Virus record (IMG/VR): IMGVR_UViG_3300045988_149331
Span: 32,001 to 96,000 of that record
DNA: 64,000 nt
Reading direction: 5' to 3' (one strand)
DNA from: a virus
Numbering within the stretch: position 1 is the first letter of the stretch; every line of letters begins with the position of its first letter. The translations under genes and the position numbers were made by a program. Below the pieces are notes generated by a model. The model had not been told where the DNA came from and made no database searches. It saw only the letters and a program-made list of their open reading frames with translations. Shown here one piece after another: positions 1 through 64,000 of this stretch.

Positions 1-1062
1 CGACTTGCCCTTCTTCATCTTAGCACCGTTCTTGTCGCACTGCTCGAAGCCTTCGTCGTCCTCCTCGGTCTCCTCTTCGGATTCCTCCTTCTTGCCGGCC
101 TTGGCATTCTTCATGTTGGCGGCGTTATGACGCGGCTCGTCGTGGGTTTCGTCTTCCTCACCCATCTGGCCGTCGGCGTCATCACCCTTTTTCACCTCTT
201 CGTCACCTTCAGCCTTGGCGCCTTTCGGGGTAATTCCCAGAGCGTCATAAGCCTTCTCGATGTCCTCGGAAGTGATGGATTTTCGTTTGTTCATAACCGA
301 TATGTTTTTGATTAAAGTGTATACACCTTGTGCGTTCGGTATTGTAATATTTGGAATGTCCTTGAAGATACATTCCATGACGGAAGATTTCGAGAAGGTT
401 TGTTTCTTTGGCTGGCCGTCAACCGATTCAGGCATCAGCGCTGCGCCGGACTCAGTGGTCAGAGCCTTCTTCTCGGTTTTTCCACTGCGCTCTTCAGCGT
501 TATCGTCCTCTTCCTCCGCATCAACGTCGATACCGTCAGCGTCGATCTGACCCTTGATGATATTTACGAACGTATGGGGGTTTTTGGGCATATGGGTTAC
601 AGCGACGCCTGTGATAACGGCCTTGACGATCTTATTGTAGAGCGGCGAGTTCTTGTCGTTAGAACCACGCTTTACGACCTTACCCTCGATGGAATACCCC
701 AGACGGCGCGTCTTGCTGTCGTGTTCGAGGGTTTTGGCCAGTTCATATACCTCGCACGCCATAGGCGACGAAGCGTACAGGTCGCTCTCGATCCAAAGAC
801 CTTCAGGACGCAGTTCCACCTTTGAAGGTTCGCCAATGATAGCCGACGGGGAGTTCTTGGCCTGGTGGTGCCAGTTTACCATGCCTGACTTCTTCAGCGG
901 GTCAACGTCGAAGCCTGTCGGGTCCAGGTATTCGCCATCAGCATCCTTATCCATAGTGGAGGCAATACCGCCAATACGCATAACAGGTTCGCCTGCTTCG
1001 TCGGTGGCCTTCTCGATGCGTCCGATGGGGCACCAGAAATTGAATTTATCGTCCTTAAACAT
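1..1062 (-). CDS. Prohead protease (HK97/S78-like) fused to an acidic scaffold-like C-terminal region; 3' end runs off the window
   Basis: Absent from the ORF track because there is no stop inside the window. ATG is at 1062..1060 and the frame stays open for 354 codons down to base 1. N-terminus reads MFKDDKFNFWCPIGRIEKATDEAGEPVMRIGGIASTMDKDADGEYLDPTGFD. The WHHQ and LGYSIEGKV blocks resemble the His/Ser blocks of HK97-family prohead proteases. The distal half is D/E/K-rich like a scaffold. Confidence 0.6.
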   Translation of the reverse strand, partial: MFKDDKFNFWCPIGRIEKATDEAGEPVMRIGGIASTMDKDADGEYLDPTGFDVDPLKKSGMVNWHHQAKNSPSAIIGEPSKVELRPEGLWIESDLYASSPMACEVYELAKTLEHDSKTRRLGYSIEGKVVKRGSNDKNSPLYNKIVKAVITGVAVTHMPKNPHTFVNIIKGQIDADGIDVDAEEEDDNAEERSGKTEKKALTTESGAALMPESVDGQPKKQTFSKSSVMECIFKDIPNITIPNAQGVYTLIKNISVMNKRKSITSEDIEKAYDALGITPKGAKAEGDEEVKKGDDADGQMGEEDETHDEPRHNAANMKNAKAGKKEESEEETEEDDEGFEQCDKNGAKMKKGKS

Positions 1063-1140
1063 GTTTACGATAGTGTACTGTTATCAGCGTTATATTTGTA
1101 ATGGCGAATCGTGTTGACGTGGGCCCAAACACGCCCCCAT

Positions 1141-1169
1141 TAACAAAATCCCCGTAACTGAGGGATTTT
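1141..1169 (-). terminator. Putative rho-independent terminator after the 589-aa gene
   Basis: 8-bp stem AAAATCCC/GGGATTTT (1145-1152 and 1162-1169) with a 9-nt loop. On the minus strand it is followed by TTTTGTTA. Confidence 0.4.
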
Positions 1170-1261
1170 CTTAGATATTGGCATATACGGTTTTTATTCT
1201 CAGAATATCAGAGGGATTTGCAAGATTGTTCGAAATAACTACTGTATAGGCCCTTCTTTTG

Positions 1262-3031
1262 CTATCCGAGTACAAAGATATGCTTGAGATACACCTGTAG
1301 GCCAGGATAACCTTCTAATAATCCAGATGTACATTGGAAATCAAGAACTCCAGCTGCACGACGGCGAACGTTTATTGAGCCATTGGAGCTGGTTGCGCTA
1401 TCAAAGAATCCCGCAATTGTATTCCATGAATTGTGCGCCGAAGGTAAATCGTAATATACGACCACATTTCCAGACGGACTAAATCGCCCATCGCTGTCGG
1501 CCATTTCGAAACAAAGCATTAATGTTACCCCGGGCGATAATTTTGCTAATTCGGTAGATCCATAGGGGATGATTGCACCGTTGCTTTGGTTGAGTTCTAC
1601 ATCCGATCCTGGTAGCTTTATTACCGTTTGTGCTCCTCCGCCGCCTAATTCTGTCCATTGAGCAGTAGTTCCGTTCGTCGAGCCGGAGAAAGTACGGCTA
1701 CCATCAGCTGTTTGGAGCAGATAGGTGTATAAAACAGGCCCCGATGAACTCCTAAAACAATGACCGTATAAAGGCGCAGTAACACCTGAAGGTCCCCCTA
1801 CGATTGTGCCTGCTGTACATATGATCACTCCTTGACCTACAGCCAAATTTCTTATGCTAATATTCGTAGGGTTATTGAAATTAGATACCTGTATTTTTGT
1901 TGCTGGCAGGTCTTTGATAGCAAGACTTACTCCCGTCATATCCACAGCCCCAGTTGTTGCGTTAACGGCGATGCGTTGTATTGCAGCATTAAACGTTGAG
2001 CCAGTACCTACCGAAGGGCAAATAAAGACATATTGATCGGTTTCAGCGCTGTCTTGAGATCGGATAAAGTCTAACTGACCGTAGTCTGCCTGATCGGGGG
2101 TACTGAATATCATACGGAAGATATCGGCAACCTTAACGAATTTCAAATCGCCAGTAGGCACACCCCCGCCTTCGCCGTATGTGAATTCGTATACTGAGGC
2201 TTCGATTCCTGTGGGAGTGCCAAGAATACTCCAGTTCGTAGCGTAAATGTTCGTAGACTGGTAAGTATACAGATACGAACGTTTATAAGTATTGATTGAA
2301 ATAGAGGTACCAACGTATTTAATCGACGAAGCAGAAATTTTTACAGCATAGCCTACCAAAGCCGAGCCAGGTCCGTTAGCGGCGTCATCGGCGCTCGTAA
2401 ATGTGAACATCTCGCCAACGGCAATATCACCCATCACGCAATTGCTGAAAGTGTTACTCTTAAAATCAGTAACCGTCAGATATTTCATGGCGCTGCCGCC
2501 GCTGCCGCCGCCTCCGGCCCACTCCATCATTACACCCATACCACCCCAGTCGTCATAAGCGGTCGAGTGCAATTTCTTGATGATTGCTTCGTCTGTCAGA
2601 GTTTGGAGTGTAAGCCACGCCATGGGGATACTGGACGAAGGAATGACGCGAATATAACTGTCGGTAAGATGGAAAATTTGGAGACCGTTCGTGCCTCCGG
2701 TTTCGGCGTTCGTTCCTTGGAGTATATTGACAATAAACGCCATTTCAGGTTTTCCTGGTGCGCCTGACGCGAGATTCCCTGTCACGATACGCAGACGTCC
2801 GATATTCGCCGCTGCGGTCAGTAGTCTGAGCATGTCCCAAAGTTTTACCTTGCTATCGCCGTATGTAAAATTGTTGGAAATGGGCAAATTGCCAAGCGAC
2901 GGATCTTGCGAAAACGTCAACGCCGCAATCTGGCTTGTGTTGATCTTGTTAGACTCAGAAACCTGAATTTCTTCTTGTCCGCTGGCTGAAGACTTCAGCG
3001 TCAACGCAGACATGTCAATAAAAGTAGGCAT
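1262..3031 (-). CDS. Hypothetical virion-module protein with three Gly-rich linkers
   Basis: 589-aa ORF sitting between the cargo genes and the prohead protease. Gly linkers are GGGGSGGS, GEGGGVPTG and LGGGGAQ, each followed by a beta-rich segment. I recognise no enzyme motif. Confidence 0.6.
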   Translation of the reverse strand: MPTFIDMSALTLKSSASGQEEIQVSESNKINTSQIAALTFSQDPSLGNLPISNNFTYGDSKVKLWDMLRLLTAAANIGRLRIVTGNLASGAPGKPEMAFIVNILQGTNAETGGTNGLQIFHLTDSYIRVIPSSSIPMAWLTLQTLTDEAIIKKLHSTAYDDWGGMGVMMEWAGGGGSGGSAMKYLTVTDFKSNTFSNCVMGDIAVGEMFTFTSADDAANGPGSALVGYAVKISASSIKYVGTSISINTYKRSYLYTYQSTNIYATNWSILGTPTGIEASVYEFTYGEGGGVPTGDLKFVKVADIFRMIFSTPDQADYGQLDFIRSQDSAETDQYVFICPSVGTGSTFNAAIQRIAVNATTGAVDMTGVSLAIKDLPATKIQVSNFNNPTNISIRNLAVGQGVIICTAGTIVGGPSGVTAPLYGHCFRSSSGPVLYTYLLQTADGSRTFSGSTNGTTAQWTELGGGGAQTVIKLPGSDVELNQSNGAIIPYGSTELAKLSPGVTLMLCFEMADSDGRFSPSGNVVVYYDLPSAHNSWNTIAGFFDSATSSNGSINVRRRAAGVLDFQCTSGLLEGYPGLQVYLKHIFVLG

Positions 3032-3068
3032 ATTTCTATGATTTTATGAATTTACAAATTTATAGTTG

Positions 3069-3593
3069 TCACGCCATTATTTCAACGTGTATTGCAGGCT
3101 CGTTGGCGTCAATAGAAACCTTCGGACTGTCGTACTTCGTATCGCCAAGCGGCGTAATAATTTTACGGCACTTTTCTTCTTTGGCCAATGCTTTGGTGAA
3201 GTCGCGTGGGTTTTTCATGCGGGTGATCGACAGATCGATGATGTTGCACTGACGGTACAACTCCTCCGTGGTGCAGTGGAGCGAAACACGTTGCCCCATT
3301 GAGGCTTGACGCTCGATTTCAGCTACCATCAGTTTCTCAACCTCAGACCGGGCCTGCTTTTTGCAGTTATCGTCAAAAACCTTCACAACAGCTGCACCGG
3401 GGGCGCGATAACGAATGCGCTTGCCGGCGCACAGGTTGTCGGCCATAGCCTTGGCCTGTGTTTCGGGGGTGCGCAGCGTGGAGGTAATGACGATATCGGG
3501 GTTGTTGGTATTATCGGCGACGCGGCTGATAAGGTCTTTCACCGTGTCGTTAATCGCAAACGCCGACTTGTTAGCGTATGTAATATTTGCCAT
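3069..3593 (-). CDS. Putative VanY/peptidase M15-like (Hedgehog/DD-peptidase fold) cell-wall peptidase
   Basis: ITSTLRTPETQ resembles the SGYRS..Q block. SLHCT...IIDLS resembles S.H..G.A.D with an insertion. EPAIHVEI resembles EpWHf. All matches were made by eye only. Confidence 0.4.
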   Translation of the reverse strand: MANITYANKSAFAINDTVKDLISRVADNTNNPDIVITSTLRTPETQAKAMADNLCAGKRIRYRAPGAAVVKVFDDNCKKQARSEVEKLMVAEIERQASMGQRVSLHCTTEELYRQCNIIDLSITRMKNPRDFTKALAKEEKCRKIITPLGDTKYDSPKVSIDANEPAIHVEIMA

Positions 3594-3987
3594 ACGGAAT
3601 TGTGATTTTGAGTGCTTCTACACTGATTGAGTTCGTATTCATCCAATCCAGCAAGTAGTCCGACTTATCGGCATTGCTTAATTTTACAAAGTCCGCAGGC
3701 GTCACGGCGCGTTTCGCCAGGTACTCCTTGAATCCTTGTTCCATGAGGGCAATACGCTGCCCCTCCATGGCTACCTTCTGGAACAACGGCGACAACTCAT
3801 CGAGAGTGAGAGTTTCCTGAATAGCCTTACGAAATTCCCGTGCGTCAATGTCATTCAACATCGGGAATTCGCCGCGGAACGGTATAAGTTCCGACGGGCG
3901 TTTACGATCGATGTATCGCGACGCTGCGCCTCCTACAACGGAGGTCGTCAGATTGCGCGGTACACCATATTTGCCTTTGCTTTTCAT
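3571..3987 (-). CDS. Hypothetical protein
   Basis: 138-aa ORF in the tight minus-strand array. It overlaps the next gene by 23 nt. Confidence 0.55.
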   Translation of the reverse strand: MKSKGKYGVPRNLTTSVVGGAASRYIDRKRPSELIPFRGEFPMLNDIDAREFRKAIQETLTLDELSPLFQKVAMEGQRIALMEQGFKEYLAKRAVTPADFVKLSNADKSDYLLDWMNTNSISVEALKITIPYGKYYIR

Positions 3988-3990
3988 GGC

Positions 3991-6372
3991 TTATTTCCTT
4001 GTAATTATTTTCGAACGGTTGAACACGATCATGAACGAGTTTCCGCAGTGATTACCGTTAGGCTGGATCATGGCGTCATAACCCTTCAACGCAGCGTATA
4101 CACCCAATACCTCGTCACACGATCGTGCGGCTTGATATATTCCGGCATAAATGTCCTTGTCGGGATTTCCGACGCTGTTGGTAGCCAATTTTCGGGCTGC
4201 ATCACGCTTTTCCTGATAGATACGGAAGGCGTCAGCGCGTTCCTTTTGAAGACGGTTTACTTCGTCGTCGAGATTATTGACAGCCTCCTTGACAGCTTCT
4301 TCGATACGGCCGTAGTGCTCGCGCATGATCCATTCCTTAAACTGGCGGACGGGATAGTTGTACGGACGTGAAAAGCCGCTTTTGCGCTTAATAGCGTTAT
4401 TCTCGTACCGGTAACGCGAGAACAGAAAACGCTCCGTAGTATTCGGCATTTTGATGACCAAATCACCACTCCCGTTGTTCTTCTCGGTAATAGTACCGCC
4501 ATTGGCCGTTACCCAGCCGCGGAGGTGGTTGTTCACGAAATCGTCAAATTTCATATAGTCCGGGTTGCCGTCATCGTCGATAGCACCCCAGTCGATGATC
4601 TGATCAATCTGCAACGGGATGTCCTTGTAGGCAAAGTCGTCCCAATGCATGTTGGCCTTAACCTGCTTTTCGGTAGTGTTGGTTAGGGTGTTCAGTTCTT
4701 GAGACAACTTGTTGTAGTTATCCTCCGCGTCTTGCTGCTCCTTAAGAGCCTTCTTGGCTGCAGGAGAAGTGGTGAGCGGCAGTTTCTGAATTTCATCACG
4801 AGCGTCTTGAACGGTAATCACCTTGGCGGAATCATCCAGTACAGCTTCGATGATAGCCCCGTTGTAACCAGCGTAACCACGGGCGTTTTTGTAAGACGAT
4901 GTGTGCTTGTACCCCGACGGCGTTTTATTGGCGTTATCAGAATCGTTGACGTGGAAATAGATTCCTTCGCCGTAAATACCTTGCGTACCGTAGAAACACG
5001 CGTCGTTGTACTTGAAGTCGTCAGCGTAATATTCCGTATCACTGCCGCGCACATTAACGCCACGGAACAGATGGTATTTTGACTGCGCCACCTTGGCCCA
5101 GAAGGTATTATCATCTACAACGTCAGGACGCACATCGAAACCGCGGGCCTTGCAAATATTGGACAGCATCTCCCATCCTACCTGATTATTGGTATTGGTT
5201 AACTTGTCCGCAGCACTGATTCCGCTGACGCTACTGTAGATTTCCGCCAACTCATCATCGGTGAACTCGCGGTACATTTCCGCATCCGGTTTCAGAGTTC
5301 GCGGCGCAACCTTTCTTTGCTGGCGTTGCAACTCTATCTCGTACTGTCCTCTGATGCGATCAAGGTCTTTGAAACGAGCCTCGATGATAGCACGCATCTT
5401 CGGTTTAGAGGCCAATTTACCAGCGTCGAAAAACGCCAACACCTCGTCTTTGCGTGCCTTTAAGGCGTCAATTTGGTTGATAAAATCCCGCGGCGTAAGG
5501 TTAGCTACAATCTGTGGGTTGTAGCGAACCATGCCGTCCCAGTCGATTTGACTGTTAAAAGGCTTATTGGCGCCTTGTGCTCGGTAGTCGAACGTACCGC
5601 CGTTATCCACGCGATAGACTTTGCCGGCGGCGTCAACCAAGCAGTTGTCATTCTGGTAGATATCCCAGTTGGCCAAAAAGGCATCAACGGCGAAGCCTTT
5701 GGCCATAGCGTCATAGTCCTTGGCCTGCGGCTCACTCATACCGCGCATGTACGGCGAAATAAGCGTCAAATCGGTTCCGTCGTCGTACATTTCATATTCT
5801 GGCGTGTCGAGCCCCAAGAGGTCATAAACCTGCGCGGCGTAGTATTCTGCAGCAACGTGACCGCGATTAGTGTTTTTAGAACTCTTGACGACAAACTCAC
5901 GCCCCTTAGAGTCCTTCATGAGTTTGGCTCCAGTACTACCGCCGAGGTCCTGCACATAGGTGAGGTCTGAAGGATCGGCAGGGAACATCTCGTTCAACTG
6001 CTTCTCTTCCTGAGCCAGCATGGCTTTAGAACGAAAGGCTCCTTTTCCAATAGGTTGGCCGTTGGCGGTCTTGTAAACTCGCCAGTCGTACGTCGTCTTG
6101 GCGTTAGGAGTCAGCGTCCAAATGTACACCACGCCATTCACGACCTTGGTCTGGCCAGGCATGATGGCTTTGGCTATCTCGGGGTCTTGATCGATACCGT
6201 GGATGTGGTCATACACCGATTTGGCGACGTACAGGTTGTACGAATAGTCGTCAGCAAAGTCTTCAGACCGCGCCTTATACGCTTCACACGCCTTCTCCAG
6301 TACGGCATCAGATATCTCGCCCTCAGCGTTACGGAGGGCGAAGACATCGAGTGCTTTTCTGAGTTCATCCAT
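3991..6372 (-). CDS. Multidomain 'polyvalent' protein: PI3K/PI4K-type-II-like kinase domain, PARP-like ADP-ribosyltransferase-like domain, coiled coil and a C-terminal GYDAM module
   Basis: Kinase-like: GREFVVKSSK and DAFLANWDIYQNDNCLVDAAGKVYRVDNGGTFDY, compared with the PI4K-II blocks NTDRGNDNWLI and IDNGLAFP. ART-like: YHLFRGV, YGEGIYFHV and YNGAIIEAVLDD, compared with PARP LFHGS, GxGIYFA and YNEYIVYD. C-terminus: LKGYDAMIQPNG..MIVFNRSKI. Confidence 0.55.
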   Translation of the reverse strand: MDELRKALDVFALRNAEGEISDAVLEKACEAYKARSEDFADDYSYNLYVAKSVYDHIHGIDQDPEIAKAIMPGQTKVVNGVVYIWTLTPNAKTTYDWRVYKTANGQPIGKGAFRSKAMLAQEEKQLNEMFPADPSDLTYVQDLGGSTGAKLMKDSKGREFVVKSSKNTNRGHVAAEYYAAQVYDLLGLDTPEYEMYDDGTDLTLISPYMRGMSEPQAKDYDAMAKGFAVDAFLANWDIYQNDNCLVDAAGKVYRVDNGGTFDYRAQGANKPFNSQIDWDGMVRYNPQIVANLTPRDFINQIDALKARKDEVLAFFDAGKLASKPKMRAIIEARFKDLDRIRGQYEIELQRQQRKVAPRTLKPDAEMYREFTDDELAEIYSSVSGISAADKLTNTNNQVGWEMLSNICKARGFDVRPDVVDDNTFWAKVAQSKYHLFRGVNVRGSDTEYYADDFKYNDACFYGTQGIYGEGIYFHVNDSDNANKTPSGYKHTSSYKNARGYAGYNGAIIEAVLDDSAKVITVQDARDEIQKLPLTTSPAAKKALKEQQDAEDNYNKLSQELNTLTNTTEKQVKANMHWDDFAYKDIPLQIDQIIDWGAIDDDGNPDYMKFDDFVNNHLRGWVTANGGTITEKNNGSGDLVIKMPNTTERFLFSRYRYENNAIKRKSGFSRPYNYPVRQFKEWIMREHYGRIEEAVKEAVNNLDDEVNRLQKERADAFRIYQEKRDAARKLATNSVGNPDKDIYAGIYQAARSCDEVLGVYAALKGYDAMIQPNGNHCGNSFMIVFNRSKIITRK

Positions 6373-6378
6373 GGCTGG

Positions 6379-8136
6379 CTATTCGAACAACAGGGTTTCT
6401 GCCTTTTCGATCGACATTTCATCAACGTGGAGTGCGCCAAGATCAATCTCTTTGGCCTTCCACGTATCAGGGATCATGTCTTCAGCACCGAGTGTTTTGG
6501 CGCGACGCTTGATCCAGCGGCGAGCGCGTTCGGGGTTCTTAGCGTTGCCGGCGAGGCGGATGGCATTCTTCAGATCAGACTTGTTGCGGATCGGGAACGA
6601 GCCGTCGGGGAGGGCCTCCTTTTTCTTGGCGAGTTTATCGCGCTGCTCTTCGGTGAAATCGGCCTTTTCGAGCGATTCTGCGCCGTTAAGTAACTGCTCG
6701 GCCTTACTGATCGCGTCGGAGGTTTCGATCGGTTGAATGGCCTCATACGCGAGACTCTTCGTCAGCGCACGCACGGCACTCTTCTCCCACTCCTTTTGCT
6801 TCGCACCGATGAGGTTCGTCCACTCACCGCCCTGTTGGGCCATACGGTTAGAACGTTCCGTAGAGCGTTTTTCTGACAGAATGGTACCGAAAGTACGGGT
6901 GGTAAACTTGGCGGGATCGATCTTATCCTTATTCTTGACGATCAAATCGAACAGCTCTTGGCGTTCGGCCTTGTCCTCTTCAGGATCGTCAAGGTGAGGT
7001 GCCTGAGGTACGTCCATACTGGCGAATCGGTCTTTTAGTACCTCGATAGTTTCATCAACCGTCAGGTACACCTCCGACGAAAGCGTAGCGCGGCTGATGA
7101 TAGCTTTAGTATCTTCGTTCTTGGCGAGGTTCACCAAGTCCTTGTTGGTCATGATGATGATACGTCCCGTGAATACGAAATTCGACTTGACGTCTTCAGG
7201 GTCGCCGACGACGCGTTTACCACTGGCGGCAGTAGCTTTCTTCATGATAGAAGCCAGGTCGGCGCGGGTGATAACGGAATCGGTATCGTCGAACAGCAGA
7301 ATCTTGCCGTTGTGGGCCTTGAGTACGCCCAACAGCTGCTTCTTGGAGTTGATATCACCAAGTTCAACGTAGTCATAATCGCCGTCGCCAGGGGCGTCGG
7401 TCTCAGCGTCAAACGGACGCTTGTTGAGCAGTTCGGCGATCTTCTTGAAACCGTACGACTTACCAACGCCTGCGCCTCCGGCCGAGATCATGAAGCGTTG
7501 CTCCTTGTTGTCCAAGAACTCCAGATACTGGCGGTTCAGGTCGTACATTACCTCAACGGGCGGCTGGTAGTCGGGGTCCTTACGCTTCATCTTGTAGACG
7601 AAACGGTCGTAGGCGATACGGTCTTGGCGGTTCTGGAGTTTGTTGAATTTCTTCTGAACACGCGGGTCCTCGGGGTTGAGGAACCAGTCTTCCATAATCT
7701 CGCCATCGACGTTTTCACCTTCGCCGTCGTTAATATCAACCTTGTCTTGGGCGTTAGTAGGCGCAACGTCGTCCTGCTTGGAGGTCATCTTCAGCAGCGC
7801 GTCGAGTGTACCGGAGGTATCAACAGCCGAAGCGTCGAATTCGTCACGCGTCTTCAACTCCTCATAGGCAATCTTACGCAACTGCGCGTTGCCCTTGGGG
7901 TTGTTTACTACTTTGAGCAGATTGTCTGCGGAGGTACGCTTGGCCCACTCTTCAAGGCTGGCGGAACCGCCAGCAGAACCCGATTTACCTTCGTCGGCGG
8001 CAGGAGCCTTCTTGTTCTTGGCGTTTTTGTCGAGACGCCAGTTGAACTTTCCTGGCTTGTATTCGGTCCAAACCCACGGCTGTGTAGGGTGGTGGTCGCC
8101 GACGTTGTGTTTTGCTTTTTGGATAATGTCTGACAT
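6379..8136 (-). CDS. AAA+/P-loop ATPase with an N-terminal leader shared with the ART protein
   Basis: Walker A is ISAGGAGVGKSYGF, Walker B is KILLFDDTDS, and a sensor-1-like IIIMTNKD follows. The C-terminal module is DGSFPIRNKSDLKNAIRLAGNAKNPERARRWIKRRAKTLG. Confidence 0.65.
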   Translation of the reverse strand: MSDIIQKAKHNVGDHHPTQPWVWTEYKPGKFNWRLDKNAKNKKAPAADEGKSGSAGGSASLEEWAKRTSADNLLKVVNNPKGNAQLRKIAYEELKTRDEFDASAVDTSGTLDALLKMTSKQDDVAPTNAQDKVDINDGEGENVDGEIMEDWFLNPEDPRVQKKFNKLQNRQDRIAYDRFVYKMKRKDPDYQPPVEVMYDLNRQYLEFLDNKEQRFMISAGGAGVGKSYGFKKIAELLNKRPFDAETDAPGDGDYDYVELGDINSKKQLLGVLKAHNGKILLFDDTDSVITRADLASIMKKATAASGKRVVGDPEDVKSNFVFTGRIIIMTNKDLVNLAKNEDTKAIISRATLSSEVYLTVDETIEVLKDRFASMDVPQAPHLDDPEEDKAERQELFDLIVKNKDKIDPAKFTTRTFGTILSEKRSTERSNRMAQQGGEWTNLIGAKQKEWEKSAVRALTKSLAYEAIQPIETSDAISKAEQLLNGAESLEKADFTEEQRDKLAKKKEALPDGSFPIRNKSDLKNAIRLAGNAKNPERARRWIKRRAKTLGAEDMIPDTWKAKEIDLGALHVDEMSIEKAETLLFE

Positions 8137-8171
8137 ACGTTGTGCAGTTTTCCAGATAAATACTTGGAAAT

Positions 8172-8981
8172 CTACACCTCCACCGCGTCAAAGTCAATAT
8201 CAAATTTCTTGTACACAATTCGCAACTCCGGTACGCCGTTAATTGGCTTCTTCTTTTCGTCAATACGAGCGTTCAACGGCCAGCGCTTGAGTATGATGTC
8301 GTGCGCCCGCTGCACGCGCTCCTGGCGTTCGTATACGTCTTGGAGACCGCCGCCCTGGTTGGCTTCCTTGTTCATCTTACTCTGGAGAAGGAACCGCACG
8401 AACCGCGCGTAGACGATTCCCAGGTACATGCATTTCAACGAATAGTCGATGTCGCATTTCAACTCCAACTTTTCGTCAAAGTCCAGTTCCAGCGTCCGTA
8501 GCCCCTTGAAGACGATCAAGTGTGGAATACCGCCGTACTTGAAGCGCGGGCTGACGTCGGTACAACTCCAGTCGAAGGCGCTCTTGCCCATCGTTCCATA
8601 CTCAAAATCGGTTTCCATGACCTCGCGATCAAACTCCTCAAAGAACTCGCTGAGTTCTTCCGGCGTTTTCAACGACAGCCCACACTTGGCTTCACCGTCG
8701 ATCGAGTAGAAGAAGTTGGCGATGTCGTCATCCATCACCACCACCGGGTGGTTCTTGCGGAGGTAGGTGTTCTTGCAGAAATTTACCACGTAGCTGTAGC
8801 CGCGGTTCGAGGCCGGCAGCACAATCAGCCGCTCACGGGCGTGACCCGCTTCGACGTATTTTTCAACGTCCTCCTTTTCGACCACAATATTGTAGTCAAC
8901 GCCGCCCTTTTCCAACAGTTTAGTCGTGACGCACTTGGGGCGGTTCTTGGACACGACGAAGAATTGACAGTTCATACTCAA
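8172..8981 (-). CDS. GT-A-like glycosyltransferase-like protein (DxD type; resembles TET/JBP-associated glycosyltransferases)
   Basis: FFVVSKNRP...LIVLPASNRGYSYVVNF...PVVVMDDDIANF, followed by a late GGGLQDVY block. Same architecture as the paralog at 25887..26702. Its stop overlaps the upstream gene by 4 nt. Confidence 0.4.
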   Translation of the reverse strand: MSMNCQFFVVSKNRPKCVTTKLLEKGGVDYNIVVEKEDVEKYVEAGHARERLIVLPASNRGYSYVVNFCKNTYLRKNHPVVVMDDDIANFFYSIDGEAKCGLSLKTPEELSEFFEEFDREVMETDFEYGTMGKSAFDWSCTDVSPRFKYGGIPHLIVFKGLRTLELDFDEKLELKCDIDYSLKCMYLGIVYARFVRFLLQSKMNKEANQGGGLQDVYERQERVQRAHDIILKRWPLNARIDEKKKPINGVPELRIVYKKFDIDFDAVEV

Positions 8982-9658
8982 AAGGGTAATTCACCTTCGG
9001 ACCATATTTCCTCGGGTGGGTTTTGTTCTATGAAACGTTGATATTTGTCTATCGTAGGCTCCAGCGACGGGTAGAACCTAAAGGCAAGTTCCCACTTGAC
9101 GTCAAACATATCGTCGCACGGGACTTTGCGCTTCATCAACACATTTTCGTTGTTGTAGCACTGAATTGTGACTTGCTGACGGCCACGCGAAGTGTACGAA
9201 TAGGGAAAGTCGCGATAGTACTCAGCCAGCGAAACCGTATCTTGAACAACGTCGTGAATGAACTGATTGAAGGGGTGTCCCAGCCCCAACGGCGCCAATA
9301 CGGTATAACCACGGTTGCGTCGTAGGAAACGACGCAAATGGTCGCGAAGCGTTTGTTCGGCGAAATTAAGCGTGTCAGTTCCGTATTTAGTTCTGAGGTA
9401 CGTATAGACGCTGGAGAGATTAAAGTCCTTGAAATGGTCGCCAAAATCGCTACAAATCGCATCTTCGAACCCAGTGTCGAAGACATCCATCGTAATACCC
9501 ATGAATTCATAGAGCGATCGCTGTTCTACAACGCGGTTTGGGTCGCTATCTACAGTAAGCACCCGAACGTCATATTCGGGTGCTACTAAAACGTGACAAG
9601 CGCTCATCAGGAGATCACCCGCGTGAGGCTCGACACACAGGTACTTTATTTTTCCCAT
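8978..9658 (-). CDS. LmbE/PIG-L-like putative de-N-acetylase
   Basis: N-terminal YLCVEPHAGDLLMSA compares with the PIG-L AHPDDE block. The later LGLGHPFNQFIHD compares with the HPDH block. It is translationally overlapped with both neighbours. Confidence 0.4.
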   Translation of the reverse strand: MGKIKYLCVEPHAGDLLMSACHVLVAPEYDVRVLTVDSDPNRVVEQRSLYEFMGITMDVFDTGFEDAICSDFGDHFKDFNLSSVYTYLRTKYGTDTLNFAEQTLRDHLRRFLRRNRGYTVLAPLGLGHPFNQFIHDVVQDTVSLAEYYRDFPYSYTSRGRQQVTIQCYNNENVLMKRKVPCDDMFDVKWELAFRFYPSLEPTIDKYQRFIEQNPPEEIWSEGELPF

Positions 9659-10605
9659 GGCCGCTTGTAGATTTTCTCAGCGCAGGGGCCGTCTTTCGAC
9701 ACGTCCTCAGCCATCTTCCGGATTTCCGGCGTGATAGGCGGCAGCGTTTGCTTACCCATTTTGTCAGGCAGGAAGCCGACGCGGACGCTTACGTGCGTAC
9801 ACCCCTGACACGGGCGGAAGCGGCGGTCGTTGTTGTACAGCATGACACGGGCGGCGTGAAAGCGCGGGTGGTTCCACAGGTCTTCGATGGGCATGTCGTG
9901 GATGTTGGCGATTGGGTACTCACCGCGGAAGTCATCACAGCACAGACACACCTGGCCATTCCACCTCACGTCCAGTTCGCGGAACGGGAAGGTGCACCGC
10001 TTGTTGTTGAACGAATCGTCAAGCGGGAAGGCCGCGCCGCAGTGGTTGGCCAGGCGACGTGTCATCTTGTTGGTGTCGTCGTGGGCGATAGGCGGCAGCA
10101 AGCAGATACGACGGCCCTGCTTGGGGTAGTAGTACGGAACGCCGGGTTCCAGCGTCACGACGTTGTACTTATCAACATCGATCTTCTCGACGAAATTCCA
10201 GTCGCCGTTGGCCGTGTAGCAGTCCACCAGAATATCGTTCATACCTGCTCCGAACAGCGCGTCGAGGTACGCCTCGGTGTCTTCAGCGTGGTTCATGGCG
10301 TAACCGTTACTGTACATATGAAACACAGCCTTCGGCAAGTGCTTGCGGAACGTGGCGACGATGTCGATGAAGGCAGGATTCAGCGTCGGTTCGCCGTGCA
10401 TAGCGAACACGAACTTACAGTTCCAACCCACCCGCGCTACCTCCGAAGCAATACGCTCGGCCGTTTCGACGGTCATGAAATTCCAGGGCTTGGTCCCCTT
10501 TTCACGCATACCGTGTAAACCGCAGAACGAACAACCGAGGTTACAGCCCTCGGTAGGTTCAATCTGCATGGTAAACGGGGGGTCTTGTACGATTTTGTTT
10601 TTCAT
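9646..10605 (-). CDS. Radical SAM enzyme with a SPASM/twitch-like Cys-rich C-terminal domain
   Basis: CNLGCSFCG is a CX3CX2C motif, followed by a GEPTLNP block. The C-terminus carries CTFPFRELDVRWNGQVCLCCDD and RPCQGC. Confidence 0.75.
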   Translation of the reverse strand: MKNKIVQDPPFTMQIEPTEGCNLGCSFCGLHGMREKGTKPWNFMTVETAERIASEVARVGWNCKFVFAMHGEPTLNPAFIDIVATFRKHLPKAVFHMYSNGYAMNHAEDTEAYLDALFGAGMNDILVDCYTANGDWNFVEKIDVDKYNVVTLEPGVPYYYPKQGRRICLLPPIAHDDTNKMTRRLANHCGAAFPLDDSFNNKRCTFPFRELDVRWNGQVCLCCDDFRGEYPIANIHDMPIEDLWNHPRFHAARVMLYNNDRRFRPCQGCTHVSVRVGFLPDKMGKQTLPPITPEIRKMAEDVSKDGPCAEKIYKRPWEK

Positions 10606-11537
10606 TATTTTGTAACTTTAATGTTGAGTTTCACGTTCTTTAACTTTGGGTCTTTGAACTGACGCTTGACGGGCTTGGTGAAAGCGCGGGTTGCGGGGTC
10701 CCAATCGAAATTATCAGGCTTGTAATTAACCTGACACCGGCAGTAGGGGTGCGTCGGGTTAATCGTAGGGAGCCACTCTGCCGCCTTACGACCGATGTTG
10801 TTACCGTTAGCGATAAGGTCCGCCAAACGGAACAGTTTCGGTTTCGAGGTAGGGTCCTCGGGGTCTTCTAAGTACAACTCCCGGCACTTAGCGCACGCGC
10901 CTGGATAGACGTCGAAATACACTTTGGCGTCAGGCCCGTGTTGCTTGAAAATACTTTCAGCACGGCCCACGTTGTAGGCTTCGTGCAGGAGATAGTACGC
11001 AATACGCAGCCAATCGCGTCCCCAGTCTTGGGTAAGGTTTCCCAGTTCGCTGGCTACATAGCGCGCCCCCTTACGGAGTTGAACGGCTTGAATGGCCTTA
11101 TCTTTGATTTGCTGGCGTATAGCGGCCTGCTGACGGAAATTCGACTTGAGGATGGTGTTGCGTGTCCCGGTGACGATACGGTTGCCAAGCGATGTGATGT
11201 CGGTGTAGGCGCGGTTCTTGAGGTAATTGAGGGCGTTCTCTTCCTGTTCAGTGAGCGGTACAAAGTTTCCTGATTTCAAGAACTGAAGAAACTGTTTGTA
11301 GTTCATCTTCTTGGCGCGGGTATCGCCGATAGCCTCAGCCAAGATTCCAAACAGAAAGGCGTGTTCGATTATACCCTTAGAGTTCTTGTACTTATCGACG
11401 TTGACGCCTGACGCCACCAAGATGTCGATCTCCGACTGGGTCAGAAAATCCAATCCGACGTGCTTAGCAATAAACAGGTACTGCCAGCGCCGGAGAATAC
11501 CGACCATGTCGTCTATTTGGCGGTTATTGAAAATCAT
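10605..11537 (-). CDS. Head morphogenesis protein, Mu F / SPP1 gp7 family
   Basis: The C-terminal NPTHPYCRCQVNY matches the HPNCRC signature of MuF-like proteins. It lies downstream of the portal and is separated from it by nine intervening genes. Confidence 0.65.
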   Translation of the reverse strand: MIFNNRQIDDMVGILRRWQYLFIAKHVGLDFLTQSEIDILVASGVNVDKYKNSKGIIEHAFLFGILAEAIGDTRAKKMNYKQFLQFLKSGNFVPLTEQEENALNYLKNRAYTDITSLGNRIVTGTRNTILKSNFRQQAAIRQQIKDKAIQAVQLRKGARYVASELGNLTQDWGRDWLRIAYYLLHEAYNVGRAESIFKQHGPDAKVYFDVYPGACAKCRELYLEDPEDPTSKPKLFRLADLIANGNNIGRKAAEWLPTINPTHPYCRCQVNYKPDNFDWDPATRAFTKPVKRQFKDPKLKNVKLNIKVTK

Positions 11538-12175
11538 CAGTCTTCAGTGCTCCAAGAGCCGTCGTTTTTTAATTCCCTGGCTTTTGGTCCATCAGATACA
11601 GTCTTCTTGATACCATATTCCCCAGGGCGTTCGTTTTCTTCACTCCGTACCTTGTTCGCAGTTTCCGCCGCTTTTTGATACGAACCACTCTTTACCTTCC
11701 GTAACAAACGAATGTCTTCTATCTTTATGGAATTTGGATATTTGCCCCCTATTTTGTTAACAAGTCCGTCTATTTTCACCTCAAAGCTATCGCCATCGCG
11801 GCTAACTATCTTCCCAACTGAATATGAATGATAACCGGAGCCGTTATTAACATGAACAATTACGACATCGCCATGGCTTAAATCGGAAGGTTCAACCTCG
11901 TGTCCTGAATTAAAATCCTCAACGGTGTACTGGTACAGTTTCTTGTTAGGTAATTTAATTGGCTTGAACTTAGGTTCTTTGTAAGGCATCCCAACGCGCC
12001 CTAATTTCCGATTTTCAGACGTGTCGGCGTATCGCCCGGTCTTCGAACGGGCTTTCTCCAACGCATCGCCGTCGGTTAGGTTTCCTTCAAAAGCACCTAT
12101 GGCTTTACACAAGTGGTCGTGGCGATATTGATTGGCTTCATGAAATGCCCTCGTCACTTCATCTACTACTCCCAT
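11537..12175 (-). CDS. Hypothetical virion-module protein with an NRKLGRVG leader motif and an SH3/Tudor-like segment
   Basis: EKARSKTGRYADTSENRKLGRVGMPY is shared with the ART protein. The segment GDVVIVHVNNGSGYHSYSVGKIVSRDGDSFEVKIDG looks SH3/Tudor-like. Confidence 0.6.
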   Translation of the reverse strand: MGVVDEVTRAFHEANQYRHDHLCKAIGAFEGNLTDGDALEKARSKTGRYADTSENRKLGRVGMPYKEPKFKPIKLPNKKLYQYTVEDFNSGHEVEPSDLSHGDVVIVHVNNGSGYHSYSVGKIVSRDGDSFEVKIDGLVNKIGGKYPNSIKIEDIRLLRKVKSGSYQKAAETANKVRSEENERPGEYGIKKTVSDGPKARELKNDGSWSTED

Positions 12176-12678
12176 AATCTTACTCGTGATTCATGGCCGT
12201 GTTTAACGGCAATTCTACCGTTGTTAAGGTCGATTTCAACGCTCTTATCGGTAAGTGCAACAACTTTTCCAGGCTTATAACAAAACCCATTTTCAGCGTT
12301 CCCCAACTTGACGATAACAGCTCTGTACTTGGTGAGTTCGGAAAAGTCTTTGATCTTGATGGCTTCTTCGTCAAACATCTTTTTCCAAAACCACTCGATA
12401 TCAGGCCAGAGGCGAACCTCTTCGTTAACCCCTAACGACGCTGTAATCGGCGCACCATTGGGGAACAAATTCACCTCACACTTACCATCACTGACGCGTG
12501 ATAGCGTACCGATGTTATACCTCACCTTCCCCTTATCATCCTTCACGCGAACGATGACTCGTACAGGGTAAGGCGGTGTTACCTTCAACGCGCTGTTAGC
12601 AGCGATTGTTGTGCCGATATGCCAAATCTTCTCAGCCTTCGCTGCTGACACGGCCCAAATTATTTTTCTTTGGTCCAT
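12166..12678 (-). CDS. Hypothetical protein with two SH3/Tudor-like repeats
   Basis: VRVIVRVKDDKGKVRYNIGTLSRVSDGKCEVNL and AVIVKLGNAENGFCYKPGKVVALTDKSVEIDL. Confidence 0.55.
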   Translation of the reverse strand: MDQRKIIWAVSAAKAEKIWHIGTTIAANSALKVTPPYPVRVIVRVKDDKGKVRYNIGTLSRVSDGKCEVNLFPNGAPITASLGVNEEVRLWPDIEWFWKKMFDEEAIKIKDFSELTKYRAVIVKLGNAENGFCYKPGKVVALTDKSVEIDLNNGRIAVKHGHESRVRLWE

Positions 12679-12850
12679 CTTCCTTTAATTCTTTTACCGC
12701 CGCAGCCGTAGCGTCGGCGATGTATTTTAGTACATCGCCTAACGCAGCGGCGTTGTTGGCGTTCCATTCGCGGATAAACCGATCTTCGTACTGAGTAACG
12801 GTGGGGAATGGCGACGGCAAAAAGTGGGTATGTTTGGCGTTGTAAGGCAT
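12632..12850 (-). CDS. Small hypothetical protein, start coupled (TAATG) to the ART gene stop
   Basis: 72-aa ORF. Its ATG shares base 12850 with the TAA stop of the ART gene. Confidence 0.45.
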   Translation of the reverse strand: MPYNAKHTHFLPSPFPTVTQYEDRFIREWNANNAAALGDVLKYIADATAAAVKELKEDGPKKNNLGRVSSEG

Positions 12851-14604
12851 TACTCTTGTTTGCTATCTTCCGGCAACCATTCCATTAAGACACGATTTCC
12901 TTCAATCTTATGGACCTTATAATTTTGGTCTCGGCCAATTAAAAATTCCCCCTCCTCTCCTCCGTAAACCCCTACTACTGGAGCAACCGGGCAACCCGCG
13001 GGAGCGATAATATCAAAATACATAGTCCCCTCGTCGTTGCTAATTTCAGGATAACATGTAGTGCTCATGAACGACTTATCGCTGAACACCTCCCCCTCCT
13101 TGAGATTTTTAACGAAATTATCTGCATCGTTTTCAAACGTAAGTTTCCTGTATAAAACGATATTTTGTCCCACTTTATTTTGAGAAATAAACGTATCAAT
13201 TCCGTTTATGAATTTATCCATTTTATCAGACGATACATCGACTTTGTTGCCGTAAAGGTATTTTCTCATTACAGCAAAGTCAAGATCATCATCTTCGTCA
13301 AAATCGTCATCATGGTCTGCGGAATATAAAACAATAGCTTTTACTGCATCCGAATCGCTTTCGTCCATGAAATCCTCATAAGCGTCAACAATCTTATCAA
13401 AGAATTCAGTTGCATCGTCGCTGTTTAATCGTATGAATTTTTCGCCGTTTATGTCCAACCCACTTTTCCGTAAAGCCCATTTGTACGCTCTATCGGCCTT
13501 TTTGAGAACTTTTTCATTCGCCTTGTCAGAGGGTAATCGCTCAATGTTTTTCGCAGTACTGTCGCCTGATAATGAAATATTAAAACGTTCATTATCTGCT
13601 TCAAATTTCTTTTGTTCTTCTGCTTTTTCCCTTTTAACATCCTCGCTTTTTACCCAAAAAGCGATAGCGTCGTCTTTTGTGTCTTCAGGCACGATATTAT
13701 TTCTTTTCAAGACATCAATCGCCTTTTTAGATAATTCTTCGGGGGTTAATTTATACTTTGAATACTGTTCGTCGGTCTTTCGTAATTTACTCAAAAAGAT
13801 GCCAGCTATCGTCTTTGGTGTATCGCTACCTCGTACTTGATCCAGCAAATCTTTTTCGAATTTCTCATCAACGGCATCTTCGTCTTTATTGTCGTCATCC
13901 TTTTCACTACCCTCCCTGGCGTCAGGATCGCCGAACTTGGACGCGGCTCCCTCGACGTCAGCGATCTCCTTCACCGTCGTGGTCTCGAAATTGTCAACAT
14001 CGGCGTAGGGGTATTTGTCCACGCGGTAGCCTTCGCTGGTCTTGGTGACTACCAGATCGAAGCCGTCTTCGTCGCCGCCGACCTGCTTGATGAACGCGTG
14101 AGAAGCGTCTTCGACTCCAGCGTACTGCTCCAGGTCCTGGTCGTCCATCTGACGGAAGCCCATGGACTCAAACGAGGCCGTCGCCTTGGCGTCACCGTCA
14201 GCCAGGCCGTTACGCAACGAGGCGTCGCCCTTCTTGTTCTTGGCGCGAACGTTCACGCCGCGGCGTTCGAGTTCTGCGGTGGCCACCTTGCGCATTTCAG
14301 CGTCAGCCGACGGATCGTTAGCCACTTTCACCAACGCCTCCTCCGAAGCCGAGCGGGCATGATTCTGGAGGCTGACGTTGCCTCCGGGAACGCCACCTTC
14401 ACCCCCCTCAGCCGCGGGGTCTTTCTCCTTGGCTGCGTGACCGTACTCCTGACCCACACGTTGCAAGCGGCGGTTTTGAGCGTTGTCGGTGTATACACCG
14501 TGACGCGCTTTTTCGATTTCTACCTCTTCAGTTTCGGGGATGTTGACGAACCCCTTGAGGATTTGCTGTCGTTTTGCCTCACCGTAGTTGATAATCTCTT
14601 TCAT
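12850..14604 (-). CDS. ADP-ribosyltransferase (R-S-E class) with a long N-terminal leader/linker
   Basis: C-terminal domain reads VLYRK (R), SFMSTTCY (STS-like) and GGEEGEFLIGR (ExE). The N-terminus has GVYTDNAQNRRLQRVGQEYG and a HEAT-like segment shared with the AAA+ protein. Confidence 0.7.
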   Translation of the reverse strand: MKEIINYGEAKRQQILKGFVNIPETEEVEIEKARHGVYTDNAQNRRLQRVGQEYGHAAKEKDPAAEGGEGGVPGGNVSLQNHARSASEEALVKVANDPSADAEMRKVATAELERRGVNVRAKNKKGDASLRNGLADGDAKATASFESMGFRQMDDQDLEQYAGVEDASHAFIKQVGGDEDGFDLVVTKTSEGYRVDKYPYADVDNFETTTVKEIADVEGAASKFGDPDAREGSEKDDDNKDEDAVDEKFEKDLLDQVRGSDTPKTIAGIFLSKLRKTDEQYSKYKLTPEELSKKAIDVLKRNNIVPEDTKDDAIAFWVKSEDVKREKAEEQKKFEADNERFNISLSGDSTAKNIERLPSDKANEKVLKKADRAYKWALRKSGLDINGEKFIRLNSDDATEFFDKIVDAYEDFMDESDSDAVKAIVLYSADHDDDFDEDDDLDFAVMRKYLYGNKVDVSSDKMDKFINGIDTFISQNKVGQNIVLYRKLTFENDADNFVKNLKEGEVFSDKSFMSTTCYPEISNDEGTMYFDIIAPAGCPVAPVVGVYGGEEGEFLIGRDQNYKVHKIEGNRVLMEWLPEDSKQE

Positions 14605-14632
14605 CGTATTGTTGTTTTATATGTTTCTTTTC

Positions 14633-14672
14633 CTACTACAAAAGGTAATGAAAATTCTCCAAACCGCCAATA
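14633..14672 (-). promoter_or_regulatory. Promoter-like cassette upstream of the ART gene
   Basis: Minus strand reads TTGGCGGTTTGGAGAATTTTCATTACCTTTTGTAGTAGGAAAAGAAAC. The TACCTTTTG box lies 42 nt from the ATG. Confidence 0.5.
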
Positions 14673-14679
14673 GTTTTTG

Positions 14680-15237
14680 TTAAAATTTTACACCAAAATC
14701 CACCGTATATCCCCAGTTATCATTAACCCTCATGGCTGAAGCACCTACCATGAACCGCTGGCGGAAATCGGCTCCGGCGGAGAACTTTTGTGTACCAAAG
14801 TCCAACGATGTGCCTATTTGGGCATAGCCTTGGATGAATGGTATGCGGGTTTGCACCGTGGTACGTTCTATTTCACGCACTCGTATCAGAGGATTGATAA
14901 TTGACGTAGCTTCAGTGATGGCGTTGCGGTTCACAGTGGCGTTCACCTTGAACGTTCCAATACTGTCGTTTGAAAAGTCCAGCGTGTAGTGCTTTGTAGC
15001 AAGATAATCAGCCAGCAACGCCGCGGTGTCGATTTCCCCTGGAAGGTAGATGGTGGTATCGCGTACGACGATATACGGCACCGGAACCTTCACTGTATCG
15101 CGGTATTCGACCGTGTCGTGCTTTGTATGCCACCTTTCAACGACTTTCGGGGGTTCGGGGATATAACTACCCCGCCCAAGAAAGAACGCGAAAATTAGGG
15201 CCGCTACAACGATAATTATGGATGCCGCAGTTTTCAT
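14680..15237 (-). CDS. Signal-anchored beta-rich protein ending in Phe (possible outer-membrane/spanin-like lysis accessory)
   Basis: The N-terminal hydrophobic helix is AASIIIVVAALIFAFFL. The C-terminus YTVDFGVKF is typical of outer-membrane beta proteins. Confidence 0.5.
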   Translation of the reverse strand: MKTAASIIIVVAALIFAFFLGRGSYIPEPPKVVERWHTKHDTVEYRDTVKVPVPYIVVRDTTIYLPGEIDTAALLADYLATKHYTLDFSNDSIGTFKVNATVNRNAITEATSIINPLIRVREIERTTVQTRIPFIQGYAQIGTSLDFGTQKFSAGADFRQRFMVGASAMRVNDNWGYTVDFGVKF

Positions 15238-15734
15238 GGACGTTTGCCGTTTTTGATCATATCCTCGTAGGCCACAATTGACGCTTCAAGATCACTGATG
15301 CGACGCTTGTATTCCTCGGCGGCGCGATTGGCTTCGCACTCATGTGTACGGAACTCCTCCATCAGGCGGTTATACTTATCACGATCGGCCTGGCGTTGAG
15401 CCTCGTATTCGTCGCGAATCTTGTTGAGTTCGTTACGAAAGTTGGTCATCATTTCGTTAGATAACCGCCGTTCGTTCTGTACCTCTTGGTAGAGGTTGTC
15501 GTAGCGTTCCTTCCACCACGACTCCTTCTTGTCCAACTCAGCCGCCAATACGTCATATCGCCCTTTCCAAAACTCTTCACCCTTGAGGTCGGCATCAGCC
15601 TGACTGGCGCGAACTTCCTGCTCGTATTTCTTACGATCGAGCATACGTGCTACAACGGCATAACCGATACTACCCACTCCAAATAGAAGTGAGATCACGG
15701 GGAAAATTGTAGTCATGAAAAGTCCGTCAGCCAT
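15234..15734 (-). CDS. N-terminal TM plus coiled-coil protein (i-spanin-like or holin-associated)
   Basis: TM segment is TTIFPVISLLFGVGSIGYAVV, followed by about 130 aa of charged heptad-like sequence. There is a 4-nt overlap with the downstream gene. Confidence 0.5.
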   Translation of the reverse strand: MADGLFMTTIFPVISLLFGVGSIGYAVVARMLDRKKYEQEVRASQADADLKGEEFWKGRYDVLAAELDKKESWWKERYDNLYQEVQNERRLSNEMMTNFRNELNKIRDEYEAQRQADRDKYNRLMEEFRTHECEANRAAEEYKRRISDLEASIVAYEDMIKNGKRP

Positions 15735-16296
15735 TGCGTTTCATTATTTCGTTAATGCGTATGCGAGCGGCCTTGGCGGCTTTAGCATATGCATTGTAAT
15801 TGTAATTCGAGCGGAGACACCTCAAGATTTCGTCAGCAAAAACCTTGATAATATCCACCTTGGCGTTTTGATAGGCGTCCATGTCGCCTTCATTAGTTAA
15901 CGTCGCTGGATAGATTATCAGTTTTACTTCCGCGCTTACACGATTGAAGAAACGATACCACTGGCGGTCGTACGAATCGACGAACGTAAATGACCTCCAA
16001 CGAATTTGAGGCGTGAGAATATCGTAGTGGTTTGAAAGATTATAGGCGAAATCCCGTGTTAACACAGGACAAACGCGGTTGAGTGTTAAACTACAGCCAT
16101 CGGCATGGTCATGGAAAAAGTCCACTGCCATGGCTACACCGTAGGTGCGATGAGGGCGAAAGTAGTTCCAAACGTCATAGGCGTTTCCTGTAACAACCTC
16201 CACGCGACGACGGCGTAGTTCGTCAGCCAGTTCGCGTACAAAACTACGGGCCTCGGTATTGAACCGCTTTGACGCTAAATAAACTACTCTACACAT
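15727..16296 (-). CDS. Possible degenerate Amidase_3-like protein
   Basis: Start moved to MCRVVYL (16296) to avoid a 73-nt overlap. Weak resemblance comes from E..FVRELADELRRRRVEV, VDFFHDHADG and LIIYPATLTNEGD...VFADEIL. Confidence 0.3.
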   Translation of the reverse strand: MCRVVYLASKRFNTEARSFVRELADELRRRRVEVVTGNAYDVWNYFRPHRTYGVAMAVDFFHDHADGCSLTLNRVCPVLTRDFAYNLSNHYDILTPQIRWRSFTFVDSYDRQWYRFFNRVSAEVKLIIYPATLTNEGDMDAYQNAKVDIIKVFADEILRCLRSNYNYNAYAKAAKAARIRINEIMKRNG

Positions 16297-16301
16297 GGCT
16301 G

Positions 16302-17930
16302 TTAGAGATAATCGATCTTCTGAATGAAACTCGTGAATCGTAATCTTGAACTTGAAATATACCCCGTTGCCCACGCTGTGAGCAAATAATATCCTGCAGA
16401 AGCCATGTTGTAGTCTTTAGACCCGTCACCATCAACCACACGAAGTGTTTGACCGTTGGAGACGTTACAATAGATGATCACCTGAATCGTGCCGCCAACA
16501 CTTTCGTTTGTGTAGGCATCCAGTGCTCCGGGATTATCCAAGAAGCCCAAATTCAGCGTCCACACAGCAGACGTTATTGACGATGCGTTGAGATTGTAAA
16601 AATAACGATACCCGAGTCGGACGTTGTACGTTGAACCGCCGGGCAGATTCGAAAATCCAACACTTCCGCCAACTATTCCAACGGCCATGTGTCGTTTCAG
16701 GACGTTACGTTCAAAAATTGACGATGAATCCACCAATTTCTTAAGTATTGGACCTGTATCGCCACCTGTAATGATCTGAGCAATATCGTCCCACAGCAAC
16801 TTGAATGCATCACGCACGCTTCCCTCGACGTCGATGAAACCCATGTAGTCGATGTCAGGAAAATCGGTCTGTTGGCCGCCTATTTTAATGTTCTTAGATT
16901 CGCCGTATTCCGAATCAATATCCAGAATAGCCTGATGGAGCAGCGCGATAGCCTTTTCGACGATATCCCCTGCTGCCGGCATGATGCCCTTGGTGTTAGG
17001 GTTGGGTGCGTAAGCCGACGAAAGACTCGCGCCAGTAGCCAGTTTGAGACGATTATACCAGCCTTGAATCTTGTTGAAAGCGGCGGTTATATCGTCGTTG
17101 GGTGTGAGGTCTTGTGGAGCAGCCACCGTAGCCGTTACGGGATTAACCTCGATCAACTTTGAGGTAAATATCATCTCACGCGAGTTGTTCTGCCAGTCCC
17201 GGACTATATCTTGTACGTCCTTGAAGACCTTATCCATTGCGGCGTAATCGGCCGTGTATTGCTTGTAACCGATAACGGTAGTATCGTCCGTCTGTTCCGA
17301 GACGATGACGCCTTTCATTGCCGCTGAAAAGTTGAAATACAACCCGTCAACAAACGCCAACGAGTTCTTCGGTGACTTAGATATCAGCGACTGAATAGTA
17401 CGCTTCACCAGTGTGGTGTTCTCTCCAACCATACGCATGCCGTACAATACGTCAGTCATGGCGGGGTTGTCGGTAACGGACTGGAACTGGAAATTGAGTT
17501 TAGAAGTCGCAGCGTCAAACGTCGCGACGACGTTATCGAAGAAATAGTTCGTGGAGGCGACGTACTGCGTAGTAGTCCCCTGGCCTGCGAGGTCTTCGAC
17601 GATGATGTTGTTTTGCTTGTCCACGTACTGGACACGCGTCGAACCCACCACCCAGACCATAGTGTTCCAGTTGGCGTCAGAGTCGCGTTTAACGACGTGA
17701 TAGAACGCACCGATAGGCAAGCCGCCGGGGAGGTTCGCTTTATTGATAAGGGCGTTGAAATCGGCTATTTCAGCGACAATTGCCTGCGACATCGGCACCC
17801 ACTCCCCCAACGACTGGTTGTAACTCTTGTGGAGGCCGTCGGTGGTGTCGTACCAGATGATGGCCTGATTAGAGGGGGCGGTTGCGCCGATCGATATGCC
17901 GGCAATTGTTCCGATGTCTACAGTTGCCAT
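16302..17930 (-). CDS. Virion structural protein, fibre-like N-terminus
   Basis: The N-terminal APSNQAIIWYDTTDGLHKSYNQSLGEWVP resembles the conserved N-terminal peptide of many phage fibre proteins. The ORF is 542 aa. Confidence 0.4.
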   Translation of the reverse strand: MATVDIGTIAGISIGATAPSNQAIIWYDTTDGLHKSYNQSLGEWVPMSQAIVAEIADFNALINKANLPGGLPIGAFYHVVKRDSDANWNTMVWVVGSTRVQYVDKQNNIIVEDLAGQGTTTQYVASTNYFFDNVVATFDAATSKLNFQFQSVTDNPAMTDVLYGMRMVGENTTLVKRTIQSLISKSPKNSLAFVDGLYFNFSAAMKGVIVSEQTDDTTVIGYKQYTADYAAMDKVFKDVQDIVRDWQNNSREMIFTSKLIEVNPVTATVAAPQDLTPNDDITAAFNKIQGWYNRLKLATGASLSSAYAPNPNTKGIMPAAGDIVEKAIALLHQAILDIDSEYGESKNIKIGGQQTDFPDIDYMGFIDVEGSVRDAFKLLWDDIAQIITGGDTGPILKKLVDSSSIFERNVLKRHMAVGIVGGSVGFSNLPGGSTYNVRLGYRYFYNLNASSITSAVWTLNLGFLDNPGALDAYTNESVGGTIQVIIYCNVSNGQTLRVVDGDGSKDYNMASAGYYLLTAWATGYISSSRLRFTSFIQKIDYL

Positions 17931-17942
17931 AATAGGAAACGT

Positions 17943-18200
17943 TTAGCGTGAATATAGGTAGGCGGTACGGTCGTCCCAAACGAAATTGAAACTCATATCC
18001 CCTTGAGGATATTCCGTGATGGTAATGCCGTTGGCGGTTGTTTCACGTTCGATACGCCAGCCCGGCTCTCCCTGGCCTGTGCCGATAGGGGCATATCCGC
18101 GATACACGGTCCCCTCAGTGGAAGCGTCGATGATAGGCTTCGGCATGGCCTCCGAAAGCAACTGCACGATGGGTGCAGTATTCTTCTCGTTACTCGTCAT
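17943..18200 (-). CDS. Small hypothetical protein downstream of the portal
   Basis: 85-aa ORF overlapping the portal stop by 11 nt. Confidence 0.5.
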   Translation of the reverse strand: MTSNEKNTAPIVQLLSEAMPKPIIDASTEGTVYRGYAPIGTGQGEPGWRIERETTANGITITEYPQGDMSFNFVWDDRTAYLYSR

Positions 18201-19956
18201 GATCTATTGCTTTTTGTAAGTATTCGTCAAATGCGGCCACGAGCGGGTTTGCCTCACGGGCCTTCATAGTCTCTTCGTCGTCGCCTTGGGCGTAAAGGTC
18301 AAACGGGTTGCCGCCCTGGGCGTCGGCGTCTTCTTCGCCTTCACCACCAGCCACAGGCTCATCAGCCGGGCCGCCTGCTGCCTCCATACCCATACCAGCG
18401 GCCTCTTCGAATGGGTTTCCACCGCCCATTCCCATACCGCCCATCGCCTGCTGCTGTTGCTGCTTGGCGCTGAGGGCTTGTTGAATAACGGAGTTTTCGA
18501 TAGTATCACCACCCTTTTCTTCGCCGATGGCGGGGAGGTCCCACTTTTCGCGAATTTCATCGACGGTCTGGAAGGCTTGAAGGCGTTTGATGTCCATATC
18601 CAACTCCTCGGAAATAGTCATTCCGTTGAGGCCCATGAACACGAACTCAAAGTCAGGGTTAATCTGGTCAACGATGAACTTGTTAATCTTACGCTGGATG
18701 AACTTCAACAGCGGATACAGACCCTTGTCTTTCGACTGCTCCATACGTTGTTTTTGGCCATCGCCAAACGTCAGGCCGCTGTTGTTAGAACGTGATATGT
18801 CCCAACCGATTTCCGTCGGGTCGATACAGTACACAGCGCAAGCGATCTTAATCAGGTATTCCATCCAAGACGTGTACTCCATATCACGGTTGTTCTTCTG
18901 GAGGTCTACCCAGTCAATATCACCTTCGACGACAGGCGTCTTCCACGACTGCATAACGCCTGAAATCATCGCCTGCCACTGCTGTTTGAACTGCTGAAGC
19001 GAAGCCTCGTTGACGTTGCCCTTGATACGCAACAGACCCTTCGGGGCTGACCCCTGTGAGAAGAAACGGCGGTTGTACTCATCACCCCAAAGCATCGACG
19101 TGACGACGTTGATCAACTCTTCCAACTCGGAGTTCCCGTAGCCGTTAGCGTAGATAGACGTTGACGGGTTGCGGATTCCAAAGCACAACTCCCATGGATA
19201 GAACTGTGCCACCTTGGCTGTTTGGTACACCTGGACGTAGGCCGGGTAGTAACCGTCGATTTTTTGCCCCCAGTTTTGGCGGTCATCCATCATTACGCCG
19301 CGGAAATACGGGTTGTCGTATTCACCATCAAAGTACGAATCTGCCAACCGGAACGTAGCAGCGTCTACAGCCTGGAAACGTACCAATTTACCGCGGCGAT
19401 TGCGGATACATTCAAACGTCAGCTGGTCGAACGTCAACGAGTCGTCAACGATCTTACGTATGAACTCGTCAAATTCGTCACCATCCCACGCAGCAGTATC
19501 GCCACAGTTTAGGATGAAGTCCGTGATGGACGAAGCGATCTTGCAGTCTTGGGAGTCCATTTTCTGCTCCATACCGTGACGCGGCTTGCGTCGAATAACG
19601 AAGCCCGTCGAATAGCGGTCGGCCTGCGGTTCAGCAAAGTCGGCCACCTGATTCTTACGGGTCTTGATGATGGAGTTGATAATGGGGGTGCGGCTCATCC
19701 GGCGCAGCGTCTCGTACGAGAGTGAGAACGGCTTATCCTTGTAACCCAAAAACGAGTTGAACTCCAACGGGTCGATGAGATATGCCTTGGGGGCCACGTT
19801 GGCGGGCTTGCTTTGCTGGTTAAATATTTCGGCCGCTTTGAGTATGTCGGACGGGTTATCACCACGCAGCGCCTTCTCCACCAACAGCGATTTGCGGATG
19901 GTCAAGGCTTGCATGGCGCGTTCTACCGATTCCAATCTTTCTTTTACACCGGACAT
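18190..19956 (-). CDS. Portal protein
   Basis: 588 aa, in the head-morphogenesis block upstream of the MuF gene, with a Gly/Met-rich then acidic C-terminal tail. The family call rests on size, context and general resemblance. Confidence 0.6.
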   Translation of the reverse strand: MSGVKERLESVERAMQALTIRKSLLVEKALRGDNPSDILKAAEIFNQQSKPANVAPKAYLIDPLEFNSFLGYKDKPFSLSYETLRRMSRTPIINSIIKTRKNQVADFAEPQADRYSTGFVIRRKPRHGMEQKMDSQDCKIASSITDFILNCGDTAAWDGDEFDEFIRKIVDDSLTFDQLTFECIRNRRGKLVRFQAVDAATFRLADSYFDGEYDNPYFRGVMMDDRQNWGQKIDGYYPAYVQVYQTAKVAQFYPWELCFGIRNPSTSIYANGYGNSELEELINVVTSMLWGDEYNRRFFSQGSAPKGLLRIKGNVNEASLQQFKQQWQAMISGVMQSWKTPVVEGDIDWVDLQKNNRDMEYTSWMEYLIKIACAVYCIDPTEIGWDISRSNNSGLTFGDGQKQRMEQSKDKGLYPLLKFIQRKINKFIVDQINPDFEFVFMGLNGMTISEELDMDIKRLQAFQTVDEIREKWDLPAIGEEKGGDTIENSVIQQALSAKQQQQQAMGGMGMGGGNPFEEAAGMGMEAAGGPADEPVAGGEGEEDADAQGGNPFDLYAQGDDEETMKAREANPLVAAFDEYLQKAIDHDE

Positions 19957-19993
19957 AATGTTTTTACGCGATTTATGTACCTATAATTGGCTA

Positions 19994-20317
19994 TCAACCC
20001 AACATTTTCAAAATGTCGTTGCAGGCCGTTTTCCTGATTATCAACGCTTGATGAACGATATCTCCCCACACCGCCAACTGATGACCGCGCCATGAGTAGT
20101 AGTCGGTTTGGTCATCGTACGAACCTTGCCACTCGCCTTCGCTGCGTATAGTAGCCACCAAACGGCGAAATGCTCGCTGTTCGTCGGTAGTGAGGGGTGA
20201 TATAAAAGTGCCGACGACTACTAATCGTGCGGCACTCGTTGTTAGATCATCGGCTAACGTTTGAAAGTTAATGCCCATGAACTCACCTGTCTCTAATGGG
20301 GTATGAAAAGTTATCAT
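19994..20317 (-). CDS. Hypothetical protein
   Basis: 107-aa ORF with a 4-nt overlap with the upstream gene. Confidence 0.55.
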   Translation of the reverse strand: MITFHTPLETGEFMGINFQTLADDLTTSAARLVVVGTFISPLTTDEQRAFRRLVATIRSEGEWQGSYDDQTDYYSWRGHQLAVWGDIVHQALIIRKTACNDILKMLG

Positions 20318-21324
20318 TCGCCAACCAATTTTACAGTTCGTGGTTCAAAAGTAGAGCGTTGCTTACCTTCACCGATGCGCATCTTCCAGTATTTTTGATA
20401 TTCACACAACCACATCTCGATCTGGTGAAGGGTTATATTGCCGTGAGGCGTTGTGTAATATCCTGCTTCGAGTTTGTGCCAGTGTAGGTACGGAAAATCT
20501 CCAAATGTCGCCAACGCCACCTGCGCTTCATCACGCAGACGATAGATACCGTCAATTTGACGTTTCAACGACGGGAATATTAACCGCAACCCAATCGACG
20601 CCCCAGGCCCCACGTTAGTGTAGTCATCCTGAGTGAAACGCATGAAACGCCGATATGTATATCGCGGTATATAGGTGAAATCTTGATAGAATTCGTGAGC
20701 GATGAATGCAGCCGATGACGGAAGCCCCTGAAGGAACTTGATGATCTGTTCAGGAGTTTGGGCCGTAAATACCATCTTGATGAGTTCACCCAAGCGACGG
20801 TGTAACGTAGGCACTACCAGATGGGTGTAACAGTAATCACGCGGTTTACCCGGCGTGGCCATGGAATTGATGAGATATGCCGTGGTGTAGGGGTTGTTCC
20901 CCGAAGCGCGGTACGACGTTATCATCTCTGCAAAAGCGTCTTCGTCGTAGCTGTCGTAATCTGGAATACCAGCGCCCCAGCCATACTTATCGCGAGCGTA
21001 TTCAAAAGTACTGGGGTTGTTGAAATACCGGAACACCATCATCTTCCACACCAAGCTGGCTAACGACAATGAATCATCCAACAGAATATTTCGAATTTGC
21101 CACTGGGAATTTCGATCCAGTTCGCGGTACACGTTAGTGAACTTGTAGTCGCGCAAAATAGGGTCTTCAGTCCAGGGGCGTGGTTGGTGATCGATGAAAC
21201 GTCGTTTCCAGATCATTTGCCGCTCAAACATCGTGCGAAAGAACTCCGTGCGGTGTTCGTCGCTCACGTCAAGCGTATCAGATGGGAGTTTGTCACTCCA
21301 AGAATAGTGATCAAAGTTTGCCAT
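20314..21324 (-). CDS. Putative DNA base hypermodification enzyme, alpha-glutamyl/putrescinyl-thymine pyrophosphorylase (aGPT-Pplase)-like
   Basis: MIWKRRFIDHQPRPWTEDPILRDYKFTNVYRELDRNSQW matches my memory of the PWT.DPIL..Y.F.NVYRE.DR block of this family. The later AFIAHEFYQDFTY block also fits. This needs an HMM check. Confidence 0.5.
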   Translation of the reverse strand: MANFDHYSWSDKLPSDTLDVSDEHRTEFFRTMFERQMIWKRRFIDHQPRPWTEDPILRDYKFTNVYRELDRNSQWQIRNILLDDSLSLASLVWKMMVFRYFNNPSTFEYARDKYGWGAGIPDYDSYDEDAFAEMITSYRASGNNPYTTAYLINSMATPGKPRDYCYTHLVVPTLHRRLGELIKMVFTAQTPEQIIKFLQGLPSSAAFIAHEFYQDFTYIPRYTYRRFMRFTQDDYTNVGPGASIGLRLIFPSLKRQIDGIYRLRDEAQVALATFGDFPYLHWHKLEAGYYTTPHGNITLHQIEMWLCEYQKYWKMRIGEGKQRSTFEPRTVKLVGE

Positions 21325-21625
21325 TTTGTTTACAATAGCTTCGTATCAGCAATTCACGGCGCGCTTCAGAGGTCTTTCCAGCCAGCCGGAACAACGTAGC
21401 ATCAGGCAAGTTCTTCAGTGGTCGTTTAGCTGCATTTACAAGACGCGCTTCGTCTATAACGAGGTTTACCCTTATCCGCCGCCCGCGGATCAATTTGACG
21501 GACTCTGCAGCGAGCAGTGGACAATAATCGTTACCGTGTAACGAACGTACAATAAACGTCATCGAACCCCAAACCTCAGGGTCTGCAACGACGTCGCCTA
21601 TTTTGAAATATCTCCATCGGTCCAT
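21311..21625 (-). CDS. Hypothetical protein
   Basis: 104-aa ORF in the array. Confidence 0.5.
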   Translation of the reverse strand: MDRWRYFKIGDVVADPEVWGSMTFIVRSLHGNDYCPLLAAESVKLIRGRRIRVNLVIDEARLVNAAKRPLKNLPDATLFRLAGKTSEARRELLIRSYCKQNGKL

Positions 21626-21711
21626 ATAACTAAAAAACGTTGGCCCCGAAACGCTTACTGAATCGAGGCCGCGGTCCTAACTAACCTTGGAAAATGGAAA
21701 CAGAAAAGAAA

Positions 21712-22383
21712 CTAAAACCCGAACACCGTCAGCTGTCGAGGCGACAATTGATAGCGTTCGTTGTCGGAAAGATTAGTCTCGAGAATTTCACACGCCTTGA
21801 TGTCGGTAGCGACATTGGCGTACTCACGGACCTTATCGTTGTACTCCTGGCGGCACTTACGCATTTCGGGAGTAACAGGGTTCTCCTGCTCTTCGCCGGC
21901 AATGAGCGATCCTGCAACTTTAGGACCTTCACAGAGGTCGCATGCCTGCCACGAGAAGATGCGGAACGGAAAATCCATCTTGATCTCCGCAGTCCACCAG
22001 GGCGGAACGGTCTCGGTAGGAGCCCCGCCGCAGTCTTCGAGTTTGCTCTCGATTTCAGCCGTCAGGACTTGGAGTTTAGCGTTCAGCGGCGGAAGAATAT
22101 CGGCCTTCAGTTTAGCCTTGATTTCCTTGCCCAGTTTGCCGAACTTGATGTTAGAATCGTAGCTGATGGCGTTCATGATGTCCGATTTCTCGATCTCGCC
22201 CTGAAGAGCCACGTCGCTATCGCCGGACTCAGCCTTTTCGATAGCCCCGGCCATCTTCTCGAAAACGTTATCAGCCTTTTCGACCTTTTCCTCAGGGTCT
22301 TCGGAAACCGGAGCGAAGCCCTTCAGCATGTGCTCTTGACGCTCAGCGCGAACGCCAAGAATGATATCACGAATGTTTTCCAT
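21712..22383 (-). CDS. Hypothetical acidic protein
   Basis: 223-aa ORF. The antisense +ORF 21694..22425 is rejected as a shadow. Confidence 0.55.
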   Translation of the reverse strand: MENIRDIILGVRAERQEHMLKGFAPVSEDPEEKVEKADNVFEKMAGAIEKAESGDSDVALQGEIEKSDIMNAISYDSNIKFGKLGKEIKAKLKADILPPLNAKLQVLTAEIESKLEDCGGAPTETVPPWWTAEIKMDFPFRIFSWQACDLCEGPKVAGSLIAGEEQENPVTPEMRKCRQEYNDKVREYANVATDIKACEILETNLSDNERYQLSPRQLTVFGF

Positions 22384-22567
22384 CGCTCACTTCGGTTTTT
22401 GCGGCTCGCGCCTTTACGTAATTAACCCACGCCCAGTGTGCCACCACGCCCGCCGTGAACGAGCCAATAGCCACCAACGTGTGAATGATCTTCGCCTCAT
22501 GGGCGTACACTACCGCAGCCACGACAAGCGCGACAACGATAATAAGAATCCACATCCATTTCTTCAT
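22367..22567 (-). CDS. Small two-TM membrane protein
   Basis: The two hydrophobic segments are WMWILIIVVALVVAAVVYA and LVAIGSFTAGVVAHWAWV. Confidence 0.5.
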   Translation of the reverse strand: MKKWMWILIIVVALVVAAVVYAHEAKIIHTLVAIGSFTAGVVAHWAWVNYVKARAAKTEVSDGKHS

Positions 22568-22586
22568 ACTACTATAATTTTGGTTG

Positions 22587-23579
22587 TTACTTAATCAACA
22601 TTCCGTAGAAATCCTCAAGTGTGTATGCCTTTTTATAGTTGTAAGAATCCTTCGTATTGGCCACTTCTTCAGCCATTGCTACGAGCAGTTCTTCTTGGCG
22701 CGGCCCGTACACTGAAGGCGACAGCCAGGTTAATTTTACGTTGAACAGAATCTGACCTATCTCGTCAGTGCTTAACGGCGCACCCAAGAATTTCTCGAAC
22801 TTGGACTGAATCCACAGCGCCAGTTTCGTCGAGACATATTCTTGGAAATAAGTCGGCGATACGAGTCGGCCGTTGAATTCTTGTTTCAGCGATTCGATAA
22901 AACGGTTGAACGCCTTATCACCAAATCCGCGCCGCACCTTGGGGATATTATCCGACTTATCACCCATCAGCACCTTGTACAGCAACACCTCCATCGCTTC
23001 AGTATTGAGGACCTGGATGTCGGCATCCAACAGATCGTTCCACAGCGATTCTTTACCGGGGAAACAGTAAAATTTCATGAACTTGGAGTTGTAGTTGAAC
23101 ACCGAAACCGTTGGCGTTATCAACTGGCGAATATCGCTATCGGCCGTGAGGATGACTGTTTCTTCGCCGGGGAGTTCGTCCAGCGCAAAGGCCCACAACA
23201 TCATCAGGTCGTCGCCTTCAGCGCCCGGTACGCGCGTAACGATCAACCCGCGTTTACGCAGCAGGCTTTCCAGTTCGCCCAACACCTCGATGAACGCATC
23301 ACTCCACGGCTCCTTTACCTTGGTGAGTGCGTACTTGTAGTCGTCATATACGTCACGACGCCACGAATGAGAGTCAATCACCACTATCACGCGATGAACG
23401 TTATCGCCAAAACGGCGTACCGCGGCGCAAAGATTCATCACGCACTTACGGATCAGCACCTGGCGTTTTTCCGGGTCATCCAAGACCTCTGTTAAATCTT
23501 GACCCCGGTAGTACGTGGACCACACTGAAAACGACAGGTGGTACAGGAAATTGCCGTCAAATACGAGATTAATCTTCAT
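22587..23579 (-). CDS. 5'-3' exonuclease / flap endonuclease (T4 RNase H / FEN family)
   Basis: MKINLVFDGNFLYH, VIVVIDSHSWRRDVY, GAEGDDLM, TADSDIRQL and GDKSDNIP are acidic-cluster motifs of the PIN-like FEN fold. Confidence 0.7.
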   Translation of the reverse strand: MKINLVFDGNFLYHLSFSVWSTYYRGQDLTEVLDDPEKRQVLIRKCVMNLCAAVRRFGDNVHRVIVVIDSHSWRRDVYDDYKYALTKVKEPWSDAFIEVLGELESLLRKRGLIVTRVPGAEGDDLMMLWAFALDELPGEETVILTADSDIRQLITPTVSVFNYNSKFMKFYCFPGKESLWNDLLDADIQVLNTEAMEVLLYKVLMGDKSDNIPKVRRGFGDKAFNRFIESLKQEFNGRLVSPTYFQEYVSTKLALWIQSKFEKFLGAPLSTDEIGQILFNVKLTWLSPSVYGPRQEELLVAMAEEVANTKDSYNYKKAYTLEDFYGMLIK

Positions 23580-24403
23580 CGCGCTAACTGGTTAAGGTTG
23601 GTATTTTCGGCGGTGAGTCCCGCCTTGGAGATAGTAACGTTGCGGCCGTCTTCCATCCCCTGTCGCATCGCTTGGTAGCTACCAATGTGCTCCGGGCGGG
23701 CCTTGCCTAATTTAGGATATTTCTCAGCCAGGTAGTCGTCGAGTTTCTTGTCGGTACGCAACAACAGCGCGTTGACCTGGACCTGGGCTTGAAGTTCGCG
23801 GTCGCGCTCCTCTTTGAGTTTCTGCTGAACACCTTTGGCTGCGCCAGCAAGGTACGACCGCAAGAACGTACCGCGGTGCATTTTCTTTTCGCCAACGAAA
23901 AGCCGCATCACCGCTTGAGTGTCGTCGTTACGGTATTCCTCGTAACGCTTCAACGCCAACTTATAAAGATTGGCGGCCAATACGTCGAACAGCCACTTTA
24001 CGACCTGGATGTTCTGCGGCTCACCGATGACGATGTAACGACGGCGGTTTTCCCATACCTCACGACCATTACGATTCGTACGATAAACGTGCGTATTACT
24101 AATCAGCACATAACAGAAATTGTACTTACAAATTCCGTACAACAGGAGCTGGTCCCACGAACCGCCACACTTACGCTGCCAGTTGTCGCCCAAACGTTCT
24201 TCGATAACGTCAGTCTTTTGCTCGTTGTCGGCAACCGATTCAACGTCAGCCATCGAAAGGTTGTACTGAGTTAAGAGATTCTGAATTTTGGTAGCGGCAT
24301 TCTGTGCTTCGGCTTCGGAGTTGATAGCCTTGGCGCCTTCGTACAGACGCTGCAGTTTCTTCAGTTTTGAGAGGATCAAGTTGAGATCTTGAGTCTTTTC
24401 CAT
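23576..24403 (-). CDS. DUF2786-like protein
   Basis: Start moved to MEKTQDL (24403) because the longer ORF reads through the promoter cassette. LSKLKKLQRLYEGAKAINSEAEAQNAATKIQNLLTQYNL fits the DUF2786 pattern. Confidence 0.5.
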   Translation of the reverse strand: MEKTQDLNLILSKLKKLQRLYEGAKAINSEAEAQNAATKIQNLLTQYNLSMADVESVADNEQKTDVIEERLGDNWQRKCGGSWDQLLLYGICKYNFCYVLISNTHVYRTNRNGREVWENRRRYIVIGEPQNIQVVKWLFDVLAANLYKLALKRYEEYRNDDTQAVMRLFVGEKKMHRGTFLRSYLAGAAKGVQQKLKEERDRELQAQVQVNALLLRTDKKLDDYLAEKYPKLGKARPEHIGSYQAMRQGMEDGRNVTISKAGLTAENTNLNQLAR

Positions 24404-24435
24404 AACCAATTTTGTTTTACGATTCTTTTCAAGAG

Positions 24436-24467
24436 CGAAGGTACGTTGAAATTCCAAAATCTCCAAG
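24436..24467 (-). promoter_or_regulatory. Promoter-like cassette
   Basis: Minus strand reads CTTGGAGATTTTGGAATTTCAACGTACCTTCGCTCTTGAAAAG. The TACCTTCG box lies 40 nt from the ATG at 24403. Confidence 0.5.
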
Positions 24468-24482
24468 AGAATTTCAAGAAAT

Positions 24483-24758
24483 TTAACAATCCATCACTAA
24501 ATTTCCCGCCAACTCCAACTCATACAACCGTTCAGCATCAGGCTTGGCGTAACAGAATATCAACTTTCCACCGCCCGCAGCCCGCAACGCTTTACGATAC
24601 GTCGCCTTGATGCGGGCCAACTCTTCGCTTCGGTAAAAATCGTAGTCGCTTACACACAACTCCCACCACCGCTCTTGCCGCGACGCCCAGGCTATGACTC
24701 CTGGGCGTTCGGCTTCAATCCGCTTTACAGCAGCTAATAACAGCGCGTCGTGTTTCAT
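24483..24758 (-). CDS. Hypothetical protein
   Basis: 91-aa ORF with a 4-nt overlap with the upstream gene. Confidence 0.5.
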   Translation of the reverse strand: MKHDALLLAAVKRIEAERPGVIAWASRQERWWELCVSDYDFYRSEELARIKATYRKALRAAGGGKLIFCYAKPDAERLYELELAGNLVMDC

Positions 24759-25342
24759 AACGTTTCGTCGATAGACTGCGCCAACTCAGCCAACAGCCTT
24801 ACGTGTACGCGCTCGTCGGCGATAATCTTGTTGAGGAGTTGAACCGCCAACGTAGAAGTAGTGGTCGGCGTAGGGTTGCCTGCTTGGATGCGCTGGATGA
24901 GTTTTTCGTACTCAGCGATGGTGTCCTGCTCGGCGCGAATATTGATCTGGATGGCTTCAGCCGCGCTTTCGGTCGTTATGTCCACTTTGGCTGCCGAAAA
25001 CACAGGCTTCGATACCGCGTGACCCAGATGGTGAATGAAGTCGCCTAATCGGTCGTAGTGCTTCATCTCGGTGAGGGCGATACCCAGGAACGTTTCGCCA
25101 ATCTGATCGAAAAGCATCCGCTGTTGGGTGTATTGGATGATGGCGGTGAGTTCGGACGTTCCGGTAATTCCGGCGTAGACTTTGTAGAACCACTCGGCCG
25201 GAACGCCGTCGTCGGCTTTAGCCTTGGAGATGTCGGGATAGTCAATCGCGTGGTCGGCGTAACGCATCGACTCTACCAGCGCGTCGGCCATGATTTCGAC
25301 GTTGTCCTGCTTGGCGGGTTGGTGTACGAGAATCGTTTTCAT
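24755..25342 (-). CDS. Ferritin-like di-metal four-helix-bundle protein (Mn-catalase/CotJC-like)
   Basis: GTSELTAIIQYTQQ...IALTEMKHYDRL supplies one E..H motif. EQDTIAEYEKL...ADERVHVRLL supplies the second. Confidence 0.55.
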   Translation of the reverse strand: MKTILVHQPAKQDNVEIMADALVESMRYADHAIDYPDISKAKADDGVPAEWFYKVYAGITGTSELTAIIQYTQQRMLFDQIGETFLGIALTEMKHYDRLGDFIHHLGHAVSKPVFSAAKVDITTESAAEAIQINIRAEQDTIAEYEKLIQRIQAGNPTPTTTSTLAVQLLNKIIADERVHVRLLAELAQSIDETL

Positions 25343-25344
25343 GA

Positions 25345-25890
25345 CTATTTGGTTTCAGGTTCTTGGCTCTTGACGGTCGATCCCCATCCTGCTTCGCCGC
25401 GAGCGCTGGGCGTGAGTTCTTCGACGAGTGTAGGTTCAATCAACGGCGCAGGCACAATCACCAGCTGAGCAACGACGTCGCCCTTCTTGTACGCCTTACA
25501 TTCGTACGACAGCTCCCGCATTTTGAAGTCGGCGATAGTCCCTAAGACGTTGGAGAACAACACCGCCAAACACCGCGACATACGCTGCCACAGCGTGGGC
25601 ATGTGATAGATCTTTTTGTAGCGTACCAGCATCTCGCCACGGTACCCCGGGTCGATAATACCCGGCGCGTTACACATCACCAGGTCCATCTTCGACACGC
25701 GCGAGTTGGGGACCAGCAACCCGCTGTACCCTTTGGGAATTTCAACGGCGATTCCCGTCTGGTACTCGATGAAATCTTCGGTTTCGCGTACTCCAACGGC
25801 TACCAGGTCCAAGCCGTTATCCTCGCCATCGGCGTGGGCATACGCCGGCAACGTGGCGTTGGGGTTGAGTTTCTTGAATTTTACGTTCAT
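25345..25890 (-). CDS. dut: Trimeric dUTPase-family enzyme with an insertion between motifs III and IV
   Basis: The five motifs are NGLDL, PNSRVSK, GIIDPGYRGE, GDVVAQLVI and RGEAGWGST. About 35 extra residues (KKIYHMPTLWQRMSRCLAVLFSNVLGTIADFKMRELSYE) sit between motifs III and IV. Confidence 0.7.
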   Translation of the reverse strand: MNVKFKKLNPNATLPAYAHADGEDNGLDLVAVGVRETEDFIEYQTGIAVEIPKGYSGLLVPNSRVSKMDLVMCNAPGIIDPGYRGEMLVRYKKIYHMPTLWQRMSRCLAVLFSNVLGTIADFKMRELSYECKAYKKGDVVAQLVIVPAPLIEPTLVEELTPSARGEAGWGSTVKSQEPETK

Positions 25891-26702
25891 TTCTTGTATC
25901 CTTTTAAGTGTATTTTGACCTCGATCATCTCACGGTCCTTCATTTCACCACCCCAGTTGGTACACTTTTTGGTACGGAGGGTGATGTACTCGGGGAACGC
26001 TTCTCTTAAACGTTGTGATTCGGCGTTGGAGTTCTCGATCGTACGATAAATCGAACAACCACCAGCGGCGTTGGCTCCCGTCATTTTGTCGAACGAATAC
26101 TGATACGAGACGATATTATCCAACCCCGCGCGGCGTAATCCACACGCCACGGCGAAATCCTCCTTTATGGGCCAATCGCTGAACCTGACAGGCTGACTTA
26201 GATACTGGGCGATATTGAGGCCCCAAATGGAGAAGAACCGCCCGTTTATTTGTACGTCGTGTTCCTTGTCGCGGTTGAACGGACGGTATGAAAGCGCAGC
26301 CACGGCGTAGGTGTCTAACTGCTCAGCCACCCAGTCGAACATCATCTGGTAGATGTATTCCTGCGCCTCGACGGTGAAATTGTCGTTGTTTACGACCACA
26401 GGGGTCTTGGCATCGTCTAAACGCAACGAGAAAGACACGTTATCGTCTAAGAAAAAGACTCCTCCAAATCCCCTATCAACGGCCTCTACAACAATATAGT
26501 CCCGTATGTCCCCCACGCCGCGACACGCCGTACTGTATTCCTCGATACTGGCTACTTTTCCACCCCAGTTGCGCTGGTGAGCCGCCAACTCGCCGGGGTG
26601 ACAGAATATGTGGACGCGCTTCAACGCTTCAGGCGTCAACCGTTGAAGAGTTTTTTGGCGGTCAACACGACCTCGTGTGAATAAGGCTATCAGAGTTTTC
26701 AT
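25887..26702 (-). CDS. GT-A-like glycosyltransferase-like protein, paralog of 8172..8981
   Basis: ALFTRGRVDR...GVGDIRDYIVVEAVDRGFGGVFFLDDNVSF and the late AAGGCSIY block. Same block order as the other copy. Confidence 0.4.
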   Translation of the reverse strand: MKTLIALFTRGRVDRQKTLQRLTPEALKRVHIFCHPGELAAHQRNWGGKVASIEEYSTACRGVGDIRDYIVVEAVDRGFGGVFFLDDNVSFSLRLDDAKTPVVVNNDNFTVEAQEYIYQMMFDWVAEQLDTYAVAALSYRPFNRDKEHDVQINGRFFSIWGLNIAQYLSQPVRFSDWPIKEDFAVACGLRRAGLDNIVSYQYSFDKMTGANAAGGCSIYRTIENSNAESQRLREAFPEYITLRTKKCTNWGGEMKDREMIEVKIHLKGYKK

Positions 26703-26721
26703 ACCACTTAAAACGATGGCG

Positions 26722-29442
26722 CTAACCTAACATGTCGAACTTAAATCCCGTCGTCATACGCGAAGCCGCCAAGTCAGCCAACCAGAACGAAGACGAAATA
26801 TCGTCATGACTGCCGACGCTCTCCAGCCCCTTTTCGGTGAAGGCTACTGAACCGAGGTCTTGGAAGATGAGGTCCTTGACCTGCTGTGAATAGACGTTCC
26901 CCACCGGGATGTGAATCTTACCGCGTTCGAACAGCGTCGATAGGTGGGGCCATCCGGTCTTGAGGTCATATTTGTCGATTCCAGTTGTATGGCCGATGAC
27001 GGGCATCCCTTCGGTATCAGCTGTTTCGACGAATATCTGCTGAAAGGTGTTATTCTCCATCACGATCAGGTCAGGCCGGAAACGGGAATTTATACGCCGC
27101 AAGACATTCATCTGCTCGAAGAACTTGGCGCCTTTTTCGCGGTAAAGGTGAAGCAGCCAACGCTCATCAGTCAGTTCGTCAATACCCCACACGCTGAATA
27201 CCGCGTAGTCAGCGCCGACGTTGGCTGAAATAGCGAAGTCACAGCCAACGACTACCTTGGAGAACTTGATGGGGAACTCTTCGCGTGAATCCACCAGCGT
27301 GTATTTCTCCATCCTCAGCAGCGACCGCGTGAGAATTTCCATCGGGAAAATAGACGATTCGTTGGTGATCGGGCGGCAAAGGTTCTCGCGCGAGAAGATG
27401 ATCGACCCCTGGGTCTCCTTTTTATCCATCAGATCCTTAAACGACCAACGCTGCGGCCACAATATTCGCCCGTTGGGGAAGATGGCCGGATATTCGATAA
27501 CGAACCAACCGTTCTTGGTCTTCAGGTCGCCATAAAGGTCTTCAGCGTGAAACGGTGTACCGACGACGATAATTTGGCCGCCAGGTACGAGCATGTTCAT
27601 AATTACGGAGTGGAAATAGTCGGTGGATTTGTTCCGTTGGAGAGCCGAATAGATGACGTTATCCTTCAGACCATCATCGACGATAATCCAGTACGGGTGA
27701 GCGCCACGCACCGAAGAACCAAAACCCTTGCCTGTCAAACGCGCGCCGTTACGGCACACTATATTGGTAGCTGACCAGTTGGCTGACGTTGACTGAGGAT
27801 AGAGTCGTTCCTTCAAGATTTCGTTTTCCTCGATGGTACCCTTCAGAATCTCCAAAAGGTCAACGCTCTGTTGTAACGAGAACGAAAACAGAAATCCGCG
27901 GTTCGACGACGCCACGGTGGGACGCTTCGAATAACGAACGCTTGACGGCTTTTTGTAGCGGTACAACTGCCACGCTGCGTAGGCGTTGGAGAAGTAGAAC
28001 GAGTTGTGAGCAACCGTTCCGTCGCCCAGTACGAAGCGATGGTCGCCATCGGTGGTGATCGAGACATATTCCCCTTCGCCAACAGGCGTGATCTTCAACG
28101 ACGATACCACCGTAGGGTGAACACCATCGATAGTTCCCCAGTCTTTGTGTGACGTCTTGGTAGACCAGTCGGTTTGGACCTTTTTACGGGCTATTTTCAC
28201 GGGGATTCGATCCAGTTCGCCAGAAATAGTTACACACCACGACGAATAGTCACGCCCTAACGCCTTACAATACCGCGTTCCACCGCCCATTCGCGTACAG
28301 AAGCCAAGACTGTCGGCCAGGTTCTTCACGTCACACACCAGCTGGTAGTTCGTATTACCGAAGTGATAGCCACCCTGCCAGTAGTTACCGTCGGAATCGA
28401 TCAACCCAGCCAACACCTGGAGGCGGACTGCTTCGCTGTTGACGAGATACTGCTCTGGAATGTGTTTATTGTAAAGCAGGTTGTAGCCCTTCAACACCCT
28501 TTCAATCGGGTTACGCTTACCGCGACCCCGAACGCCGACTCCAAGCGTCACGACAAGTCCCTTTTGGCTGTAGCGAAGCCCCGTGCGCTCGGCGTAGCCG
28601 CGGAGATATTCACGCACTTCAGGGTCGGCGGTGGTGATCTTCTGGTTGTTGGAGTTGCCGTCACCTAACCAGTACCCCAAGAAATACGGCTCCAACGTCA
28701 CAGGCCGTGCTGGATATTGTACCGCTACCTTGAAACCACGATAACGTTCCTTGATCCAGTTGGGGGTCTTACTTAACAGGGTCGGCATATCAATGTCCAC
28801 TATCCGCTTCGACGCTGTATCGATGGAGCCGTTGCGGTCCTTTTCGATCAGCGTACAAATGTGACGCGAATTGACCGTGTAACTATCACCGCGCGACTGG
28901 TCGATACGGTACATCGTGGAATCGTGACCGCGGTGCGTAGCCACCACACGGCGTGGTGTAGAGTTGATACCCATCAACAGATCGCCAACCACAACGTCTT
29001 CTACCCTCTTGATGGTTCCGTCGTACATCCTCACTGGTGTTCCAACAGCCTCACATTTCCCGTGGTCACGAGCAGCGTTGATACACAGTTTCTTGTGCTG
29101 GTGAACTAAATCGCCCCACTCCAGGTGGTGCCACGATAGTTGAAAGTCGGGGATAACGGAAGTGATGAAATACGTCAAATTGGCACACCGCAGCGTGTCT
29201 TCCACCACGGCAGAAATATTCTCTTCATAGCGCGGCTTAAAGTCGATCGACGCGTCACCTGTGTACATCACCTTGTAGGTGTCTTCCATCAACGCCGCGA
29301 ATATATCGTCAACATCGTGTGAGTCGCCACTCATCAACTCATTCAGTCCGCGCTCATCCAGCCCCTCGATTATTTCATCAACGAGGTCCAGGCACGCCAA
29401 ACGGTGCGTCACCGACGGCGATATAATAGTGTCTAAACCCAT
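26722..29442 (-). CDS. terL: Terminase large subunit precursor containing an intein
   Basis: The exteins join as INAARDHGK|SFYFSNAY, a Walker A-like motif. The extein total is 555 aa. The C-terminal half shows nuclease-type acidic blocks. Confidence 0.75.
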   Translation of the reverse strand: MGLDTIISPSVTHRLACLDLVDEIIEGLDERGLNELMSGDSHDVDDIFAALMEDTYKVMYTGDASIDFKPRYEENISAVVEDTLRCANLTYFITSVIPDFQLSWHHLEWGDLVHQHKKLCINAARDHGKCEAVGTPVRMYDGTIKRVEDVVVGDLLMGINSTPRRVVATHRGHDSTMYRIDQSRGDSYTVNSRHICTLIEKDRNGSIDTASKRIVDIDMPTLLSKTPNWIKERYRGFKVAVQYPARPVTLEPYFLGYWLGDGNSNNQKITTADPEVREYLRGYAERTGLRYSQKGLVVTLGVGVRGRGKRNPIERVLKGYNLLYNKHIPEQYLVNSEAVRLQVLAGLIDSDGNYWQGGYHFGNTNYQLVCDVKNLADSLGFCTRMGGGTRYCKALGRDYSSWCVTISGELDRIPVKIARKKVQTDWSTKTSHKDWGTIDGVHPTVVSSLKITPVGEGEYVSITTDGDHRFVLGDGTVAHNSFYFSNAYAAWQLYRYKKPSSVRYSKRPTVASSNRGFLFSFSLQQSVDLLEILKGTIEENEILKERLYPQSTSANWSATNIVCRNGARLTGKGFGSSVRGAHPYWIIVDDGLKDNVIYSALQRNKSTDYFHSVIMNMLVPGGQIIVVGTPFHAEDLYGDLKTKNGWFVIEYPAIFPNGRILWPQRWSFKDLMDKKETQGSIIFSRENLCRPITNESSIFPMEILTRSLLRMEKYTLVDSREEFPIKFSKVVVGCDFAISANVGADYAVFSVWGIDELTDERWLLHLYREKGAKFFEQMNVLRRINSRFRPDLIVMENNTFQQIFVETADTEGMPVIGHTTGIDKYDLKTGWPHLSTLFERGKIHIPVGNVYSQQVKDLIFQDLGSVAFTEKGLESVGSHDDISSSFWLADLAASRMTTGFKFDMLG
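28003..29055 (-). mobile_element. Intein (351 aa) with a LAGLIDADG homing endonuclease, inserted in the TerL P-loop
   Basis: It starts CEAVGTPVRMYDG and ends GDGTVAHN, with Ser as the +1 residue. The LAGLIDADG motifs are YFLGYWLGDGNS and VLAGLIDSDGNY. Boundary codons were checked at 29053-29055 (TGT) and 28003-28005 (AAC). Confidence 0.8.
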
Positions 29443-29463
29443 ATCTGTACCTTAAAAGGCAAC

Positions 29464-29490
29464 GCCGGAAGGGTTTTTAATCCCTCCGGC
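29464..29490 (-). terminator. Imperfect hairpin between the TerS candidate and TerL
   Basis: Plus-strand arms GCCGGAAGGG and CCCTCCGGC flank a TTTTTAAT loop. The minus-strand hairpin GCCGGAGGGATTAAAAACCCTTCCGGC is followed by GTTGCCTTTTAAGG. Confidence 0.3.
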
Positions 29491-29512
29491 ATTACCTGTC
29501 ATACAACAAAAC

Positions 29513-29989
29513 TCATCTCTTCACCTCCAGCGCCGTGGTGAGGTATTTCTCCATCTCGAGCGATTCACGCTGGTAGACTTCCTCGGGGTAGTCTTCCAGC
29601 AACAACCGCTTATAGCCTTCAACGGCATTACCCAGTAGCTGGGCGAGTTGTATGATTTTAGCCTTGTAGACCGCCGCACGGTCATCGGGGCTGAAGGCGA
29701 AGCAGAATTTTGTCTTGTTAGCGTCGAAGAATTTGACGTAGTTAAACGCGCTGAGCGTTTCAAGTAGTTCGAGTGCCGTGCGGTGCGACAGCGTTGTCTT
29801 TTTGACTACCTCGGTACGTGTGTAAGGCCGCTGGGCCGACATTTCAAGTTCCAGATGGTCCTTATTCAGAATACGAAGCAATTCGAGAGCCTTGGTGAAA
29901 GCCAATTGGCGATTTTCGTCTTGCTCGGTGAACTTTTGTGCCGCTGCTACCTCTTCGGGCGTTTGAGCGGCTTGTTTCTTATCTGCCAT
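29513..29989 (-). CDS. Candidate small terminase subunit / DNA-binding protein
   Basis: 158 aa, immediately upstream of terL. A helix-turn-helix-like segment reads TLSHRTALELLETLSAFNYV. The call rests on position only. Confidence 0.3.
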   Translation of the reverse strand: MADKKQAAQTPEEVAAAQKFTEQDENRQLAFTKALELLRILNKDHLELEMSAQRPYTRTEVVKKTTLSHRTALELLETLSAFNYVKFFDANKTKFCFAFSPDDRAAVYKAKIIQLAQLLGNAVEGYKRLLLEDYPEEVYQRESLEMEKYLTTALEVKR

Positions 29990-30668
29990 TTTGTTTTACG
30001 GTTTCTCGTTTTATAGTTGGAAATAATTCTCCCGTAAACCGAACCATCGTGCGCTGGAGATGGGCGAAAATGTCTTCCGGTTTGAGGTGGAGTTCTTGTA
30101 ACAACACCCGTTCCATCGTAATCAGTCCCTCGGTGTCAGGCAGACGATACACAACGTCGAAATTGTATTTTCCGTCGTGAGGATCGCGATAAATGGTGAC
30201 GATCTTCACCTCGATGATTTCGATAGGCCCTTCTGCGCCCGTGATAATGTAACGCGAATCGCCAATTTGAGGGAGAATGTTGCCCTTAACGCGAATTGCC
30301 TTTCCGTTCTGGTTGACGTCGCGCGGGGGGGTTACATGTTTTTGCCTTGAAGTAGCACGTTTCGCGCGGCTGTAGTCTTGATTCTCCAACCAAACCTGCG
30401 CCGCCAATTTATCGAGATCAGGGATAGTGGCGGAGGTGGGGACGTAACGATATCTGATCGTTGACTTCACGCCTTCGCGTTGGATAATACCCACGCTGGA
30501 AAGTACTTTGAACAGCGCCGGCGATACCTTGGGGCTGATGCCGTTCTTAGTGAGGATAGCACCAAACGACGCGCCAGGTTCCATCACACTAACCCATTTG
30601 TTGAGCGAACGTTCTAAGATGTCGGCAATGGCCGCCTTGACGCCTTTTTCGAAAAGTTCTTGTTTCAT
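29979..30668 (-). CDS. Hypothetical protein (possible wHTH N-terminus)
   Basis: 229-aa ORF overlapping the next gene by 11 nt. Confidence 0.55.
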   Translation of the reverse strand: MKQELFEKGVKAAIADILERSLNKWVSVMEPGASFGAILTKNGISPKVSPALFKVLSSVGIIQREGVKSTIRYRYVPTSATIPDLDKLAAQVWLENQDYSRAKRATSRQKHVTPPRDVNQNGKAIRVKGNILPQIGDSRYIITGAEGPIEIIEVKIVTIYRDPHDGKYNFDVVYRLPDTEGLITMERVLLQELHLKPEDIFAHLQRTMVRFTGELFPTIKRETVKQNGR

Positions 30669-30698
30669 CGTTGTACAGTTTTGTTGTTAGACACACTG

Positions 30699-30712
30699 TA
30701 TAACGTTGGCGG
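30699..30712 (+). promoter_or_regulatory. Copy of the recurrent TATAACGTTGGCGG motif
   Basis: Intergenic, 31-44 nt upstream of the ATG at 30668. Coding-strand reading is CCGCCAACGTTATA. Confidence 0.4.
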
Positions 30713-30717
30713 CTTTG

Positions 30718-31383
30718 TTATTTGGCGCATTGGAACTCGAAAAAGTCGTTACCGCGGCGGCGTTTCTTACGCTCGGTGGCGGTAATTTCGCCTTCAGCTC
30801 TCAACCGCTGGACACAGTATCGAAAATATTCGGCTGTGGCTTCAACGTCGTTCATCGCGCCGTGAGCGTCTGTGAGGCGGATGCCGGCGCGTTCACACGT
30901 AGCACCAAGTGTCATTTTCTCGTCACCCGTCAAGCCGTACATCATTTTGGAAAAGTACATCGTGTCCAGCGTCTGTTCTTGGATGTAGGTGAATAGGTCG
31001 TATTTCCGTCCATAGGATGAATATTCAAACGCCGCCGATAACATCGCCACGTCGAACATCACGTTGTGACCCACACCTATCAGGCGGCGCTGCTCTTTGC
31101 CCTTGGCGTCGGAGAAATTTTGAGTACAGAACCGCCCCAGTGCTTCGATAAACGCATCCAACTCCATACCTCGGTTCACCTCAGCCATATTGACCATGGT
31201 CTTAGAAATGGATTCTTTCGTTATTTGGAGACCATTGTACGGCTTTACGTAGGTTTCCCAGCGGTCTACCTCTTTCAGGGTGTTAAAGTCTAAAACAACG
31301 GCTGCAAACGACGTTATGGGGTTTTGAGTGGGATCGAGACCTCCAGTTTCCGTGTCGAAACACAAGAAATTACTTTTCTTCAT
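30718..31383 (-). CDS. DEDDh 3'-5' exonuclease (DnaQ/epsilon-like)
   Basis: Exo I is FLCFDTETGGLDP, Exo II is VGHNVMFDVAML and Exo III is HGAMNDVEATA. Confidence 0.7.
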   Translation of the reverse strand: MKKSNFLCFDTETGGLDPTQNPITSFAAVVLDFNTLKEVDRWETYVKPYNGLQITKESISKTMVNMAEVNRGMELDAFIEALGRFCTQNFSDAKGKEQRRLIGVGHNVMFDVAMLSAAFEYSSYGRKYDLFTYIQEQTLDTMYFSKMMYGLTGDEKMTLGATCERAGIRLTDAHGAMNDVEATAEYFRYCVQRLRAEGEITATERKKRRRGNDFFEFQCAK

Positions 31384-31410
31384 ATCATTTCGGTTTTACG
31401 TAGTAACGCT

Positions 31411-31449
31411 GTAAGAAAACCACCCCTCTGCATCACTGCGGTGGGGTGG
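31411..31449 (-). terminator. Rho-independent terminator
   Basis: Stem CCACCCC/GGGGTGG (31443-31449 and 31420-31426), followed on the minus strand by TTTTCTTAC. Confidence 0.55.
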
Positions 31450-31497
31450 CGGCGTTTAATCTATTTAACTTATGAATGCCCCTCTTTTTGAGGTTGT

Positions 31498-31525
31498 AAA
31501 AATCGGGGTGATATTTCACACCCCG
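31498..31525 (-). terminator. Rho-independent terminator
   Basis: Stem CGGGGTG/CACCCCG (31504-31510 and 31519-31525), followed on the minus strand by ATTTTTAC. Confidence 0.55.
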
Positions 31526-31607
31526 CACCCGAGTTGCCGTTCCTATTTACACTCCCGAAACTGCCGACAATGGGCGAACTGCCACAACATTCCGTCGGGT
31601 GAAAAAG

Positions 31608-31679
31608 TTGATCTGGAAGGGTTCGAACCTCCAATACGAGAACCAAAATCTCGTGTGTTGCCCATTACACCACAGATCA
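31608..31679 (-). tRNA. tRNA-Gln (anticodon UUG)
   Basis: Hand-folded cloverleaf from TGATCTGTGGTGTAATGGGCAACACACGAGATTTTGGTTCTCGTATTGGAGGTTCGAACCCTTCCAGATCA plus a discriminator A. It has a 7-bp acceptor stem with a U1-A72 pair, a 4-bp D stem, a 5-bp anticodon stem with loop TTTTGGT, and T-loop TTCGAAC. No CCA is encoded. Confidence 0.9.
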
Positions 31680-31886
31680 AGATAAGGGGCCGCGACGTAT
31701 CGCTTATACTCTTGCCCCTTGGTAGAGTCTGTCTCCTCCGCTCCGGCGCTCGCCTATGAGGAAGTCTGCGTTGCTGCCTTGGAGACATTTTGAGTAACGA
31801 AGTAACGCCAATTCATCGGAAAAGAATCTACACTACAAACTCGTCTCAACTGGCATGTTAAGCGGCGTTACGCTCGTTACGATTAG

Positions 31887-31899
31887 TATAACGTTGGCG
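31887..31899 (+). promoter_or_regulatory. Copy of the TATAACGTTGGCG motif
   Basis: It lies directly after the HU terminator T-run and upstream of the tRNA. Confidence 0.35.
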
Positions 31900-31900
31900 T

Positions 31901-31948
31901 GAAAAAAGTAACGAAAAAATCCGCCAGGGCAAACCACCTCCCTGACGG
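31901..31948 (-). terminator. Rho-independent terminator after the HU gene
   Basis: Minus strand reads CCGTCAGGGAGGTGGTTTGCCCTGGCGG followed by ATTTTTTCGTTACTTTTTTC. Confidence 0.65.
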
Positions 31949-31981
31949 ACTGCGAAAGCAACCTTGTTGTTTGTTACGGTG

Positions 31982-32272
31982 TTATTTCTTGCCTTTGGCC
32001 TCGTCGAACACCTTGAACGAGTATGCGGGCTTGAAGGCGATGGACCTGTATCCACGGCATTCCACCTTCTCGCCCGTCAGGGGATTGTACCCCGGGCGCG
32101 GAGCGGCCACCTTCTGAACGAATCGGCCAACGCCGCCGATAACGATGTCTTCACCTTTGTCCCTCACCTCTTCGGTAAGAATGCCTTCGAGAGCACGGAC
32201 GAACTTAATCGCCTCGGCCTTGGTGCTGCCGGTACGCTCGGCGAGCGCCTTGTAAAGATCTTGCACTTTCAT
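31982..32272 (-). CDS. hup: HU/IHF-family DNA-binding protein
   Basis: MKVQDLYKALAERTGSTKAEAIKFVRALEGILTEEV...GGVGRFVQKVAAPRPGYNPLTGEKVECRGYRSIAFKPAYSFK. The start is set at 32272; the 168-aa extension in the track overlaps the upstream gene. Confidence 0.85.
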   Translation of the reverse strand: MKVQDLYKALAERTGSTKAEAIKFVRALEGILTEEVRDKGEDIVIGGVGRFVQKVAAPRPGYNPLTGEKVECRGYRSIAFKPAYSFKVFDEAKGKK

Positions 32273-32312
32273 TGTACGATAATTTTGATTGTTGATAAAT
32301 ATGGGGTTTTGA

Positions 32313-32792
32313 TTAAACCTTTGCTTTGACGACTTCGATGCCCAGTTCCACCAACTGGTCACGTATGGAATTCCACGCTGCGTCGCGGGCCGCTTCGTTG
32401 ACCCACCACTCGGTGACGTTATCACCTTCGGCGGCTGACGTGTCGCGATTGAGGATGATGCCGAACTCATATCGCATTGAATCATCATTCCAGCGCTCTA
32501 CACGATCTATCGAACGCACATAGACCCACGGTACCATCGACTGACCAACCTCGATAAAAACGGCACTCAAACGCTTTTTCTTCGTGAGGTCTTCGGCGGC
32601 AGCCAGAAAATCCGTCAACGACATATCGTAATCAACGCCATCGTCGGCGTTACGTTCAGCGTCGTACGGCTTGGCCTTTATCGTGACGGGTTCACCGCCA
32701 AAAAGCGGAAGCCCATCAGAGCCGCGTGGTATTTTGTGAGCCTTTGCGGGCTGTTCTTGTTCGTCAATTTTCGACGTGTGGATCTTTACCAT
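32313..32792 (-). CDS. Hypothetical protein
   Basis: 159-aa ORF. Confidence 0.55.
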   Translation of the reverse strand: MVKIHTSKIDEQEQPAKAHKIPRGSDGLPLFGGEPVTIKAKPYDAERNADDGVDYDMSLTDFLAAAEDLTKKKRLSAVFIEVGQSMVPWVYVRSIDRVERWNDDSMRYEFGIILNRDTSAAEGDNVTEWWVNEAARDAAWNSIRDQLVELGIEVVKAKV

Positions 32793-33126
32793 CGTGTTTC
32801 ACCATTTTGATGTATCCAGCCTTCACTAACTTACGAATGGCGTTTCGCTCGTTGAGGGCCTGGAGATATACGCAATCGGGATCGTACAGGACCTTCACGG
32901 AACGAGTAACATTGTTACCGATGACGGGGTCGAATTCCAACCGCCGTTCAGTACCAATCTCCCGACATTCTCCGGTCTTATAGTTGAACTGGTAAAGTCT
33001 CATCCCGGGACGAAAGATTGTAGACCCCAGATAGCGCAGCTCTTGCTTTTGGCGCTCTAATTGCTCGGTGCGTGTGCGTTCGGCGTCTTGCTGGAAGAAA
33101 CGCCCAGTGTGAAAGAATTCGCTCAT
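32764..33126 (-). CDS. Hypothetical protein
   Basis: 120-aa ORF. Confidence 0.5.
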   Translation of the reverse strand: MSEFFHTGRFFQQDAERTRTEQLERQKQELRYLGSTIFRPGMRLYQFNYKTGECREIGTERRLEFDPVIGNNVTRSVKVLYDPDCVYLQALNERNAIRKLVKAGYIKMVKHDGKDPHVEN

Positions 33127-33704
33127 TTCTTGAAATGTTTTAGTCCTCGCTCGATACCCGCCAAAGTCTCGCTGGTAAAGGCGTGGATAATATCGGGTTT
33201 TGTGTTACAACGCCAGTACGGAACCGCTCCTTCCACGTCAGGCCCAGTGAGGCGGTACTGCATAAGCGAAAATTCCAACACGTAATCAACCTTGGGGGAA
33301 TTGTAGTTGCCCGGCAGCCGTATCTGTACTTGGAGCAGGTGGGCGTATCGGCCGCAGAATATCTCGTCACGACTATGGGCGTGGTCCAAACGTAGGCGGT
33401 AGGCGTCCATCGTGAGTTGGAATTCGCGAATGTAGGTAGTGTTGGCGAGTTTTATCGTTCGTGTCAAGATATGAGCGTGGTTGGTATTATCCATCCACTG
33501 ACCATGGATGATTTCGGCGTGGTTTGGCAGGTTGAGTATTACCGCGGCCCAGATTTCCTGGGGAATTACCGAATTGCGTTCGGGTTGATGGCGAAACGCT
33601 TCGGGCCACGTGGCTTCGAATTCGTCATCGACGGCCTCCTGTACCAAGGCGGCGATTTCTTCGGCGTAGAGCCAATTGATTATCCAACGAATCAGGCGTT
33701 TCAT
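33123..33704 (-). CDS. Hypothetical protein
   Basis: 193-aa ORF with 4-nt overlaps at both ends. Confidence 0.55.
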   Translation of the reverse strand: MKRLIRWIINWLYAEEIAALVQEAVDDEFEATWPEAFRHQPERNSVIPQEIWAAVILNLPNHAEIIHGQWMDNTNHAHILTRTIKLANTTYIREFQLTMDAYRLRLDHAHSRDEIFCGRYAHLLQVQIRLPGNYNSPKVDYVLEFSLMQYRLTGPDVEGAVPYWRCNTKPDIIHAFTSETLAGIERGLKHFKK

Positions 33705-33955
33705 CGTGTTACGGATTTTACCATTTGACCGTCGTCTGGAAATAGGCGAAGTTGCCTGACTCCTGGTTGTACTTTGGCCGTTTGCTGTTGGCGCTTATCG
33801 GTCAGCGTGAGTTCAAAACCGTTGGTGCTACCGACGGTGATACTCTTGACGTCGAGTTGACGTGTGATTATCTGTTTGGCGTATTCATGAGCCATGCGCT
33901 GCATACTGCGGGCAATATGGCCGATGTAGGGATGTTGTTTAGCTTCTTGTTCCAT
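33701..33955 (-). CDS. Hypothetical protein
   Basis: 84-aa ORF, first gene after the structured non-coding region. Confidence 0.5.
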   Translation of the reverse strand: MEQEAKQHPYIGHIARSMQRMAHEYAKQIITRQLDVKSITVGSTNGFELTLTDKRQQQTAKVQPGVRQLRLFPDDGQMVKSVTR

Positions 33956-33978
33956 TTCGTGGTAGGTTTTACGAACTC

Positions 33979-33992
33979 AATAACGTTGGCGG
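33979..33992 (+). promoter_or_regulatory. Copy of the AATAACGTTGGCGG motif
   Basis: 24-37 nt upstream of the ATG at 33955. The coding strand reads CCGCCAACGTTATTGAGTTCGTAAAACC. Confidence 0.4.
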
Positions 33993-34007
33993 TTCTGGGT
34001 GATGCCT

Positions 34008-34298
34008 TACGCGCGTGTATGTACACGTGTACGCGCTGGGGTGTACACACGTTCGTGCTGGCGTCGGGTGGGCTTCTCTCGAGCGCGTGTGTTCTCTCTC
34101 GCGTAAGCGTACGAGCGCACGTATGTGCGCGTCGGGAGACGTCTTCGACAGATTTATCTGGAGAAGGAAAGTCTCCCGTTGAGTGTAAAGAGAAGTGTCT
34201 TTTTCTCTTTACACCGGATAAGGGGGATTATAGGGGGTTAAGGAAAGGAAGGTTGCAGGAGGGAAACCATTAGGGGGAAGAAAGGGGAAACCGCCAAC
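34008..34298. repeat. Structured non-coding region with alternating purine-pyrimidine tracts, palindromes, a 12-bp hairpin and a G5-repeat purine tract
   Basis: RY tracts lie at 34008-34036 (29 nt), 34041-34052, 34083-34092 and 34115-34132. GTACACGTGTAC is a palindrome at 34021-34032. A perfect stem GTGTAAAGAGAA/TTCTCTTTACAC lies at 34183-34194 and 34203-34214. TA(A)GGGGG occurs at 34219, 34231 and 34271. Confidence 0.7.
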
Positions 34299-34484
34299 AT
34301 AGACTTTGTAAATCTCCAAAAGGCTAAATTTTACAACAGCATGAAATAACTCGCCAAACATCGTTTCTACAACATCTCTTTAACAGCAGTTTTGCGCCAA
34401 TCGTTTTTAGGCGATTTGGCGATCTAAAATCTCTCAGGTGAGGTAGGTGTACCAGAAACAGATTATCGGCAGAATACAAGAGCA

Positions 34485-34519
34485 AGAGAGCCGCTCCTGA
34501 TTGATGGGGGCGGCTCTCT
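34485..34519 (-). terminator. Hairpin terminator after the 327-aa gene
   Basis: 10-bp stem AGAGAGCCGC/GCGGCTCTCT, followed on the minus strand by the T-rich CTTGCTCTTGTATTCTG. Confidence 0.4.
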
Positions 34520-34542
34520 GCAGTAAACGAAACGACGTAGCG

Positions 34543-35526
34543 TTACGATACGGGCTTCTTTTCGGCGTCCAGCACGACTTCAGTGTCTTGGACCTTGTCG
34601 TTGAGGTCTACGACGTCTGCTTTACCGCCGCCGGCCGGAATGTCGATGCGTGAAAGTCCTACGCGACTCCCCAGCATCTTACCCAGCGCGGCAGACAAAT
34701 TGGCCATCGGGGCGTCGGTGGGGACAGCGGTGTCTTCCTCTTCGTCGTCGGGAATACCGTGTTGGCGCTGATATTCCTTCGACATCGCCTGGAAACGATC
34801 GCGGTACTCGTTCAACGTGTCCTCAGGGTCGCGCTGGAGATGGCCTTCATCGGCCAACGTAGCCAGCAGCGGTACGTTGATGGCGCAGAGTTTCTCGATG
34901 ATGAACGTACCGACGCCAAATACGTTGGCTAACAGCATACCGTCCGTTCGACGATACGTTGCGGCCATAAGATCACGATCGACCAACACGAACTGGCCCT
35001 TGAGTTCGCGCGGATTCAGCGTCGGTACGTGGCGCAGGAGTTCCTCGACGCCGATGCCGCAGTGGGAGTAGCGTTCGTTGACGATCTTCAGGATCATCCG
35101 TTCGATCACCAGCAGTTCCGTGTCCAGCGCGCGGCCGTACTGCTCCAGTGTCGTAACGCCATTGGCCGTCAGCGACAGCGTGTTGTCGTCAACACAGAAC
35201 TCCGTCAGACCGTTCTCGCTGCATTCTACGGACAGCCGCCGGATGTAGTCGCGAAGATGTTCATCTTCGTGGAGGTCGATCAGTGAGCGGCACACCAAGT
35301 TGGCGTCCAACATCTGCCCCAGCCAATCACGCGCTGCGCCATACGGAACGCGCAGTTCGTCGATGCCCGTAAACGGCAGCGGGCCTTCCTCGACGTTGAG
35401 GATAACAGGACGATCCGCAGCAGCAGAGGCCATGGCGTACAGGAACAGAACCTGCGCTTTGGTCGTTTGGAGATTTTCAGTCACAGCCAGCGGTCCCGCG
35501 GCATTGAATACAGTTTTCGTTTCCAT
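34543..35526 (-). CDS. Hypothetical protein
   Basis: 327-aa ORF with no recognised motif. Confidence 0.6.
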   Translation of the reverse strand: METKTVFNAAGPLAVTENLQTTKAQVLFLYAMASAAADRPVILNVEEGPLPFTGIDELRVPYGAARDWLGQMLDANLVCRSLIDLHEDEHLRDYIRRLSVECSENGLTEFCVDDNTLSLTANGVTTLEQYGRALDTELLVIERMILKIVNERYSHCGIGVEELLRHVPTLNPRELKGQFVLVDRDLMAATYRRTDGMLLANVFGVGTFIIEKLCAINVPLLATLADEGHLQRDPEDTLNEYRDRFQAMSKEYQRQHGIPDDEEEDTAVPTDAPMANLSAALGKMLGSRVGLSRIDIPAGGGKADVVDLNDKVQDTEVVLDAEKKPVS

Positions 35527-35568
35527 TTTTTGTTTTGCTGTTTGAGTGAAAAATTGGGTGAATTTTCG

Positions 35569-35799
35569 TTACTTGGCGGCCTCGGTTTCGAATGCCCGTA
35601 GCAGTTCACGCGTGTCGGCGATACGCTCACACAACCGCATGACTTCTTCGTCGGTGGCGCCCTCCTTGGCGCGGTTGAGCGATTTGACCTGGTCACGGTA
35701 CAGGGCTACCTGTACGCGAACGGCTTCTTTGGAATGGTTCTTTGCGTAGTCACGGGCTGTGGCCATGGCTGTAGCGCGGGTTACTCGATTAGGTGCCAT
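35569..35799 (-). CDS. Hypothetical protein
   Basis: 76-aa helical ORF. Confidence 0.45.
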   Translation of the reverse strand: MAPNRVTRATAMATARDYAKNHSKEAVRVQVALYRDQVKSLNRAKEGATDEEVMRLCERIADTRELLRAFETEAAK

Positions 35800-35811
35800 A
35801 ATTTTGATGGT

Positions 35812-36105
35812 TTAGACTTCAATTTCGATTTTCTCGAACATCACGCGCTGAGGATCAAAATCGCCAAACGTCGTAGTGACGCGATACCACACGCTGTTGG
35901 CTAAATCGTCGGTGATGTGCGGCATTTTGACGGCTGTGCGCTCTTGACCGCCAAGGACCAAAGTGGTGGCGATATTGTAACCGCCCATCGCGAATCTAAC
36001 AGCCATGAGGCGACGTTCTTCGATCTTTTGGCGCTCAGCGGGCTTCATATCACGCAGGTCGCTGTTTTCAGCAGCGTTGAGGATGTACAAATCGACAGTT
36101 TTCAT
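35812..36105 (-). CDS. Hypothetical protein
   Basis: 97-aa ORF. Confidence 0.5.
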   Translation of the reverse strand: MKTVDLYILNAAENSDLRDMKPAERQKIEERRLMAVRFAMGGYNIATTLVLGGQERTAVKMPHITDDLANSVWYRVTTTFGDFDPQRVMFEKIEIEV

Positions 36106-36932
36106 TTTCGTCCGTAGTCGTGGGCTGATTCGTAAGCCGTCCAGGCGGCTTCAAAGTCCTCCAGCCCGAGGTTTTGCATTTTAACGTTGGCGGTGCTGAT
36201 GGCAGTCGCGATCTCACTAACGGCGGCCCGGTGTACCAGCATAGCCTCTTTAAGCGATTTGAGGCGGTCGCCCAACAGCAACAGGCCCATCCACGCATAG
36301 CGCACGACCTGTACATTTACGTCTTCGCACGAAAAGCGGCCATAATTCTCAAGCGACGTCACCAGTACGGGGTTGCCGTTATCGTCATCGAGATAGAACG
36401 TCAGCGTGGATTTTTGGTCGATGTCTCCACGGCCATCAAGCAGCCCAAACGTCACTGAGCCTGGCGACGTGCGTGAAACACGCCAATCCGTGCAGTTGCG
36501 GTTTTCGACGAGGAATTTGTCCAACGCCTTTTGGAACTTCAGGTTGGCTTCATCCATTTTACGATTGGAGCCGTTGACGGCCATCTCCAGACGCGCAACG
36601 GCCACTTTACCAGCGTTCGAAGAGCGATATGCGTTCATGATACGGAACCGGAGGTAGTTGCGCCGAGCGTCTTCGAACAGTCGCTCCATATTGTTCAGGT
36701 ACTCAACCATCTCCCGCTTCGATTTCTGGTAGACGCCCGGCTGAAACGAATTACCACCCATCGACTGAAAGGCCAGATCGTACGCCTTTTGAGCCCTGAA
36801 TTCAGGCTCGGGGTTGACGCCGTTGAGGCGTGCTTCGTACTCACACCAATCTTCACGCCGCTTGAAGACGTCGATTATGGCGTCCATCACGGCCTCCTTG
36901 GTCTTGAATTTGTTGATACGGTACGTTTTCAT
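36102..36932 (-). CDS. Hypothetical protein
   Basis: 276-aa ORF. It contains an internal copy of TTAACGTTGGCGG at 36180-36192. Confidence 0.6.
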   Translation of the reverse strand: MKTYRINKFKTKEAVMDAIIDVFKRREDWCEYEARLNGVNPEPEFRAQKAYDLAFQSMGGNSFQPGVYQKSKREMVEYLNNMERLFEDARRNYLRFRIMNAYRSSNAGKVAVARLEMAVNGSNRKMDEANLKFQKALDKFLVENRNCTDWRVSRTSPGSVTFGLLDGRGDIDQKSTLTFYLDDDNGNPVLVTSLENYGRFSCEDVNVQVVRYAWMGLLLLGDRLKSLKEAMLVHRAAVSEIATAISTANVKMQNLGLEDFEAAWTAYESAHDYGRK

Positions 36933-37001
36933 CGCGTTATTTGTTTTTCGGTTTTGACTATTTTACTTGGCGAGATAGGCGTTGATGGCGTCGGCCAGGT
37001 G

Positions 37002-37410
37002 CTACTCGTTCTTGGGCTCTTCAGGCTGAATGGGCTCTTTAGCCCACTTCCTCCACGCGGCGTTCTCGTCAGCACGAAGCATCAGCACGTCGCCAGAACC
37101 ATTACCCCACCAGTTGTTGCAGTGCGAGAGGTGAATACCAGCCTGGTTACCATGAGCAGAGCACATTTTCTTGTAAATCGACCGGAACATCGCCGATACT
37201 CGCCGACCGCTGAAATGGCCGCCTTGCTTGGCGTCGTTAGTGACGTAGATTTCGGCATCAGCGGGGGTGATATCGCCTAACTTTTCGTCTACGAACTCAG
37301 CCGAGGCGCCGCCCCAATAGCCGTGTTTGATAGTGTCCTTGAGGAGTTGCTGTTCTTCGGGGGGTCAGCGCCTTTACGATTTCGCGGATGGCTTCAACGG
37401 TTGCTTTCAT
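37002..37410 (-). pseudogene. Gene interrupted by a +1 frame change at a C6 run (sequencing error, programmed +1 frameshift or genuine disruption)
   Basis: The ATG at 37410 gives MKATVEAIREIVKALTP and then stops after 37 codons. Skipping one C of ACCCCCCGAAG (G6 on the plus strand, 37359-37364) gives ...TPEEQQLLKDTIKHGYWGGASAEFVDEK... continuous to the stop at 37002. That fused product is 135 aa. Confidence 0.55.
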
Positions 37411-37454
37411 GGCTTTATACGATCTTGTTTTACGATTTGGGGATTTGGCGGCGA

Positions 37455-37703
37455 TTAGAACCACACTTTGCGGAATTTAACGCGAATCGGGGCGCAACCT
37501 ATACTGGCCAGTGCGGCGTTGATTGAACGCTCTTCGAAAGCGGCCTGGGCTTTGAGGACCTTATCCTCCAGCGGGGAATCTTTCGGGAATTCGACGAAGA
37601 GGAGATCGTCATTCTGACGCGACCAGAAGGTCTTGGCGGCTGCCCATTCTTTGCCCATTTTACGGAGGTTGGCTTTCAGCTGAGTTGAGATTTGCTTTTT
37701 CAT
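37455..37703 (-). CDS. Hypothetical protein
   Basis: Start moved to MKKQIST (37703); the longer ORF reads through the promoter cassette. Confidence 0.5.
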   Translation of the reverse strand: MKKQISTQLKANLRKMGKEWAAAKTFWSRQNDDLLFVEFPKDSPLEDKVLKAQAAFEERSINAALASIGCAPIRVKFRKVWF

Positions 37704-37735
37704 AGTTTTGTAGTGTGTTTTAGTTTCATTTTCAA

Positions 37736-37770
37736 CTACAAAGGTACGGCGAATTTTCCAAATCTCCAAG
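37736..37770 (-). promoter_or_regulatory. Promoter-like cassette
   Basis: Minus strand reads CTTGGAGATTTGGAAAATTCGCCGTACCTTTGTAGTTGAAAATGAAAC. The TACCTTTG box lies 43 nt from the ATG. Confidence 0.55.
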
Positions 37771-37884
37771 AGAATTTCAAGAAATTTTTCTCTTTTTACA
37801 AAGATTTTTCCAAGACCCTCGTTAAATCAACATCAGAGCGAGTATATCATCATCGCCAACAGCAGCGCCACAACACAAAACCCC

Positions 37885-37926
37885 AGTAAATAAAGAAGGT
37901 TGACGACTACCCGAGCCATCAACCTT
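37885..37926 (-). terminator. Hairpin terminator after the 145-aa gene
   Basis: Stem AAGGTTGA/TCAACCTT (37896-37903 and 37919-37926), followed on the minus strand by CTTTATTTAC. Confidence 0.45.
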
Positions 37927-37948
37927 ACAATATACGCCAACCGTTTCA

Positions 37949-38386
37949 TCACGGTTTGAATAGCATTTTGTTACACTTAGGACAGCGCAGCAGAACCTTG
38001 GGCAGATAGCGGTCCTCAAACGCGCCACGCATAAAGATTCGCGCCTGGTCGTGAGTGAGGGAGATATTTTCGCCACACTCACACGTCAGCGTGACGTGGG
38101 CGGTGTACTTACCCTCACCAGGTGTTTCGTTAAGGTAAAGGCGGTCGGGGAACTGGCGAAACTCCAGTACGCCGTTGGCGTTACGCGTCCACGAGTTAGT
38201 ACGTTCTTTACCAAACCCCATGTTCATCGTGATGGCGTACCCCTTGGTGTTGGCCAGGAACTCGGGCGTTAGACAGATTTGAGCGTCGTGCGGGTGCTTA
38301 GGGTCATCGCTGGGTACGGTGTAACACCCGTAACGGCGCATTTCTTCACTGAGGCGCGGGTCGTCGTAGTTACGTTCTTCGTTCAT
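37949..38386 (-). CDS. Hypothetical protein with a C-terminal zinc ribbon
   Basis: The CECGE and CPKCNK pairs lie near the C-terminus. Confidence 0.55.
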   Translation of the reverse strand: MNEERNYDDPRLSEEMRRYGCYTVPSDDPKHPHDAQICLTPEFLANTKGYAITMNMGFGKERTNSWTRNANGVLEFRQFPDRLYLNETPGEGKYTAHVTLTCECGENISLTHDQARIFMRGAFEDRYLPKVLLRCPKCNKMLFKP

Positions 38387-38402
38387 ATCGTTTCCAAGAT
38401 TT

Positions 38403-38954
38403 TTAGTTAAATAGCGTTCCGTTGGCGTATTTCATCACCCAGGCTGTCGATTCCAACAGATAGTCGCCCTCTTTAGCCATATCCACCAACCGCCAATACT
38501 GAGGAAATACGCGGCCCGTAGGGTCTTCTCCAGCAGCGGAGTTGTAGCGTACCTCCATCTGGGCAGTACGAAAGTCGCGAAACCCCAGGCGTGCGGCGCG
38601 GAAGTGGTGTTCGTCCTCAGGGCTGGCCAAGGTGACGGCGATAGCGTCCACCAGCGGTGCTACTTTCAACAACCCCTCGACGTCGGGAAACCCGGTGAAT
38701 AGCTTTACCCACACACGTGGGTTAGCTTGGCGCAATTCGGTAACAACGTCAATAACGCGCTGGGGATAGTTCATCGGTTCGCCGCCAATAATCTGTACCA
38801 CCGGAAAGGAATCACCCAGGGCACGACCCGTTGAAATACACACCTTACCCTGCTTGGCCCACAGGTCACGTGCCGCGGCCAACACCCGCATTCCGTAGGC
38901 GTCAACGGGCAATTCGTCAACGATCAGGCGGCATATACGTCCTTTATAGTCCAT
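38403..38954 (-). CDS. NrdG/QueE-like radical-SAM-activase-fold protein lacking the CX3CX2C cluster motif
   Basis: VVQIIGGEPMNYPQRVIDVVTELRQANPRVWVKLFTGF parallels NrdG SLSGGDPLHPQNVPDILKLVQRIRAECPGKDIWVWTGY. The N-terminal region has no Cys triad. Confidence 0.4.
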   Translation of the reverse strand: MDYKGRICRLIVDELPVDAYGMRVLAAARDLWAKQGKVCISTGRALGDSFPVVQIIGGEPMNYPQRVIDVVTELRQANPRVWVKLFTGFPDVEGLLKVAPLVDAIAVTLASPEDEHHFRAARLGFRDFRTAQMEVRYNSAAGEDPTGRVFPQYWRLVDMAKEGDYLLESTAWVMKYANGTLFN

Positions 38955-38956
38955 GG

Positions 38957-39445
38957 CTATCGGTTTTTGGTGTGTCTTATAACGCGACCCGTTTCTTCTG
39001 GTGTTTCATCCAACCCGCGGTTGTAGGGTGCGTCGGTGATTTCACTGAAGGGATAGGGTACAGGCATCGTGTTTAATTCCGCGCGGCTGGTTGGTTCTTT
39101 CCAAGAGCGAACTTTGCGTCCTGGTACGTGTTTCAAAACGTTGGGTGGAATGAGGTCCTTTGGCGGTTCGTACGCTGGAACTGGCGGCGGAGGCGGTACG
39201 ACAGGCGCTGACTTACGAGGTCGTCGTTGCTTGTCCGTATTCGTGTTGGCGGTGACGATTTTAGTCGCTTTCTTACGCTCACTGAGTAAACCCCTTCGCG
39301 ACGCCGTACTGCGGACCGTAGCGATCGACAACCCCCATTTAGCGCAAAACGCCTTAATATCCATCGTGGCGTAGGTTTCGATGAGTTCTCGTAAAGCGTC
39401 ACTGCCTTCGACAAGAACTGATGGTTTACCAGCAATTCGCGACAT
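38957..39445 (-). CDS. Hypothetical protein with an HTH-like N-terminus and a Pro-rich centre
   Basis: The ORF is 162 aa. DIKAFCAKWGLSIATVRSTASRRG looks HTH-like, and the central stretch is VVPPPPPVPAYEPP. Confidence 0.5.
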   Translation of the reverse strand: MSRIAGKPSVLVEGSDALRELIETYATMDIKAFCAKWGLSIATVRSTASRRGLLSERKKATKIVTANTNTDKQRRPRKSAPVVPPPPPVPAYEPPKDLIPPNVLKHVPGRKVRSWKEPTSRAELNTMPVPYPFSEITDAPYNRGLDETPEETGRVIRHTKNR

Positions 39446-39446
39446 A

Positions 39447-39704
39447 TCACAGGTAGGTTAAGGTGGTGTTGTATTTAACACGTTCTTCATTCAAGAGAGC
39501 CAACAGACGCTCTTCAGAACGCGACGACGATCCTTCGTAGTGATACTCGTCGAGTGTGAGTTCTACTTCAGCGTCGTTGTGTACGGGATAACCGCGGCCG
39601 CGCGCTATCAGCTGGCGTTCGGTTTTGGCGCGTTGACGACGTACATCCTCGATTTGGCGTATTATTTCGTCCTTAGTCATCACCGCGTCAGTTTTAACAT
39701 CCAA
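39447..39704 (-). CDS. Hypothetical protein
   Basis: 85-aa ORF. Confidence 0.45.
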   Translation of the reverse strand: MDVKTDAVMTKDEIIRQIEDVRRQRAKTERQLIARGRGYPVHNDAEVELTLDEYHYEGSSSRSEERLLALLNEERVKYNTTLTYL

Positions 39705-40009
39705 TCACGGAACTGGTACGGCGCACGTGGTTCGCGTTCTACCATCTGGCCTGTGCGTAGGTTACGCAGGTGGTAGGTCGGGAACTCGTCCTCGGTATCG
39801 CCGCCAACGATAAGGCACGTGTCTTCGCCCTTACCAGCGGCGTCGTACATTTCGTCCAACAACCCGATAGGGTCGTCGTTGGCTTCGTCGTACACCACGG
39901 CGTACAGCGTGTGGAATTCTTCCTCGGTAAAGTCAACGCCCGTATAGGCGGCTATCTCGTCCCACGTCTTTACCTTTACGCGGGTGCCGATACGAAACAG
40001 CGGATTCAT
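39680..40009 (-). CDS. Hypothetical protein
   Basis: 109-aa ORF. Confidence 0.5.
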   Translation of the reverse strand: MNPLFRIGTRVKVKTWDEIAAYTGVDFTEEEFHTLYAVVYDEANDDPIGLLDEMYDAAGKGEDTCLIVGGDTEDEFPTYHLRNLRTGQMVEREPRAPYQFRDWMLKLTR

Positions 40010-40344
40010 TTCTGCGCTTTATTAGGACCTTCAGGGTCGAGGTCGATAATAAGATTCTGCATTTTGTGGAGGTTGTAACGCACGAAAACCTCTTTAGCTA
40101 TCAGCGTCTGGCGATACGCCTCAACGAGCGCCAAACGTAAATCTTCCAACTGCTCGCCGTTGATGGCCGCGTCGGCCAGAACTTTTCCTTCGAGGTCGGT
40201 GATGTTGATAATTACAGCCGAACCGTTGTACGCGTTACCGCTTACGTGCGTAAGCGTGTCCAACGTCTTCATTACGGCCTCAGCGGACTGGGCGTAGGCC
40301 TTACGTTTCTCGGCCAGGAACTGTTTAAGGGTCTTGGATTTCAT
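40006..40344 (-). CDS. Hypothetical protein
   Basis: 112-aa ORF. Confidence 0.5.
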   Translation of the reverse strand: MKSKTLKQFLAEKRKAYAQSAEAVMKTLDTLTHVSGNAYNGSAVIINITDLEGKVLADAAINGEQLEDLRLALVEAYRQTLIAKEVFVRYNLHKMQNLIIDLDPEGPNKAQK

Positions 40345-40364
40345 TTCGTTTTACGATTTAAGTT

Positions 40365-40472
40365 CTACAATCTTACGGCGTCGGCCAAATAGGCTTCAGC
40401 CCCGGTAACGCTGGGCGTTTCGGCACCCCAGCCAGCGGCATACGCAGCAGCGATAAGCGTTTCGGCAGTCAT
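40365..40472 (-). CDS. Possible 35-aa micro-ORF
   Basis: MTAETLIAAAYAAGWGAETPSVTGAEAYLADAVRL fills an otherwise empty gap and is preceded by the same AAATCGTAAA leader box as its neighbours. It is below the track threshold. Confidence 0.3.
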   Translation of the reverse strand: MTAETLIAAAYAAGWGAETPSVTGAEAYLADAVRL

Positions 40473-40474
40473 GG

Positions 40475-40666
40475 CTATTTACGATTTAAGCGTTCCACTA
40501 TACGATATATCACATACACGCCATACCCGATAACGAGCATGCCGAAGAGTTTTACCAACCCGTCACCGTACCAAATCAGGTTGATACCTACAAACGCTAT
40601 CACGGCAACGATTATTACCAACATCCACGCGGCGCGTTCTTCCAACTGTTTACGATTCTTGTCCAT
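40475..40666 (-). CDS. Small two-TM membrane protein
   Basis: Start moved to MDKNRKQ (40666). The TM segments are WMLVIIVAVIAFVGINLIWY and LFGMLVIGYGVYVIY. Confidence 0.5.
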   Translation of the reverse strand: MDKNRKQLEERAAWMLVIIVAVIAFVGINLIWYGDGLVKLFGMLVIGYGVYVIYRIVERLNRK

Positions 40667-40696
40667 TTTACAGAGTTTAGTTTCATTTTCCAAGAG

Positions 40697-40750
40697 CGAA
40701 GGTAGTGTAAATCTCCAAGACTTCAAAGAGAATCGCGAAAAATCCTCCAA
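40697..40750 (-). promoter_or_regulatory. Promoter-like cassette
   Basis: Minus strand reads CTTGGAGGATTT...CTTGGAGATTTACACTACCTTCGCTCTTGGAAAATGAAAC. The TACCTTCG box lies 38 nt from the ATG. Confidence 0.5.
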
Positions 40751-40780
40751 GAAAAGCGAATTATTTTCGTAAACCGCCAA

Positions 40781-40821
40781 CAGAAACCCCAGCTAACGGG
40801 GTGGATAGGTGTTAGCTGGGG
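40781..40821 (-). terminator. Hairpin terminator after the 179-aa gene
   Basis: 11-bp stem CCCCAGCTAAC/GTTAGCTGGGG, followed on the minus strand by TTTCTGTTGG. Confidence 0.45.
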
Positions 40822-40874
40822 AGTTGTAAAACGAATAGTTATACCGCCTCACGGCGTCACGTAGTATAACGTTG

Positions 40875-41414
40875 TTAGATGAACTTACGAGCGATCCACT
40901 GGATGTACTCCTGTTCCACAGCAGCACGTTCGGCGTCACCGCGTTGACTCTTTTGTTCACAGATATACGCCCGTTTAGCGATCTCGTAGCAGGTGTCGTT
41001 ACTCATTTGTTCCATCATCCACTGGTAGGCGTCAAACGTTTCGTCGTGGATGATATTAGTCACCATGGCGCTGGCGTCGTGAAGGTCGATCGTGACCAAC
41101 GGAGTGCAAGGGTTGTGTGAACGTTTAGGGAACAACATCAACCACTTACGGTACGCACCTTCGTTGTACTGCTCGATGCCGCGGGTGACGATAATGCCGT
41201 TGGAAAGACACTCACGGTGACGCTTATATGCCTTGTACGCTCGCTTGTGTATACGCTGTACTACCTCGTTCCACGACATTTCGTCAGGGGTGATTTTCTC
41301 TAACCCCAACAGGTAGCGACACCAAAAGAACGACGGACGGTATTCCCACCACGTTACAACGACAATAGCCAGCGCACACGCCAGTGCGGCGAATAGGGTG
41401 AATTTATCCTCCAT
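40875..41414 (-). CDS. Hypothetical membrane-anchored protein
   Basis: The N-terminal TM segment is FTLFAALACALAIVVVTWW. Confidence 0.55.
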   Translation of the reverse strand: MEDKFTLFAALACALAIVVVTWWEYRPSFFWCRYLLGLEKITPDEMSWNEVVQRIHKRAYKAYKRHRECLSNGIIVTRGIEQYNEGAYRKWLMLFPKRSHNPCTPLVTIDLHDASAMVTNIIHDETFDAYQWMMEQMSNDTCYEIAKRAYICEQKSQRGDAERAAVEQEYIQWIARKFI

Positions 41415-41432
41415 ATTGGTCTTGAATTCTCG

Positions 41433-42005
41433 TTATCGCGAAGCGAACGTCACCTTGTACCACCCTGCGCCTGCAACGGCCACAAATCGCGTGTTACGAT
41501 CCTTCTCGTCGAGGGAGATGTACACCGCTGCTGACGTATTAGCGAACGCCGGCACCAACTCCACACCAACGCGCGTTTTCACAGCAGCCATCGTCACTAC
41601 AGACACCTTCTCCACCGCGGTGTCTTCGCGTACGTCGAAACCCAACGCGCGGATTGCACCCATCACGTAGTCCGACTGGTCAACACGACGCTGTAAGGTT
41701 TCCATCATCGCTGCGTGGTCGTTCTTGAATTCAGCGAACGAGCGGACCTCGGTGCTTTCGTGCACGAAATTACCAACCGTGTTTTCACCGATCACCACCA
41801 CATGGCGCACGCGGTTGTACGTCCCACTCGCCACGGGCACTACTGCAGACACGTTCCAACCGATGGCCGCCACCTTGGTACGAATGTAGTCGAGGCGCTC
41901 TTCCTTTTCACGATCGAGGTTCACCAGTACGTCAGCCTCTGCGGCGGAGATCAGTTCGATGGGCTGGCCGTTCCACTTTGATTTGAAGTCTTGAATTTCC
42001 ATCAC
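41433..42005 (-). CDS. Hypothetical protein
   Basis: 190-aa ORF. Confidence 0.55.
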   Translation of the reverse strand: MMEIQDFKSKWNGQPIELISAAEADVLVNLDREKEERLDYIRTKVAAIGWNVSAVVPVASGTYNRVRHVVVIGENTVGNFVHESTEVRSFAEFKNDHAAMMETLQRRVDQSDYVMGAIRALGFDVREDTAVEKVSVVTMAAVKTRVGVELVPAFANTSAAVYISLDEKDRNTRFVAVAGAGWYKVTFASR

Positions 42006-43240
42006 TTCTTGAATTTAGATTTTTGCTTTTTGTTGAACTTGTGCTGCGGGACACGTCCTTCCTCGCGGGTGAGTTCGTGATCGTCGTCAGCTGTCTTATT
42101 AAACTTTGAACGCCAGAAATCGACGTCAGCTGCAGCACGTTGTTTAGGACCTTCCAACATCTCACGCTGCTGACGTATACGCTGGAGGAACAGCTGCTTT
42201 ATGGCCTCGCCTGAAGCGCGTTCTTCGGGGGTGAGGGGTTCGGCCTTGACGTCTTCAACCTCATCGATGCCGCTGACGGCGTGGTTGTGCTGGATGCGGT
42301 TGAAATCGTAGTTCATCGTAGACGGATATTCCATCTCGGCCTCAGGATCATATTCCTCGTTAGCGGGCATAAAGCGGGCATAATACGAGTTGTGCAGTCC
42401 GGCAATGAGTTTCGGTAGACTCCAGTTCATGCGCGCAGCCACACGGCCAAGGATTATCTCCTTGAGGTTGATCGACTTATAGATGGTTTGTTGGATATGA
42501 AGGCGGATTTCAGTTTCGACGTTGACGTCGATGGCGCCGTTGATGAATATTTGGTCGCCTTCAGCCTCTTTACGGATCTGTTCCAGCGTCCGGAGCATCG
42601 CGTTATAAGCGTCCGTGCTGTTCAGGGCCTTATACCGCAGTTTCATCTGCGTGTACATCCAGCTAAGTTCTTCAAGACGAGGGCGTTTTGAGTAGAGACG
42701 TACGTCCTGGACGCGGTTACGGAATTCTTCGCGGCGTTTTTCAATGTCGGTGATGTAGTGCTTTAATACGTCCTGCACGTACGAAAGTTCTACCTGTATT
42801 TCACGACTTTCAGCCAAAATACGAACCACCTCCTTGGGGGTGAACATTTTCCCTAAAAGTTCCTTAATATCTTCGGCCAGCGAAACGTCATTCATCCGTA
42901 AGGCGTCGTGCTCTGCCTTTTGTTGGCGGTGACGACGATATGCCAAATCGTAGCTTCCGCGTGCAGTGGCCAAAAGGCGATTGGCGGCCAACTGCGCTTT
43001 ACGGCGTGCGATGTAGATTTCACGTATCTCTTCTTGTTCGCTGGTGGAGAGGTGCTTGATGGTTTCGTTGAGTTTCTTGGGGAACCACATAAGGTGGATT
43101 TCCGTGCCGTCGGAAGCTAATAGGTGGATGCGTTTGAGGGTATTCGATTCCTTGAGTACCAAATATTTCTTCCAAGCCACAGGATCAACGACTTCCGATG
43201 GAATTTCAGCGTTCAAAACCTCTTTTATGTCTTTTTCCAT
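42002..43240 (-). CDS. Hypothetical protein
   Basis: 412-aa ORF, helical and charged, with no recognised motif. Confidence 0.6.
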   Translation of the reverse strand: MEKDIKEVLNAEIPSEVVDPVAWKKYLVLKESNTLKRIHLLASDGTEIHLMWFPKKLNETIKHLSTSEQEEIREIYIARRKAQLAANRLLATARGSYDLAYRRHRQQKAEHDALRMNDVSLAEDIKELLGKMFTPKEVVRILAESREIQVELSYVQDVLKHYITDIEKRREEFRNRVQDVRLYSKRPRLEELSWMYTQMKLRYKALNSTDAYNAMLRTLEQIRKEAEGDQIFINGAIDVNVETEIRLHIQQTIYKSINLKEIILGRVAARMNWSLPKLIAGLHNSYYARFMPANEEYDPEAEMEYPSTMNYDFNRIQHNHAVSGIDEVEDVKAEPLTPEERASGEAIKQLFLQRIRQQREMLEGPKQRAAADVDFWRSKFNKTADDDHELTREEGRVPQHKFNKKQKSKFKK

Positions 43241-43270
43241 TGCGTTGTACGGTGAATAGGTTTGGGGATT

Positions 43271-43285
43271 AATAACTGTTGGCGG
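43271..43285 (+). promoter_or_regulatory. Variant copy (AATAACTGTTGGCGG) of the recurrent motif
   Basis: 31-45 nt upstream of the ATG at 43240. Confidence 0.35.
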
Positions 43286-43308
43286 TTGTTTTCTTCTATT
43301 GTGAGGGG

Positions 43309-43623
43309 CTATTTCTTTGAAATTTGCGGTGTTGGAAATAACGGCGGTGCTACCTCATCGCGATAATCTACAAAGGCCCAACGGTTGAATTCATTACTCA
43401 ACGCGCCAAGCAACTCACGATCTCGCCAAATGTTATTACGAACCGGAAAGGGCTGGCGACGCATACGTTTGGGGACGATGCCGTAGTTAACCGTGTTGCG
43501 GGCTATGCCTTCACTAACCTTTACAGCATCGGGCACAGTCAAACTGAACGCCTGACCCGCGTCCTCAGGGTAGAGAACAGGGATCAGGAGTCCATCGCGT
43601 GTTTTATAGATTTCGTATTTCAT
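43309..43623 (-). CDS. Hypothetical protein
   Basis: 104-aa ORF. Confidence 0.5.
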   Translation of the reverse strand: MKYEIYKTRDGLLIPVLYPEDAGQAFSLTVPDAVKVSEGIARNTVNYGIVPKRMRRQPFPVRNNIWRDRELLGALSNEFNRWAFVDYRDEVAPPLFPTPQISKK

Positions 43624-43892
43624 TCAGTGCACTTTTTCTCGTAGAACAACCGCCAACGCCAATACGGCATATAGTCGTTAAGTGTATCAACGTTCACGAT
43701 CTGTCCGCAATACGGACAACACACGCGGTCAGGTTCTACCAACGACTTAGGTGAGGTTATTTCTGTGCGCGCGAATATGAACTTTGCGCCACACATTTTG
43801 CAACGCTTTTTGTAAAGGGGGTTGTCGTAGTAGGTTTTACGACGCGACGCTTTGTCGTATTGTTTTAGACACCCTTTTTTAAGAGTTATCAT
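43620..43892 (-). CDS. Zinc-ribbon protein
   Basis: The Cys pairs are CKMCGAKF and CCPYCGQ. Confidence 0.5.
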   Translation of the reverse strand: MITLKKGCLKQYDKASRRKTYYDNPLYKKRCKMCGAKFIFARTEITSPKSLVEPDRVCCPYCGQIVNVDTLNDYMPYWRWRLFYEKKCTE

Positions 43893-43957
43893 CGCTTTTC
43901 TTTATTACGTTCTCTGAATAACACCCAACGCAGTTTATTCGCCAACACCTGTCACTG

Positions 43958-44521
43958 TCATATCTTCTGTTGTTTCTTTTTACGTTGATACGCCATCCTG
44001 ATGTTTTGGCCTGTGAGTTGGGCATATTCCGCTTTCGTTACCTCGCGACAGTCGGCAGGTATTTTGGCGCGTCCTGTTTCAACCATCCATTCCGAGACGG
44101 CGAAACCGAACTCCGACCCTACGATTTTGATGTTGGCCTCAATCTCCACGCGTATGCCGGCGAAATAGTCCGTGTAACCGATGATGGCGTTCACCTCGTT
44201 GCGGCTCACACGCGGTAGGCGTTGTAATTCACGCTCAACGGCGCGTCCTGCTTCAGTGGACGTATTAGGACGGTACTGATGCGCCAACGGCGAACCGTCC
44301 AATCGCCAAACGTTAGGATCAGGCGTTTCAGTGAACTCAATCGCGCTGATACCACCAGCCCAAAGCAGCCGTGGTGGACGGTAACTCACACCGCCAAAGC
44401 CCTTCATCGCTGCACGCGCAGCGTTCAGAGCCTCCATACGGCGGTGCGCCAACGCGAATATAGCGTCATAGGTCGCCGTTCCCGGCGGCGTAACATAATA
44501 TATCATCCGTTCGTCTTTCAT
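43958..44521 (-). CDS. Hypothetical protein
   Basis: 187-aa ORF. Confidence 0.55.
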   Translation of the reverse strand: MKDERMIYYVTPPGTATYDAIFALAHRRMEALNAARAAMKGFGGVSYRPPRLLWAGGISAIEFTETPDPNVWRLDGSPLAHQYRPNTSTEAGRAVERELQRLPRVSRNEVNAIIGYTDYFAGIRVEIEANIKIVGSEFGFAVSEWMVETGRAKIPADCREVTKAEYAQLTGQNIRMAYQRKKKQQKI

Positions 44522-44527
44522 GGTCTT

Positions 44528-45310
44528 TTATCGTGTTTCTTTTTCCATCGCCACCATCGCGTACATCAACGCTCCGTACACGGCTTGTAACGCTGACGGT
44601 GCCGGAAACAACGAGCGGTTACGATTCATCGCTACCATTACACGGTCATCGTCCAAACGCTCAAAGCGCACATCACCATATTTCAGTAGTTCCAACAGTA
44701 CGTCTTCAAACGTCAACGCTGGCTGATAGGTGTATCCCTTACAGTTGGCGAAGGCTGCGGCGGTGTTTACCGTCAACAGCCCGCTGGTGCGGTGACGATT
44801 CGACAAAATGAAGCCCAGCTGTTTGACAGGCTTCATGCCGCGATTCAAGAGTCTTGCTGAAGCAGCGGCGGGTAATACGTCGCGACCGATAAACGGCGTA
44901 CAATGGGCCTGGCGCGATCCGTAGTGTACAGGTTGGTCGTCGGTGGGTTCAGGTACGCGCTGGAGAGCAGCTTCCAAGGCTTCGCGCGGTGCTATTTCAG
45001 TAACGCCTTCAGTGATGTACCACTGACCCTCCAAACGGCTGGGTTGACGGTCGAAATAGTGTATCGTACCGTCAGCATCGGCGGCGTACCATCCGGGCTT
45101 GACGACGAAACTATGAGCCGTATTGGCGCGTCGTAGAGCCATGGCTTCGCCTACCTTCAACGGATAGCCGTGAGTGAGTATCTCGGCGGCATAGGCGTCG
45201 ATTTCTGTGGTTTTGGCGTCAGGTGCAAAGCACATCACGCCGCGGTTGTACAACGGGTGTACCTCGCTGATGATGTAACGGCCTGTGAGACTCTTAATCA
45301 ACCAAGCCAT
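44528..45310 (-). CDS. Hypothetical protein
   Basis: 260-aa ORF. Confidence 0.55.
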   Translation of the reverse strand: MAWLIKSLTGRYIISEVHPLYNRGVMCFAPDAKTTEIDAYAAEILTHGYPLKVGEAMALRRANTAHSFVVKPGWYAADADGTIHYFDRQPSRLEGQWYITEGVTEIAPREALEAALQRVPEPTDDQPVHYGSRQAHCTPFIGRDVLPAAASARLLNRGMKPVKQLGFILSNRHRTSGLLTVNTAAAFANCKGYTYQPALTFEDVLLELLKYGDVRFERLDDDRVMVAMNRNRSLFPAPSALQAVYGALMYAMVAMEKETR

Positions 45311-45761
45311 CGCGGTGTAGTATTTCGTAAAACTCGCGCGGCCAAACGATATTATCAGGCAGCGGAACCAGAAACGACGCCAAGGCCGTGGCGAACGTTT
45401 CGGCTACTTCCTCCACGCTCCAACCAGCAATTCCACAACCGATCTTCGTCACGTAAAAACGCAGTTCGGGGTGTTGGCTGGTGTAAAGGATGAAACGGTC
45501 GCACGCCTCCAAAAGTACCTCGCGCGGAACCCTTGCTTTGCCGTATTCCGGGAATTCGTCTTCGGCGTTGATTTCGACATATTCCATCGTCGGGATGGCG
45601 TAGCTTTGGCCTTGAGGACCTTCGGCTTGACCGTTGACGGCGCCAAAACGCTTCAGTGCCACAAGAGCCGCACCGCCGCAGTGCTCGCCGTCGGTATTAG
45701 AACCGAACACGAAGACGCCATCGTCGGGGAGTTTCGCTAAATTATCGGGTGTAAATTCCAT
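45294..45761 (-). CDS. Rossmann-like protein with a GSN..G.H.GGAA..A signature (tentatively SLOG/DprA-like)
   Basis: DGVFVFGSNTDGEHCGGAALVALKRFGAVNGQAEGPQGQSYAIPT. The family assignment comes from memory of a common phage motif and is tentative. Confidence 0.3.
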   Translation of the reverse strand: MEFTPDNLAKLPDDGVFVFGSNTDGEHCGGAALVALKRFGAVNGQAEGPQGQSYAIPTMEYVEINAEDEFPEYGKARVPREVLLEACDRFILYTSQHPELRFYVTKIGCGIAGWSVEEVAETFATALASFLVPLPDNIVWPREFYEILHRDGLVD

Positions 45762-45763
45762 AG

Positions 45764-45970
45764 TTAGATTTCTTCGATTTCGTTGTTTTGGAGTTTTTTC
45801 TTGTGTTTCACAAGGTCTATAACGGTGGTACTGACGCCGTCTTCGCCAAGGAACTGAACGCCGAGTTCGTTCTTTTCAGGGCGTATAGCTACCACACGGA
45901 ATGGAATGCCCGCCGGGTGAGTGTATTTTCCGCCAACGCGGAAGAACCGCGCTTTACTTTTCTTGGTCAT
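45764..45970 (-). CDS. Small hypothetical protein
   Basis: 68-aa ORF. Confidence 0.45.
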   Translation of the reverse strand: MTKKSKARFFRVGGKYTHPAGIPFRVVAIRPEKNELGVQFLGEDGVSTTVIDLVKHKKKLQNNEIEEI

Positions 45971-46601
45971 TGAGTTTGTCTATTTGGGTGGTTAATTTCG
46001 TCACCAGGTTGGTGAACTCTTCGATGATAGCGGCTTTTTCAGGCGTATATCCTTTGGCTTTTTCGTCAACGTGTTTGCATAACTCGTTGACCTCGGTTTT
46101 AAGGCGTTTGAGGCTGGCCTCAAACCGCAAAGCCTCAATTTTTGCCGTTGAAGCGTATTGGAGTCGGCAACCTACACCCTCGAAACAACCGCTCTCACCT
46201 AACTTTCGTTTCACACAAAAGCCGGCTTCAGGCAACGGCGTCAGGTCTGAGAAATTGAGAGGCGTCACCCGCGCTTCATCCGGCGTGGTGTCGGTCACGC
46301 GATACACGCCTATGATACGACCGTGATTTTCTGCATACAACAGGTCGTCAATATACAGCAGCGTGGGGACCTTATTCCAAGCGTCAAAATACTTGCGTTT
46401 GACGGCCATATTTTTCAGAATACCAGGTCGAACAGCTACAGCGCACATCACGATTTCCTCGGCACCCATGATCGGGATAGTGGGAGTAGCGGCTTCGTCA
46501 CCGACGGCGATCACGTTGAAGACGTGAAGCGCAGGACGGTACACCCATTCTCTTCCAACAAGTTTCTCTTCCATTTTAGTTGTAGTTTTTGCGTAATTCA
46601 T
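45954..46601 (-). CDS. Hypothetical protein (alternative start at 46574)
   Basis: 215-aa ORF with a coiled-coil C-terminus. Confidence 0.55.
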   Translation of the reverse strand: MNYAKTTTKMEEKLVGREWVYRPALHVFNVIAVGDEAATPTIPIMGAEEIVMCAVAVRPGILKNMAVKRKYFDAWNKVPTLLYIDDLLYAENHGRIIGVYRVTDTTPDEARVTPLNFSDLTPLPEAGFCVKRKLGESGCFEGVGCRLQYASTAKIEALRFEASLKRLKTEVNELCKHVDEKAKGYTPEKAAIIEEFTNLVTKLTTQIDKLNDQEK

Positions 46602-46971
46602 CCAGTTTGGCGACGTATACCTCCATCAACGCAGGATCATACGCCATACGGCGTTTCCATGCGTCAATACTCTCGGTAGCGGGCAGTACACTCGAATAGT
46701 CAGGCGAGGGGCTTTGGTCAGCCCACGAGCGCTGGGCGTCTTCCATCATATAGGCCACCAACTCCCACTCGTAAGGCGAATGGACCTCGGTGCGCAGGTA
46801 CTCGTAGTGTACCAAGATTTCGATGGGGTCCTCGGTACGGAAGGCGAAGTCGGCGTTCGACGATTCAGAGAAGCCTCTCCCCCGGCCTATCAACCCCGAC
46901 CGCAGCCACTGGTGATAAACGGGCTTTCCGGTTTCAGAGGTTCGTTTCAAAAGGTAATATAAACTCTTCAT
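46576..46971 (-). CDS. Hypothetical protein
   Basis: Start moved to MKSLYYL (46971) because the motif copy at 46997-47009 lies just upstream. Confidence 0.5.
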   Translation of the reverse strand: MKSLYYLLKRTSETGKPVYHQWLRSGLIGRGRGFSESSNADFAFRTEDPIEILVHYEYLRTEVHSPYEWELVAYMMEDAQRSWADQSPSPDYSSVLPATESIDAWKRRMAYDPALMEVYVAKLDELRKNYN

Positions 46972-46996
46972 GATGTTGTTAGAATTTTCTGTTCTT

Positions 46997-47009
46997 AATA
47001 ACGTTGGCG
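46997..47009 (+). promoter_or_regulatory. Copy of the AATAACGTTGGCG motif
   Basis: 26-38 nt upstream of the ATG at 46971. Confidence 0.4.
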
Positions 47010-47114
47010 ATTTGCCTTGGCGATGGTACGCCACGCGACGAATTACGTCGCGCCGGATGAGGTTCTATCGGTTCATCGGCGGTGTCTTCAATGCGGTCTT
47101 CGGCCTTGTTGAGT

Positions 47115-48650
47115 TCATCTTCGTGAGCCTTGGACTGAATATCTTCCTCGGAAGGGTTGGCTGAGGTCATAACTGATTTGATTTAATGGGACGTATATTA
47201 ATGAGGTCTTGGCGCGGGTGATAGCCACATACGCCAAATTTCGTTCTTGTTCTAACTGCCACGGCTGTGTAGCGTACCGTGACGGGATGAGTTCTGGAGC
47301 CAGGAAGAACACGTTGTCGTTCTCCAGCCCCTTCGATTTGTGGATCGTCATGAGGAGTATGCCCTTGACGTCGTCGGTAAAAATTCCCTCGATTATTTCA
47401 CGCAATTCGTCAACGGTATCGGCCTCAACGGCCAAGGCGCGGATAACCTCAATCTTCTCGTAGAGTTCTTCTACTTTGAGTGACGTTTCAGGTCTGTTCC
47501 ACCCCTTTTTACGTAGTTTCTCCAAGAGTTTATCCACCTCCTCAGACATCAGTTTTTCCAACTGGTCGATGGTTCGCGCTCCGGTCTTGTCGATTAGGTC
47601 GATCAACCCACGGCCAATATCCTTACCGCGAATACTGGATTTGATCTTGTTCTTTAACAGCCACAGGTACACCTCTACCAGCGGGCGCAAGTTACGACAA
47701 ATGATCCAGTCGCCGTCTTCAATATCGTTGAGTGATCCGACATACACCTCGCCTTCATGAGCGCGTTCGTACGGACGGACGTAGGGAACGTATTTCTCAG
47801 CCTCTTCAACGATACGTCGTCCACAGCGATAACATACCGACAACGGCATTTCAACGCTTTCGCCATTCAATGACGCCAACCGTGCATAGCTGTTAGCATC
47901 CGCACCCGCAAAACCGTATATTGCCTGACGGGGGTCACCAACGGTTATCAACCGTGAACGGCGATCCAAGGCCCGTTTTATGAGTTCGTGTTGAAGGAGC
48001 GACATGTCTTGGCTCTCGTCAACCATTATCACCTCATATTTACGGAATTTAATCGTGGGGTCGGTGACTGGAACGTACAACATATCGGTAAAGTCGAACT
48101 GAGTGTGGTCGGCCTGCGCCAGTGCAAAGGTCTCCAGTGCTAACTGCTTTTCAAGCGTACCGCAGTCGATGTCGTGATACTCGCACAACGCCTCAATTTC
48201 GCCGATTTCAGGACGGCAAAGTGCTGTGCGCATCAGGTCTACTATCTTCGGTATAAGATAGTACAAATAGCCCTTTTTGCATCGCCTCAACAGTTCCTGA
48301 GTTTCAGGATCGCGGGCGTGACGCTTGAGGACTATTTCGATTTTAGTGAGTGTCTTGTTGGGGTTCATGATGGCCTTATTACCGTATCGCCGTAAAAGCA
48401 ATCGCCAACCGTAGCTGTGAAGCGTCATGATGTCCACGTTGGGACGCTTATTGCGGGCGATCAACTCTTTGACGATAGACGTATTGAAGGCCATAAAGAT
48501 TATGGACTTACCGCGCGGGATGCGCTCTAAACACCCCAACAGCGTGGTGGTCTTACCACTACCAGCCACCGCATTCACGTTGATGTTGTGGTTGGTAGTG
48601 GCTACCTCGGTGTATATTGCTTGCTGATAGGGTGAGGGCTCGAAAGCCAT
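47115..48650 (-). CDS. UvrD/PcrA-like SF1 DNA helicase
   Basis: Walker A is AVAGSGKTTTL and the DExQD-type motif is VMVDESQDMS. Later blocks are GDPRQAIYGFAGA, TIHKSKGLE and VAITRAK. Confidence 0.75.
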   Translation of the reverse strand: MAFEPSPYQQAIYTEVATTNHNINVNAVAGSGKTTTLLGCLERIPRGKSIIFMAFNTSIVKELIARNKRPNVDIMTLHSYGWRLLLRRYGNKAIMNPNKTLTKIEIVLKRHARDPETQELLRRCKKGYLYYLIPKIVDLMRTALCRPEIGEIEALCEYHDIDCGTLEKQLALETFALAQADHTQFDFTDMLYVPVTDPTIKFRKYEVIMVDESQDMSLLQHELIKRALDRRSRLITVGDPRQAIYGFAGADANSYARLASLNGESVEMPLSVCYRCGRRIVEEAEKYVPYVRPYERAHEGEVYVGSLNDIEDGDWIICRNLRPLVEVYLWLLKNKIKSSIRGKDIGRGLIDLIDKTGARTIDQLEKLMSEEVDKLLEKLRKKGWNRPETSLKVEELYEKIEVIRALAVEADTVDELREIIEGIFTDDVKGILLMTIHKSKGLENDNVFFLAPELIPSRYATQPWQLEQERNLAYVAITRAKTSLIYVPLNQISYDLSQPFRGRYSVQGSRR

Positions 48651-48680
48651 AACAATCTTGTTTTACAATTCAATACTCGT

Positions 48681-49004
48681 TTATCCGCGAGTCGATGCCC
48701 AATATATCCACTTGACGCTTTTGTGGAACTGGAAATGGAGGGCTTTCTGGTTTTGAACGATGGCTTCCAATTTCGACAGCACCGCCGCTTTACCGCGGTT
48801 CATGTCCACCGACTCTGAGCGTATAAACGCTGTAACGTCGTACCCGACCACCTCGCAATAGTCAATCGACGCCACATTAGATTCTACCGAAGGGGTGAAT
48901 TTGTTCACCAAGAACACCAACGGTTCCTGGCCGTACATCCAAACCTCCAACAGCGCAAAACCACTTTCGAGGATGGTGGTGATGATTTCAATCTTTCTTT
49001 CCAT
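48681..49004 (-). CDS. Hypothetical protein
   Basis: 107-aa ORF. Confidence 0.5.
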   Translation of the reverse strand: MERKIEIITTILESGFALLEVWMYGQEPLVFLVNKFTPSVESNVASIDYCEVVGYDVTAFIRSESVDMNRGKAAVLSKLEAIVQNQKALHFQFHKSVKWIYWASTRG

Positions 49005-49626
49005 TGTGATAATACTTTTTGATGTTTTTCAACAGTTTCTTCATTCTTACCAGCGCCCGGCTATAAAGGCTTTCAGTAACGTCGGGGTTGTCGGCCAAGA
49101 ATTCTGACTTACGCTGACCACTGAGACGTGATAACGATATACGGCGTTCTAACTCAGTGAAGCCAAAATTATCAAAGGTTATTTCTATGTCGTTGATGTG
49201 GTCGGGGGTGCGCATCGACGGGTGCGATGACTCCATGCCGTCGGAAATTTCAGCGTGACGCGCCTTGAGGTTTTTCTTGTAGAGTGTGTAGAAATTACGA
49301 GCGATGGACTTGTTAAAATAGAAATAGAAATTCGCTCCCGGTAGGATGGTGAATTTCTCCAAGCATTTATCAAACATCGCGTAACAATCAGCAATCGCTT
49401 CATCGCGCGAAGGAATATCCGGCGCGTTTGATCCGTTTAACAGGTTGATGTAGTTAGTTATGTTTTTCAACACTATGGTCCCCATCATCCTGAACACCAA
49501 ATTACGATAGGCTGCAGCGCGACGCGGATCGTCACAATGGCGTATAATTAGGATATATTTATTCACCAGACCGATTCGGTATTTGAACGCCTGGCGAAAC
49601 ATTTGACCCTCGACCGTCCTTCTCAT
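48988..49626 (-). CDS. Sigma-70-family-like transcription factor (ECF-sized)
   Basis: The region-2-like block is FYFYFNKSIARNFYTLYKK. The region-4-like HTH is LTELERRISLSRLSGQRKSEF...VTESLYSRALVRMKKLL. Confidence 0.45.
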   Translation of the reverse strand: MRRTVEGQMFRQAFKYRIGLVNKYILIIRHCDDPRRAAAYRNLVFRMMGTIVLKNITNYINLLNGSNAPDIPSRDEAIADCYAMFDKCLEKFTILPGANFYFYFNKSIARNFYTLYKKNLKARHAEISDGMESSHPSMRTPDHINDIEITFDNFGFTELERRISLSRLSGQRKSEFLADNPDVTESLYSRALVRMKKLLKNIKKYYHNGKKD

Positions 49627-49634
49627 AAGCCCTG

Positions 49635-49964
49635 CTATTTTTTCATCATGGCCTTACCCTCAGCGCGAACAGCAGCCAATTTGGCGGCACGCTCGGGGGC
49701 GATCTCCTTTTTGAAATGCTCGTGTGAACGGCGTTTCAGTGATTCCTGCTTCTGTTCCTTAGACATAGCGCGGAACCTACCAAAGTATATGCCGCTCAAA
49801 TCTGCCGGGGCTTCCTTGGGGACCTCTTCACGTATATGCCCACAATGAGGGCACGGCGATTGCTTGCAATACGGCTGGCCGTCACGCATAACAAAGCTAA
49901 CCGATGAATAGTAGTCACGCTGGTCGTAGCGCGGACACTCGGGGTTCTTGCAAACGAATTCCAT
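49635..49964 (-). CDS. Zinc-ribbon protein with a basic C-terminus
   Basis: The Cys pairs are CKNPECPRYD and CPHCGH. Confidence 0.5.
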   Translation of the reverse strand: MEFVCKNPECPRYDQRDYYSSVSFVMRDGQPYCKQSPCPHCGHIREEVPKEAPADLSGIYFGRFRAMSKEQKQESLKRRSHEHFKKEIAPERAAKLAAVRAEGKAMMKK

Positions 49965-49973
49965 AGGGCGTAT

Positions 49974-50450
49974 TTATTGACGGCTGCCATACAACGCAAT
50001 CAGCATTGCGTCACAGGTGGCCAGTGTTACATTGAACGTAGGGAATAGCTGTTGGGCCTTGGCTTTGAGTTTGTTCTTCCACTCGGTTTTAGACATCGTT
50101 TTGCCGCGCCCGCCCAATTGAAACTCCTTCTGCCACTTTTGGGGAGTAACGGTTTCCGTAGGTATTCGACACGCCAAGAGAGCCATCTCCAAGTGTCCAT
50201 ATCCACGGCCAAAGTTAAACATAGCGTTGGCGCCGTTACCCGGTATGCCGCCGACCTTCTCCAAATAGCACTTGGAGTTCAACGAATGGAGTTTCAAAAA
50301 CGCCAAAAGGTCGGTCGGAGTTTCAGGCATTTTGATAGCCACGATGAGACGCCCCTGGGTGATGGAGTAAACCCCGATGCCGCCAGCGGCTCCGGGGTCA
50401 ATACCGATTATGAGTCGGTCCTTGTAGTAGGTTGTGACGGAAGGTTTCAT
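49974..50450 (-). CDS. ruvC: RuvC-like Holliday junction resolvase
   Basis: IIGIDPGAAGGIGVY is the first catalytic Asp block and KCYLEKVGG the second acidic block. The protein is 158 aa. Confidence 0.6.
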   Translation of the reverse strand: MKPSVTTYYKDRLIIGIDPGAAGGIGVYSITQGRLIVAIKMPETPTDLLAFLKLHSLNSKCYLEKVGGIPGNGANAMFNFGRGYGHLEMALLACRIPTETVTPQKWQKEFQLGGRGKTMSKTEWKNKLKAKAQQLFPTFNVTLATCDAMLIALYGSRQ

Positions 50451-50492
50451 CGTTATATCTTATTTTTGAACTATAAGATAATAACGTTGTAA

Positions 50493-52364
50493 TCAAACGT
50501 ACCTTGACACTTTGTCTATCTTCCTCACTGTGAGTTTGTTCTTCGCCGAAAAGTCGGCCGATACGTTCTGGGTGATCATCATCGACGTGATACCCACATT
50601 TTCGAGCGTCCGGATGATGTGTTCCTGACCCATGGAGTCAATACCGTGGAACGCCTCATCCAGCAGTATCATATCCAACCCGCGCCCGTCGGTAGACATA
50701 TTGATAAGTCGATTCAACCCGATCAGCGAAGCCAACGCCACGCGCCCGCGCTCTGCACCAGAGTGGATGCCGTACACGTCAGCGTTCAGGCCGTCCGACT
50801 GGATGTACACATCGATCTTGTCGCGGACGTTACCGTCTTTGGTCATAGTGAAGCCGTTGATGAGTACCGTCACGTCCAGCCCGAACTTTTCAAGATAGAC
50901 GTTGGTCATTCCCTCCAGTACTTTCAACGACTTATTCGCCAAGAACGTCAGGAAGCCGTTTTTACCCATGTGAAAGTCCCAGAAGGACAGTGACTCGGTT
51001 AGGTAACGAAAGTCCGCTAATTCGGCCTTGGCGGCCTTAATTTCAGCCTTCACGGTTTTGATCTTAGCCTCGGCGGCCTTTACCGATGTGTCGTTGTCGG
51101 CGGCTCGCTTGGATTCTTCAATACGTTTCGCCAAATCGGCCCGGCGGCGTTCAGTTTCATCCATCTGACGCTTCAGGCGATCGGCGCGCTCACGAATAGC
51201 CGTCATGTTGCGTTTCACGCGGGTGAGTTCAGCCGACACCTGCTCATAGTCACGCTGTTTTTCTTCAAGGTCCTCCAAGGCTTTTTCAGCCTTTTTAATC
51301 CCCGCCGCCATCTGTTCGTCGTCACGCTCACGCTGGGCGATGATACAACGTATCTGGTCAGGAGTGAGATCGAGTTCGCTGTTGGGGATAAACTGCTCGC
51401 CGCACTTGGGGCACGAGATAACGCCTTCCAACGCCAATTCTAACTCTTCCTTTGCGCGGCGGTTCTTCTTGCGTGCTTTGCGGGCGGCGTCGATCTTCTC
51501 CTCGGCTGCGGCGATATCTTCCTCAAAGTTCGGTGCTGCTTCCAGTTGGCGTTCAAACTGCCCGCGCTTCGTCTTTTCAGCCTCGAATTCTTCACGAATG
51601 GCCTTGACTTGAAGACCGAGCGCAGCGGCGTCCTTAATGTACCCTTCCAACAGCCCAGTCATTCCGGCGATGTTGGCCGCTGCCGACGTGTTGGCCTTCA
51701 ACTCAGCGAGGTTCTCTTCAAGGGTTTCACGGCGTGTGTCCAACGTCAAAATCTTGGTTTCATACTCTGCGACACGATCAGTCGCGGCCTTGTAGTCAGC
51801 CTTGATGGCGTCGAGTACAGGTTGGAGCATGTCGGCATTGGTAATGCGGTTCAGAATCTCTTTCTTGGTGGCGTCGGGAGCGGTAAGAAAATTGTACTGG
51901 CGGTCTTGGCTGATGATGTAATAGCGGAGCAGGTCCTCGCGGCTCAACCCCAGCAACTCCAGTATGCGCTTATCGACCTCGGCAACGGACGTCAACTCGG
52001 TGTTCAAGTGGTCGTTTTCGTACAATGCCGCCTTGGCGCTTTTCTTACGATAGAAACGGCGGCAGACTTCCATAGTCTGGTGAAGAACGTCGTTCGCCAG
52101 CCGCATCATCACCCACGCTTCGTCGCTATCGCGGTTGATAGCCTTATCGCGTGTGATAGGCGTATCGCGCGGCAGCAGGTCGCCAGTCAACGCTAACGCA
52201 ATAGCCTCGAAAAGCGTCGATTTTCCTGCCCCGTTGTTAAGTACGCCACGGTCGGTTTGGTTGTCGCCAAAGATCACCGTACACTCACCACGCTTGAACG
52301 TGACCTCAGCGCGGTCGCGAAAAGCGAACAGGCCGCCAAATTCTATTTTTACAGGATACCACAT
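50493..52364 (-). CDS. sbcC: SbcC/Rad50-like (gp46-like) ATPase
   Basis: Walker A is NGAGKSTLFEAI, followed by long coiled coils around a zinc hook CPKCGE. Walker B is MILLDEAFHGID. Confidence 0.75.
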   Translation of the reverse strand: MWYPVKIEFGGLFAFRDRAEVTFKRGECTVIFGDNQTDRGVLNNGAGKSTLFEAIALALTGDLLPRDTPITRDKAINRDSDEAWVMMRLANDVLHQTMEVCRRFYRKKSAKAALYENDHLNTELTSVAEVDKRILELLGLSREDLLRYYIISQDRQYNFLTAPDATKKEILNRITNADMLQPVLDAIKADYKAATDRVAEYETKILTLDTRRETLEENLAELKANTSAAANIAGMTGLLEGYIKDAAALGLQVKAIREEFEAEKTKRGQFERQLEAAPNFEEDIAAAEEKIDAARKARKKNRRAKEELELALEGVISCPKCGEQFIPNSELDLTPDQIRCIIAQRERDDEQMAAGIKKAEKALEDLEEKQRDYEQVSAELTRVKRNMTAIRERADRLKRQMDETERRRADLAKRIEESKRAADNDTSVKAAEAKIKTVKAEIKAAKAELADFRYLTESLSFWDFHMGKNGFLTFLANKSLKVLEGMTNVYLEKFGLDVTVLINGFTMTKDGNVRDKIDVYIQSDGLNADVYGIHSGAERGRVALASLIGLNRLINMSTDGRGLDMILLDEAFHGIDSMGQEHIIRTLENVGITSMMITQNVSADFSAKNKLTVRKIDKVSRYV

Positions 52365-52366
52365 AT

Positions 52367-53422
52367 CTACAATTCTTTTAACATCGCCAAGCCTTCTTTC
52401 ATCCGCTCGCCGCGTATTTCACGTTCCTTACAGAACTCTATGAAGTTCTTAACGATGGTCGATTTACGGAACGTCACCACTTTTTCAGGGTCGGCTGCTG
52501 TAGCCATCGCCGCAGTGGTTTCGTCGGCTTGAAACTTGATCTCGATGCCCGCGGCGGCGAACTCCGAGGCGTTGAGTTTTTCACAATCGGCTTTTGAGCC
52601 AGTTACAACGATTCTGACGCGATCAAAGTCTTCACCGGAGTACTTATCCATGAGGTTACGTAAAGTTGCTGTATCGGTCGCTACAACAGTTTCGCGGATA
52701 TACCGCGGAAAGCGTAACGAGCGGTGTTCCCACGTGCCGTCGCTGTAGACAATGGTGACGCCCTTGTCGTCGGCTGTTTCGCCAAAGTTGTTCTGACACA
52801 TCGAACCGAGGTAGTACACCTTATCGCCAACCTGCGAAGCGTTGTGATAGTGCCCTACAAACACGGCGTCGTAGTTACGGAACATATCCGGGCGAATATC
52901 GCTTTCAACCTGCGTACCGTCGTTATTCCGTACCCCTTCCACGGCCACGTGAGTAATCATGAAACGTGGGCCGTCGAATTTTCTTCGCTCAAGACCATTA
53001 TCAACGGCCAATTTCTCTTCCAACCATTTGGAGTCGCCGTAATACGGTATCAGCACGAACGAGACACCGCCGTACTCAAACTCCGACGCTTGACTAACAA
53101 CAGTAGCCTTACCGGGGCACACGCTGAGGTAGCTGCGGTCGGAGTCGGCGTCGGTCTTATCGTGGTTGCCGGGAATGGCTACTATCTCCAAGCCGCGGTC
53201 GTTGGCTTCTTCAGTGATAGCCCGCCACGTGTCCAGAACCTCCAAAGGTTGTGCCGAGCGGGACGTGAATACGTCACCGCCCAGAATCACAATCTTACAA
53301 CCTATTTCTTCCGCCAGCGCAAACGTCTGGTCGAACAAGTCCCGGACCACCGCCACGTTATCCTTCGACAGGTGGGGGTCAAAGCCCAAGATGGCTACCG
53401 GGTATTTAGCAGTCTTTTTCAT
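52367..53422 (-). CDS. sbcD: SbcD/Mre11-like (gp47-like) nuclease
   Basis: The phosphoesterase motifs are GFDPHL, GGDVFTSR, GNHD and GHYH. Start moved to MKKTAKY (53422). Confidence 0.7.
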   Translation of the reverse strand: MKKTAKYPVAILGFDPHLSKDNVAVVRDLFDQTFALAEEIGCKIVILGGDVFTSRSAQPLEVLDTWRAITEEANDRGLEIVAIPGNHDKTDADSDRSYLSVCPGKATVVSQASEFEYGGVSFVLIPYYGDSKWLEEKLAVDNGLERRKFDGPRFMITHVAVEGVRNNDGTQVESDIRPDMFRNYDAVFVGHYHNASQVGDKVYYLGSMCQNNFGETADDKGVTIVYSDGTWEHRSLRFPRYIRETVVATDTATLRNLMDKYSGEDFDRVRIVVTGSKADCEKLNASEFAAAGIEIKFQADETTAAMATAADPEKVVTFRKSTIVKNFIEFCKEREIRGERMKEGLAMLKEL

Positions 53423-53438
53423 ACCGTCTAAAACGTTG

Positions 53439-54569
53439 TTATTCGCTTTCCAACTCGGCCTCTTCGAGCATCTTTTCACGCCAAGACTTGAGGTCCTTGT
53501 TGCGGGCTGCGGCGATGACCTTCTCCAACGTCTCCAGCGCCGGATTCTGGTCGTAGTAGTGCTGGTAGAGTTCGCGGTCAGATTTCCATTTCAACTTGCC
53601 GTTCATGAACGAGAAGACGGTCTTCGACGGCTTGGTGATGATACCACGTTCGACGGCATATTCGATGTCTTCGTCCGAGAGGATGATACCGTACCCCAAC
53701 AAGATACGGATGTAGGTCTTTTGGCGTGAACCAAAGTCGTTCTTAATGACCTTCACCTCTGAAATCTGAGCCACCTCCACGTCGTCGATCTTCTTCATCT
53801 CCGTTACACGCATTTGGAGACGTAGCGTCGGCATGAGTTCAACCCATTCTCCACCAGTACTTTTGCGTGACGTAGCGCCCATGACGTTTTGGTCGTACTG
53901 GTGATTAAGGATCACGAAATGGATCACGTTAGTGTAGCAAAGCCCAACCAATCCTTTGGCGAACATCTTAGCCGATTTAGCAAACGCCATCATCTTAGGC
54001 TCTTGTAACTTTTCCAGTTCTTCACCCTTGGCGGCAGCCTTGTCCATATTATCGACATTAGCGCGGAGGGCGTCATATTCGGCCTTGGAAAGCGTGGCAC
54101 CCAGCGAGTCCCAAAGAAAGAAGAACCGCGGCTTCTCCTTGATGCCGGCTTCGGCAAACAACTCGTGAGCGTCCTTGACGAACTTGCTCACGCGGACAAA
54201 CATTTGCTCCACGTAGCGGATTTTGATGATGACCACGCGCGAAGGGTCTATGCCTAATTGGACGGCGTAGTCCTTGTTATCGCGGTTTTCAGACGAAAGG
54301 ATACACGCCAGGCCGGTATCAGGATTCTCGGCCAGAAAGTATTTCATCGCCTCCAACCCCTCGGTGGTCTTACCGCTGCGGCTACGCCCGGCAATTTCGA
54401 TGATACCCGTCGGAAGGCCATAGGTGCGCAAGTTCCAGTTCAATTCCGGGCTGCCGGTATAAGCCCACGATTTGATCTCCGAAAAGCCGTCTTTCTTCTT
54501 GAAAGTGATGACGTCTTCAGAGTTGAACCTGGCGGCGAGTTTTGATAAAATTGATGATGTTTTAGCCAT
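53439..54569 (-). CDS. RecA/UvsX-family recombinase
   Basis: Walker A is GRSRSGKTTEG and the Walker B-like block is RFFFLWDSLGA. It is 376 aa and adjacent to the SSB-like and Mre11/Rad50 genes. Confidence 0.6.
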   Translation of the reverse strand: MAKTSSILSKLAARFNSEDVITFKKKDGFSEIKSWAYTGSPELNWNLRTYGLPTGIIEIAGRSRSGKTTEGLEAMKYFLAENPDTGLACILSSENRDNKDYAVQLGIDPSRVVIIKIRYVEQMFVRVSKFVKDAHELFAEAGIKEKPRFFFLWDSLGATLSKAEYDALRANVDNMDKAAAKGEELEKLQEPKMMAFAKSAKMFAKGLVGLCYTNVIHFVILNHQYDQNVMGATSRKSTGGEWVELMPTLRLQMRVTEMKKIDDVEVAQISEVKVIKNDFGSRQKTYIRILLGYGIILSDEDIEYAVERGIITKPSKTVFSFMNGKLKWKSDRELYQHYYDQNPALETLEKVIAAARNKDLKSWREKMLEEAELESE

Positions 54570-54642
54570 GATAAGGTTTAGTTAAAACGGCTGGCCAACT
54601 CGTAAGCCAGCCAGCCGCGGGAAAATGATGGAAACGCAGGAA

Positions 54643-55914
54643 CTATTTCTTGCCGAGTTTGGCGCGGATCGAAGCCAGCGAGCGGGCAGCAGGGCTTTCC
54701 TTTTCAGGTTCCGGTTCGTCGTCGAGTTCAGGTTCCGGCTCAGGCTCGGCCTCCGGTTCCGGCTCCTCGAGACCGAGGGCCTCGCGGATAGCGGCGCGAA
54801 TCTGATCGTCGGTCGTGGACTTGTAGACCTTCACCGTGTCGCCGAGACCGTTGTCGCGGATGAACGCCTTGAGTTCGGCGCGGTCCATGTCAGCCAGCGG
54901 ATCGTCGTCAGCGGCTGCGGGCTCCGGCTCTGCGTCAGGCTCGTCGTCGAGTTCAGGTTCCTCCTCCACAGGCTCCGGTACGCGAACGCCCGGACGGTTC
55001 TTCTTGGTGCGAACGGGCGGCACGTCGTCTTCCTCGTCAACGTCACGACGTTTGGCGGCTTTCTTGGTGACCTTCTTCTTGGGCTCGTCGTCGGACTCGG
55101 CGTACTGAGCGCGGACCTTCTCCACGATCTCCAGCCATTCGTCGTCGCTGAAGATGTCGATACCGTTGGCCTCGTCGAAATTCTGGAGACCCTCCAGCGC
55201 TTTCTCGAACATTTCCAGCGTGTACGTTCCGGCGACCTCCTCGATGGGCTTCAGTTTCATGAACTTTTCGATGGCCTCGTCGGTCAGGGCGCATGCCTTG
55301 GGCTTCTTGCCGAGCGACACATCGTAGTAGTTCTCGCCCTTCTTCTTGTTGGGGTTCTTGATGTACTTGACGAACAGCGGCAGACCCTCGTCGGGATCGG
55401 TGAACGGATCAGTCTCGATGGGTTCGTCCTCGTCTTCAGTGATGGCCAGGCGGTTCAGCGCGTCACGAACCGACTTCTTGAACTCCCACAGTTTGGGTTC
55501 CATGCCGTCTTCCTTCACCTCAGCGGCGTAGCACAGCCACGTCAGCGAAGGCAGCAGGCTGTCGCGCTGTGCCGTAACAGCAGCCACGGCGGCTTCCGAG
55601 CCATGCGTCTTGACGTAGGCTACATACTCCTGGACGATGTCCATTGCGGTCTTGGCGTGGAACACAGAGTCCAGTACCGTACCGCGGCGATCGTCGCCGG
55701 CGTCAGTCACGAACGGCAGCCAGTAGCACTTGCGTGGTACGTAGAAATTGTCGTGGCCGGGGTGAGCCGGGAAGATGCGAATCTTCATCAGCCGCCCGTC
55801 CTCCAGCTGAAGGAACTCGGCGTTGCCGTTGTTGAGCATCGAGTTGTCTTCGTCGATGCGGGCTTTGAGTTTCTTGATTGGCGTTGCTTTAAGCAACTTT
55901 CGAGCATCATTCAT
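54643..55914 (-). CDS. Putative ssDNA-binding protein with acidic Pro/Glu-rich low-complexity C-terminal third
   Basis: The call rests on position next to the recombinase and on acidic tracts (EEEPELDDEPDAEPEPAAADDDP and EEPEPEAEPEPEPELDDEPEPE). No diagnostic OB motif was recognised. Confidence 0.35.
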   Translation of the reverse strand: MNDARKLLKATPIKKLKARIDEDNSMLNNGNAEFLQLEDGRLMKIRIFPAHPGHDNFYVPRKCYWLPFVTDAGDDRRGTVLDSVFHAKTAMDIVQEYVAYVKTHGSEAAVAAVTAQRDSLLPSLTWLCYAAEVKEDGMEPKLWEFKKSVRDALNRLAITEDEDEPIETDPFTDPDEGLPLFVKYIKNPNKKKGENYYDVSLGKKPKACALTDEAIEKFMKLKPIEEVAGTYTLEMFEKALEGLQNFDEANGIDIFSDDEWLEIVEKVRAQYAESDDEPKKKVTKKAAKRRDVDEEDDVPPVRTKKNRPGVRVPEPVEEEPELDDEPDAEPEPAAADDDPLADMDRAELKAFIRDNGLGDTVKVYKSTTDDQIRAAIREALGLEEPEPEAEPEPEPELDDEPEPEKESPAARSLASIRAKLGKK

Positions 55915-56678
55915 TTGTTTTTAATTTTATTATGATGAGTAATATGAAAGCCTTTTGGAATTTCTTCCCCTATTTTTATACGTTTTATCGACTCACCGTC
56001 GGTTATATAAACCCTGTTAGAATTAGAAGCACCGATTTTTCGTTTCGTTTCCTCAGACAACGGTTTTCTTTTTACGCCGCGAATAGAAGCACTTAAACGG
56101 CGTTTTGCTTCTTCAGACATTTTGCGTCTTAGTATCAATTTATCCTCGGGGTGTTCGATGTAGCGTTTTCTTTGCGCTTCCGACATGCGGAGACGTGATT
56201 CAATACTATGTTTTAAGGTCCCATTTTTACGTTTACTTTCGATTGCTTTAGCAATAGATTCTTTGCTCCTTTTTCGTCCTTTCATTGCCATTGATATTTT
56301 TCTCCGCGTTTCATCTGTAAGTCTTTTATTCTTGTGAAACGTAGAATTTTTAAGCCGAGATGATGGCAATTTTGACGGGTTTATATCAGAAGAGCTTACA
56401 TTTCCATCTGCAATATTGTATCCAAATTTATGGTCTTGTGTTTTGTATAGTTTTATATACACATATTCCCACATGTTCAAATCGTGAGTAGTCGTACAAT
56501 ATCTCAGAATCCGACGTTCAAAATTCTCGCGACCGTATTTAGCAATGGCCTTAATTATGAGAACGCCGCTACCGAGATAGTAGTTGTCCCAATATTCGCT
56601 TCCTAATGTGTGTTGGCCGACATACTTTTTACCGTTTACTTTATTTGTCGTAAGATATATAAATCCCTTGTATTTCAT
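55911..56678 (-). CDS. Free-standing GIY-YIG homing endonuclease with NUMOD3-like repeats
   Basis: GFIYLTTNKVNGKKYVGQH and YLGSG..IIKAIAKYGRENF are the GIY-YIG blocks. The repeated DNA-binding modules include ETRRKISMAMKGR, EEAKRRLSASIRG and EETKRKIGASNS. Its stop overlaps the SSB-like start in an ATGA. Confidence 0.8.
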   Translation of the reverse strand: MKYKGFIYLTTNKVNGKKYVGQHTLGSEYWDNYYLGSGVLIIKAIAKYGRENFERRILRYCTTTHDLNMWEYVYIKLYKTQDHKFGYNIADGNVSSSDINPSKLPSSRLKNSTFHKNKRLTDETRRKISMAMKGRKRSKESIAKAIESKRKNGTLKHSIESRLRMSEAQRKRYIEHPEDKLILRRKMSEEAKRRLSASIRGVKRKPLSEETKRKIGASNSNRVYITDGESIKRIKIGEEIPKGFHITHHNKIKNK

Positions 56679-56714
56679 AACGAAGATTTATCATCTTATA
56701 ACTGACCTCTTAAG

Positions 56715-57251
56715 TCATTCGTCTTCGTCAGGAATCAGTTGGCGGCGTTTACGAACCTTCGCCACGGAATTGGCCTTGGCTTGAAGCAGGTGCTCTTCGA
56801 TGTCGCCAGCGGGAATCGACAGCGACAACTTATCGAGTTTGGCCGACTTGTCCTTGGCCGAAAAGAGAAGCGAAGCCGCATAGTCGCGAGTCTTTTGAGC
56901 CTCATGCAGTTTCATTTTGTTAGCCTTGTAAAGCGGGTTCTTGACTACTGCGGTGTTTACCTCATCGACGGTGGGGGCTTTCTTGCGGTCTTCTTCGCTG
57001 TTGAGTTCAGCACGCACCTGTTCGCGGATCTTGGCTTCGAAGATATCGCAGTTCAGTTTGGTTTCAGCCAGCGAACGTTCGGCGTCGGCCAGCAACAACC
57101 CCAGACGGTTTACGATCACCGGGAAGGTGATAATTTCGCCAACGAGGTTCTCATAGTGAATCGTCAGCAGGTCATCGACGTTAATTTCGTCGTCGAATTC
57201 TTCGAACTCGATCTCGTAGACGTTTTTGCCGATCAGCAGTTTCCGTTTCAT
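56715..57251 (-). CDS. Hypothetical coiled-coil protein
   Basis: 178-aa ORF. Confidence 0.55.
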   Translation of the reverse strand: MKRKLLIGKNVYEIEFEEFDDEINVDDLLTIHYENLVGEIITFPVIVNRLGLLLADAERSLAETKLNCDIFEAKIREQVRAELNSEEDRKKAPTVDEVNTAVVKNPLYKANKMKLHEAQKTRDYAASLLFSAKDKSAKLDKLSLSIPAGDIEEHLLQAKANSVAKVRKRRQLIPDEDE

Positions 57252-57613
57252 TCTACAGGTTCTTGTTGGTTAACGTCGCCGGAACGTACACGACGAGTGA
57301 TCTCGATGATGAGGTAGTGAACGGCCTTTTCCAGGTCGCGGATCAGGCGACTCTTTTTGTGCCCTTGGGTGATGTACCGCTGGAGATAGCGCGTTACCTG
57401 GTAGATGTTGATGGCCGCACCATGGTCGTCACCATACAGCATCTTCTTGGTGTCGATGACCTTTTCGCCATCAGCGTACTTATCAGAGTAAGTCCTGGCG
57501 ATGTGGTTGATGGTCATCGCCAAAGCCTCGGCCGCTTCCGGCTCGGCGTCACACACACGCTCGATATCGTACGACACCTGCGCGAGTAGTTCGTTTCTTC
57601 GTTTTTGGTCCAT
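57248..57613 (-). CDS. DUF3310-like protein
   Basis: GAAINIYQVTRYLQRYITQGHKKSRLIRDLEKAVHYLIIEI fits the pattern ..KY..R...K.....DL.KA..YL. Confidence 0.4.
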   Translation of the reverse strand: MDQKRRNELLAQVSYDIERVCDAEPEAAEALAMTINHIARTYSDKYADGEKVIDTKKMLYGDDHGAAINIYQVTRYLQRYITQGHKKSRLIRDLEKAVHYLIIEITRRVRSGDVNQQEPVE

Positions 57614-57614
57614 G

Positions 57615-58274
57615 TTAAATGATATTTTTTAATAAATCGATGATATCATCCTCCGACGCGTACAGCGAATGCGACGTAGTGCAAATACCCATCTCAATGC
57701 ACGTATTTCGTAACGTTGAAACTGCCTTATAGTAGTTATCCTTACAGTAGGGCAGCAAGTTTAACGGCCATGAACGGTTGCCGATAGCCAATTCGCGGTT
57801 CAAAAAGTACAGCAGCGCCATCCAGTCTGCTACTTTCACAATAGCGTGCATCACGTCGTAGAACTTATCCTCTTTGGAGAACATTTTGACCACTTCGGAT
57901 TCCTCGCCAAACTCTTCCGTCAACTGGTGGTTAACGAACTTATCAAGCACGTTTCGGATTTCGCCGCCGTTGTAGTTGTTGTACTTGAGTTCGTGGGTGA
58001 TATCGCGGCGCAGAATGGCTTCGTCGAAGTCGTGCATCAACGCCAGTTTCAGCGTCTGGTATTTGAATAACCACACTTCGGCGCGTTGTGTGTCAGACGG
58101 CCACAAATATTCCAAGAGGCTCATCGCGAAGACCGAAACCTTAAACGAATGTTGTGACACGCTTTCCTGCTGGTGGCGGTCGTATTCCAACCACTGCTTG
58201 ATGTTATCCAACCGCGCCAAATAGTCACGGTTGAATAGCTTTATCAAATCTCCTTTGTTTCCTTTGTTTTCCAT
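57615..58274 (-). CDS. HD-domain phosphohydrolase, YfbR-like 5'-deoxynucleotidase
   Basis: QESVSQHSFKVSVFAMSLL supplies the His and LALMHDFDEAILRRDITHE supplies the HD..E motif. Start moved to MENKGNK (58274). Confidence 0.5.
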   Translation of the reverse strand: MENKGNKGDLIKLFNRDYLARLDNIKQWLEYDRHQQESVSQHSFKVSVFAMSLLEYLWPSDTQRAEVWLFKYQTLKLALMHDFDEAILRRDITHELKYNNYNGGEIRNVLDKFVNHQLTEEFGEESEVVKMFSKEDKFYDVMHAIVKVADWMALLYFLNRELAIGNRSWPLNLLPYCKDNYYKAVSTLRNTCIEMGICTTSHSLYASEDDIIDLLKNII

Positions 58275-58288
58275 ACGATTTTGTTTTA

Positions 58289-61132
58289 CTACTGTAGTAT
58301 TTCTAACCTTGTAGATGGACACGACTGGATGACCTTCTTGCCCGCAAAGAAATTAACGCGTCCTGATACAGCCACAACTCGGTTCAGCAGCGTCGCTTCA
58401 GTTTCAGGCTGGTATTTCCAAAAGTCAGCCCACAACGTGACTTGAACGATAAGGCTGTTGATTTCTACCTGCAATACGCCATACGTATCACCCCGCTTGG
58501 TTTGACGTTCGAATACGTTGTTAACACGCCCCACGATACACACCTCGTCACCTTCGTTTTTCTTCTCGAATTCAGGCGCAGTAACGTACAGCCGAACCAT
58601 CCGTTTTCCGAGACCATACTCGTTCAACATACGCGTGTAGTCCACTTCGCCATACCCGGTTATTTCGCGCTGTTTGAAGACCCACCAAGCGTTAGTATGG
58701 GCATCGGGAGTAGCGAATTCTTCAGGCAGTTCTTCGCCCCGGCGTTCGAGATATTGTTTGACGATATCTAACCGTTGACGCGGGTTGCGTACTCCTTCTA
58801 CAAGGTCGAACGCTCCGGCTGTTATCAACCGTAATACCACCGTGCGATTAACGCCCGTAGGGACTGACGTTATGAAGTCTTCGAAAGAAAACACCTCGCC
58901 GTGCTCAGCCTTCATTTGTTTGAGGAGCGTCAACGCCCGATCGCCGACGCCTTTAACCTTCCCCAGTGAGAAGAAGATACGATTGGTTTCAGGGTCGCAG
59001 GTAAACGTATCGCCCGAGAAATTGATATCCGGCGGACGCACCTCAATATCGACACCCGTCTTCTTCATTTCAACAAGCCGATACGGAATATCAGCCTCTT
59101 TGGAAGCGTACTGAAGCGACGTCGTCCAAAACTCCAACGGGTAGTTCACCTTAAACCACTGCGACCAGTACGACATCATGGTATAGGCCACGGCGTGAGA
59201 ATTACACGTTACCACACCACCGTCAGTCAAAAACGTGTGTGACACGTTGCCGCTCACCTCCACGTCATAGACTTTTTCTTCACCTACGCACTGAATATTG
59301 ACGATTTCTTCCAATCGTGTTAACAATCCCTTTTCACCCATTCGGTGACGCGGTAGCGTTTCAAAGTGGATTTTCTTATGACACGAATTACAGAGCCACA
59401 TCAGGTTGCTAACGTCATTATTCGCCCGATTCCCATCCATATGATGAGCCTCCATGCGTTTTCCCACTTTGCCGCACTTATCACACGGGCATCCGGCGTG
59501 TTGGCGTTTGAAATTTTCAAAGTCAACGGTGGGATGATATTCTTGACGCTGGAATCCGCACTGACCCTTCGTAGGATAGTTTTGAGACCTACCACGTTGG
59601 AACGAATAATCCTTATTCGTTTCTTCGTATCCAGCCCAGATATACAATCGAGCACCAACTGCCAAACCGCTATCTATAGACATTTCACCCGCCGGTGTCG
59701 GGAAGCGGTGATTAGACGTACAGCGTATCTTTTCGCCGGAACGTACAGTGATTTCGTAAACCGGACGCACACCTTCAAAACGGATGTCAACGATTTTATT
59801 ACGAACCAACCTGCCTTCGTCGTTTAACGACCAGCACATTCCGTACCCTGAACGAATATACTTATCGCTTAACGATTCGTGAGATAGCCATAAATCAGAC
59901 GTGCGATTCTTTATTTCGTACATCTCTTCGATAGTGGGAGCATACGAACCGCGCGTAATACCTACGCGACGAATACGTTCCGAACCTGCCAAGCACTTAT
60001 TGAAGCCGTACGAAGCGAACGCCAGCATCTTCTCCCAGACTTCAGAGGCTTGTTCAACGGCTCGTTTTTCCGCAACTCCTTTTGATTTTATCAAATTGGA
60101 ATATCCGTTAACGAACTTTTCCTTGAATTGAGCTAAGGCTGTGTGATTCTTTTTCTTAATGTACGTACGACACTCGTCGGATTCGATAGGCGTTAAACCT
60201 CCAACAACCATCGCTTTCATGATCTGCTCCTGGTAGGTGTACAACGAATAGGTATCACGAGTGATATCCTCCATCCCGGGGTCAAACTTTGGCTTCTTGC
60301 GGCCGTTCTTTATATCGACAAACGTTTCGTGCGCCTTCACATCCATCGGGCCTGGTCGGAACAGTGCCGTCATAGCGATTAGGTCGTCGAGACTTTGAGG
60401 TTTAGCCTCGCGACAGTAATTCATCAGTCCCATGGCTCCAAACTGGAATACGTCTTCACACCACCCACGCTGGAAATAACGGTAAACCTCTTCGTCGTTG
60501 AACGGAATGGCGTTAACGTCGATTTGCTCCCGACGGTTCTTGGCGATAAGTTTGATAATAGACGAGAACTTATCCAGCTGGTTAAGACCCAATATGTCCT
60601 CCTTCAAGAATCCGGACTTGTCAACATACTTGCCTTCCCACTCTGATACAAGCACATCGCCCATTTTCTTCATAGGCATCCACCCAAACAAGTCGATCGG
60701 GTTTCCATCCTCATCTTCCTGCGGTACAACAATGACCGCTGAGGGATGAATTGACGACGTTTTACACTGCGTAAGGGCGTATTTCGTCATATGGACCAAC
60801 TCGGGGTGATCCTGCACAAAACGGAACAATTCACGCGATGTAGCTGCGTAGTTAAACAAGTCACCCCACGTGTACTCGATTTGGTCGTCGATGTCCTTGG
60901 TGAGTTTGTTCATTACCGCGAACGGCACGCCCATGACCTTGCCGAAATCCTTCAAACATGTCTTGAGTTTCATGCGGGTGTACGTACCAACAGAGCACAC
61001 ATGATTGACGCCATAGCGTTTGGACATGTATTCCTTCACTGTATCCCGAAATGCAACAGGGAAATCGGCGTCCACGTCCGGCATGCTGTCCTGACGGGCA
61101 ATTTCGACTTTTTCTATTTTTAGAATCTTCAT
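58289..61132 (-). CDS. dnaE: DNA polymerase III alpha (DnaE-type), C-terminal piece, containing an intein
   Basis: SMPDVDADF carries the catalytic Asp pair, with FRPGPMD and YGFNK|intein|SHAVAY further on. The ATG at 61132 overlaps the TGA of the GIY-YIG gene (ATGA). An alternative upstream ATG is at 61159. Confidence 0.8.
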   Translation of the reverse strand: MKILKIEKVEIARQDSMPDVDADFPVAFRDTVKEYMSKRYGVNHVCSVGTYTRMKLKTCLKDFGKVMGVPFAVMNKLTKDIDDQIEYTWGDLFNYAATSRELFRFVQDHPELVHMTKYALTQCKTSSIHPSAVIVVPQEDEDGNPIDLFGWMPMKKMGDVLVSEWEGKYVDKSGFLKEDILGLNQLDKFSSIIKLIAKNRREQIDVNAIPFNDEEVYRYFQRGWCEDVFQFGAMGLMNYCREAKPQSLDDLIAMTALFRPGPMDVKAHETFVDIKNGRKKPKFDPGMEDITRDTYSLYTYQEQIMKAMVVGGLTPIESDECRTYIKKKNHTALAQFKEKFVNGYSNLIKSKGVAEKRAVEQASEVWEKMLAFASYGFNKCLAGSERIRRVGITRGSYAPTIEEMYEIKNRTSDLWLSHESLSDKYIRSGYGMCWSLNDEGRLVRNKIVDIRFEGVRPVYEITVRSGEKIRCTSNHRFPTPAGEMSIDSGLAVGARLYIWAGYEETNKDYSFQRGRSQNYPTKGQCGFQRQEYHPTVDFENFKRQHAGCPCDKCGKVGKRMEAHHMDGNRANNDVSNLMWLCNSCHKKIHFETLPRHRMGEKGLLTRLEEIVNIQCVGEEKVYDVEVSGNVSHTFLTDGGVVTCNSHAVAYTMMSYWSQWFKVNYPLEFWTTSLQYASKEADIPYRLVEMKKTGVDIEVRPPDINFSGDTFTCDPETNRIFFSLGKVKGVGDRALTLLKQMKAEHGEVFSFEDFITSVPTGVNRTVVLRLITAGAFDLVEGVRNPRQRLDIVKQYLERRGEELPEEFATPDAHTNAWWVFKQREITGYGEVDYTRMLNEYGLGKRMVRLYVTAPEFEKKNEGDEVCIVGRVNNVFERQTKRGDTYGVLQVEINSLIVQVTLWADFWKYQPETEATLLNRVVAVSGRVNFFAGKKVIQSCPSTRLEILQ
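59201..59995 (-). mobile_element. Intein (265 aa) with an HNH endonuclease domain in DnaE
   Basis: It starts CLAGSERIRRVG. Block B is CTSNHRF and the HNH motif is EAHHMDGNRANNDVSNLMWLCNSCHKKIH. It ends GGVVTCN with Ser as the +1 residue. Boundary codons were checked at 59993-59995 (TGC) and 59201-59203 (AAT). Confidence 0.8.
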
Positions 61133-61881
61133 TTCTTCCTTGGTTTCATTCCATACCAAAAACCGTCGGGGAGCGGACTGTCCTTCGGTATAACAGTATT
61201 TATTTCACCATTAGTTATTCTAACTTTGCCTTGCATAGGATTCGTGTATCCTTGTTCGTATTTTACGCGAAATTTTTCCCTTAACGCCTGACGTTGTTCC
61301 GCCGACCAACGATTATTCCAATTCGGATTGTTCTCACCTGCATAGCGGCCCTTCATTTTGGCAGATAATTGCGCCTTTTGCTCCGGCGTCCAGTAATTAC
61401 CGTAGTTTGGATTCTTTTCGCCGGCATATCGACCTTTTAAGGTTTGTGAAATTCTTTTCTTGTAATCGGTATTATCCAAAGTCATTTGACGCTTTTGATG
61501 AATTCTTTTCATCACTTCCGGATGATCCTTGAATGTCTTTTTAAGCGAACGTGAAACTTTAGCCGCAACCTCTGGTATCAACACGGGCGAACCGCTTCCA
61601 AACTTATTCGCCGAACCCGGTAATATGTTGTAGCCAATCTTTTTATTGGCGGAATCGAATTTCTTGATGTAGAGCATCTCCCAGGCGTCGAGTTGTAGTT
61701 GAGTGTCGCAAATGCGAAGTGTTTCGCGCTTGAAGTTCTTTCGGCCGTAACGCTTAATCGCGTTCGTCAAAGATATGCCGCTACCTAAATAACCATCAAA
61801 CTCATCCGTATCGCACCAGTGTTGGCCTATGTAAATTCTTCCATTAACGAGGTTTGTCGTTTTGTAAATTATACCTTGCAT
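61129..61881 (-). CDS. GIY-YIG homing endonuclease inserted between the two dnaE pieces
   Basis: GIIYKTTNLVNGRIYIGQH and YLGSGISLTNAIKRYGRKNF are the GIY-YIG blocks. Repeated NUMOD3-like modules follow. It is a paralog of 55911..56678. Confidence 0.8.
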   Translation of the reverse strand: MQGIIYKTTNLVNGRIYIGQHWCDTDEFDGYLGSGISLTNAIKRYGRKNFKRETLRICDTQLQLDAWEMLYIKKFDSANKKIGYNILPGSANKFGSGSPVLIPEVAAKVSRSLKKTFKDHPEVMKRIHQKRQMTLDNTDYKKRISQTLKGRYAGEKNPNYGNYWTPEQKAQLSAKMKGRYAGENNPNWNNRWSAEQRQALREKFRVKYEQGYTNPMQGKVRITNGEINTVIPKDSPLPDGFWYGMKPRKK

Positions 61882-63572
61882 AAAGTCCGCAATTTATCAA
61901 TATCAATGTCCAGATCTATATTTGACAAATCGCAGTCTATATCTATTTCCTCGCCATTACGAAGAGGAATTTTAGCGTTTTCGGGCAATCTAAACTTGCC
62001 ATACCCCTCAATTTCCAAATCCCAAAATTTAGGAACCGTTACGCGATTAGAATTCAGAAATCGTTCGAACATTAAATCATATTTCAACGGGTCAACGTCC
62101 GTTATGTACAGGCAATATGCAATCAACGATCCGCACACTGAACCACGCCCCGACCCGGTCATGATACCCTGCTCGCGGCACCAGTTCATGATGTCCCAAA
62201 GGATCATGAAATAATCACATAGCCCGTTAGGAACGATAATGGCGCACTCCTTTTCGAGTTCATTCATATACTTATCCAGGTCATCGACCTTACCTACCAA
62301 CCGCTCTTGAACGCCCTGTTCCAACTTTTCAAAGAAGGCGTCTTCAACCGTAGTTTTTACAAACTTGTATTTCGGAAGGTGACGAATGCCCGTCGGTATC
62401 TCAAACTCAATAGTGTCCGTCAAAGTCGCTGTAAGGGTCATGCCATCAATTATCTTCTCGTAAAGGGGCGCGGCTACGTCCATCCACTCTTCGTAGGCTA
62501 AAATCGTCTCTTTTGAGTTTTTGAAATACTGGGTCGAACTTTCGGCATTCACCACCCCAGCAACCTTATTCAGCAGGGCCTTCAGCGGAGCCTCTTCGCG
62601 ATCAAGGTAATACGAGTCGTTGATGACGATAGGCAGCGTCTGGCAATAAGCCTTCATTTTCCGACAACGGCAGATGTAGGTGTCGATAGCTTCCAGGTGA
62701 GCGCGGAATAACGCTTCGGATTCGAATTCGACGGTGTCGATCTGATAGTACACTTGATCGAACGCCGTGTGATACGCTTCCAGTAAAGCCTTGCACCGCT
62801 CGGCGTCGGACTTAAAGTAGTTCAGTTCGCTATCCGGCGGGATAACGCAGATCAGCCCGCGGCCAAGTTTATACAGTTCCTCGCTGGGGATGAAGCCTTG
62901 ATAATCGACGTTTATGGCCTTATTCACCAACAGCAGGTTGCGCCACCCTTCAGGGCTGGTTACGTATAGTTTCAACGCGAAGGTTTCCTGTACGTCAGCC
63001 GCCTGGTCGTAGTTACACGCCACGGTCACAGTCTCGCCTATTATAGGCTTCAGCCCGTTATTCAAGCATGCGGTCTGAAAAGCCAGCGTTCCGGCCAAAG
63101 TGTTTCGGTCGCATATGCCGAGGGCCTTCATGCCGTTGAACTTGGCCTTGGCGGCCCATTCTTCGCAGTTTGACGAACCGTTCAAAAACTCATACTCGCT
63201 GTGAACGCCCAGATGAACGAACGGAACCAGTTCTTCGGCGGTTGCAGTGCCAAGGTACTTAAAATCACGGAACTCCGGGCGGAACACCACCGATTTATCC
63301 AACCGAAGATGATCTTTCTTGATGTTTGAATAGTAGAACTTACCGCCAAATTCGAACAGGATGTATTTTACAACCCCATCGTACAAGGCGTCGAACTCCG
63401 CCCCCGTCACCGCGAACGAGAAGCGTTGATCGATGATCTTGCCCTTATCGTCGGGGTGGAGGTACAAAAAGTCCCCCACGCCTTCGATAGCGATTATATT
63501 CAGTTCGTCGTCGCGCTTTTCTTCGATAGCCAGGTAGTTATCGTCGGCCCAGCGCCGTAATGCCTCAGTCAT
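61869..63572 (-). CDS. dnaE: DNA polymerase III alpha (DnaE-type), N-terminal piece (PHP domain and start of palm)
   Basis: FVHLGVHSEYEFLNGSS is the PHP block, followed by GSGRGSVCGSLIAYCLYITDVDPLKYDLMFERFLNSNRV. A 56-aa non-homologous tail runs to the stop. Confidence 0.8.
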   Translation of the reverse strand: MTEALRRWADDNYLAIEEKRDDELNIIAIEGVGDFLYLHPDDKGKIIDQRFSFAVTGAEFDALYDGVVKYILFEFGGKFYYSNIKKDHLRLDKSVVFRPEFRDFKYLGTATAEELVPFVHLGVHSEYEFLNGSSNCEEWAAKAKFNGMKALGICDRNTLAGTLAFQTACLNNGLKPIIGETVTVACNYDQAADVQETFALKLYVTSPEGWRNLLLVNKAINVDYQGFIPSEELYKLGRGLICVIPPDSELNYFKSDAERCKALLEAYHTAFDQVYYQIDTVEFESEALFRAHLEAIDTYICRCRKMKAYCQTLPIVINDSYYLDREEAPLKALLNKVAGVVNAESSTQYFKNSKETILAYEEWMDVAAPLYEKIIDGMTLTATLTDTIEFEIPTGIRHLPKYKFVKTTVEDAFFEKLEQGVQERLVGKVDDLDKYMNELEKECAIIVPNGLCDYFMILWDIMNWCREQGIMTGSGRGSVCGSLIAYCLYITDVDPLKYDLMFERFLNSNRVTVPKFWDLEIEGYGKFRLPENAKIPLRNGEEIDIDCDLSNIDLDIDIDKLRTLCKV

Positions 63573-63573
63573 A

Positions 63574-63990
63574 CTACAAAATTGTATTCGGGTCCGCGTT
63601 AGATAACCTTGCCGCGAAGAAATTGCGCGCCAGCATTAGGTAGTCCCAACGCGCATCGACTTGATAGTAACTCGGCATATAATCGATGATCGAGATACTG
63701 CTTTTCAACAGCTGATCGCGATCCTCCGGCAGGCACCCACCGCGATTACGCTTATAGGAGATGTACGCCTTCAACAACTGATACACGGCCGAAAAATATA
63801 TCGACTTTTCATGGACGTATCGCTGGAATCCAGCCTCGTCTTCTGGATCGCCACCGTCGGCGTTACGGTTGAGCAGACGGGTGATCATCTCCTCCAGGAA
63901 TACAGTTATTTCACGCAGGCGGTTTACCGGCACCTCGGACTCGAAATCAAAGTCCATCATGTACGAAATAGCTTCGTTGTAAAGCCCCAT
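63574..63990 (-). CDS. Hypothetical protein
   Basis: 138-aa ORF whose stop lies 1 nt from the dnaE-N start. Confidence 0.55.
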   Translation of the reverse strand: MGLYNEAISYMMDFDFESEVPVNRLREITVFLEEMITRLLNRNADGGDPEDEAGFQRYVHEKSIYFSAVYQLLKAYISYKRNRGGCLPEDRDQLLKSSISIIDYMPSYYQVDARWDYLMLARNFFAARLSNADPNTIL

Positions 63991-64000
63991 TTGTGCCGAA

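Follow-up and report, generated by a model that had tools for sequence, protein, structure and literature searches.

The polyvalent proteins that phages and conjugative elements encode have been described by Iyer, Burroughs, Anand, de Souza and Aravind in 2017 (PMC5512222), with ADP-ribosyltransferases (ARTs) as their commonest enzymatic domain and kinases as one of the listed classes. In the same work, the ART-PolyVal clade is defined by an H-Y-D active site, and Kinase-PolyVal by the loss of the C-lobe, a His...Asp signature with an insert, a Glu before strand 2 and a Gln in the final N-lobe strand (PMC5512222). It further covers T4 Alt, a capsid-delivered ART modifying the host RNA polymerase, and T7 gp0.7, a phage kinase phosphorylating host proteins (PMC5512222). 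MuF polymorphic toxins and MuF-fused head proteins, in turn, have been treated by Jamet et al. 2017 (PMC5576092).

The gene considered here lies in a stretch of 64,000 nucleotides (the window; positions 32,001 to 96,000 of IMG/VR virus record IMGVR_UViG_3300045988_149331), to which all coordinates refer. At least two distinct effector-type domains within one polypeptide, encoded by a phage or a conjugative element, characterise a polyvalent protein, and here a kinase-like and an ART-like domain are found in a single ORF. With residues of the 793-aa protein numbered from Met = 1, the features are:

3991..6372, minus strand: whole gene, coding for a 793-aa multidomain protein; stop codon at 3991-3993
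5980..6372, minus strand: N-terminal domain, aa 1-131, three helices and a small beta sheet (DSSP)
5335..5979, minus strand: atypical protein-kinase-like (HipA-like) domain, aa ~132-346 (Foldseek and conserved residues)
5197..5334, minus strand: linker, aa 347-392, with a conserved PR.LK...EMYREF motif (family alignment)
4774..5196, minus strand: ART-like N-terminal half, aa 393-533, strands 0-4 (insert-deleted AF2 model, Foldseek)
4162..4773, minus strand: insertion in the ART fold, aa 534-737, made up of long antiparallel helices and an alpha/beta subdomain (DSSP)
3994..4161, minus strand: ART-like C-terminal half, aa 738-793, strands 5-7, packing with aa 393-533
3571..3987, minus strand: small ORF of 138 aa, starting 3 nt past the stop codon of the gene

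According to the ORF list and its translation, 3991..6372 on the minus strand is an ATG-to-stop ORF of 793 aa, and the plus-strand translation of the same interval is full of stops. Every motif quoted in the original prediction could be located in the protein, namely VVKSSK (aa 161-166), LANWDIYQNDNCLV (aa 233-246), RVDNGGTFDY (aa 254-263), LFRG (aa 435-438), GEGIYF (aa 468-473), AIIEAVLDD (aa 506-514), GYDAM (aa 764-768) and FNRSKI (aa 784-789). The full-length AF2 model has a mean pLDDT of 89, there are 113 full-length homologs with 34-98% identity on contigs of 90-125 kb, gene order is conserved at 77 IMG/VR loci, and the predicted catalytic positions are those where the invariant residues of the family alignment cluster. 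The ORF is a real gene.

The carriers of this gene form a clade of human-gut phages of ~100 kb, the contigs of which were repeatedly binned with Bacteroidales. A megablast search with 25 kb against the phage collection returned no match and hence no close cultured relative there, and a full-length homolog was found in none of the isolate phages; the clade is without a cultured member. One 90%-identity homolog cluster comprises 836 member sequences. The gene belongs to the conserved core of this abundant clade.

By sequence profile, neither of the two enzymatic domains reaches the curated threshold of any named family. Pfam and PHROGs searches with the protein, both whole and in five pieces, returned only HipA_2 (PF20613; E 0.047, 13.4 bits, cutoff 27), and sequence searches of the PDB with phmmer and with full-length, ART and kinase profiles yielded only noise or matches at E>=0.2. 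The N-terminal domain carries a conserved PGQTKVV.G..Y...T....T.YDW motif in the family alignment, its Pfam matches are all within noise, and in the variants P0176, P0180, P0182, P0184, P0185 and P0195 a different N-terminus of ~280 aa takes the place of the aa 1-131 type. An hhalign comparison with 12 polyvalent or MuF proteins revealed no relation of either the N-terminal domain or the insert of the ART fold to any of them. Likewise, MuF (PF04233) was not matched by the protein at E<=10, and a home-made MuF profile, which finds 29 of the relatives of the kinase domain, matched neither the family nor its six N-terminal variants.

With respect to the kinase-like domain, which is modelled by AF2 at a pLDDT of ~85-95, the best 50 Foldseek matches in the PDB are all kinase folds (E 2.3e-5 to 1.2e-3, probability ~1.0), including the ThurKC kinase (2.3e-5), AmiN, PAK1, RNase L, PI3Kdelta and PI4KIIIbeta, and the highest TM-score was obtained for the HipA-like kinase CtkA (TMt 0.47). 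The putative catalytic set consists of a Gly-rich segment (GGSTGA, aa 144-149), K163, E176, D237, N243 and D256, with D230, D242-N243 and R254-V-D256-N-G-G as further key residues. Conservation was assessed in a 20-sequence alignment reaching out to distant polyvalent proteins: the family and nine such proteins show no variation at K163, E176, D230, D242, R254 and G258, and at least 90% conservation at D237, N243 and D256. As judged from the model and these residues, aa ~132-346 belong to the protein-kinase-like fold superfamily and carry what is predicted to be a complete set of ATP-binding and phosphotransfer residues.

The closest named family is that of the HipA/CtkA-type kinases, with Pfam thresholds not being reached. 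HipA_C (PF07804) is matched by 13 of 20 family members (best E 0.0015) and HipA_2 by three of them, all below threshold; P0186 matches HipA_2 at 6.4e-5 and 22.8 bits, again under the cutoff of 27, and the kinase profile finds HipT in the PDB at E 0.2. With HipA, HipT and CtkA the domain shares a compact kinase core, the Lys, the Glu, the D...N arrangement and a DxG-type metal loop, whereas it differs from them in lacking both the HipA N-terminal domain and a toxin-antitoxin context.

The domain had originally been called PI4K-type-II-like. While AF2, Foldseek and the conserved residues bear out a kinase-like core, membership in the type II PI4Ks received no support: PI3_PI4_kinase (PF00454) was matched at E<=10 neither by the protein nor by 20 relatives. 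No type II PI4K is among the 50 best structural matches, PI3Kdelta and PI4KIIIbeta standing among the generic kinase matches at 4e-4 to 8e-4. The motifs of PI4KIIalpha and those of the protein do look alike (D..NDN[WC]L[IV] and [IV]DNG), a likeness that concerns the kinase-like superfamily as a whole. Kinase-PolyVal was rejected: the catalytic motif reads N-W-D, the conserved His is absent, and no such Pfam match was obtained at E<=10 among 20 members.

The second enzymatic domain is interrupted. When the first row of the AF2 input had aa 738-793 follow immediately upon aa 393-533 and was aligned with the full-length homologs, one compact domain was predicted (pLDDT 93.6, pTM 0.90), and the best 44 Foldseek matches of this insert-deleted model in the PDB belong exclusively to the ART superfamily (with exotoxin A-like, MbcT, RES, cholix, tankyrase, DT and ParT), at scores that are weak (E 1e-2 at best, TM 0.3-0.41). 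Matches in BFVD include a MuF fusion (1.4e-5), an ART-PolyVal-like protein (3.1e-5) and an iridovirus PARP-like protein (1.5e-3), with 15 matches at E<1e-3. Moreover, the insert is missing from the contiguous homologous domains of Javan74 gp22, SEsuP-1, SP-15 gp271 and P0208, and the hhalign alignment with the uninterrupted domain at the C-terminus of Javan74 gp22 crosses the split junction (E 2.4e-12). On the strength of the model, aa 393-533 and 738-793 are one ART-superfamily domain with an insert of ~200-205 aa between the predicted strands 4 and 5. The supposed separate C-terminal module (GYDAM...VFNRSKI) accordingly dissolves into strands 5-7 of the same fold, which hold the invariant D766, and the domain-by-domain check of structures and profiles thus upheld the kinase and ART folds but neither the type II PI4K nor a separate C-terminal module. 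The coiled coil of the original prediction finds its counterpart in long helices predicted at ~537-574 and ~673-734. The insert also carries conserved motifs of its own (DWG at ~594-596, NGG at ~624-626, and AIKRKN) and may recognise a target or a partner.

Key residues of the ART-like domain are, in its N-terminal half, RGFD (410-413), F-R437-G438, G.G-I-Y472-x-H474 and Y500, and in its C-terminal half G757, AAL-K763-G-Y-D766, G773-N774 and N785-R786-S-K788. Among these, R437, Y472 and D766 are invariant in all 54 family sequences, and they are placed on strand 1, on strand 2 (Y472, in the G-x-G-I-Y motif, on the predicted second core strand) and on strand 5 (D766, where the model's fifth core strand begins), respectively. 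Distant homologs keep the same three residues except for the strand-1 position of SP-15, which is Lys where the Javan74, SEsuP-1 and P0208 copies have Arg. The equation of D766 with the Asp of ART-PolyVal is based on strand order and on a by-eye comparison of GFDALIQ in P0193 with GYDAMIQ here. Judging from sequence and model, the triad R437-Y472-D766 would correspond to the H-Y-D pattern that marks ART-PolyVal and Tox-ART-HYD2, with its His exchanged for Arg. In turn, the proposal that the Glu of IIEAV is catalytic finds no support in the family alignment: at the position of E509, situated on strand 3, just 19 of 54 sequences have Glu and 15 have Lys.

The idea of a PARP-type ART with Arg replacing the first His is sustained insofar as the model, Foldseek, BFVD and the profile matches of relatives all place the domain in the ART superfamily, on its PARP/diphtheria-toxin side. 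Assignment to the H-Y-E type of PARP and diphtheria toxin was rejected, as the acid on strand 5 is an Asp, the strand-1 residue an Arg and E509 poorly conserved. The R-S-E ARTs (Alt/VIP2, C3, ADPrib_exo_Tox) have the Arg, but strand 2 reads G-I-Y and not S-T-S; a conserved ExE is not present in the family alignment, PF03496 and PF01129 are unmatched, and hhalign found the ART profile unrelated to P0114-P0120 and Dolphis gp117 because the ARTs of these are of the R-S-E type. With ART-PolyVal (PF18760) the domain has in common the ART fold, the strand-2 Tyr in GxGIYF and a putatively equivalent strand-5 Asp in [YF]-D-A-[LM]-I, and differs from it by the large insert that separates strands 4 and 5 and by Arg437, invariant in 54 of 54 sequences where the clade has the strand-1 His. 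PF18760 (gathering score 31.2 bits) was matched neither by the protein nor by 27 family members. P0208, which has uninterrupted copies of the domain, and Javan74 gp22 match it below threshold at 25.6 bits (2.3e-5) and 17.7 bits, respectively; P0208 also matches the PARP model (2.4e-3), and it is the part with the GxGIYF motif that matches both models. The hhalign comparison of the ART profile with the bona fide ART-PolyVal domain of P0193 was not significant (E 0.068). Current ART models do not capture the Arg-Tyr-Asp branch that is defined by the ART-like domain.

A kinase and ART cargo had been thought to be undescribed. However, phage polyvalent proteins with ARTs and kinases were already reported in 2017 (PMC5512222), and an ART is carried by at least 34 of 82 (at least 41%) sampled kinase representatives from outside the family, at least 29 of the 82 carrying MuF. 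The kinase family as a whole amounts to 6267 cluster representatives (50% identity) at E<=1e-3, mostly within proteins of 500-3400 aa, and its domain is common to the protein studied here and to MuF/ART polyvalent proteins. Kinase or ART relatives are encoded right after portal genes in the case of GodonK gp67, Javan74 gp22 and the SEsuP-1 protein. The pairing of kinase and ART is thus a widespread theme, and a literature search found no paper joining the HipA-like kinase family to polyvalent proteins or ARTs.

As to the genomic neighbourhood, the contig carries terminase, portal and polymerase genes as well. The portal gene is located at 18190..19956, a major-capsid-like gene follows ~4.5 kb downstream of the gene studied here, and the latter lies between portal and capsid genes on the same strand, its synteny being kept in all relatives. 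It had been placed more narrowly between MuF and a prohead protease, yet Pfam searches of 53 orthologous flanking proteins matched neither family in the flanks or in their orthologs in 12 relatives. The upstream ORF (6379..8136), considered as a MuF candidate, was rejected as such on account of an invariant Walker A motif (GGAG[IVA]GK[ST]) and weak AAA matches. The small downstream ORF (119-138 aa across relatives) directly follows the gene in every related locus examined, and in all loci NTPase, the gene studied here and small ORF form a conserved three-gene block. The homologs of the small ORF are confined to the phage clade and it has no Pfam domain. This distribution is uninformative with regard to the idea of an immunity or partner gene of wide occurrence, which was set aside; the small ORF is a possible partner of the gene before it. 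The slot beyond it is occupied in relatives by endolysins (GH108, Amidase_2, Amidase_3, muramidase). Over positions 1-10000, 11 terminator-like sites were found where shuffled sequences gave 12.3, which is no excess, and 16 promoter-like sites where shuffles gave 8.7 (sd 3.1), none of which was assigned to the gene studied here.

The interpretation to which we give a slight preference is that of a two-enzyme, host-modifying effector of the polyvalent type without the usual MuF anchor. We infer catalytic activity of either domain as well as substrates, timing and packaging: drawing on ATP and NAD+, the protein would phosphorylate and ADP-ribosylate macromolecules of the host, proteins being the most likely ones, and these modifications would favour takeover or weaken defence. 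As MuF-fused head proteins typically carry both domain families as cargo, the protein might enter the capsid and leave it together with the DNA, and virion packaging, argued by this analogy, is a tentative and somewhat doubtful proposition. The same two enzymes might instead be made during infection and act in the already infected cell, modelled on T4 ModA/ModB and the T7 gp0.7 kinase, with host or phage proteins being modified in the middle or late phase, perhaps in concert with the NTPase and the small ORF on either side. In favour of the latter scenario are the failure to find a recognisable packaging domain (MuF or other) in the protein or its N-terminal variants, flanks that consist of a Walker-A NTPase and a lysis cassette and not of head-assembly genes, and the conservation of the three-gene block with NTPase and small ORF in all loci; however, both domain families occur mainly in MuF-fused or portal-adjacent proteins and the gene shares the strand of the portal and capsid genes between which it lies, so that we regard expression solely within the infected cell as unlikely, if by no means far-fetched.

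A weak point of the dual-effector interpretation is the lack of the canonical His and Glu, in view of which the ART-like domain could have NADase activity, a substrate other than protein, or no activity at all. Accordingly, it might be an NAD+ degrader (a RES/MbcT-like NADase or phosphorylase), a nucleic-acid enzyme or a non-catalytic binder or scaffold that binds NAD or ADP-ribose, which would leave the kinase as the sole protein-modifying activity. MbcT and Xre-RES toxins are indeed among the best fold matches in the PDB (1e-2 to 2e-2), E509 is kept in just 19 of 54 sequences, and the protein is matched by none of the ART models of Pfam; but the invariant R437, Y472 and D766 at strands 1, 2 and 5 would reproduce the layout of the active H-Y-D clade, Arg is the strand-1 residue of the R-S-E ARTs, and relatives match the ART-PolyVal and PARP models at GxGIYF, all of which renders anything other than a transferase onto protein improbable. 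Highly improbable is a mainly structural virion or assembly protein with relic enzyme folds, e.g., a head-internal or decoration protein: the long helices (537-574 and 673-734) and the position upstream of the capsid gene would suit it, whereas relics would be expected to drift, and the residues at the catalytic positions of both folds are invariant down to 34% identity and persist in relatives sharing one domain only. Kinase and ART might also act as a coupled pair and not as two independent weapons, the kinase phosphorylating the ADP-ribose mark, phosphorylating NAD+ or ADP-ribose, or priming the same target residue or complex; the product would be a composite phospho-ADP-ribosyl mark that host macrodomain or ARH hydrolases could not remove. 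Such coupling, which we consider quite improbable, would explain the repeated fusion of one kinase family to ARTs of the R-S-E, ART-PolyVal and R-Y-D clades.

Should both domains be active, the protein would be a compact dual-modification effector that can be directly expressed and tested, with K163, D256, R437 and D766 as the residues to mutate instead of E509. Beyond this protein, the kinase-like domain represents a very large family without a model in the Pfam copy searched, which resides mostly inside phage polyvalent proteins and frequently adjoins ARTs, and the recognition of both families would improve the annotation of many head-associated phage proteins now termed 'hypothetical'.

In comparison with the described systems, both domains are homologous to domains of polyvalent proteins, from which the protein differs in having just two enzymatic domains, in its lack of MuF or any other virion anchor, and in a kinase that is not Kinase-PolyVal (no match, no H...D signature). 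Gp22 of Streptococcus phage Javan74 (MuF at 8e-14, weak ART-PolyVal match) and the protein of Enterococcus phage SEsuP-1 have a C-terminal domain that is truly homologous to the split ART, with RGFD, [FY]RG, GxGxYF, G[YH]D[AG] and [LF]NR as common motifs; they are encoded directly after the portal and possess an N-terminal MuF and a contiguous ART-like domain, but no kinase. With the Javan74 C-terminal domain as query, a protein search found two fragments only, and tblastn found SEsuP-1 only. Conversely, kinase and ART occur together in gp117 of Pseudomonas phage Dolphis, in Jeremy, in Yersinia phage fHe-Yen8-01, in Aeromonas phage ST4 and in gp67 of Gordonia phage GodonK. The kinase matches in these Dolphis-type proteins are clear (tblastn 4e-12 to 4e-8, family HMM 1e-28 to 1e-22), yet the proteins are 1200-1500 aa long with further domains, homology is confined to the kinase region, and the Dolphis ART is of the R-S-E ADPrib_exo_Tox type, unlike the one described here. 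Alt and T7 gp0.7 are functional precedents for the two presumed activities; Alt is a kinase-less ART of the R-S-E clade, homology of either protein to the present one is not detectable beyond the superfamily level, and activities that they hold in separate proteins of separate phages would here be joined in one. While the kinase and ART polyvalent theme as such is already known, a split Arg-Tyr-Asp ART together with a HipA-like kinase is a new variant of it.

Translation of the minus strand, in agreement with the ORF list, gives an open reading frame of 793 codons running from an ATG at 6372 to a stop codon at 3991-3993 (residues are numbered with the initial Met as 1), the plus-strand translation of 3991..6372 being interrupted by stops. 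The predicted ORF is thus real, and all motifs quoted for it in the original prediction are found in its translation. The protein has 113 full-length homologs with 34-98% identity, all about 785-835 aa long and from metagenomic contigs of 90-125 kb, as well as 77 related IMG/VR loci; in an alignment of 54 family sequences the mean column identity is 46% and invariant residues cluster within motifs, and the target should therefore be considered a conserved gene and not a chance ORF. Its full-length relatives in genome bins comprise Bacteroidales-binned contigs, including one of 97 kb, and one Sulfuricurvum bin, which hints at Bacteroidota as hosts of this phage clade.

For the full-length protein, an AF2 model computed with the family alignment has a mean pLDDT of 89, and the top 50 Foldseek matches of aa ~132-346 in the PDB are protein-kinase-like folds only, among them a lanthipeptide-synthetase kinase (2.3e-5), AmiN, PAKs, RNase L, PI3Kdelta and PI4KIIIbeta, with the HipA-like kinase CtkA reaching the highest target-normalised TM-score (0.47). 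In an alignment spanning distant members of the kinase family, K163, E176, Y183, D230, D242, R254 and G258 are invariant and G145, S146, N235, D237, N243, D256 and G259 at least 90% conserved, residues which, judged by sequence, represent the full catalytic set of a kinase. The kinase-like core is therefore upheld, and its assignment to the type II PI4Ks is not: when 20 family members were scanned singly, 13 matched HipA_C (best E 0.0015), three HipA_2 and one actin-fragmin kinase, and none matched PI3_PI4_kinase or a polyvalent-protein kinase model. The motifs NDN[WC]L[IV] and [IV]DNG, which we take to be those of type II PI4Ks, resemble the kinase motifs of the target, a likeness at the level of the superfamily and not one of membership. 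A PDB search with the kinase profile picks up HipT at E 0.2. On the whole, the domain is best described as an atypical HipA-like kinase that is probably active.

The same region is homologous to a domain inside large phage proteins that carry MuF (P0114, P0115, P0117, P0119), R-S-E ARTs (P0116, P0118, P0120, Dolphis gp117) or, in others, WGR. With the family profile as query, a full HMMER search through 1.84 billion cluster representatives gave 6267 proteins at E<=1e-3, a number that falls to 3573 at 1e-10 and to 640 at 1e-30. Of the best 150 matches listed, some 25 represent the family at full length and six (P0176, P0180, P0182, P0184, P0185, P0195) combine the kinase with the split ART but have the ~130-aa N-terminal domain swapped for a different region of ~280 aa, in which neither MuF nor any recognisable family was detected; in the remainder the kinase-like domain lies inside proteins of 500-3400 aa. 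Of the 82 listed representatives that are 450 aa or longer and have no R-Y-D domain, at least 34 have an ART (33 of them R-S-E, detected by a custom profile built from Pfam-verified regions, plus a single ART-PolyVal that reaches the Pfam cutoff) and at least 29 have MuF. The pairing of kinase and ART thus recurs in multi-domain phage proteins, several of which are annotated merely as 'ADP-ribosyltransferase'. The kinase-like domain also occurs in five and three matched stretches in P0162 (3416 aa) and P0170 (3130 aa), respectively, and P0191 (647 aa) joins it to a RelA_SpoT alarmone-synthetase-type domain.

A large insert splits the ART-like domain. In the full-length model the strands FRG (R437), GIY (Y472) and AIIEAVL and one short strand are followed by an excursion of ~205 residues, with a pair of long helical arms plus an alpha/beta subdomain, past which lie three further strands (YDAM, FMIV, IITR). 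A model in which aa 393-533 were fused straight to aa 738-793, and to which the homologs were aligned, forms a single compact domain (pLDDT 93.6, pTM 0.90). Against the PDB this insert-deleted domain has no match at E 1e-3 (TM-scores 0.3-0.41), the top 44 matches belonging to the ART superfamily only (exotoxin-A-like toxins, MbcT, Xre-RES, cholix, tankyrases, diphtheria toxin and ParT); against predicted viral structures 15 matches fall below 1e-3. Viral matches include uncharacterised phage proteins (down to 3.7e-10, TMq 0.6-0.8), a 'capsid maturation protease and MuF-like fusion' (1.4e-5), ART-PolyVal-like proteins (3.1e-5, 1.1e-3) and an iridovirus PARP-like protein (1.5e-3). The family profile also spans the deletion junction when aligned to the contiguous C-terminal domain of Javan74 gp22 (hhalign E 2.4e-12), a Streptococcus phage protein encoded immediately after the portal that matches MuF at 8e-14 and ART-PolyVal weakly (E 0.006); further homologs of the domain are SP-15 gp271 (5e-8) and a protein of Enterococcus phage SEsuP-1, again from the gene immediately after the portal. 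As these homologous domains are uninterrupted, the insert is peculiar to the family of the target. P0208 (1423 aa) contains at least three complete, uninterrupted R-Y-D ART-like copies in tandem, which match ART-PolyVal (2.3e-5, sub-cutoff) and PARP (2.4e-3) at GxGIYF, and a partial fourth; with its C-terminal R-S-E ADPrib_exo_Tox it is a multi-ART polyvalent protein.

All 54 sequences have R437, Y472 and D766, and these residues are also kept in Javan74, SEsuP-1, the P0208 copies and SP-15, the latter with Lys for Arg. The model places R437 where core strand 1 ends, Y472 on strand 2 and D766 where strand 5 begins, and the three should cluster in three dimensions. In the definition of Iyer et al. 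(PMC5512222), the ART family of polyvalent proteins has a His in strand 1, a Tyr in strand 2 and an Asp in strand 5, and from the modelled strand positions the target domain looks like an Arg-Tyr-Asp variant of this H-Y-D clade. The target stays below every ART Pfam threshold, and hhalign gives no significant alignment to the genuine ART-PolyVal domain of P0193. Of the PARP-like ART originally predicted the fold has thus held, while the supposed separate C-terminal 'GYDAM...NRSK module' completes that fold as its second half, and the proposed catalytic residue, E509 of IIEAV on the third strand, is a Glu in just 19 of the 54 sequences, 15 others having Lys there.

The window comes from the genome of a tailed phage. 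Almost every gene lies on the minus strand, and a helicase and an SbcC-like nuclease are among those encoded; no close relative was found among 50,697 phage records.

Features of the window besides the target
3069-3593, minus: 174-aa ORF in the endolysin slot, second gene downstream of the target
3571-3987, minus: 138-aa ORF, beginning 3 nt past the target stop codon
6379-8136, minus: 585-aa upstream ORF, Walker A GGAGVGKS at aa 220, phrog_1250 match
8172-8981 and 25887-26702, minus: TET-associated / beta-glucosyl-HMC glucosyltransferase-like genes
9646-10605, minus: radical SAM+SPASM gene
25345-25890, minus: dUTPase-like gene
18190-19956, same strand as the target: portal
26722-29442, minus: large terminase, 906 aa, unusually long
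31607-31679, minus (gene strand): single tRNA-Gln, anticodon ttg
58289-61159 and 61869-63572, minus: DNA polymerase in two adjacent ORFs

The portal most resembles the portals of Chryseobacterium phage MA9V-3 (42%) and of SPO1-like phages. The two halves of the terminase ORF match different terminase PHROGs, in addition to a weak primase family, and the division of the polymerase together with an HNH-endonuclease-like stretch at ~aa 535-617 of its second ORF (58289-61159) suggests that a mobile element has inserted or that the polymerase is a split one. The two glucosyltransferase-like genes, the radical SAM+SPASM gene and the dUTPase-like gene possibly form a DNA-hypermodification set. Two ORFs, 54625-55935 (plus, 436 aa) and 54643-55914 (minus, 423 aa), overlap almost totally on opposite strands.

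Gene order around the target is kept in all related loci examined: an ORF of ~480 aa, one of 480-730 aa, the target, ORFs of 119-138 aa and 136-223 aa, sometimes one of ~105-119 aa, one or two of ~480-600 aa, and finally a 495-aa ORF taken as the major capsid protein from a weak SU10_MCP match. The upstream ORF adjoins the target in every case; its Walker A motif (GGAG[IVA]GK[ST]) is invariant, and it has weak AAA matches and, in the window, a weak resemblance (E ~1e-4) to hypothetical T4-like phage proteins of ~300 aa. The 138-aa ORF, directly after the target in all related loci and with homologs confined to its phage clade, could encode a partner, chaperone or immunity protein. The endolysin slot is swappable, being occupied in relatives by GH108+PG_binding_3, Amidase_2, Amidase_3, muramidase or DUF5675 and followed in some distant ones by a small lipoprotein-signal (spanin-like) ORF; the 174-aa ORF of the window itself has no family match. 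Given this NTPase upstream, the endolysin slot downstream and the absence of Phage_Mu_F and prohead protease matches among 53 flanking proteins from 12 relatives, the placement between MuF and a prohead protease is unsupported.

Taken together, the reading that we slightly favour is that of a MuF-less effector of the polyvalent type, whose active HipA-like kinase and R-Y-D ART would modify host macromolecules. Delivery with the capsid is plausible from the MuF-fused relatives and from the position of the target between portal and capsid genes on the same strand; as no packaging domain was found in the target and no packaging-type neighbour beside it, we regard such loading, by analogy, as a tentative proposal that falls somewhat short of even. 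The main rival, clearly less likely than the favoured reading, is that the two enzymes do their work in the already infected cell once they have been made there, possibly together with the conserved flanking NTPase and small ORF.

That the ART-like domain is instead a NADase, acts on a non-protein substrate or serves as a binding module appears improbable. The least likely rival is a mainly structural protein, which we consider very improbable. The repeated fusion of the kinase family to three ART clades suggests functional coupling of both chemistries within the favoured effector, an idea that we hold to be quite doubtful.

Polyvalent proteins with ARTs and kinases were already described in 2017 (PMC5512222), with a kinase family that seems to be a different one, and no paper was found on the kinase family of the target or its link to ARTs. 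Compared with these known systems, what is new is the MuF-less architecture, the ART fold split by a large insert and with Arg in place of His, and the membership of the target in a very large kinase-like family without a model in the Pfam copy searched.

Follow-up and report, generated by a model that had tools for sequence, protein, structure and literature searches.

In encapsulins, a short conserved peptide, attached through a flexible linker, sends unrelated enzymes inside an HK97-fold shell, and prohead proteases and scaffolding proteins have C-terminal tails that target them to the capsid. In phage T4, non-essential enzymes and internal proteins enter the prohead core, are trimmed by the protease and are injected with the DNA. 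The short N-terminal peptide (CTS) of the T4 proteins IPII and IPIII suffices to address foreign proteins to this core (PMC9958956), and Alt is an ADP-ribosyltransferase packaged in the T4 head (PMC5512222). The giant phages phiKZ, SPN3US and 201phi2-1 contain many head-internal proteins, paralogue families among them, whose N-terminal propeptides are removed by the prohead protease at a short consensus; several copies of the motif may lie in one propeptide, and the protease too is shortened by a C-terminal peptide (PMC10052503). Also, in MuF-fused polymorphic toxins and polyvalent proteins, effector domains (ART, Zeta-toxin kinase, others) are joined to a head-associated anchor; their genes adjoin portal and terminase genes and the proteins are predicted to be packaged and injected (Iyer et al. 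2017; PMC5512222).

We report here that three otherwise unrelated head-block proteins carry short, strongly conserved modules, which recur on many enzymes of related phages. The window, that is the whole stretch of DNA analyzed, comprises 64,000 nt (IMG/VR record IMGVR_UViG_3300045988_149331, positions 32,001-96,000), and all coordinates are window positions (Table 1). Every module carrier of the window is encoded in the block bounded by the portal gene on one side and by the genes for the head-maturation protease and the capsid on the other. The protease/scaffold-like protein is near-identical to the product of locus L075, 11967-13511 (phrog_1028, 2.7e-32), where the next gene encodes the major head protein (phrog_752, 5e-85); the capsid gene also follows the protease in relatives, whose capsid protein is HK97-class and SU10-like. 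The same portal-to-capsid placement of the carriers was found in ~20 divergent loci, with portal identity as low as 35%. The modules mark accessory proteins of the head-morphogenesis block in virulent phages of one large clade, whose genomes measure ~100 kb. They occur in the cultured Bacteroides phages DAC/SJC as well; a literature search found no proteomics for these or for any other carrier phage.

Table 1. Positions of the head-block genes and of the modules in the window.
Feature	Position	Strand	Basis and remarks
Portal protein	18190..19956	-	phrog_12 1e-46; Pfam Phage_portal 1.7e-20; upstream head-block boundary
ART protein, 584 aa	12850..14604	-	ORF; N-terminal cassette, conserved middle to aa ~230, C-terminal ADP-ribosyltransferase domain
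L0, amphipathic N-terminal leader helix of ART, aa 7-20 (...RQQILKGF)	14545..14586	-	Predicted helix, pLDDT ~60
M1 in ART, aa 30-55, IEKARHGVYTDNAQNRRLQRVGQEYG, including phi-E-K-A prefix	14440..14517	-	HMM 3.5e-16
M2 in ART, aa 77-116, three-helix HEAT/LRV-like unit	14257..14376	-	HMM 1.4e-20; after Gly/Glu-rich linker aa 56-76
ADP-ribosyltransferase catalytic domain of ART, aa 450-569	12898..13257	-	Pfam PF03496
p212, 212 aa	11537..12175	-	ORF; leader, M1, small C-terminal beta domain in common with p170
M1 in p212, aa 39-65, LEKARSKTGRYADTSENRKLGRVGMPY	11981..12061	-	HMM 1.5e-13; aligned to ART M1
310-aa minor head protein, putatively MuF/SPP1 gp7-like	10605..11537	-	tblastn to 'minor capsid protein' genes
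585-aa P-loop NTPase	6379..8136	-	ORF; M3, linker, M2, P-loop domain, M4, C-terminal IEKAE tail
M3 in 585-aa protein, aa 1-42, MSDIIQKAKHNVGDHHPTQPWVWTEYKPGKFNWRL	8011..8136	-	HMM 1.8e-28
M2 in 585-aa protein, aa 59-97	7846..7962	-	HMM 6.5e-21
M4 in 585-aa protein, aa 479-562, ...EALPDGSFPIRNKSDLKNAIRLAGNAKNPERARRWIKRRAKTLG...	6451..6702	-	HMM 9e-49; basic helical DGSFPI module
p793	3991..6372	-	ORF; large head-block protein; LEKAC at aa 25
Head maturation protease + scaffold-like protein, N-terminal 354 aa	1..1062	-	ORF leaves window; downstream head-block boundary

The original prediction had aligned ART aa 63-115 (nt 14260-14418) without gaps to aa 45-97 of the 585-aa protein (nt 7846-8004) with 23 identities in 53 positions; this count, the coordinates and the translations are exact. 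The alignment is significant against shuffled controls, both in full length (Smith-Waterman score 132 versus 56 +/- 9, Gumbel p ~1e-5) and for the segment only (119 versus 23.5 +/- 4.6, p ~1e-12), and BLASTP within the window lengthens the match to ART 30-115 versus 5-97 (E 9e-10). The peptide said to be common to ART and p212 was recovered as well; p against shuffles was ~0.003 in full length (score 68 versus 41 +/- 6.5) and ~1e-6 when the comparison was limited to the N-terminal segments. These two pairs ranked first and second (z 8.7 and 4.7) in 136 pairwise comparisons of 17 neighbouring proteins, in which p212 also resembled p170 (z 4.6), and both similarities are retained in the orthologues of ~22 related IMG/VR contigs. 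Identical codons are used at 7 of the 23 shared residues in M2 and at 3 of 9 in M1, with a nucleotide identity of 51-57%. As the shared residues are mostly encoded by different codons, conservation operates at the peptide level and does not reflect a recent DNA duplication.

M1 is a 26-aa NRKLGRVG motif, phi-EKA(R/K)xGxYxDxxxNR(K/R)LxRVGxxYG. It was found in 1,245 protein clusters, with phage partners including NUDIX, Zeta-toxin, ART, P-loop ATPase and prohead protease. It belongs to an N-terminal cassette in the order leader helix (L0), phi-EKA, M1, linker and three-helix M2. Among cassette proteins 31-47% identical overall, two close relatives aside, M1 holds 19 invariant positions; alignment A6 of the cassettes shows the L0 pattern N-I-x-K-x-F to be conserved and F19 to be invariant. 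Proteins of 112-689 aa that begin with this cassette fall into many separate clusters defined at 50% identity, and relatives keep the cassette while the C-terminus changes. Of 43 phage-type carriers, 32 have their first M1 inside the first 80 aa, the median Tyr position being aa 42; M1 can also be internal, C-terminal or duplicated. The shared N-terminal leaders proposed earlier are thus genuine, mobile and selectively conserved peptides on unrelated enzymatic domains, but they are not obligatorily N-terminal; both proposed peptides are real, but at least four modules (M1, M2, M3, M4) exist.

The prohead protease of locus L050 itself contains M1. In loci L029 and L044, arrays of ~24-aa repeats come after M1; two of the M1 carriers in alignment A1 matched the Pfam HEAT and LRV profiles, and these were assigned to L029/L044 from the repeat sequence. 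The exact M1 pattern has 2 matches in cellular prokaryotic genomes, both MAGs, versus 52 in IMG/VR. In Bacteroides phage DAC19, the three M1 carriers lie ~80 kb from the MuF-like gene. The large genes next to these carriers look tail-fibre-like when their sequence is inspected by eye.

M1 is predicted with low confidence and is flanked by disordered linkers, whereas M2 and M4 are confidently helical; disordered acidic or Gly/Lys-rich stretches link the modules. M2 is a ~40-aa three-helix unit, with AF2 helices at 79-85, 88-96 and 102-114 in ART (pLDDT 87-89) and at 61-67, 70-77 and 84-95 in the P-loop protein (pLDDT ~75). Of the 'HEAT-like helix pair' first described, an antiparallel helical hairpin is indeed predicted in ART, and in the same pattern in the P-loop protein, but within a three-helix unit, and the ART and P-loop leaders matched neither HEAT/LRV nor any other Pfam family even at E <= 10. 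M3 is a Trp-rich N-terminal peptide, predicted disordered, whose opening phi-(E/Q)-K-A-(K/R)-H prefix is shared by M1; M3 recurs on different proteins in L030, L033, L040 and L055. The helical M4 (pLDDT ~80, AF2) shares 56% identity with the C-terminus of gp30, the capsid maturation protease of Gordonia phage ChisanaKitsune, and the gp30 gene is directly upstream of the capsid gene; an M4-related module forms the C-terminal tail of actinophage capsid maturation proteases.

Both M1 and M3 begin with the motif [ILVM][EQ]K[AGS], which occurs 13 times in the head-block proteins of the window, mostly near termini, versus 0 in 35 other proteins. Divergent relatives also retain a phi-x-K-A-(L/M) site in their capsid protein, at aa ~30-35. 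The sequence phi-(E/Q)-K-(A/G/S) may be a protease cleavage site. The motif is ~2.4-fold above shuffle expectation in a eukaryotic control set too, so that shuffles underestimate its background.

The ART protein matched Pfam ADPrib_exo_Tox (PF03496) at 2.2e-9 (37.4 bits versus a cutoff of 23.4), and LYRKL (R), FMSTT (S-T-T) and EEGEF (E-x-E) are visible in its translation; profile and motifs together assign it to the R-S-E ADP-ribosyltransferases. In 22 loci, the genes at the ART position are 78-96% identical over aa 1-230 and carry variable numbers of ~95-aa repeats, with C-termini swapped between close relatives at a breakpoint at aa ~230, not at the modules. The catalytic domain is present only in the window and in L002 among these 22 genes. 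In the 585-aa protein, the Walker A GGAGVGKS (aa 220-227) and Walker B ILLFDD motifs are invariant in alignment A2. It had been named an AAA+ ATPase; the Walker motifs stand, but AAA+ membership is not established, as there was no Pfam, NCBIfam or PDB sequence match. Its sole family match was phrog_1250, it is homologous to DAC19_82, and its AF2 model (pLDDT 52) was too poor for a fold search. An orthologue is called 'ClpB protein' in one source. The tags of this P-loop NTPase family differ by phage: M3-M2...M4 in the window, L0-M1 in DAC19_82, and M2-M2...M1, with M1 at the C-terminus, in L061.

The 310-aa protein, whose gene start is overlapped by the p212 stop, matched 'minor capsid protein' genes of SP-10-like Bacillus phages and of Bacteroides phages DAC/SJC in tblastn, and had no Pfam, NCBIfam or PHROG match. 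Against SPP1 gp7, hhalign gave a probability of 3% and aligned only a C-R-C motif (262-277 versus 261-276). Its identity as a MuF/SPP1 gp7-like protein is thus weak and putative, drawing on the same length, the portal-proximal position and the 'minor capsid protein' homologues. An M1 carrier is a conserved neighbour of the MuF-like gene: of 13 loci holding both, 12 have their nearest M1 within ~2.8 kb of it. A profile search found no MuF domain in the ART, p212 or P-loop polypeptides. No family or PDB match was found for p793, which is a candidate co-cargo protein; its LEKAC motif is kept in orthologues at 44-49% identity.

The capsid-targeting, portal-docking or ejection signal suggested by the original prediction is supported in part. 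The best-supported reading, to which we give a little less than an even chance, is that the modules are tags that load enzyme cargo into the capsid. As the procapsid assembles, they would draw in enzymes (ART, P-loop NTPase, NUDIX, Zeta-type kinase) by docking on a conserved component of the head interior, be it the portal, the MuF-like minor head protein, the scaffold or the inner face of the capsid protein, or on each other. We infer that the prohead protease would trim the carriers at phi-(E/Q)-K-(A/G/S), between the Lys and the residue that follows; in N-terminal cassettes, this would strip the L0 helix and make M1 the new N-terminus. The cargo would then leave the capsid with the DNA into the host, as T4 Alt does.

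This capsid-address reading draws on the significance and conservation of the modules, on the carriers' position in the portal-to-capsid block, and on a cassette that stays constant while the cargo changes, the same cargo also being found with different tags. Proteases that must enter the procapsid carry M1 (L050) or M4 (ChisanaKitsune gp30), M1 is almost absent from cellular prokaryotic genomes, the cleavage-like motif is confined to head-block proteins within the window, and the place of M1 between disordered linkers is that expected of a docking peptide. Also, NUDIX, Zeta_toxin and ART are partner types already proposed or known as phage-delivered effectors (PMC5512222). Against it count the M1 copies that are not terminal, the distant DAC19 carriers, the M1 repeats on TKL kinases described below, the motif excess in eukaryotic controls, the weak MuF identity and a fold search that returned no match.

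Entry into the prohead, trimming and injection as in T4 are proposed for the carriers. However, the T4 CTS is ~10 aa long and strictly N-terminal, whereas L0-M1-linker-M2 spans ~55-115 aa and modules can be internal or repeated, and T4 gp21 cleaves after Glu, whereas the candidate cut here would lie between K and A of phi-x-K-A. M4 sits exactly where actinophage maturation proteases have their C-terminal tail; M1 occurs outside any capsid context too, and encapsulin targeting peptides are not known to share sequence similarity with the present modules. The giant phages differ in protease family and cleavage motif, and their propeptides are not short invariant motifs on unrelated enzymes across distant phages. 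The genes at the ART position share with MuF toxins variable C-terminal domains on a constant N-terminus. However, the MuF-like protein is here encoded by a separate 310-aa gene, the effectors are separate polypeptides, and it is the M1/M2 cassette that stays constant and not MuF; a term search of Iyer et al. (2017; PMC5512222) found no description of M1.

The M1 core was also found as 5-14 tandem repeats with Ser-rich spacers on eukaryotic TKL kinases of molluscs, a cnidarian, a nemertean, an echinoderm and a metamonad. The cores of a phage locus and of a snail kinase are identical across 14 residues, and the eukaryotic copies are without the phi-EKA prefix and the L0 helix of the phage copies. 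As no capsid exists in these organisms, this argues against a strictly capsid-specific function. M1, and perhaps M2, could instead be a general short linear interaction motif, for a ubiquitous cellular ligand or protein or for self-association, that acts after delivery to, or expression in, the host cell and not while the capsid is built; with it, phage effectors would locate a conserved target or gather on it, and TKL kinases would employ it in multivalent arrays. We consider this rather unlikely. The identity between phage and snail, the eukaryotic repeats and the internal, C-terminal or duplicated phage copies speak for it, and the 19 invariant positions in divergent proteins fit a highly conserved partner. 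However, it leaves unexplained the consistent encoding in the portal-MuF-protease-capsid block, the M1 on a prohead protease and the phage-specific phi-EKA prefix and L0 helix, and no candidate ligand was identified.

It is quite improbable, in our view, that the basic M1 (N-R-K-L-G-R-V-G) and the R/K-rich helices of M4 tether the carriers to packaged DNA with no dedicated capsid receptor. Both modules are Arg/Lys-rich and followed by Lys-rich linkers, their carriers are encoded in the head block, and the presence of a 5-hmdU DNA kinase suggests that the phage DNA is probably hypermodified and could be a specific ligand. However, linkers are acidic as often as basic, the modules resemble no known DNA-binding motifs, and in known tailed phages proteins must be in the procapsid before DNA is packaged. 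That the shared stretches are functionless remnants of ancestry, or junctions promoting recombinational domain swaps, would suit the frequent C-terminal swapping and variable ~95-aa repeats at the ART position and the shuffled module order, but is very improbable, since different codons and 51-57% nucleotide identity leave no DNA homology for recombination, M1 holds its 19 residues while its flanks diverge, and the ART breakpoint lies away from the modules.

Finally, we regard as distinctly unlikely, on present evidence, a broader proposal that takes M1 (Y-x-D-N-x-x-N-R-x-L-G-R-V-G) for an ancient peptide of two kingdoms, so far undescribed, that serves docking or self-association and is used as a cargo address by phages and in TKL-kinase arrays by animals and protists. 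If it holds, M1 with the L0 helix and protease site would be a portable address by which arbitrary enzymes are brought into capsids to be injected, and multivalent M1 arrays would assemble TKL-kinase signalling complexes in animals and protists. One peptide-receptor principle, or one universal ligand, would then lie behind both the phage and the eukaryotic use of M1.

The peptides quoted in the original prediction proved to be exact translations, and the gap-free alignment of residues 63-115 of the 584-aa ADP-ribosyltransferase (ART) with residues 45-97 of a 585-aa protein did contain 23 identities in 53 positions. Both this similarity and that between ART and a 212-aa protein (p212) rose above shuffled controls in Smith-Waterman comparisons. 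For ART and the 585-aa protein the score was 132 at full length (shuffles 56 +/- 9, p ~1e-5) and 119 for the segment only (shuffles 23.5 +/- 4.6, p ~1e-12); for ART and p212 it was 68 at full length (shuffles 41 +/- 6.5, p ~0.003), with p ~1e-6 against shuffles for the N-terminal segments. These were the top two pairs in an all-versus-all comparison of 17 neighbouring proteins. In-window BLASTP extended the first match (ART 30-115 with 5-97, E 9e-10), so that the two proteins also have an I-(E/Q)-K-A-(R/K)-H start in common. The shared peptides are thus real, and the finding is richer than first reported.

Module HMMs iterated over the window and further retrieved loci defined four modules. 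M1 has the consensus phi-EKA(R/K)xGxYxDxxxNR(K/R)LxRVGxxYG (phi, hydrophobic residue) and M2 the consensus VSLEEWAKEASDDALLKVANDPKADAELRKIAYEELKRRG; M3 is the Trp-rich N-terminus of the 585-aa protein, and M4 a DGSFPI...RRWIKRRAK module close to its C-terminus. Within the window, M1 was found on ART and p212, M2 on ART and the 585-aa protein, and M3 and M4 on the latter only. Other loci carried shuffled combinations (M1-M2, M3-M2-M4, M4-M1-M1, M1-M3, M2-M2...M1), and M4-M1-M2 was found on NUDIX proteins. AF2 modelling of a 17-sequence cassette alignment predicted a leader helix, amphipathic and termed L0 (aa 7-20); M1, with low confidence; a disordered linker; and a confident three-helix M2 (pLDDT 87-89). 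The model of the 585-aa protein was poor overall, with M2 and M4 as confident helical islands and M3 disordered. Searched by fold against the PDB, the leader model had no match at E < 1. No Pfam model matched M1, a word-indexed homologue search with its consensus gave no match, full-text searches of the literature library with its motif strings returned irrelevant dairy-peptide papers only, and a term search of the polyvalent-protein paper found no mention of it. The NRKLGRVG stretch of M1 (replaced by AAAAAAAA in a mutant design) was considered as an analogue of the DnaK model peptide NRLLLTG and rejected by reasoning, M1 being judged too weakly hydrophobic.

Other fusion partners, for which an HMM search had been proposed, were plentiful: exhaustive profile searching placed M1 on 1,245 clusters (E <= 1e-3), and partner domains identified were NUDIX, Zeta_toxin, ART, DUF5661, DUF6496 and HEAT/LRV arrays. 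Phage-type matches, 112-689 aa long, began with the complete cassette in the order L0 (N-I-x-K-x-F), acidic spacer, phi-EKA-M1, Lys/Glu/Gly linker and M2, and 19 M1 positions were invariant among cassette proteins mostly 31-47% identical overall. The family of the 585-aa protein carries M3-M2...M4 in the window, an L0-M1 leader in Bacteroides phage DAC19 (DAC19_82), and M2-M2 plus a C-terminal M1 in the related locus L061. No other observation argues more strongly than this interchange of tags for an equivalent, cargo-independent purpose of the modules. At the ART position, the gene of 22 related IMG/VR contigs kept aa 1-230 (78-96% identity), and the C-terminal ART was present only in the window and in one relative, L002. 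The gene of the remaining relatives (L003-L024, ~10690-12070) mostly holds a ~95-aa repeat in one to four tandem copies, then one of a few alternative C-termini, a copy-number and domain polymorphism at one locus.

ART is an R-S-E ADP-ribosyltransferase (Pfam 37.4 bits, cutoff 23.4, aa 450-569). The 585-aa protein, previously called an AAA+ ATPase, does have invariant Walker A and B motifs, but no Pfam, NCBIfam or PDB relative, and we therefore name it a P-loop NTPase. p212 consists of M1 and a small beta domain common to p170 (VVIVHVNNGSGYHSYSVGKIVSRDGDSFEVKID versus AVIVKLGNAENGFCYKPGKVVALTDKSVEIDLN), of which p170 seems from its sequence to hold two copies. Pfam, PHROGs and NCBIfam gave nothing useful for the leaders, p212, p793, p589 or the MuF-like protein (310 aa, putatively a minor head protein like MuF/SPP1 gp7); PDB sequence searches with ART, the P-loop protein and p793 gave no match, nor did megablast when the region was compared with cultured phages, and hhalign of the MuF-like family with SPP1 gp7 was not significant. 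Word-indexed searches returned only four matches for the ART leader, all close relatives, and only full-length orthologues for the P-loop protein. p793 has no detectable family; its Trp-rich stretch VYIWTLTPNAKTTYDWRVYK (aa ~83-103) resembles M3 by eye, and the M3 HMM scored it below threshold. The product of the gene immediately before the prohead protease, p589, is hypervariable and without family match, and relatives match it in parts only (27-81% identity); it may be one more variable cargo or serve in host interaction.

All genes of the region lie on the minus strand, and their order places ART, p212 and the P-loop protein inside the head-morphogenesis block.

Features of the window, with sites matching [ILVM][EQ]K[AGS]
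Feature	Position	Strand	Sites	Remark
Large terminase	26722-29442	-		First in the transcription order down to the capsid gene
TAGT-like glycosyltransferase	25887-26702	-		TET-associated/T4-like
5-hmdU DNA kinase	20314-21324	-		Pfam HMUDK_hel, 4e-51
Portal	18190-19956	-	aa 26, 580	Downstream of terminase; four small genes follow
ART	12850-14604	-	aa 30	M1 core at 14440-14493
p170		-		Shares beta-rich domain with p212 (both within 11537-12678)
p212	11537-12175	-	aa 39	M1 core at 11981-12031
MuF-like protein	10605-11537	-
rSAM-SPASM enzyme	9646-10605	-		Adjoins MuF-like gene
p226		-
TAGT-like glycosyltransferase	8172-8981	-	1	TET-associated/T4-like
P-loop protein	6379-8136	-	aa 5, 489, 576 (of 585)	M4 at 6451-6702
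p793	3991-6372	-	aa 25
p174		-
p589	1262-3031	-
Head maturation protease	1-1062	-	2	First 354 aa; in relatives capsid gene next
p542			1
DNA polymerase, two ORFs	61869-63572, 58289-61159	-		Whole 58289-63572
Homing endonuclease	61129-61881			Splits DNA polymerase ORFs
Endonuclease paralogue	55911-56678	-		31% identity, E 3e-27

The large terminase has 906 aa; the relatives L057 and L028 join aa ~129 directly to aa ~481, which therefore marks a ~350-aa insertion in the window, with an intein or an additional domain as candidates. The second DNA polymerase ORF has an HNH-like stretch inside. The phage probably hypermodifies thymidine, and part of this DNA-hypermodification kit is located within the head gene block. 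Modification of M3 or M1 peptides by the rSAM-SPASM enzyme was set aside, since the presence of the 5-hmdU DNA kinase and TAGT-like glycosyltransferases makes a role in DNA hypermodification more likely.

M1 carriers lay within the portal-MuF-protease-capsid block in ~20 divergent loci, the nearest M1 being at most ~2.8 kb from the MuF-like gene in 12 of the 13 loci with both, and in locus L050 M1 was present on the prohead protease itself. The exact M1 DNA pattern, expected by chance far less than once by our own estimate, gave 52 matches in IMG/VR and two in 185,579 species genomes, both in MAGs; among cultured phages, M1 was confined to the Bacteroides DAC/SJC group (3-5 sites per genome). 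In the capsid maturation protease of Gordonia phage ChisanaKitsune, encoded directly ahead of the capsid gene, the C-terminal tail shared 56% identity with M4, which also occurred on other actinophage proteases. Over ~70 aa, M4 showed 53-60% identity both to C-terminal tails of Gordonia and Microbacterium phage capsid maturation proteases and to a 103-aa protein that stands alone in Bacteroides phage BS162P1 (L074, 4001-4213; L073, 8896-9204). Its conservation across host phyla is unusually high.

The pattern [ILVM][EQ]K[AGS] occurred 13 times in the window, 13/13 on head-block proteins, and zero times in the 35 window proteins outside the block (~6,800 against 11,000 residues; p ~4e-6 by our own binomial estimate). 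In the P-loop family, xKA islands are conserved points amid variable linkers; the portal and p793 sites are kept in orthologues down to 34-49% identity; and in divergent relatives the capsid protein retains phi-x-K-A-(L/M)-x-x-G around aa ~30-35, a sequence that resembles the HK97 Lys|Ser maturation site. Independent carriers contained 30 phi-[EQ]-K-[AGS] sites against 10.3 expected from shuffles. A eukaryotic control set was enriched too (14 against 5.9, 2.4-fold), and the enrichment in carriers, taken by itself, is not specific enough. Cleavage after Lys is thus only suggested; it would remove L0.

That the modules are a cargo address is the best-supported reading, which we hold tentatively. 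Such a putative address would be like the T4 CTS and Alt, giant-phage ejection-protein propeptides and MuF-linked polymorphic effectors, but differs from all three in sequence and modular grammar. Alternatively, M1 could be a motif for a host factor, acting after delivery. This is rather unlikely given the position of its carriers among head genes and its presence on a prohead protease, but gains from the best-scoring M1 matches, which were eukaryotic. These proteins (P0125-P0149 and others), from molluscs, the cnidarian Hydractinia, the nemertean Lineus, the echinoderm Acanthaster and the metamonad Carpediemonas, carry 5-14 tandem M1 cores (median spacing 41 aa, Ser-rich spacers) N-terminal to TKL-type Ser/Thr kinase domains. 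The core, Y-x-D-N-x-x-N-R-x-L-G-R-V-G, is that of ART and p212, without the phi-EKA prefix; the repeat, with the peptide YVDNAQNRKLGRVG, appears to be so far undescribed. These tandem copies argue that M1 may be a general interaction peptide taken up by phages, and not a capsid-specific invention. Tethering of proteins to DNA by the modules is improbable. Least credible are recombination remnants without function: the shared residues use mostly different codons (identical codons: M2, 7 of 23; M1, 3 of 9; nucleotide identity 51-57%), which points to selection on the peptide and not to recent duplication.

Should the cassette be a cargo address, its sequence signature would predict the proteins injected into host cells by uncultivated gut phages, with ART, NUDIX, Zeta-type kinases, P-loop NTPases and many unknown proteins as candidates, and it would serve as a ready tag for loading foreign proteins into Bacteroidota phage capsids. 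The predicted cleavage motif would make virion N-terminomics directly interpretable. Also, M1, strongly conserved and without a Pfam model, ties together over 1,200 protein clusters, which range from phage proteins to kinases of molluscs, cnidarians and protists.

Follow-up and report, generated by a model that had tools for sequence, protein, structure and literature searches.

Sugars on 5-hydroxymethylcytosine (5hmC) are well known. Whether a phage is open to attack by particular host nucleases, CRISPR systems or glycosylases depends on the hypermodifications of its DNA, which have also yielded T4 beta-GT, TET-type enzymes and other tools. The phage DNA glycosylation clusters, i.e., the T-even alpha/beta-GT with the T2/T6 TAGT and the metavirome MT/5mYOX/ThyS plus GT clusters of Pyle et al., act on 5hmC, to which phage glycosyltransferases add hexose, N-acetylhexosamine (HexNAc) or heptose, and they can adjoin structural genes (10.1101/2023.12.21.572611). 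The characterised member of the TAGT family, the T2/T6 beta-glucosyl-HMC-alpha-glucosyltransferase, acts on DNA (PMC13216743), and group transfer to DNA hydroxyls is placed late, up to packaging, in a further report (PMC13326640). Thymidine hypermodification (5-HMUDK, aGPT-Pplase2/AADT and PLP/FAD/rSAM tailoring; Lee et al., PMC5889632, PMC8989533) appends an amino acid, while in kinetoplastids JBP1/2 and JGT, a GT-A glycosyltransferase related to phage DNA glycosyltransferases, make base J, a glycosylated 5-hydroxymethyluracil (5hmU) in DNA. Finally, the folds and enzyme logic of the locus described here (glycosyltransferase, LmbE-fold N-deacetylase, twitch radical-SAM (rSAM) dehydrogenase) are those of BtrM/BtrD/BtrN (butirosin), Orf2*/Dbv21 (teicoplanin), MshA/MshB and BshA/BshB.

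The locus lies in a window of 64,000 nt, i.e., the whole stretch of DNA that was analysed, from a phage of ~99 kb that is common in the human gut. An initial annotation had reported three consecutive enzyme ORFs, which are indeed present on the minus strand (9646-10605, 8978-9658 and 8172-8975). With moderate confidence, we read the trio as a late cassette for making a glycan on the DNA of the phage itself and tailoring it, the acceptor most likely being 5hmU replacing thymine. The annotation had known of no described phage system of such composition, and text searches of the literature found no such combination either; the literature searched contained no report of an LmbE-fold N-deacetylase or a BtrN-like twitch rSAM acting on DNA-linked glycans, and neither 'deacetylase' nor 'radical SAM' was found in the main text of Pyle et al. 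(10.1101/2023.12.21.572611), where rSAM-like neighbours are listed only as 'viperins'.

The window phage has in common with the phage DNA glycosylation clusters the PF20691 family, a thymidylate-synthase (TS) homolog as likely precursor maker, a proposed late, post-replicative action and a place beside structural genes (found sometimes in those clusters), and HexNAc is among the sugars known to be added by them. In contrast, its acceptor is probably 5hmU rather than 5hmC, neither alpha/beta-GT nor TET was found in its genome, and it adds an LmbE-fold protein and a BtrN-like twitch rSAM. With thymidine hypermodification it shares a 5-hmdU DNA kinase helical domain (HMUDK_hel), a dUMP-hydroxymethylase-like TS, nucleotide-pool enzymes and a post-replicative tailoring in which, in the known system, an rSAM acts on the DNA-linked group; however, the P-loop kinase and the amino-acid:DNA transferase of that pathway were not found in the window, and a sugar, not an amino acid, is predicted to be appended. 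The likeness to base J would be the glycosylated 5hmU itself, although in the window phage this base would probably arise before replication via the TS homolog, further tailoring of the sugar is predicted and the host is bacterial. Compared with aminoglycoside and glycopeptide tailoring, sequence identity is only 14-20%, and the genes belong to a late operon of a phage and probably serve to modify a polymer (DNA). The LmbE-like protein is without the general base and a zinc ligand, and no aminotransferase follows the rSAM.

Three enzyme genes downstream of a MuF-like head gene

The upstream anchor of the cassette is a MuF-like head-morphogenesis gene (10605..11537, minus strand, 310 aa); its product has a C-terminal ...HPYCRC... 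motif but no Pfam match, and its homologs contain an intein in some relatives. It overlaps the rSAM gene by 1 nt (TAATG at 10605), and the latter overlaps the LmbE-like gene by 13 nt (ATGGGAAAAATAA, 9646-9658), both as originally described. The third, 4-nt overlap (8978-8981) holds if the glycosyltransferase starts at TTG (8981, 269 aa), but gives way to a 2-nt gap with the ATG at 8975 (267 aa), the start that gene callers choose on identical contigs. These overlaps had been taken as an argument for co-expression as one unit; the idea that they mark anything special is rejected, because tight spacing is ordinary in the window: of 68 adjacent gene pairs, 29 overlap and a further 10 are at most 10 nt apart. 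A promoter and terminator scan gave no signal above shuffles, and no match to 8100-11600 was found by megablast in the INPHARED phage collection.

The first enzyme gene (9646..10605, minus strand) encodes a BtrN-like rSAM enzyme (319 aa) whose C-terminal auxiliary-cluster domain is of the twitch/SPASM type, in agreement with the initial radical-SAM(SPASM) assignment: Pfam matches are Radical_SAM (PF04055, 1.8e-15; 58 bits against a cut-off of 29.5) and SPASM (2.6e-12, 47.3 bits). The CX3CX2C motif (C21/C25/C28) and five further Cys (C204, C222, C223, C266 and C269) are invariant in 32 homologs. As the C-terminal region holds these five invariant Cys and not the seven-Cys SPASM motif of two auxiliary clusters, one auxiliary cluster is possible, i.e., the twitch arrangement, as in BtrN. 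BtrN is also the best PDB match by sequence (1.4e-8, 20% identity, with the C-terminal Cys paired in the HMMER alignment) and the top Foldseek match (4m7t, E 1.3e-12, TM 0.81 on target, rmsd 3.7) of an AF2 model (pLDDT 80.9) whose structural neighbours are BtrN, SpeY, DesII and BlsE. By analogy with BtrN, the enzyme may oxidise a secondary alcohol group on a sugar or an amino-cyclitol. Searches against phages returned nothing beyond weak N-terminal matches to Campylobacter-phage rSAM proteins, and a likeness to the M6 gp53 isomerase of thymidine hypermodification was rejected, gp53 being spore-photoproduct-lyase-like in contrast to the twitch/SPASM type of the window rSAM.

The second gene (8978..9658, minus strand) encodes an LmbE/PIG-L-fold protein of 226 aa with a degenerate active site. 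Its assignment, already made in the initial annotation, is borne out by profile-linked relatives, motifs and predicted fold. Because there is no direct match to Pfam (including PF02585) or PHROG, the family link is transitive: a profile search recovered 87 family representatives, whose distant members P0080 and P0078 match PF02585 (3.7e-16 and 2.6e-7). The AF2 model (pLDDT 93.5) has the Rossmann-like fold of LmbE proteins and, as top PDB match, the teicoplanin GlcNAc-pseudoaglycone deacetylase (2xad, E 4.7e-8, TM 0.62), and its BFVD matches are viral proteins named PIG-L or LmbE-like, while a PDB sequence search with the family profile and tblastn of the protein against phages gave no match. 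With BtrN leading the PDB matches of the rSAM by both sequence and structure, and 2xad those of the LmbE-like protein, the analogy to aminoglycoside pathways drawn at the outset is closer than expected.

In MshB, the zinc triad (His-x-x-Asp ... His) consists of H13, D16 and H147, and D15 is the general-base Asp. The window copy reads P-H12-A-G14-D15 and G-H128-P-F-N131, against a family consensus of PHSDD/GHPFH, as in P0012 (PH[SAP]DD/GHPxH in ~80% of the family): it keeps H12, D15 and H128, but has Gly in place of the general base and Asn in place of the third ligand. Among close relatives, P0005 shows H12Q, and P0004 and P0007 show H128Q/N, in clusters of 43 to 354 member sequences; exact-sequence look-ups returned no record for P0005, nor for four further proteins of the window. 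In one genome pair, the LmbE-like protein has a dN/dS of 0.21 and 73% amino-acid identity; the corresponding values of the flanking MuF, rSAM (0.031) and TAGT (0.019) are 0.02-0.035 and 95-97%. The LmbE-like protein evolves 6-10 times faster than its neighbours and is, on these rates, under relaxed constraint. With the general-base Asp and one zinc-ligand His missing and evolution fast, the initially proposed de-N-acetylation step is doubtful in the window clade. Its LmbE-like protein is probably an enzyme of weak or unusual activity, or else accompanies the glycosyltransferase without catalysing a reaction.

These observations bear on a first alternative, in which the DNA-glycan pathway is right but the LmbE-like protein of the window clade is a pseudoenzyme that assists the glycosyltransferase and/or the rSAM structurally or by presenting the substrate, so that the chemistry would consist of glycosylation and radical tailoring only. 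The altered motifs, the losses at H12 and H128 in close relatives and the high dN/dS and low identity all point this way, as does a still more degenerate copy (P0030; PHSGE, no HPxH) that is retained beside a putative GT-B and an rSAM. Against it, the dN/dS remains well below 1, the fold is predicted with high confidence, H12, D15 and H128 are kept in the window copy, and a clade-conserved His135, placed by the alignment one helical turn past Asn131, could act as a substitute zinc ligand. We consider this alternative possible, though rather unlikely.

The third gene (8172..8975, minus strand) encodes a glycosyltransferase of the TAGT (TET-associated glycosyltransferase) family (PF20691, 5.3e-13, 49.8 bits against a cut-off of 27.5; residues 7-207 aligned to profile positions 3-203 of 205), as the glycosyltransferase guess of the initial annotation had anticipated, with a further match to phrog_842 (1.1e-16) and a DxD-like DDD motif in the stretch VVVMDDDIANF. 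Tblastn against phages gave no match. A homolog search returned close relatives only, without new context.

The cassette across related loci

Conservation of the arrangement was followed in 77 loci whose flanks extend over at least 2.5 kb. In all of them (77/77), the LmbE-like gene follows the MuF-like gene and is accompanied by a glycosyltransferase partner. In 90 of 92 loci a MuF homolog is the immediate upstream neighbour of the LmbE-like gene, and in more than 90 the cassette has the MuF-like gene on one side and the cargo-like genes p585 and p793 on the other. The partner is mostly a putative GT-B of ~483 aa (62/77), less often a TAGT (14/77) and once a fused TAGT (L089, by Pfam), and an rSAM gene is found in 36 of the 77 (about 45%). 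The trio proposed originally is therefore not the conserved unit: what is conserved is the pair of LmbE-like and glycosyltransferase genes immediately following MuF, to which the rSAM is an accessory. The GT-B assignment is tentative, since the ~483-aa partner is weakly GT4-like (E 0.001 to 0.04), with no phage tblastn match and no PDB match even with a 13-sequence profile.

Fusions of rSAM to LmbE (P0015) and of LmbE to TAGT (P0022, L089) and a tandem LmbE-TAGT-LmbE-TAGT (L138), together with the invariable pairing of LmbE-like protein and glycosyltransferase, argue for functional linkage. In L089, a ParB_N gene precedes the LmbE::TAGT fusion, which overlaps the beginning of a Tet_JBP oxygenase and lies outside any MuF context; ParB-dependent phage T-dioxygenases have been described (PMC13229309). 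The L089 contig is unrelated to the window phage. N6_N4 DNA methylases occupy the same slot in two loci (L011, L026), and FkbM-type methyltransferases occur there too.

Candidate base-modification genes elsewhere in the phage

A second, very divergent TAGT-family glycosyltransferase of 271 aa (25887..26702, minus strand; Pfam TAGT 1.1e-12) lies between a dUTPase-like gene and the terminase large subunit; BLASTP found no similarity to the first TAGT, and homologs occur in isolated phages, including PhiJL001 gp22. In PhiJL001, HMUDK_hel, TAGT, Nmad5 and a dUMP-hydroxymethylase-like TS are clustered. The HMUDK_hel protein of the window (20314..21324, minus strand, 336 aa; PF18723 3.9e-51 over residues 26-320) is a 5-hmdU DNA kinase helical domain without the P-loop domain, with homologs in PaMx11 (gp50) and Nachito ('aGPT-Pplase clade 1') by tblastn, annotations and phmmer. 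When the kinase, aGPT-Pplase2, TS and HD proteins of PaMx11 and Nachito were compared by phmmer with all window ORFs, HMUDK_hel was the sole match. A P-loop 5-hmU kinase or aGPT-Pplase2/AADT was not detectable in the window by Pfam or by phmmer with PaMx11 and Nachito proteins (of the ~35 kb of phage genome outside the window, about 10 kb were inspected), nor did any window protein match Tet_JBP; these results count against the DNA-glycan reading, in which HMUDK_hel has no evident role. A 223-aa ORF upstream of HMUDK_hel was considered as the missing P-loop kinase, as in Nachito, and rejected for lack of similarity.

The TS homolog (408 aa in full) runs off the window end, which holds its C-terminal part (63577..64000, minus strand; phmmer 1.6e-92 to L095:8773-9999). 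It matches Pfam Thymidylat_synt (1.7e-22), has the catalytic Cys and, where the base is specified, a uracil-type Asn, and shares 29-35% identity with PaMx11 gp51 and the TS of Nachito; the sequence by itself fits a hydroxymethylase or a methylase. The gene lies upstream of DnaE in 40/40 related loci, and seven contigs carry TS, LmbE-like and glycosyltransferase genes together. The protein is likely a dUMP hydroxymethylase; alternatively, it could be a plain thymidylate synthase or the maker of another base, e.g., 5-hydroxycytosine. Possible pool-shaping enzymes are a dUTPase/dCTP-deaminase-like protein of 181 aa (25345..25890, minus strand; Pfam dUTPase 2.3e-9, and NCBIfam dut 3.3e-20, which is below cut-off) and, for dTMP/dNMP, a YfbR-like HD-domain 5'-deoxynucleotidase of 235 aa (57615..58322, minus strand; Pfam YfbR-like 1.4e-13), the latter without similarity to the PaMx11 gp52 HD protein detectable by phmmer.

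A proposed DNA-glycan pathway and its alternatives

From folds and families, conservation, fusions and genomic context we infer a substrate, a sugar, an order of steps and a radical chemistry, which would run as follows. The uracil-type TS homolog would provide 5-hydroxymethyl-dUMP, to be incorporated at replication. Late, together with head assembly, the TAGT, a putative GT-A enzyme, would move a hexose or N-acetylhexosamine from a nucleotide sugar onto the hydroxymethyl group, or onto a sugar pre-placed by the second TAGT. Across the family, the LmbE-fold partner would then remove the N-acetyl group to give an amino sugar, and the BtrN-like twitch rSAM would abstract a hydrogen from the DNA-linked sugar, converting a secondary alcohol to a ketone (or causing epimerisation). 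The product would be a bulky, possibly cationic adduct shielding the DNA from host nucleases.

Hydroxymethyl-pyrimidine DNA, one of the substrates suggested at the outset, is favoured by genomic context: the characterised TAGT acts on DNA, the L089 fusion stands beside Tet_JBP and ParB_N, DNA methylases share the slot, and the TS homolog, HMUDK_hel and a second TAGT are encoded in the phage. The TS homolog, HMUDK_hel and the L089 fusion are also the context in which the TAGT is a putative enzyme for moving a sugar onto hydroxymethyl-pyrimidine DNA or a sugar already there. A sugar-tailoring character is suggested by the structural neighbours of the rSAM (BtrN, SpeY, DesII, BlsE) and by the FkbM-type methyltransferases in the slot. 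More tentatively, the thymidines of an abundant ~100-kb phage family of the human gut and other metagenomes may bear an amino- or keto-sugar that has been tailored, in effect an 'aminoglycoside-like base J', produced at the level of the DNA polymer by the LmbE-fold N-deacetylase and the BtrN-like twitch rSAM dehydrogenase/epimerase, the glycosyltransferase/LmbE pair being a modular, duplicable unit for adding successive sugars. An amino- or radical-tailored sugar on 5hmU, if real, would be new chemistry, and would give both enzyme families a substrate of a new class.

The cassette's fixed place between MuF and the cargo-like genes (p585/p793), invariable over more than 90 loci, would fit a virion-protein target too, i.e., glycosylation of a protein that is part of the virion or is ejected, such as the capsid, MuF or the large cargo-like proteins encoded downstream, so as to alter the surface or protect cargo. 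An ADP-ribosyltransferase-domain cargo-like protein is encoded near the cassette, and in mycobacteriophages virions are glycosylated by phage-encoded glycosyltransferases near structural genes. However, the characterised TAGT works on DNA, the L089 fusion lies outside the MuF context, DNA methylases occur in the slot and the TS homolog in the whole family, and a location beside structural genes is already reported for DNA-glycosylation clusters (10.1101/2023.12.21.572611), which makes a protein target improbable. Least probable is a glycosyltransferase/LmbE pair whose product is a small metabolite with a glucosamine moiety or an altered glycan of the host envelope, in parallel to MshA/MshB, BshA/BshB or BtrM/BtrD, with an rSAM acting like BtrN on a free aminocyclitol or sugar: a GT4-like enzyme with an LmbE protein is the pairing of MshA/MshB and BshA/BshB, the ~483-aa partner has weak GT4 signals and BtrN is the structure nearest to the rSAM, but the window-clade glycosyltransferase is a TAGT, the DNA-context points made against a virion-protein target apply here as well, and no genes for a cysteine ligase, an aminotransferase, or an inositol-phosphate or 2-deoxy-scyllo-inosose synthase were seen in the window.

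Under the preferred DNA-glycan reading, the modification, if real, could bias sequencing and restriction-based virome work, because 22 contigs of nearly 100 kb, from samples of the human gut and other metagenomes, carry an identical LmbE-like protein, whose clusters comprise hundreds of member sequences.

Layout and conserved core of the cassette

The window is a minus-strand gene run of a ~99-kb phage, in which genes for a radical-SAM protein (rSAM; 9646-10605, 319 aa), an LmbE-like middle protein (8978-9658, 226 aa) and a TAGT-family glycosyltransferase (TAGT1; 8172-8981, 269 aa counted from TTG) follow one another on the minus strand. The initial annotation took overlaps along this run as a sign of co-expression as one unit. 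The claimed 1-nt (TAATG) and 13-nt overlaps are seen in direct reading of the sequence, but the 4-nt overlap at the third junction holds only with the TTG start and becomes a 2-nt gap with the ATG at 8975, chosen by gene callers on contigs with an identical middle protein. Moreover, 29 of the 68 adjacent gene pairs in the window overlap, tight spacing being usual for this genome, and a promoter and terminator scan gave no signal exceeding shuffles. The overlaps fit a single late transcript, yet they mark out no unit.

An identical middle protein is present on 22 contigs (~98-100 kb, from human-gut and other metagenomes), all with the same trio. More distant relatives comprised 80 IMG/VR loci plus several contigs obtained via protein look-ups. 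Of the first 92 loci, 90 have a MuF-like homolog, which, wherever mapped, lies upstream of the LmbE-like gene, either adjacent to it or separated only by the rSAM gene or small inserted genes. Among the 77 loci flanked on each side by 2.5 kb or more (37 clusters at 90% identity), the LmbE-like gene has a glycosyltransferase partner, in most cases putative, in all 77: a ~483-aa protein in 62, a TAGT in 14 and a fused TAGT in one, on the unrelated contig L089, which was shown by Pfam and overlooked by local search. The ~483-aa protein, assigned weakly as a glycosyltransferase, has faint GT4/GT-B signals (Glyco_transf_4 0.001; Glycos_transf_1 0.035) and carries GGI at its N-terminus and NGFIIEAMxxGxYPV at its C-terminus; its homolog is absent from the window clade, where the TAGT occupies its place. 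By comparison, the rSAM gene occurs in 36/77 loci. LmbE::TAGT fusions are found in P0022, P0019 (both LmbE-like cluster representatives) and L089, an rSAM::LmbE fusion followed by a 475-aa partner in P0015, and two tandem LmbE-like/TAGT pairs after an FkbM-type methyltransferase in a related 97.8-kb phage (L138, 7001-9993), suggesting that the pair is a duplicable module. The stable core is thus the glycosyltransferase and the LmbE-like protein, not the proposed trio, and the rSAM and methyltransferases are optional tailoring modules. Other occupants of the slot in relatives are FkbM-type methyltransferases, N6_N4 DNA methylases, InPase and many GIY-YIG homing endonucleases. One relative has its InPase gene (PF18823, 1.6e-47; L016 6405-6977) between the MuF-like gene and rSAM, and some have a crAss001_48/Sequestin-family gene (PF21825; L017 5894-6283, L139 2242-2661) between the MuF-like and LmbE-like genes.

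Families and active sites of the three proteins

Profile, motif and predicted-structure matches bear out the three family assignments made initially from sequence, as well as the analogy with BtrD/BtrN. TAGT1 matches PF20691 (5.3e-13) and phrog_842 (1.1e-16); the TAGT family, with a predicted GT-A fold, includes the T2/T6 enzyme that puts a second glucose on glucosyl-5hmC (PMC13216743).

The rSAM protein matches Radical_SAM (1.8e-15) and SPASM (2.6e-12), and 32 homologs (47-67% identity) all keep the cysteines of its CX3CX2C motif and five more in the C-terminal part, the latter being enough for one auxiliary cluster, the 'twitch' arrangement. BtrN is both its top PDB sequence match (1.4e-8) and clearly the best structural match of its AF2 model (pLDDT 80.9; E 1.3e-12, TM 0.81 on the target, rmsd 3.7), followed by anSME, PqqE and EpeE and the sugar-tailoring SpeY, DesII and BlsE. 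Kinship with gp53 of phage M6 was rejected, gp53 being SPL-like and unrelated.

The middle protein has no match in Pfam, PHROG, NCBIfam or PDB sequences; an exhaustive profile search recovered 87 family representatives, whose consensus (PHSDD and GxGHPxH) corresponds to the LmbE motifs and whose distant members match PF02585 PIG-L (3.7e-16 and 2.6e-7). Its AF2 model (pLDDT 93.5) best matches 2xad, the teicoplanin GlcNAc-pseudoaglycone deacetylase (E 4.7e-8), and also viral proteins labelled PIG-L or LmbE-like. One structural match, H6SUJ6 (BFVD), belongs to Campylobacter phage IBB35 (HM246722/NC_041831), which also encodes radical-SAM proteins weakly matching rSAM.

The window protein has PHAGD...GHPFN in place of the PH[SAP]DD...GHPxH of ~80% of the family, making the initially proposed de-N-acetylation, in its canonical zinc-dependent form, doubtful in this clade. 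By mapping onto MshB, Gly replaces the general-base Asp and Asn the third zinc ligand His. The close relatives P0005 (H12Q) and P0004 and P0007 (both H128Q/N), whose clusters hold 43-354 sequences, have substitutions as well. Compared with a single relative of identical gene order (L141, 98.8 kb), the LmbE-like protein shows 73% identity and a dN/dS of 0.21, versus 95-97% and 0.02-0.035 for MuF, rSAM and TAGT; the protein remains under selection. It may have a remodelled site, possibly including His135, conserved in the clade one helical turn past Asn131, or may act as a non-catalytic partner.

Substrate and proposed pathway

Several independent points of context favour DNA as the substrate. 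The characterised TAGT member acts on DNA, and DNA methylases occupy the same slot in relatives. The LmbE::TAGT fusion of L089, which comes after a ParB_N gene and adjoins the terminase, overlaps a Tet_JBP oxygenase gene (1.7e-11) at the latter's start; ParB-dependent phage thymine dioxygenases yielding 5hmU have recently been described (PMC13229309). A conserved 408-aa TS homolog (63577-64000, minus strand, the window ending within the gene; seen at full length in contig L095:8773-9999) has the catalytic Cys and a uracil-type Asn, and its counterparts in PaMx11 and Nachito share 29-35% identity with it. The gene stands immediately upstream of the split DnaE, a position kept in 40/40 related loci, and occurs on the same contig as both LmbE-like and glycosyltransferase genes in seven cases; a point against is that TS homologs can make other bases. 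The window further encodes an HMUDK_hel protein (20314-21324, minus strand, 336 aa, 3.9e-51), spanned entirely by this helical domain of 5-hmdU DNA kinases, a dUTPase-like protein, a YfbR-like nucleotidase and a very divergent second TAGT (TAGT2; 25887-26702, minus strand, between the dUTPase-like gene and the terminase), which has no BLASTP similarity to TAGT1 and could add the first or second sugar. The isolated phage PhiJL001 has a cluster of HMUDK_hel, TAGT, Nmad5 and a dUMP-hydroxymethylase-like TS. Finally, phage glycosyltransferases place hexose, HexNAc and heptose on 5hmC, in clusters observed beside structural genes (10.1101/2023.12.21.572611), and transfer of groups to DNA hydroxyls occurs late (PMC13326640).

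A protein target would also suit the cassette, given its constant place between MuF and the cargo-like proteins. Membership in the thymidine pathway of Lee et al. was rejected for want of the kinase and the transferase: HMUDK_hel lacks a P-loop domain here and, unlike in PaMx11 and Nachito, neither a separate kinase nor aGPT-Pplase2 was found in the window or 10 kb beyond it. A TET/GT cluster was rejected because no TET was detected among the window's proteins.

With DNA as the favoured substrate, the best explanation, which we consider somewhat probable, is a late glycan hypermodification in which TAGT would glycosylate 5hmU-DNA and rSAM would then tailor the glycan, alongside an LmbE-fold partner whose activity, in this clade, is uncertain. 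The initial interpretation would thus keep its families, its BtrD/BtrN analogy and DNA as a substrate, but neither the overlapping trio as a unit nor a secure deacetylation. The cassette is proposed to work like the DNA-glycosylation clusters of T-even phages and metaviromes, to which it would add tailoring enzymes of the aminoglycoside/glycopeptide pathway type. Text searches of the literature consulted found no paper pairing phage DNA modification with LmbE, and a term search of the main text of the metavirome preprint found neither 'deacetylase' nor 'radical SAM', rSAM-like neighbours being named there solely as 'viperins' (10.1101/2023.12.21.572611).

Other features of the genome

A ferritin/rubrerythrin-like protein (24755-25342, minus strand) adjoins the dUTPase-like and TAGT2 genes. 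The genome is rich in selfish elements: a LAGLIDADG-bearing intein in the terminase large subunit (within 26722-29442), a GIY-YIG gene (61129-61881) that interrupts DnaE (within 58289-63572), an HNH-bearing intein in the C-terminal part of DnaE, and a second GIY-YIG gene at 55911-56678. In some relatives (L003/L005/L008/L010, 7054-9054) the MuF-like gene (666 aa) has an intein and DUF559. A 584-aa protein of the head/cargo block (12850-14604, minus strand) ends in an ADP-ribosyltransferase exoenzyme domain (2.2e-9) and may be an ejected effector. In two places, a pair of long ORFs on opposite strands overlap almost fully (54625-55935 (+)/54643-55914 (-) and 21694-22425 (+)/21712-22383 (-)), only the minus members matching the window's gene orientation. 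The portal (18190-19956, minus strand) is closest among isolates to that of Chryseobacterium phage MA9V-3 (42% identity), then to SPO1-like Herelleviridae, which hints at a Bacteroidota host.
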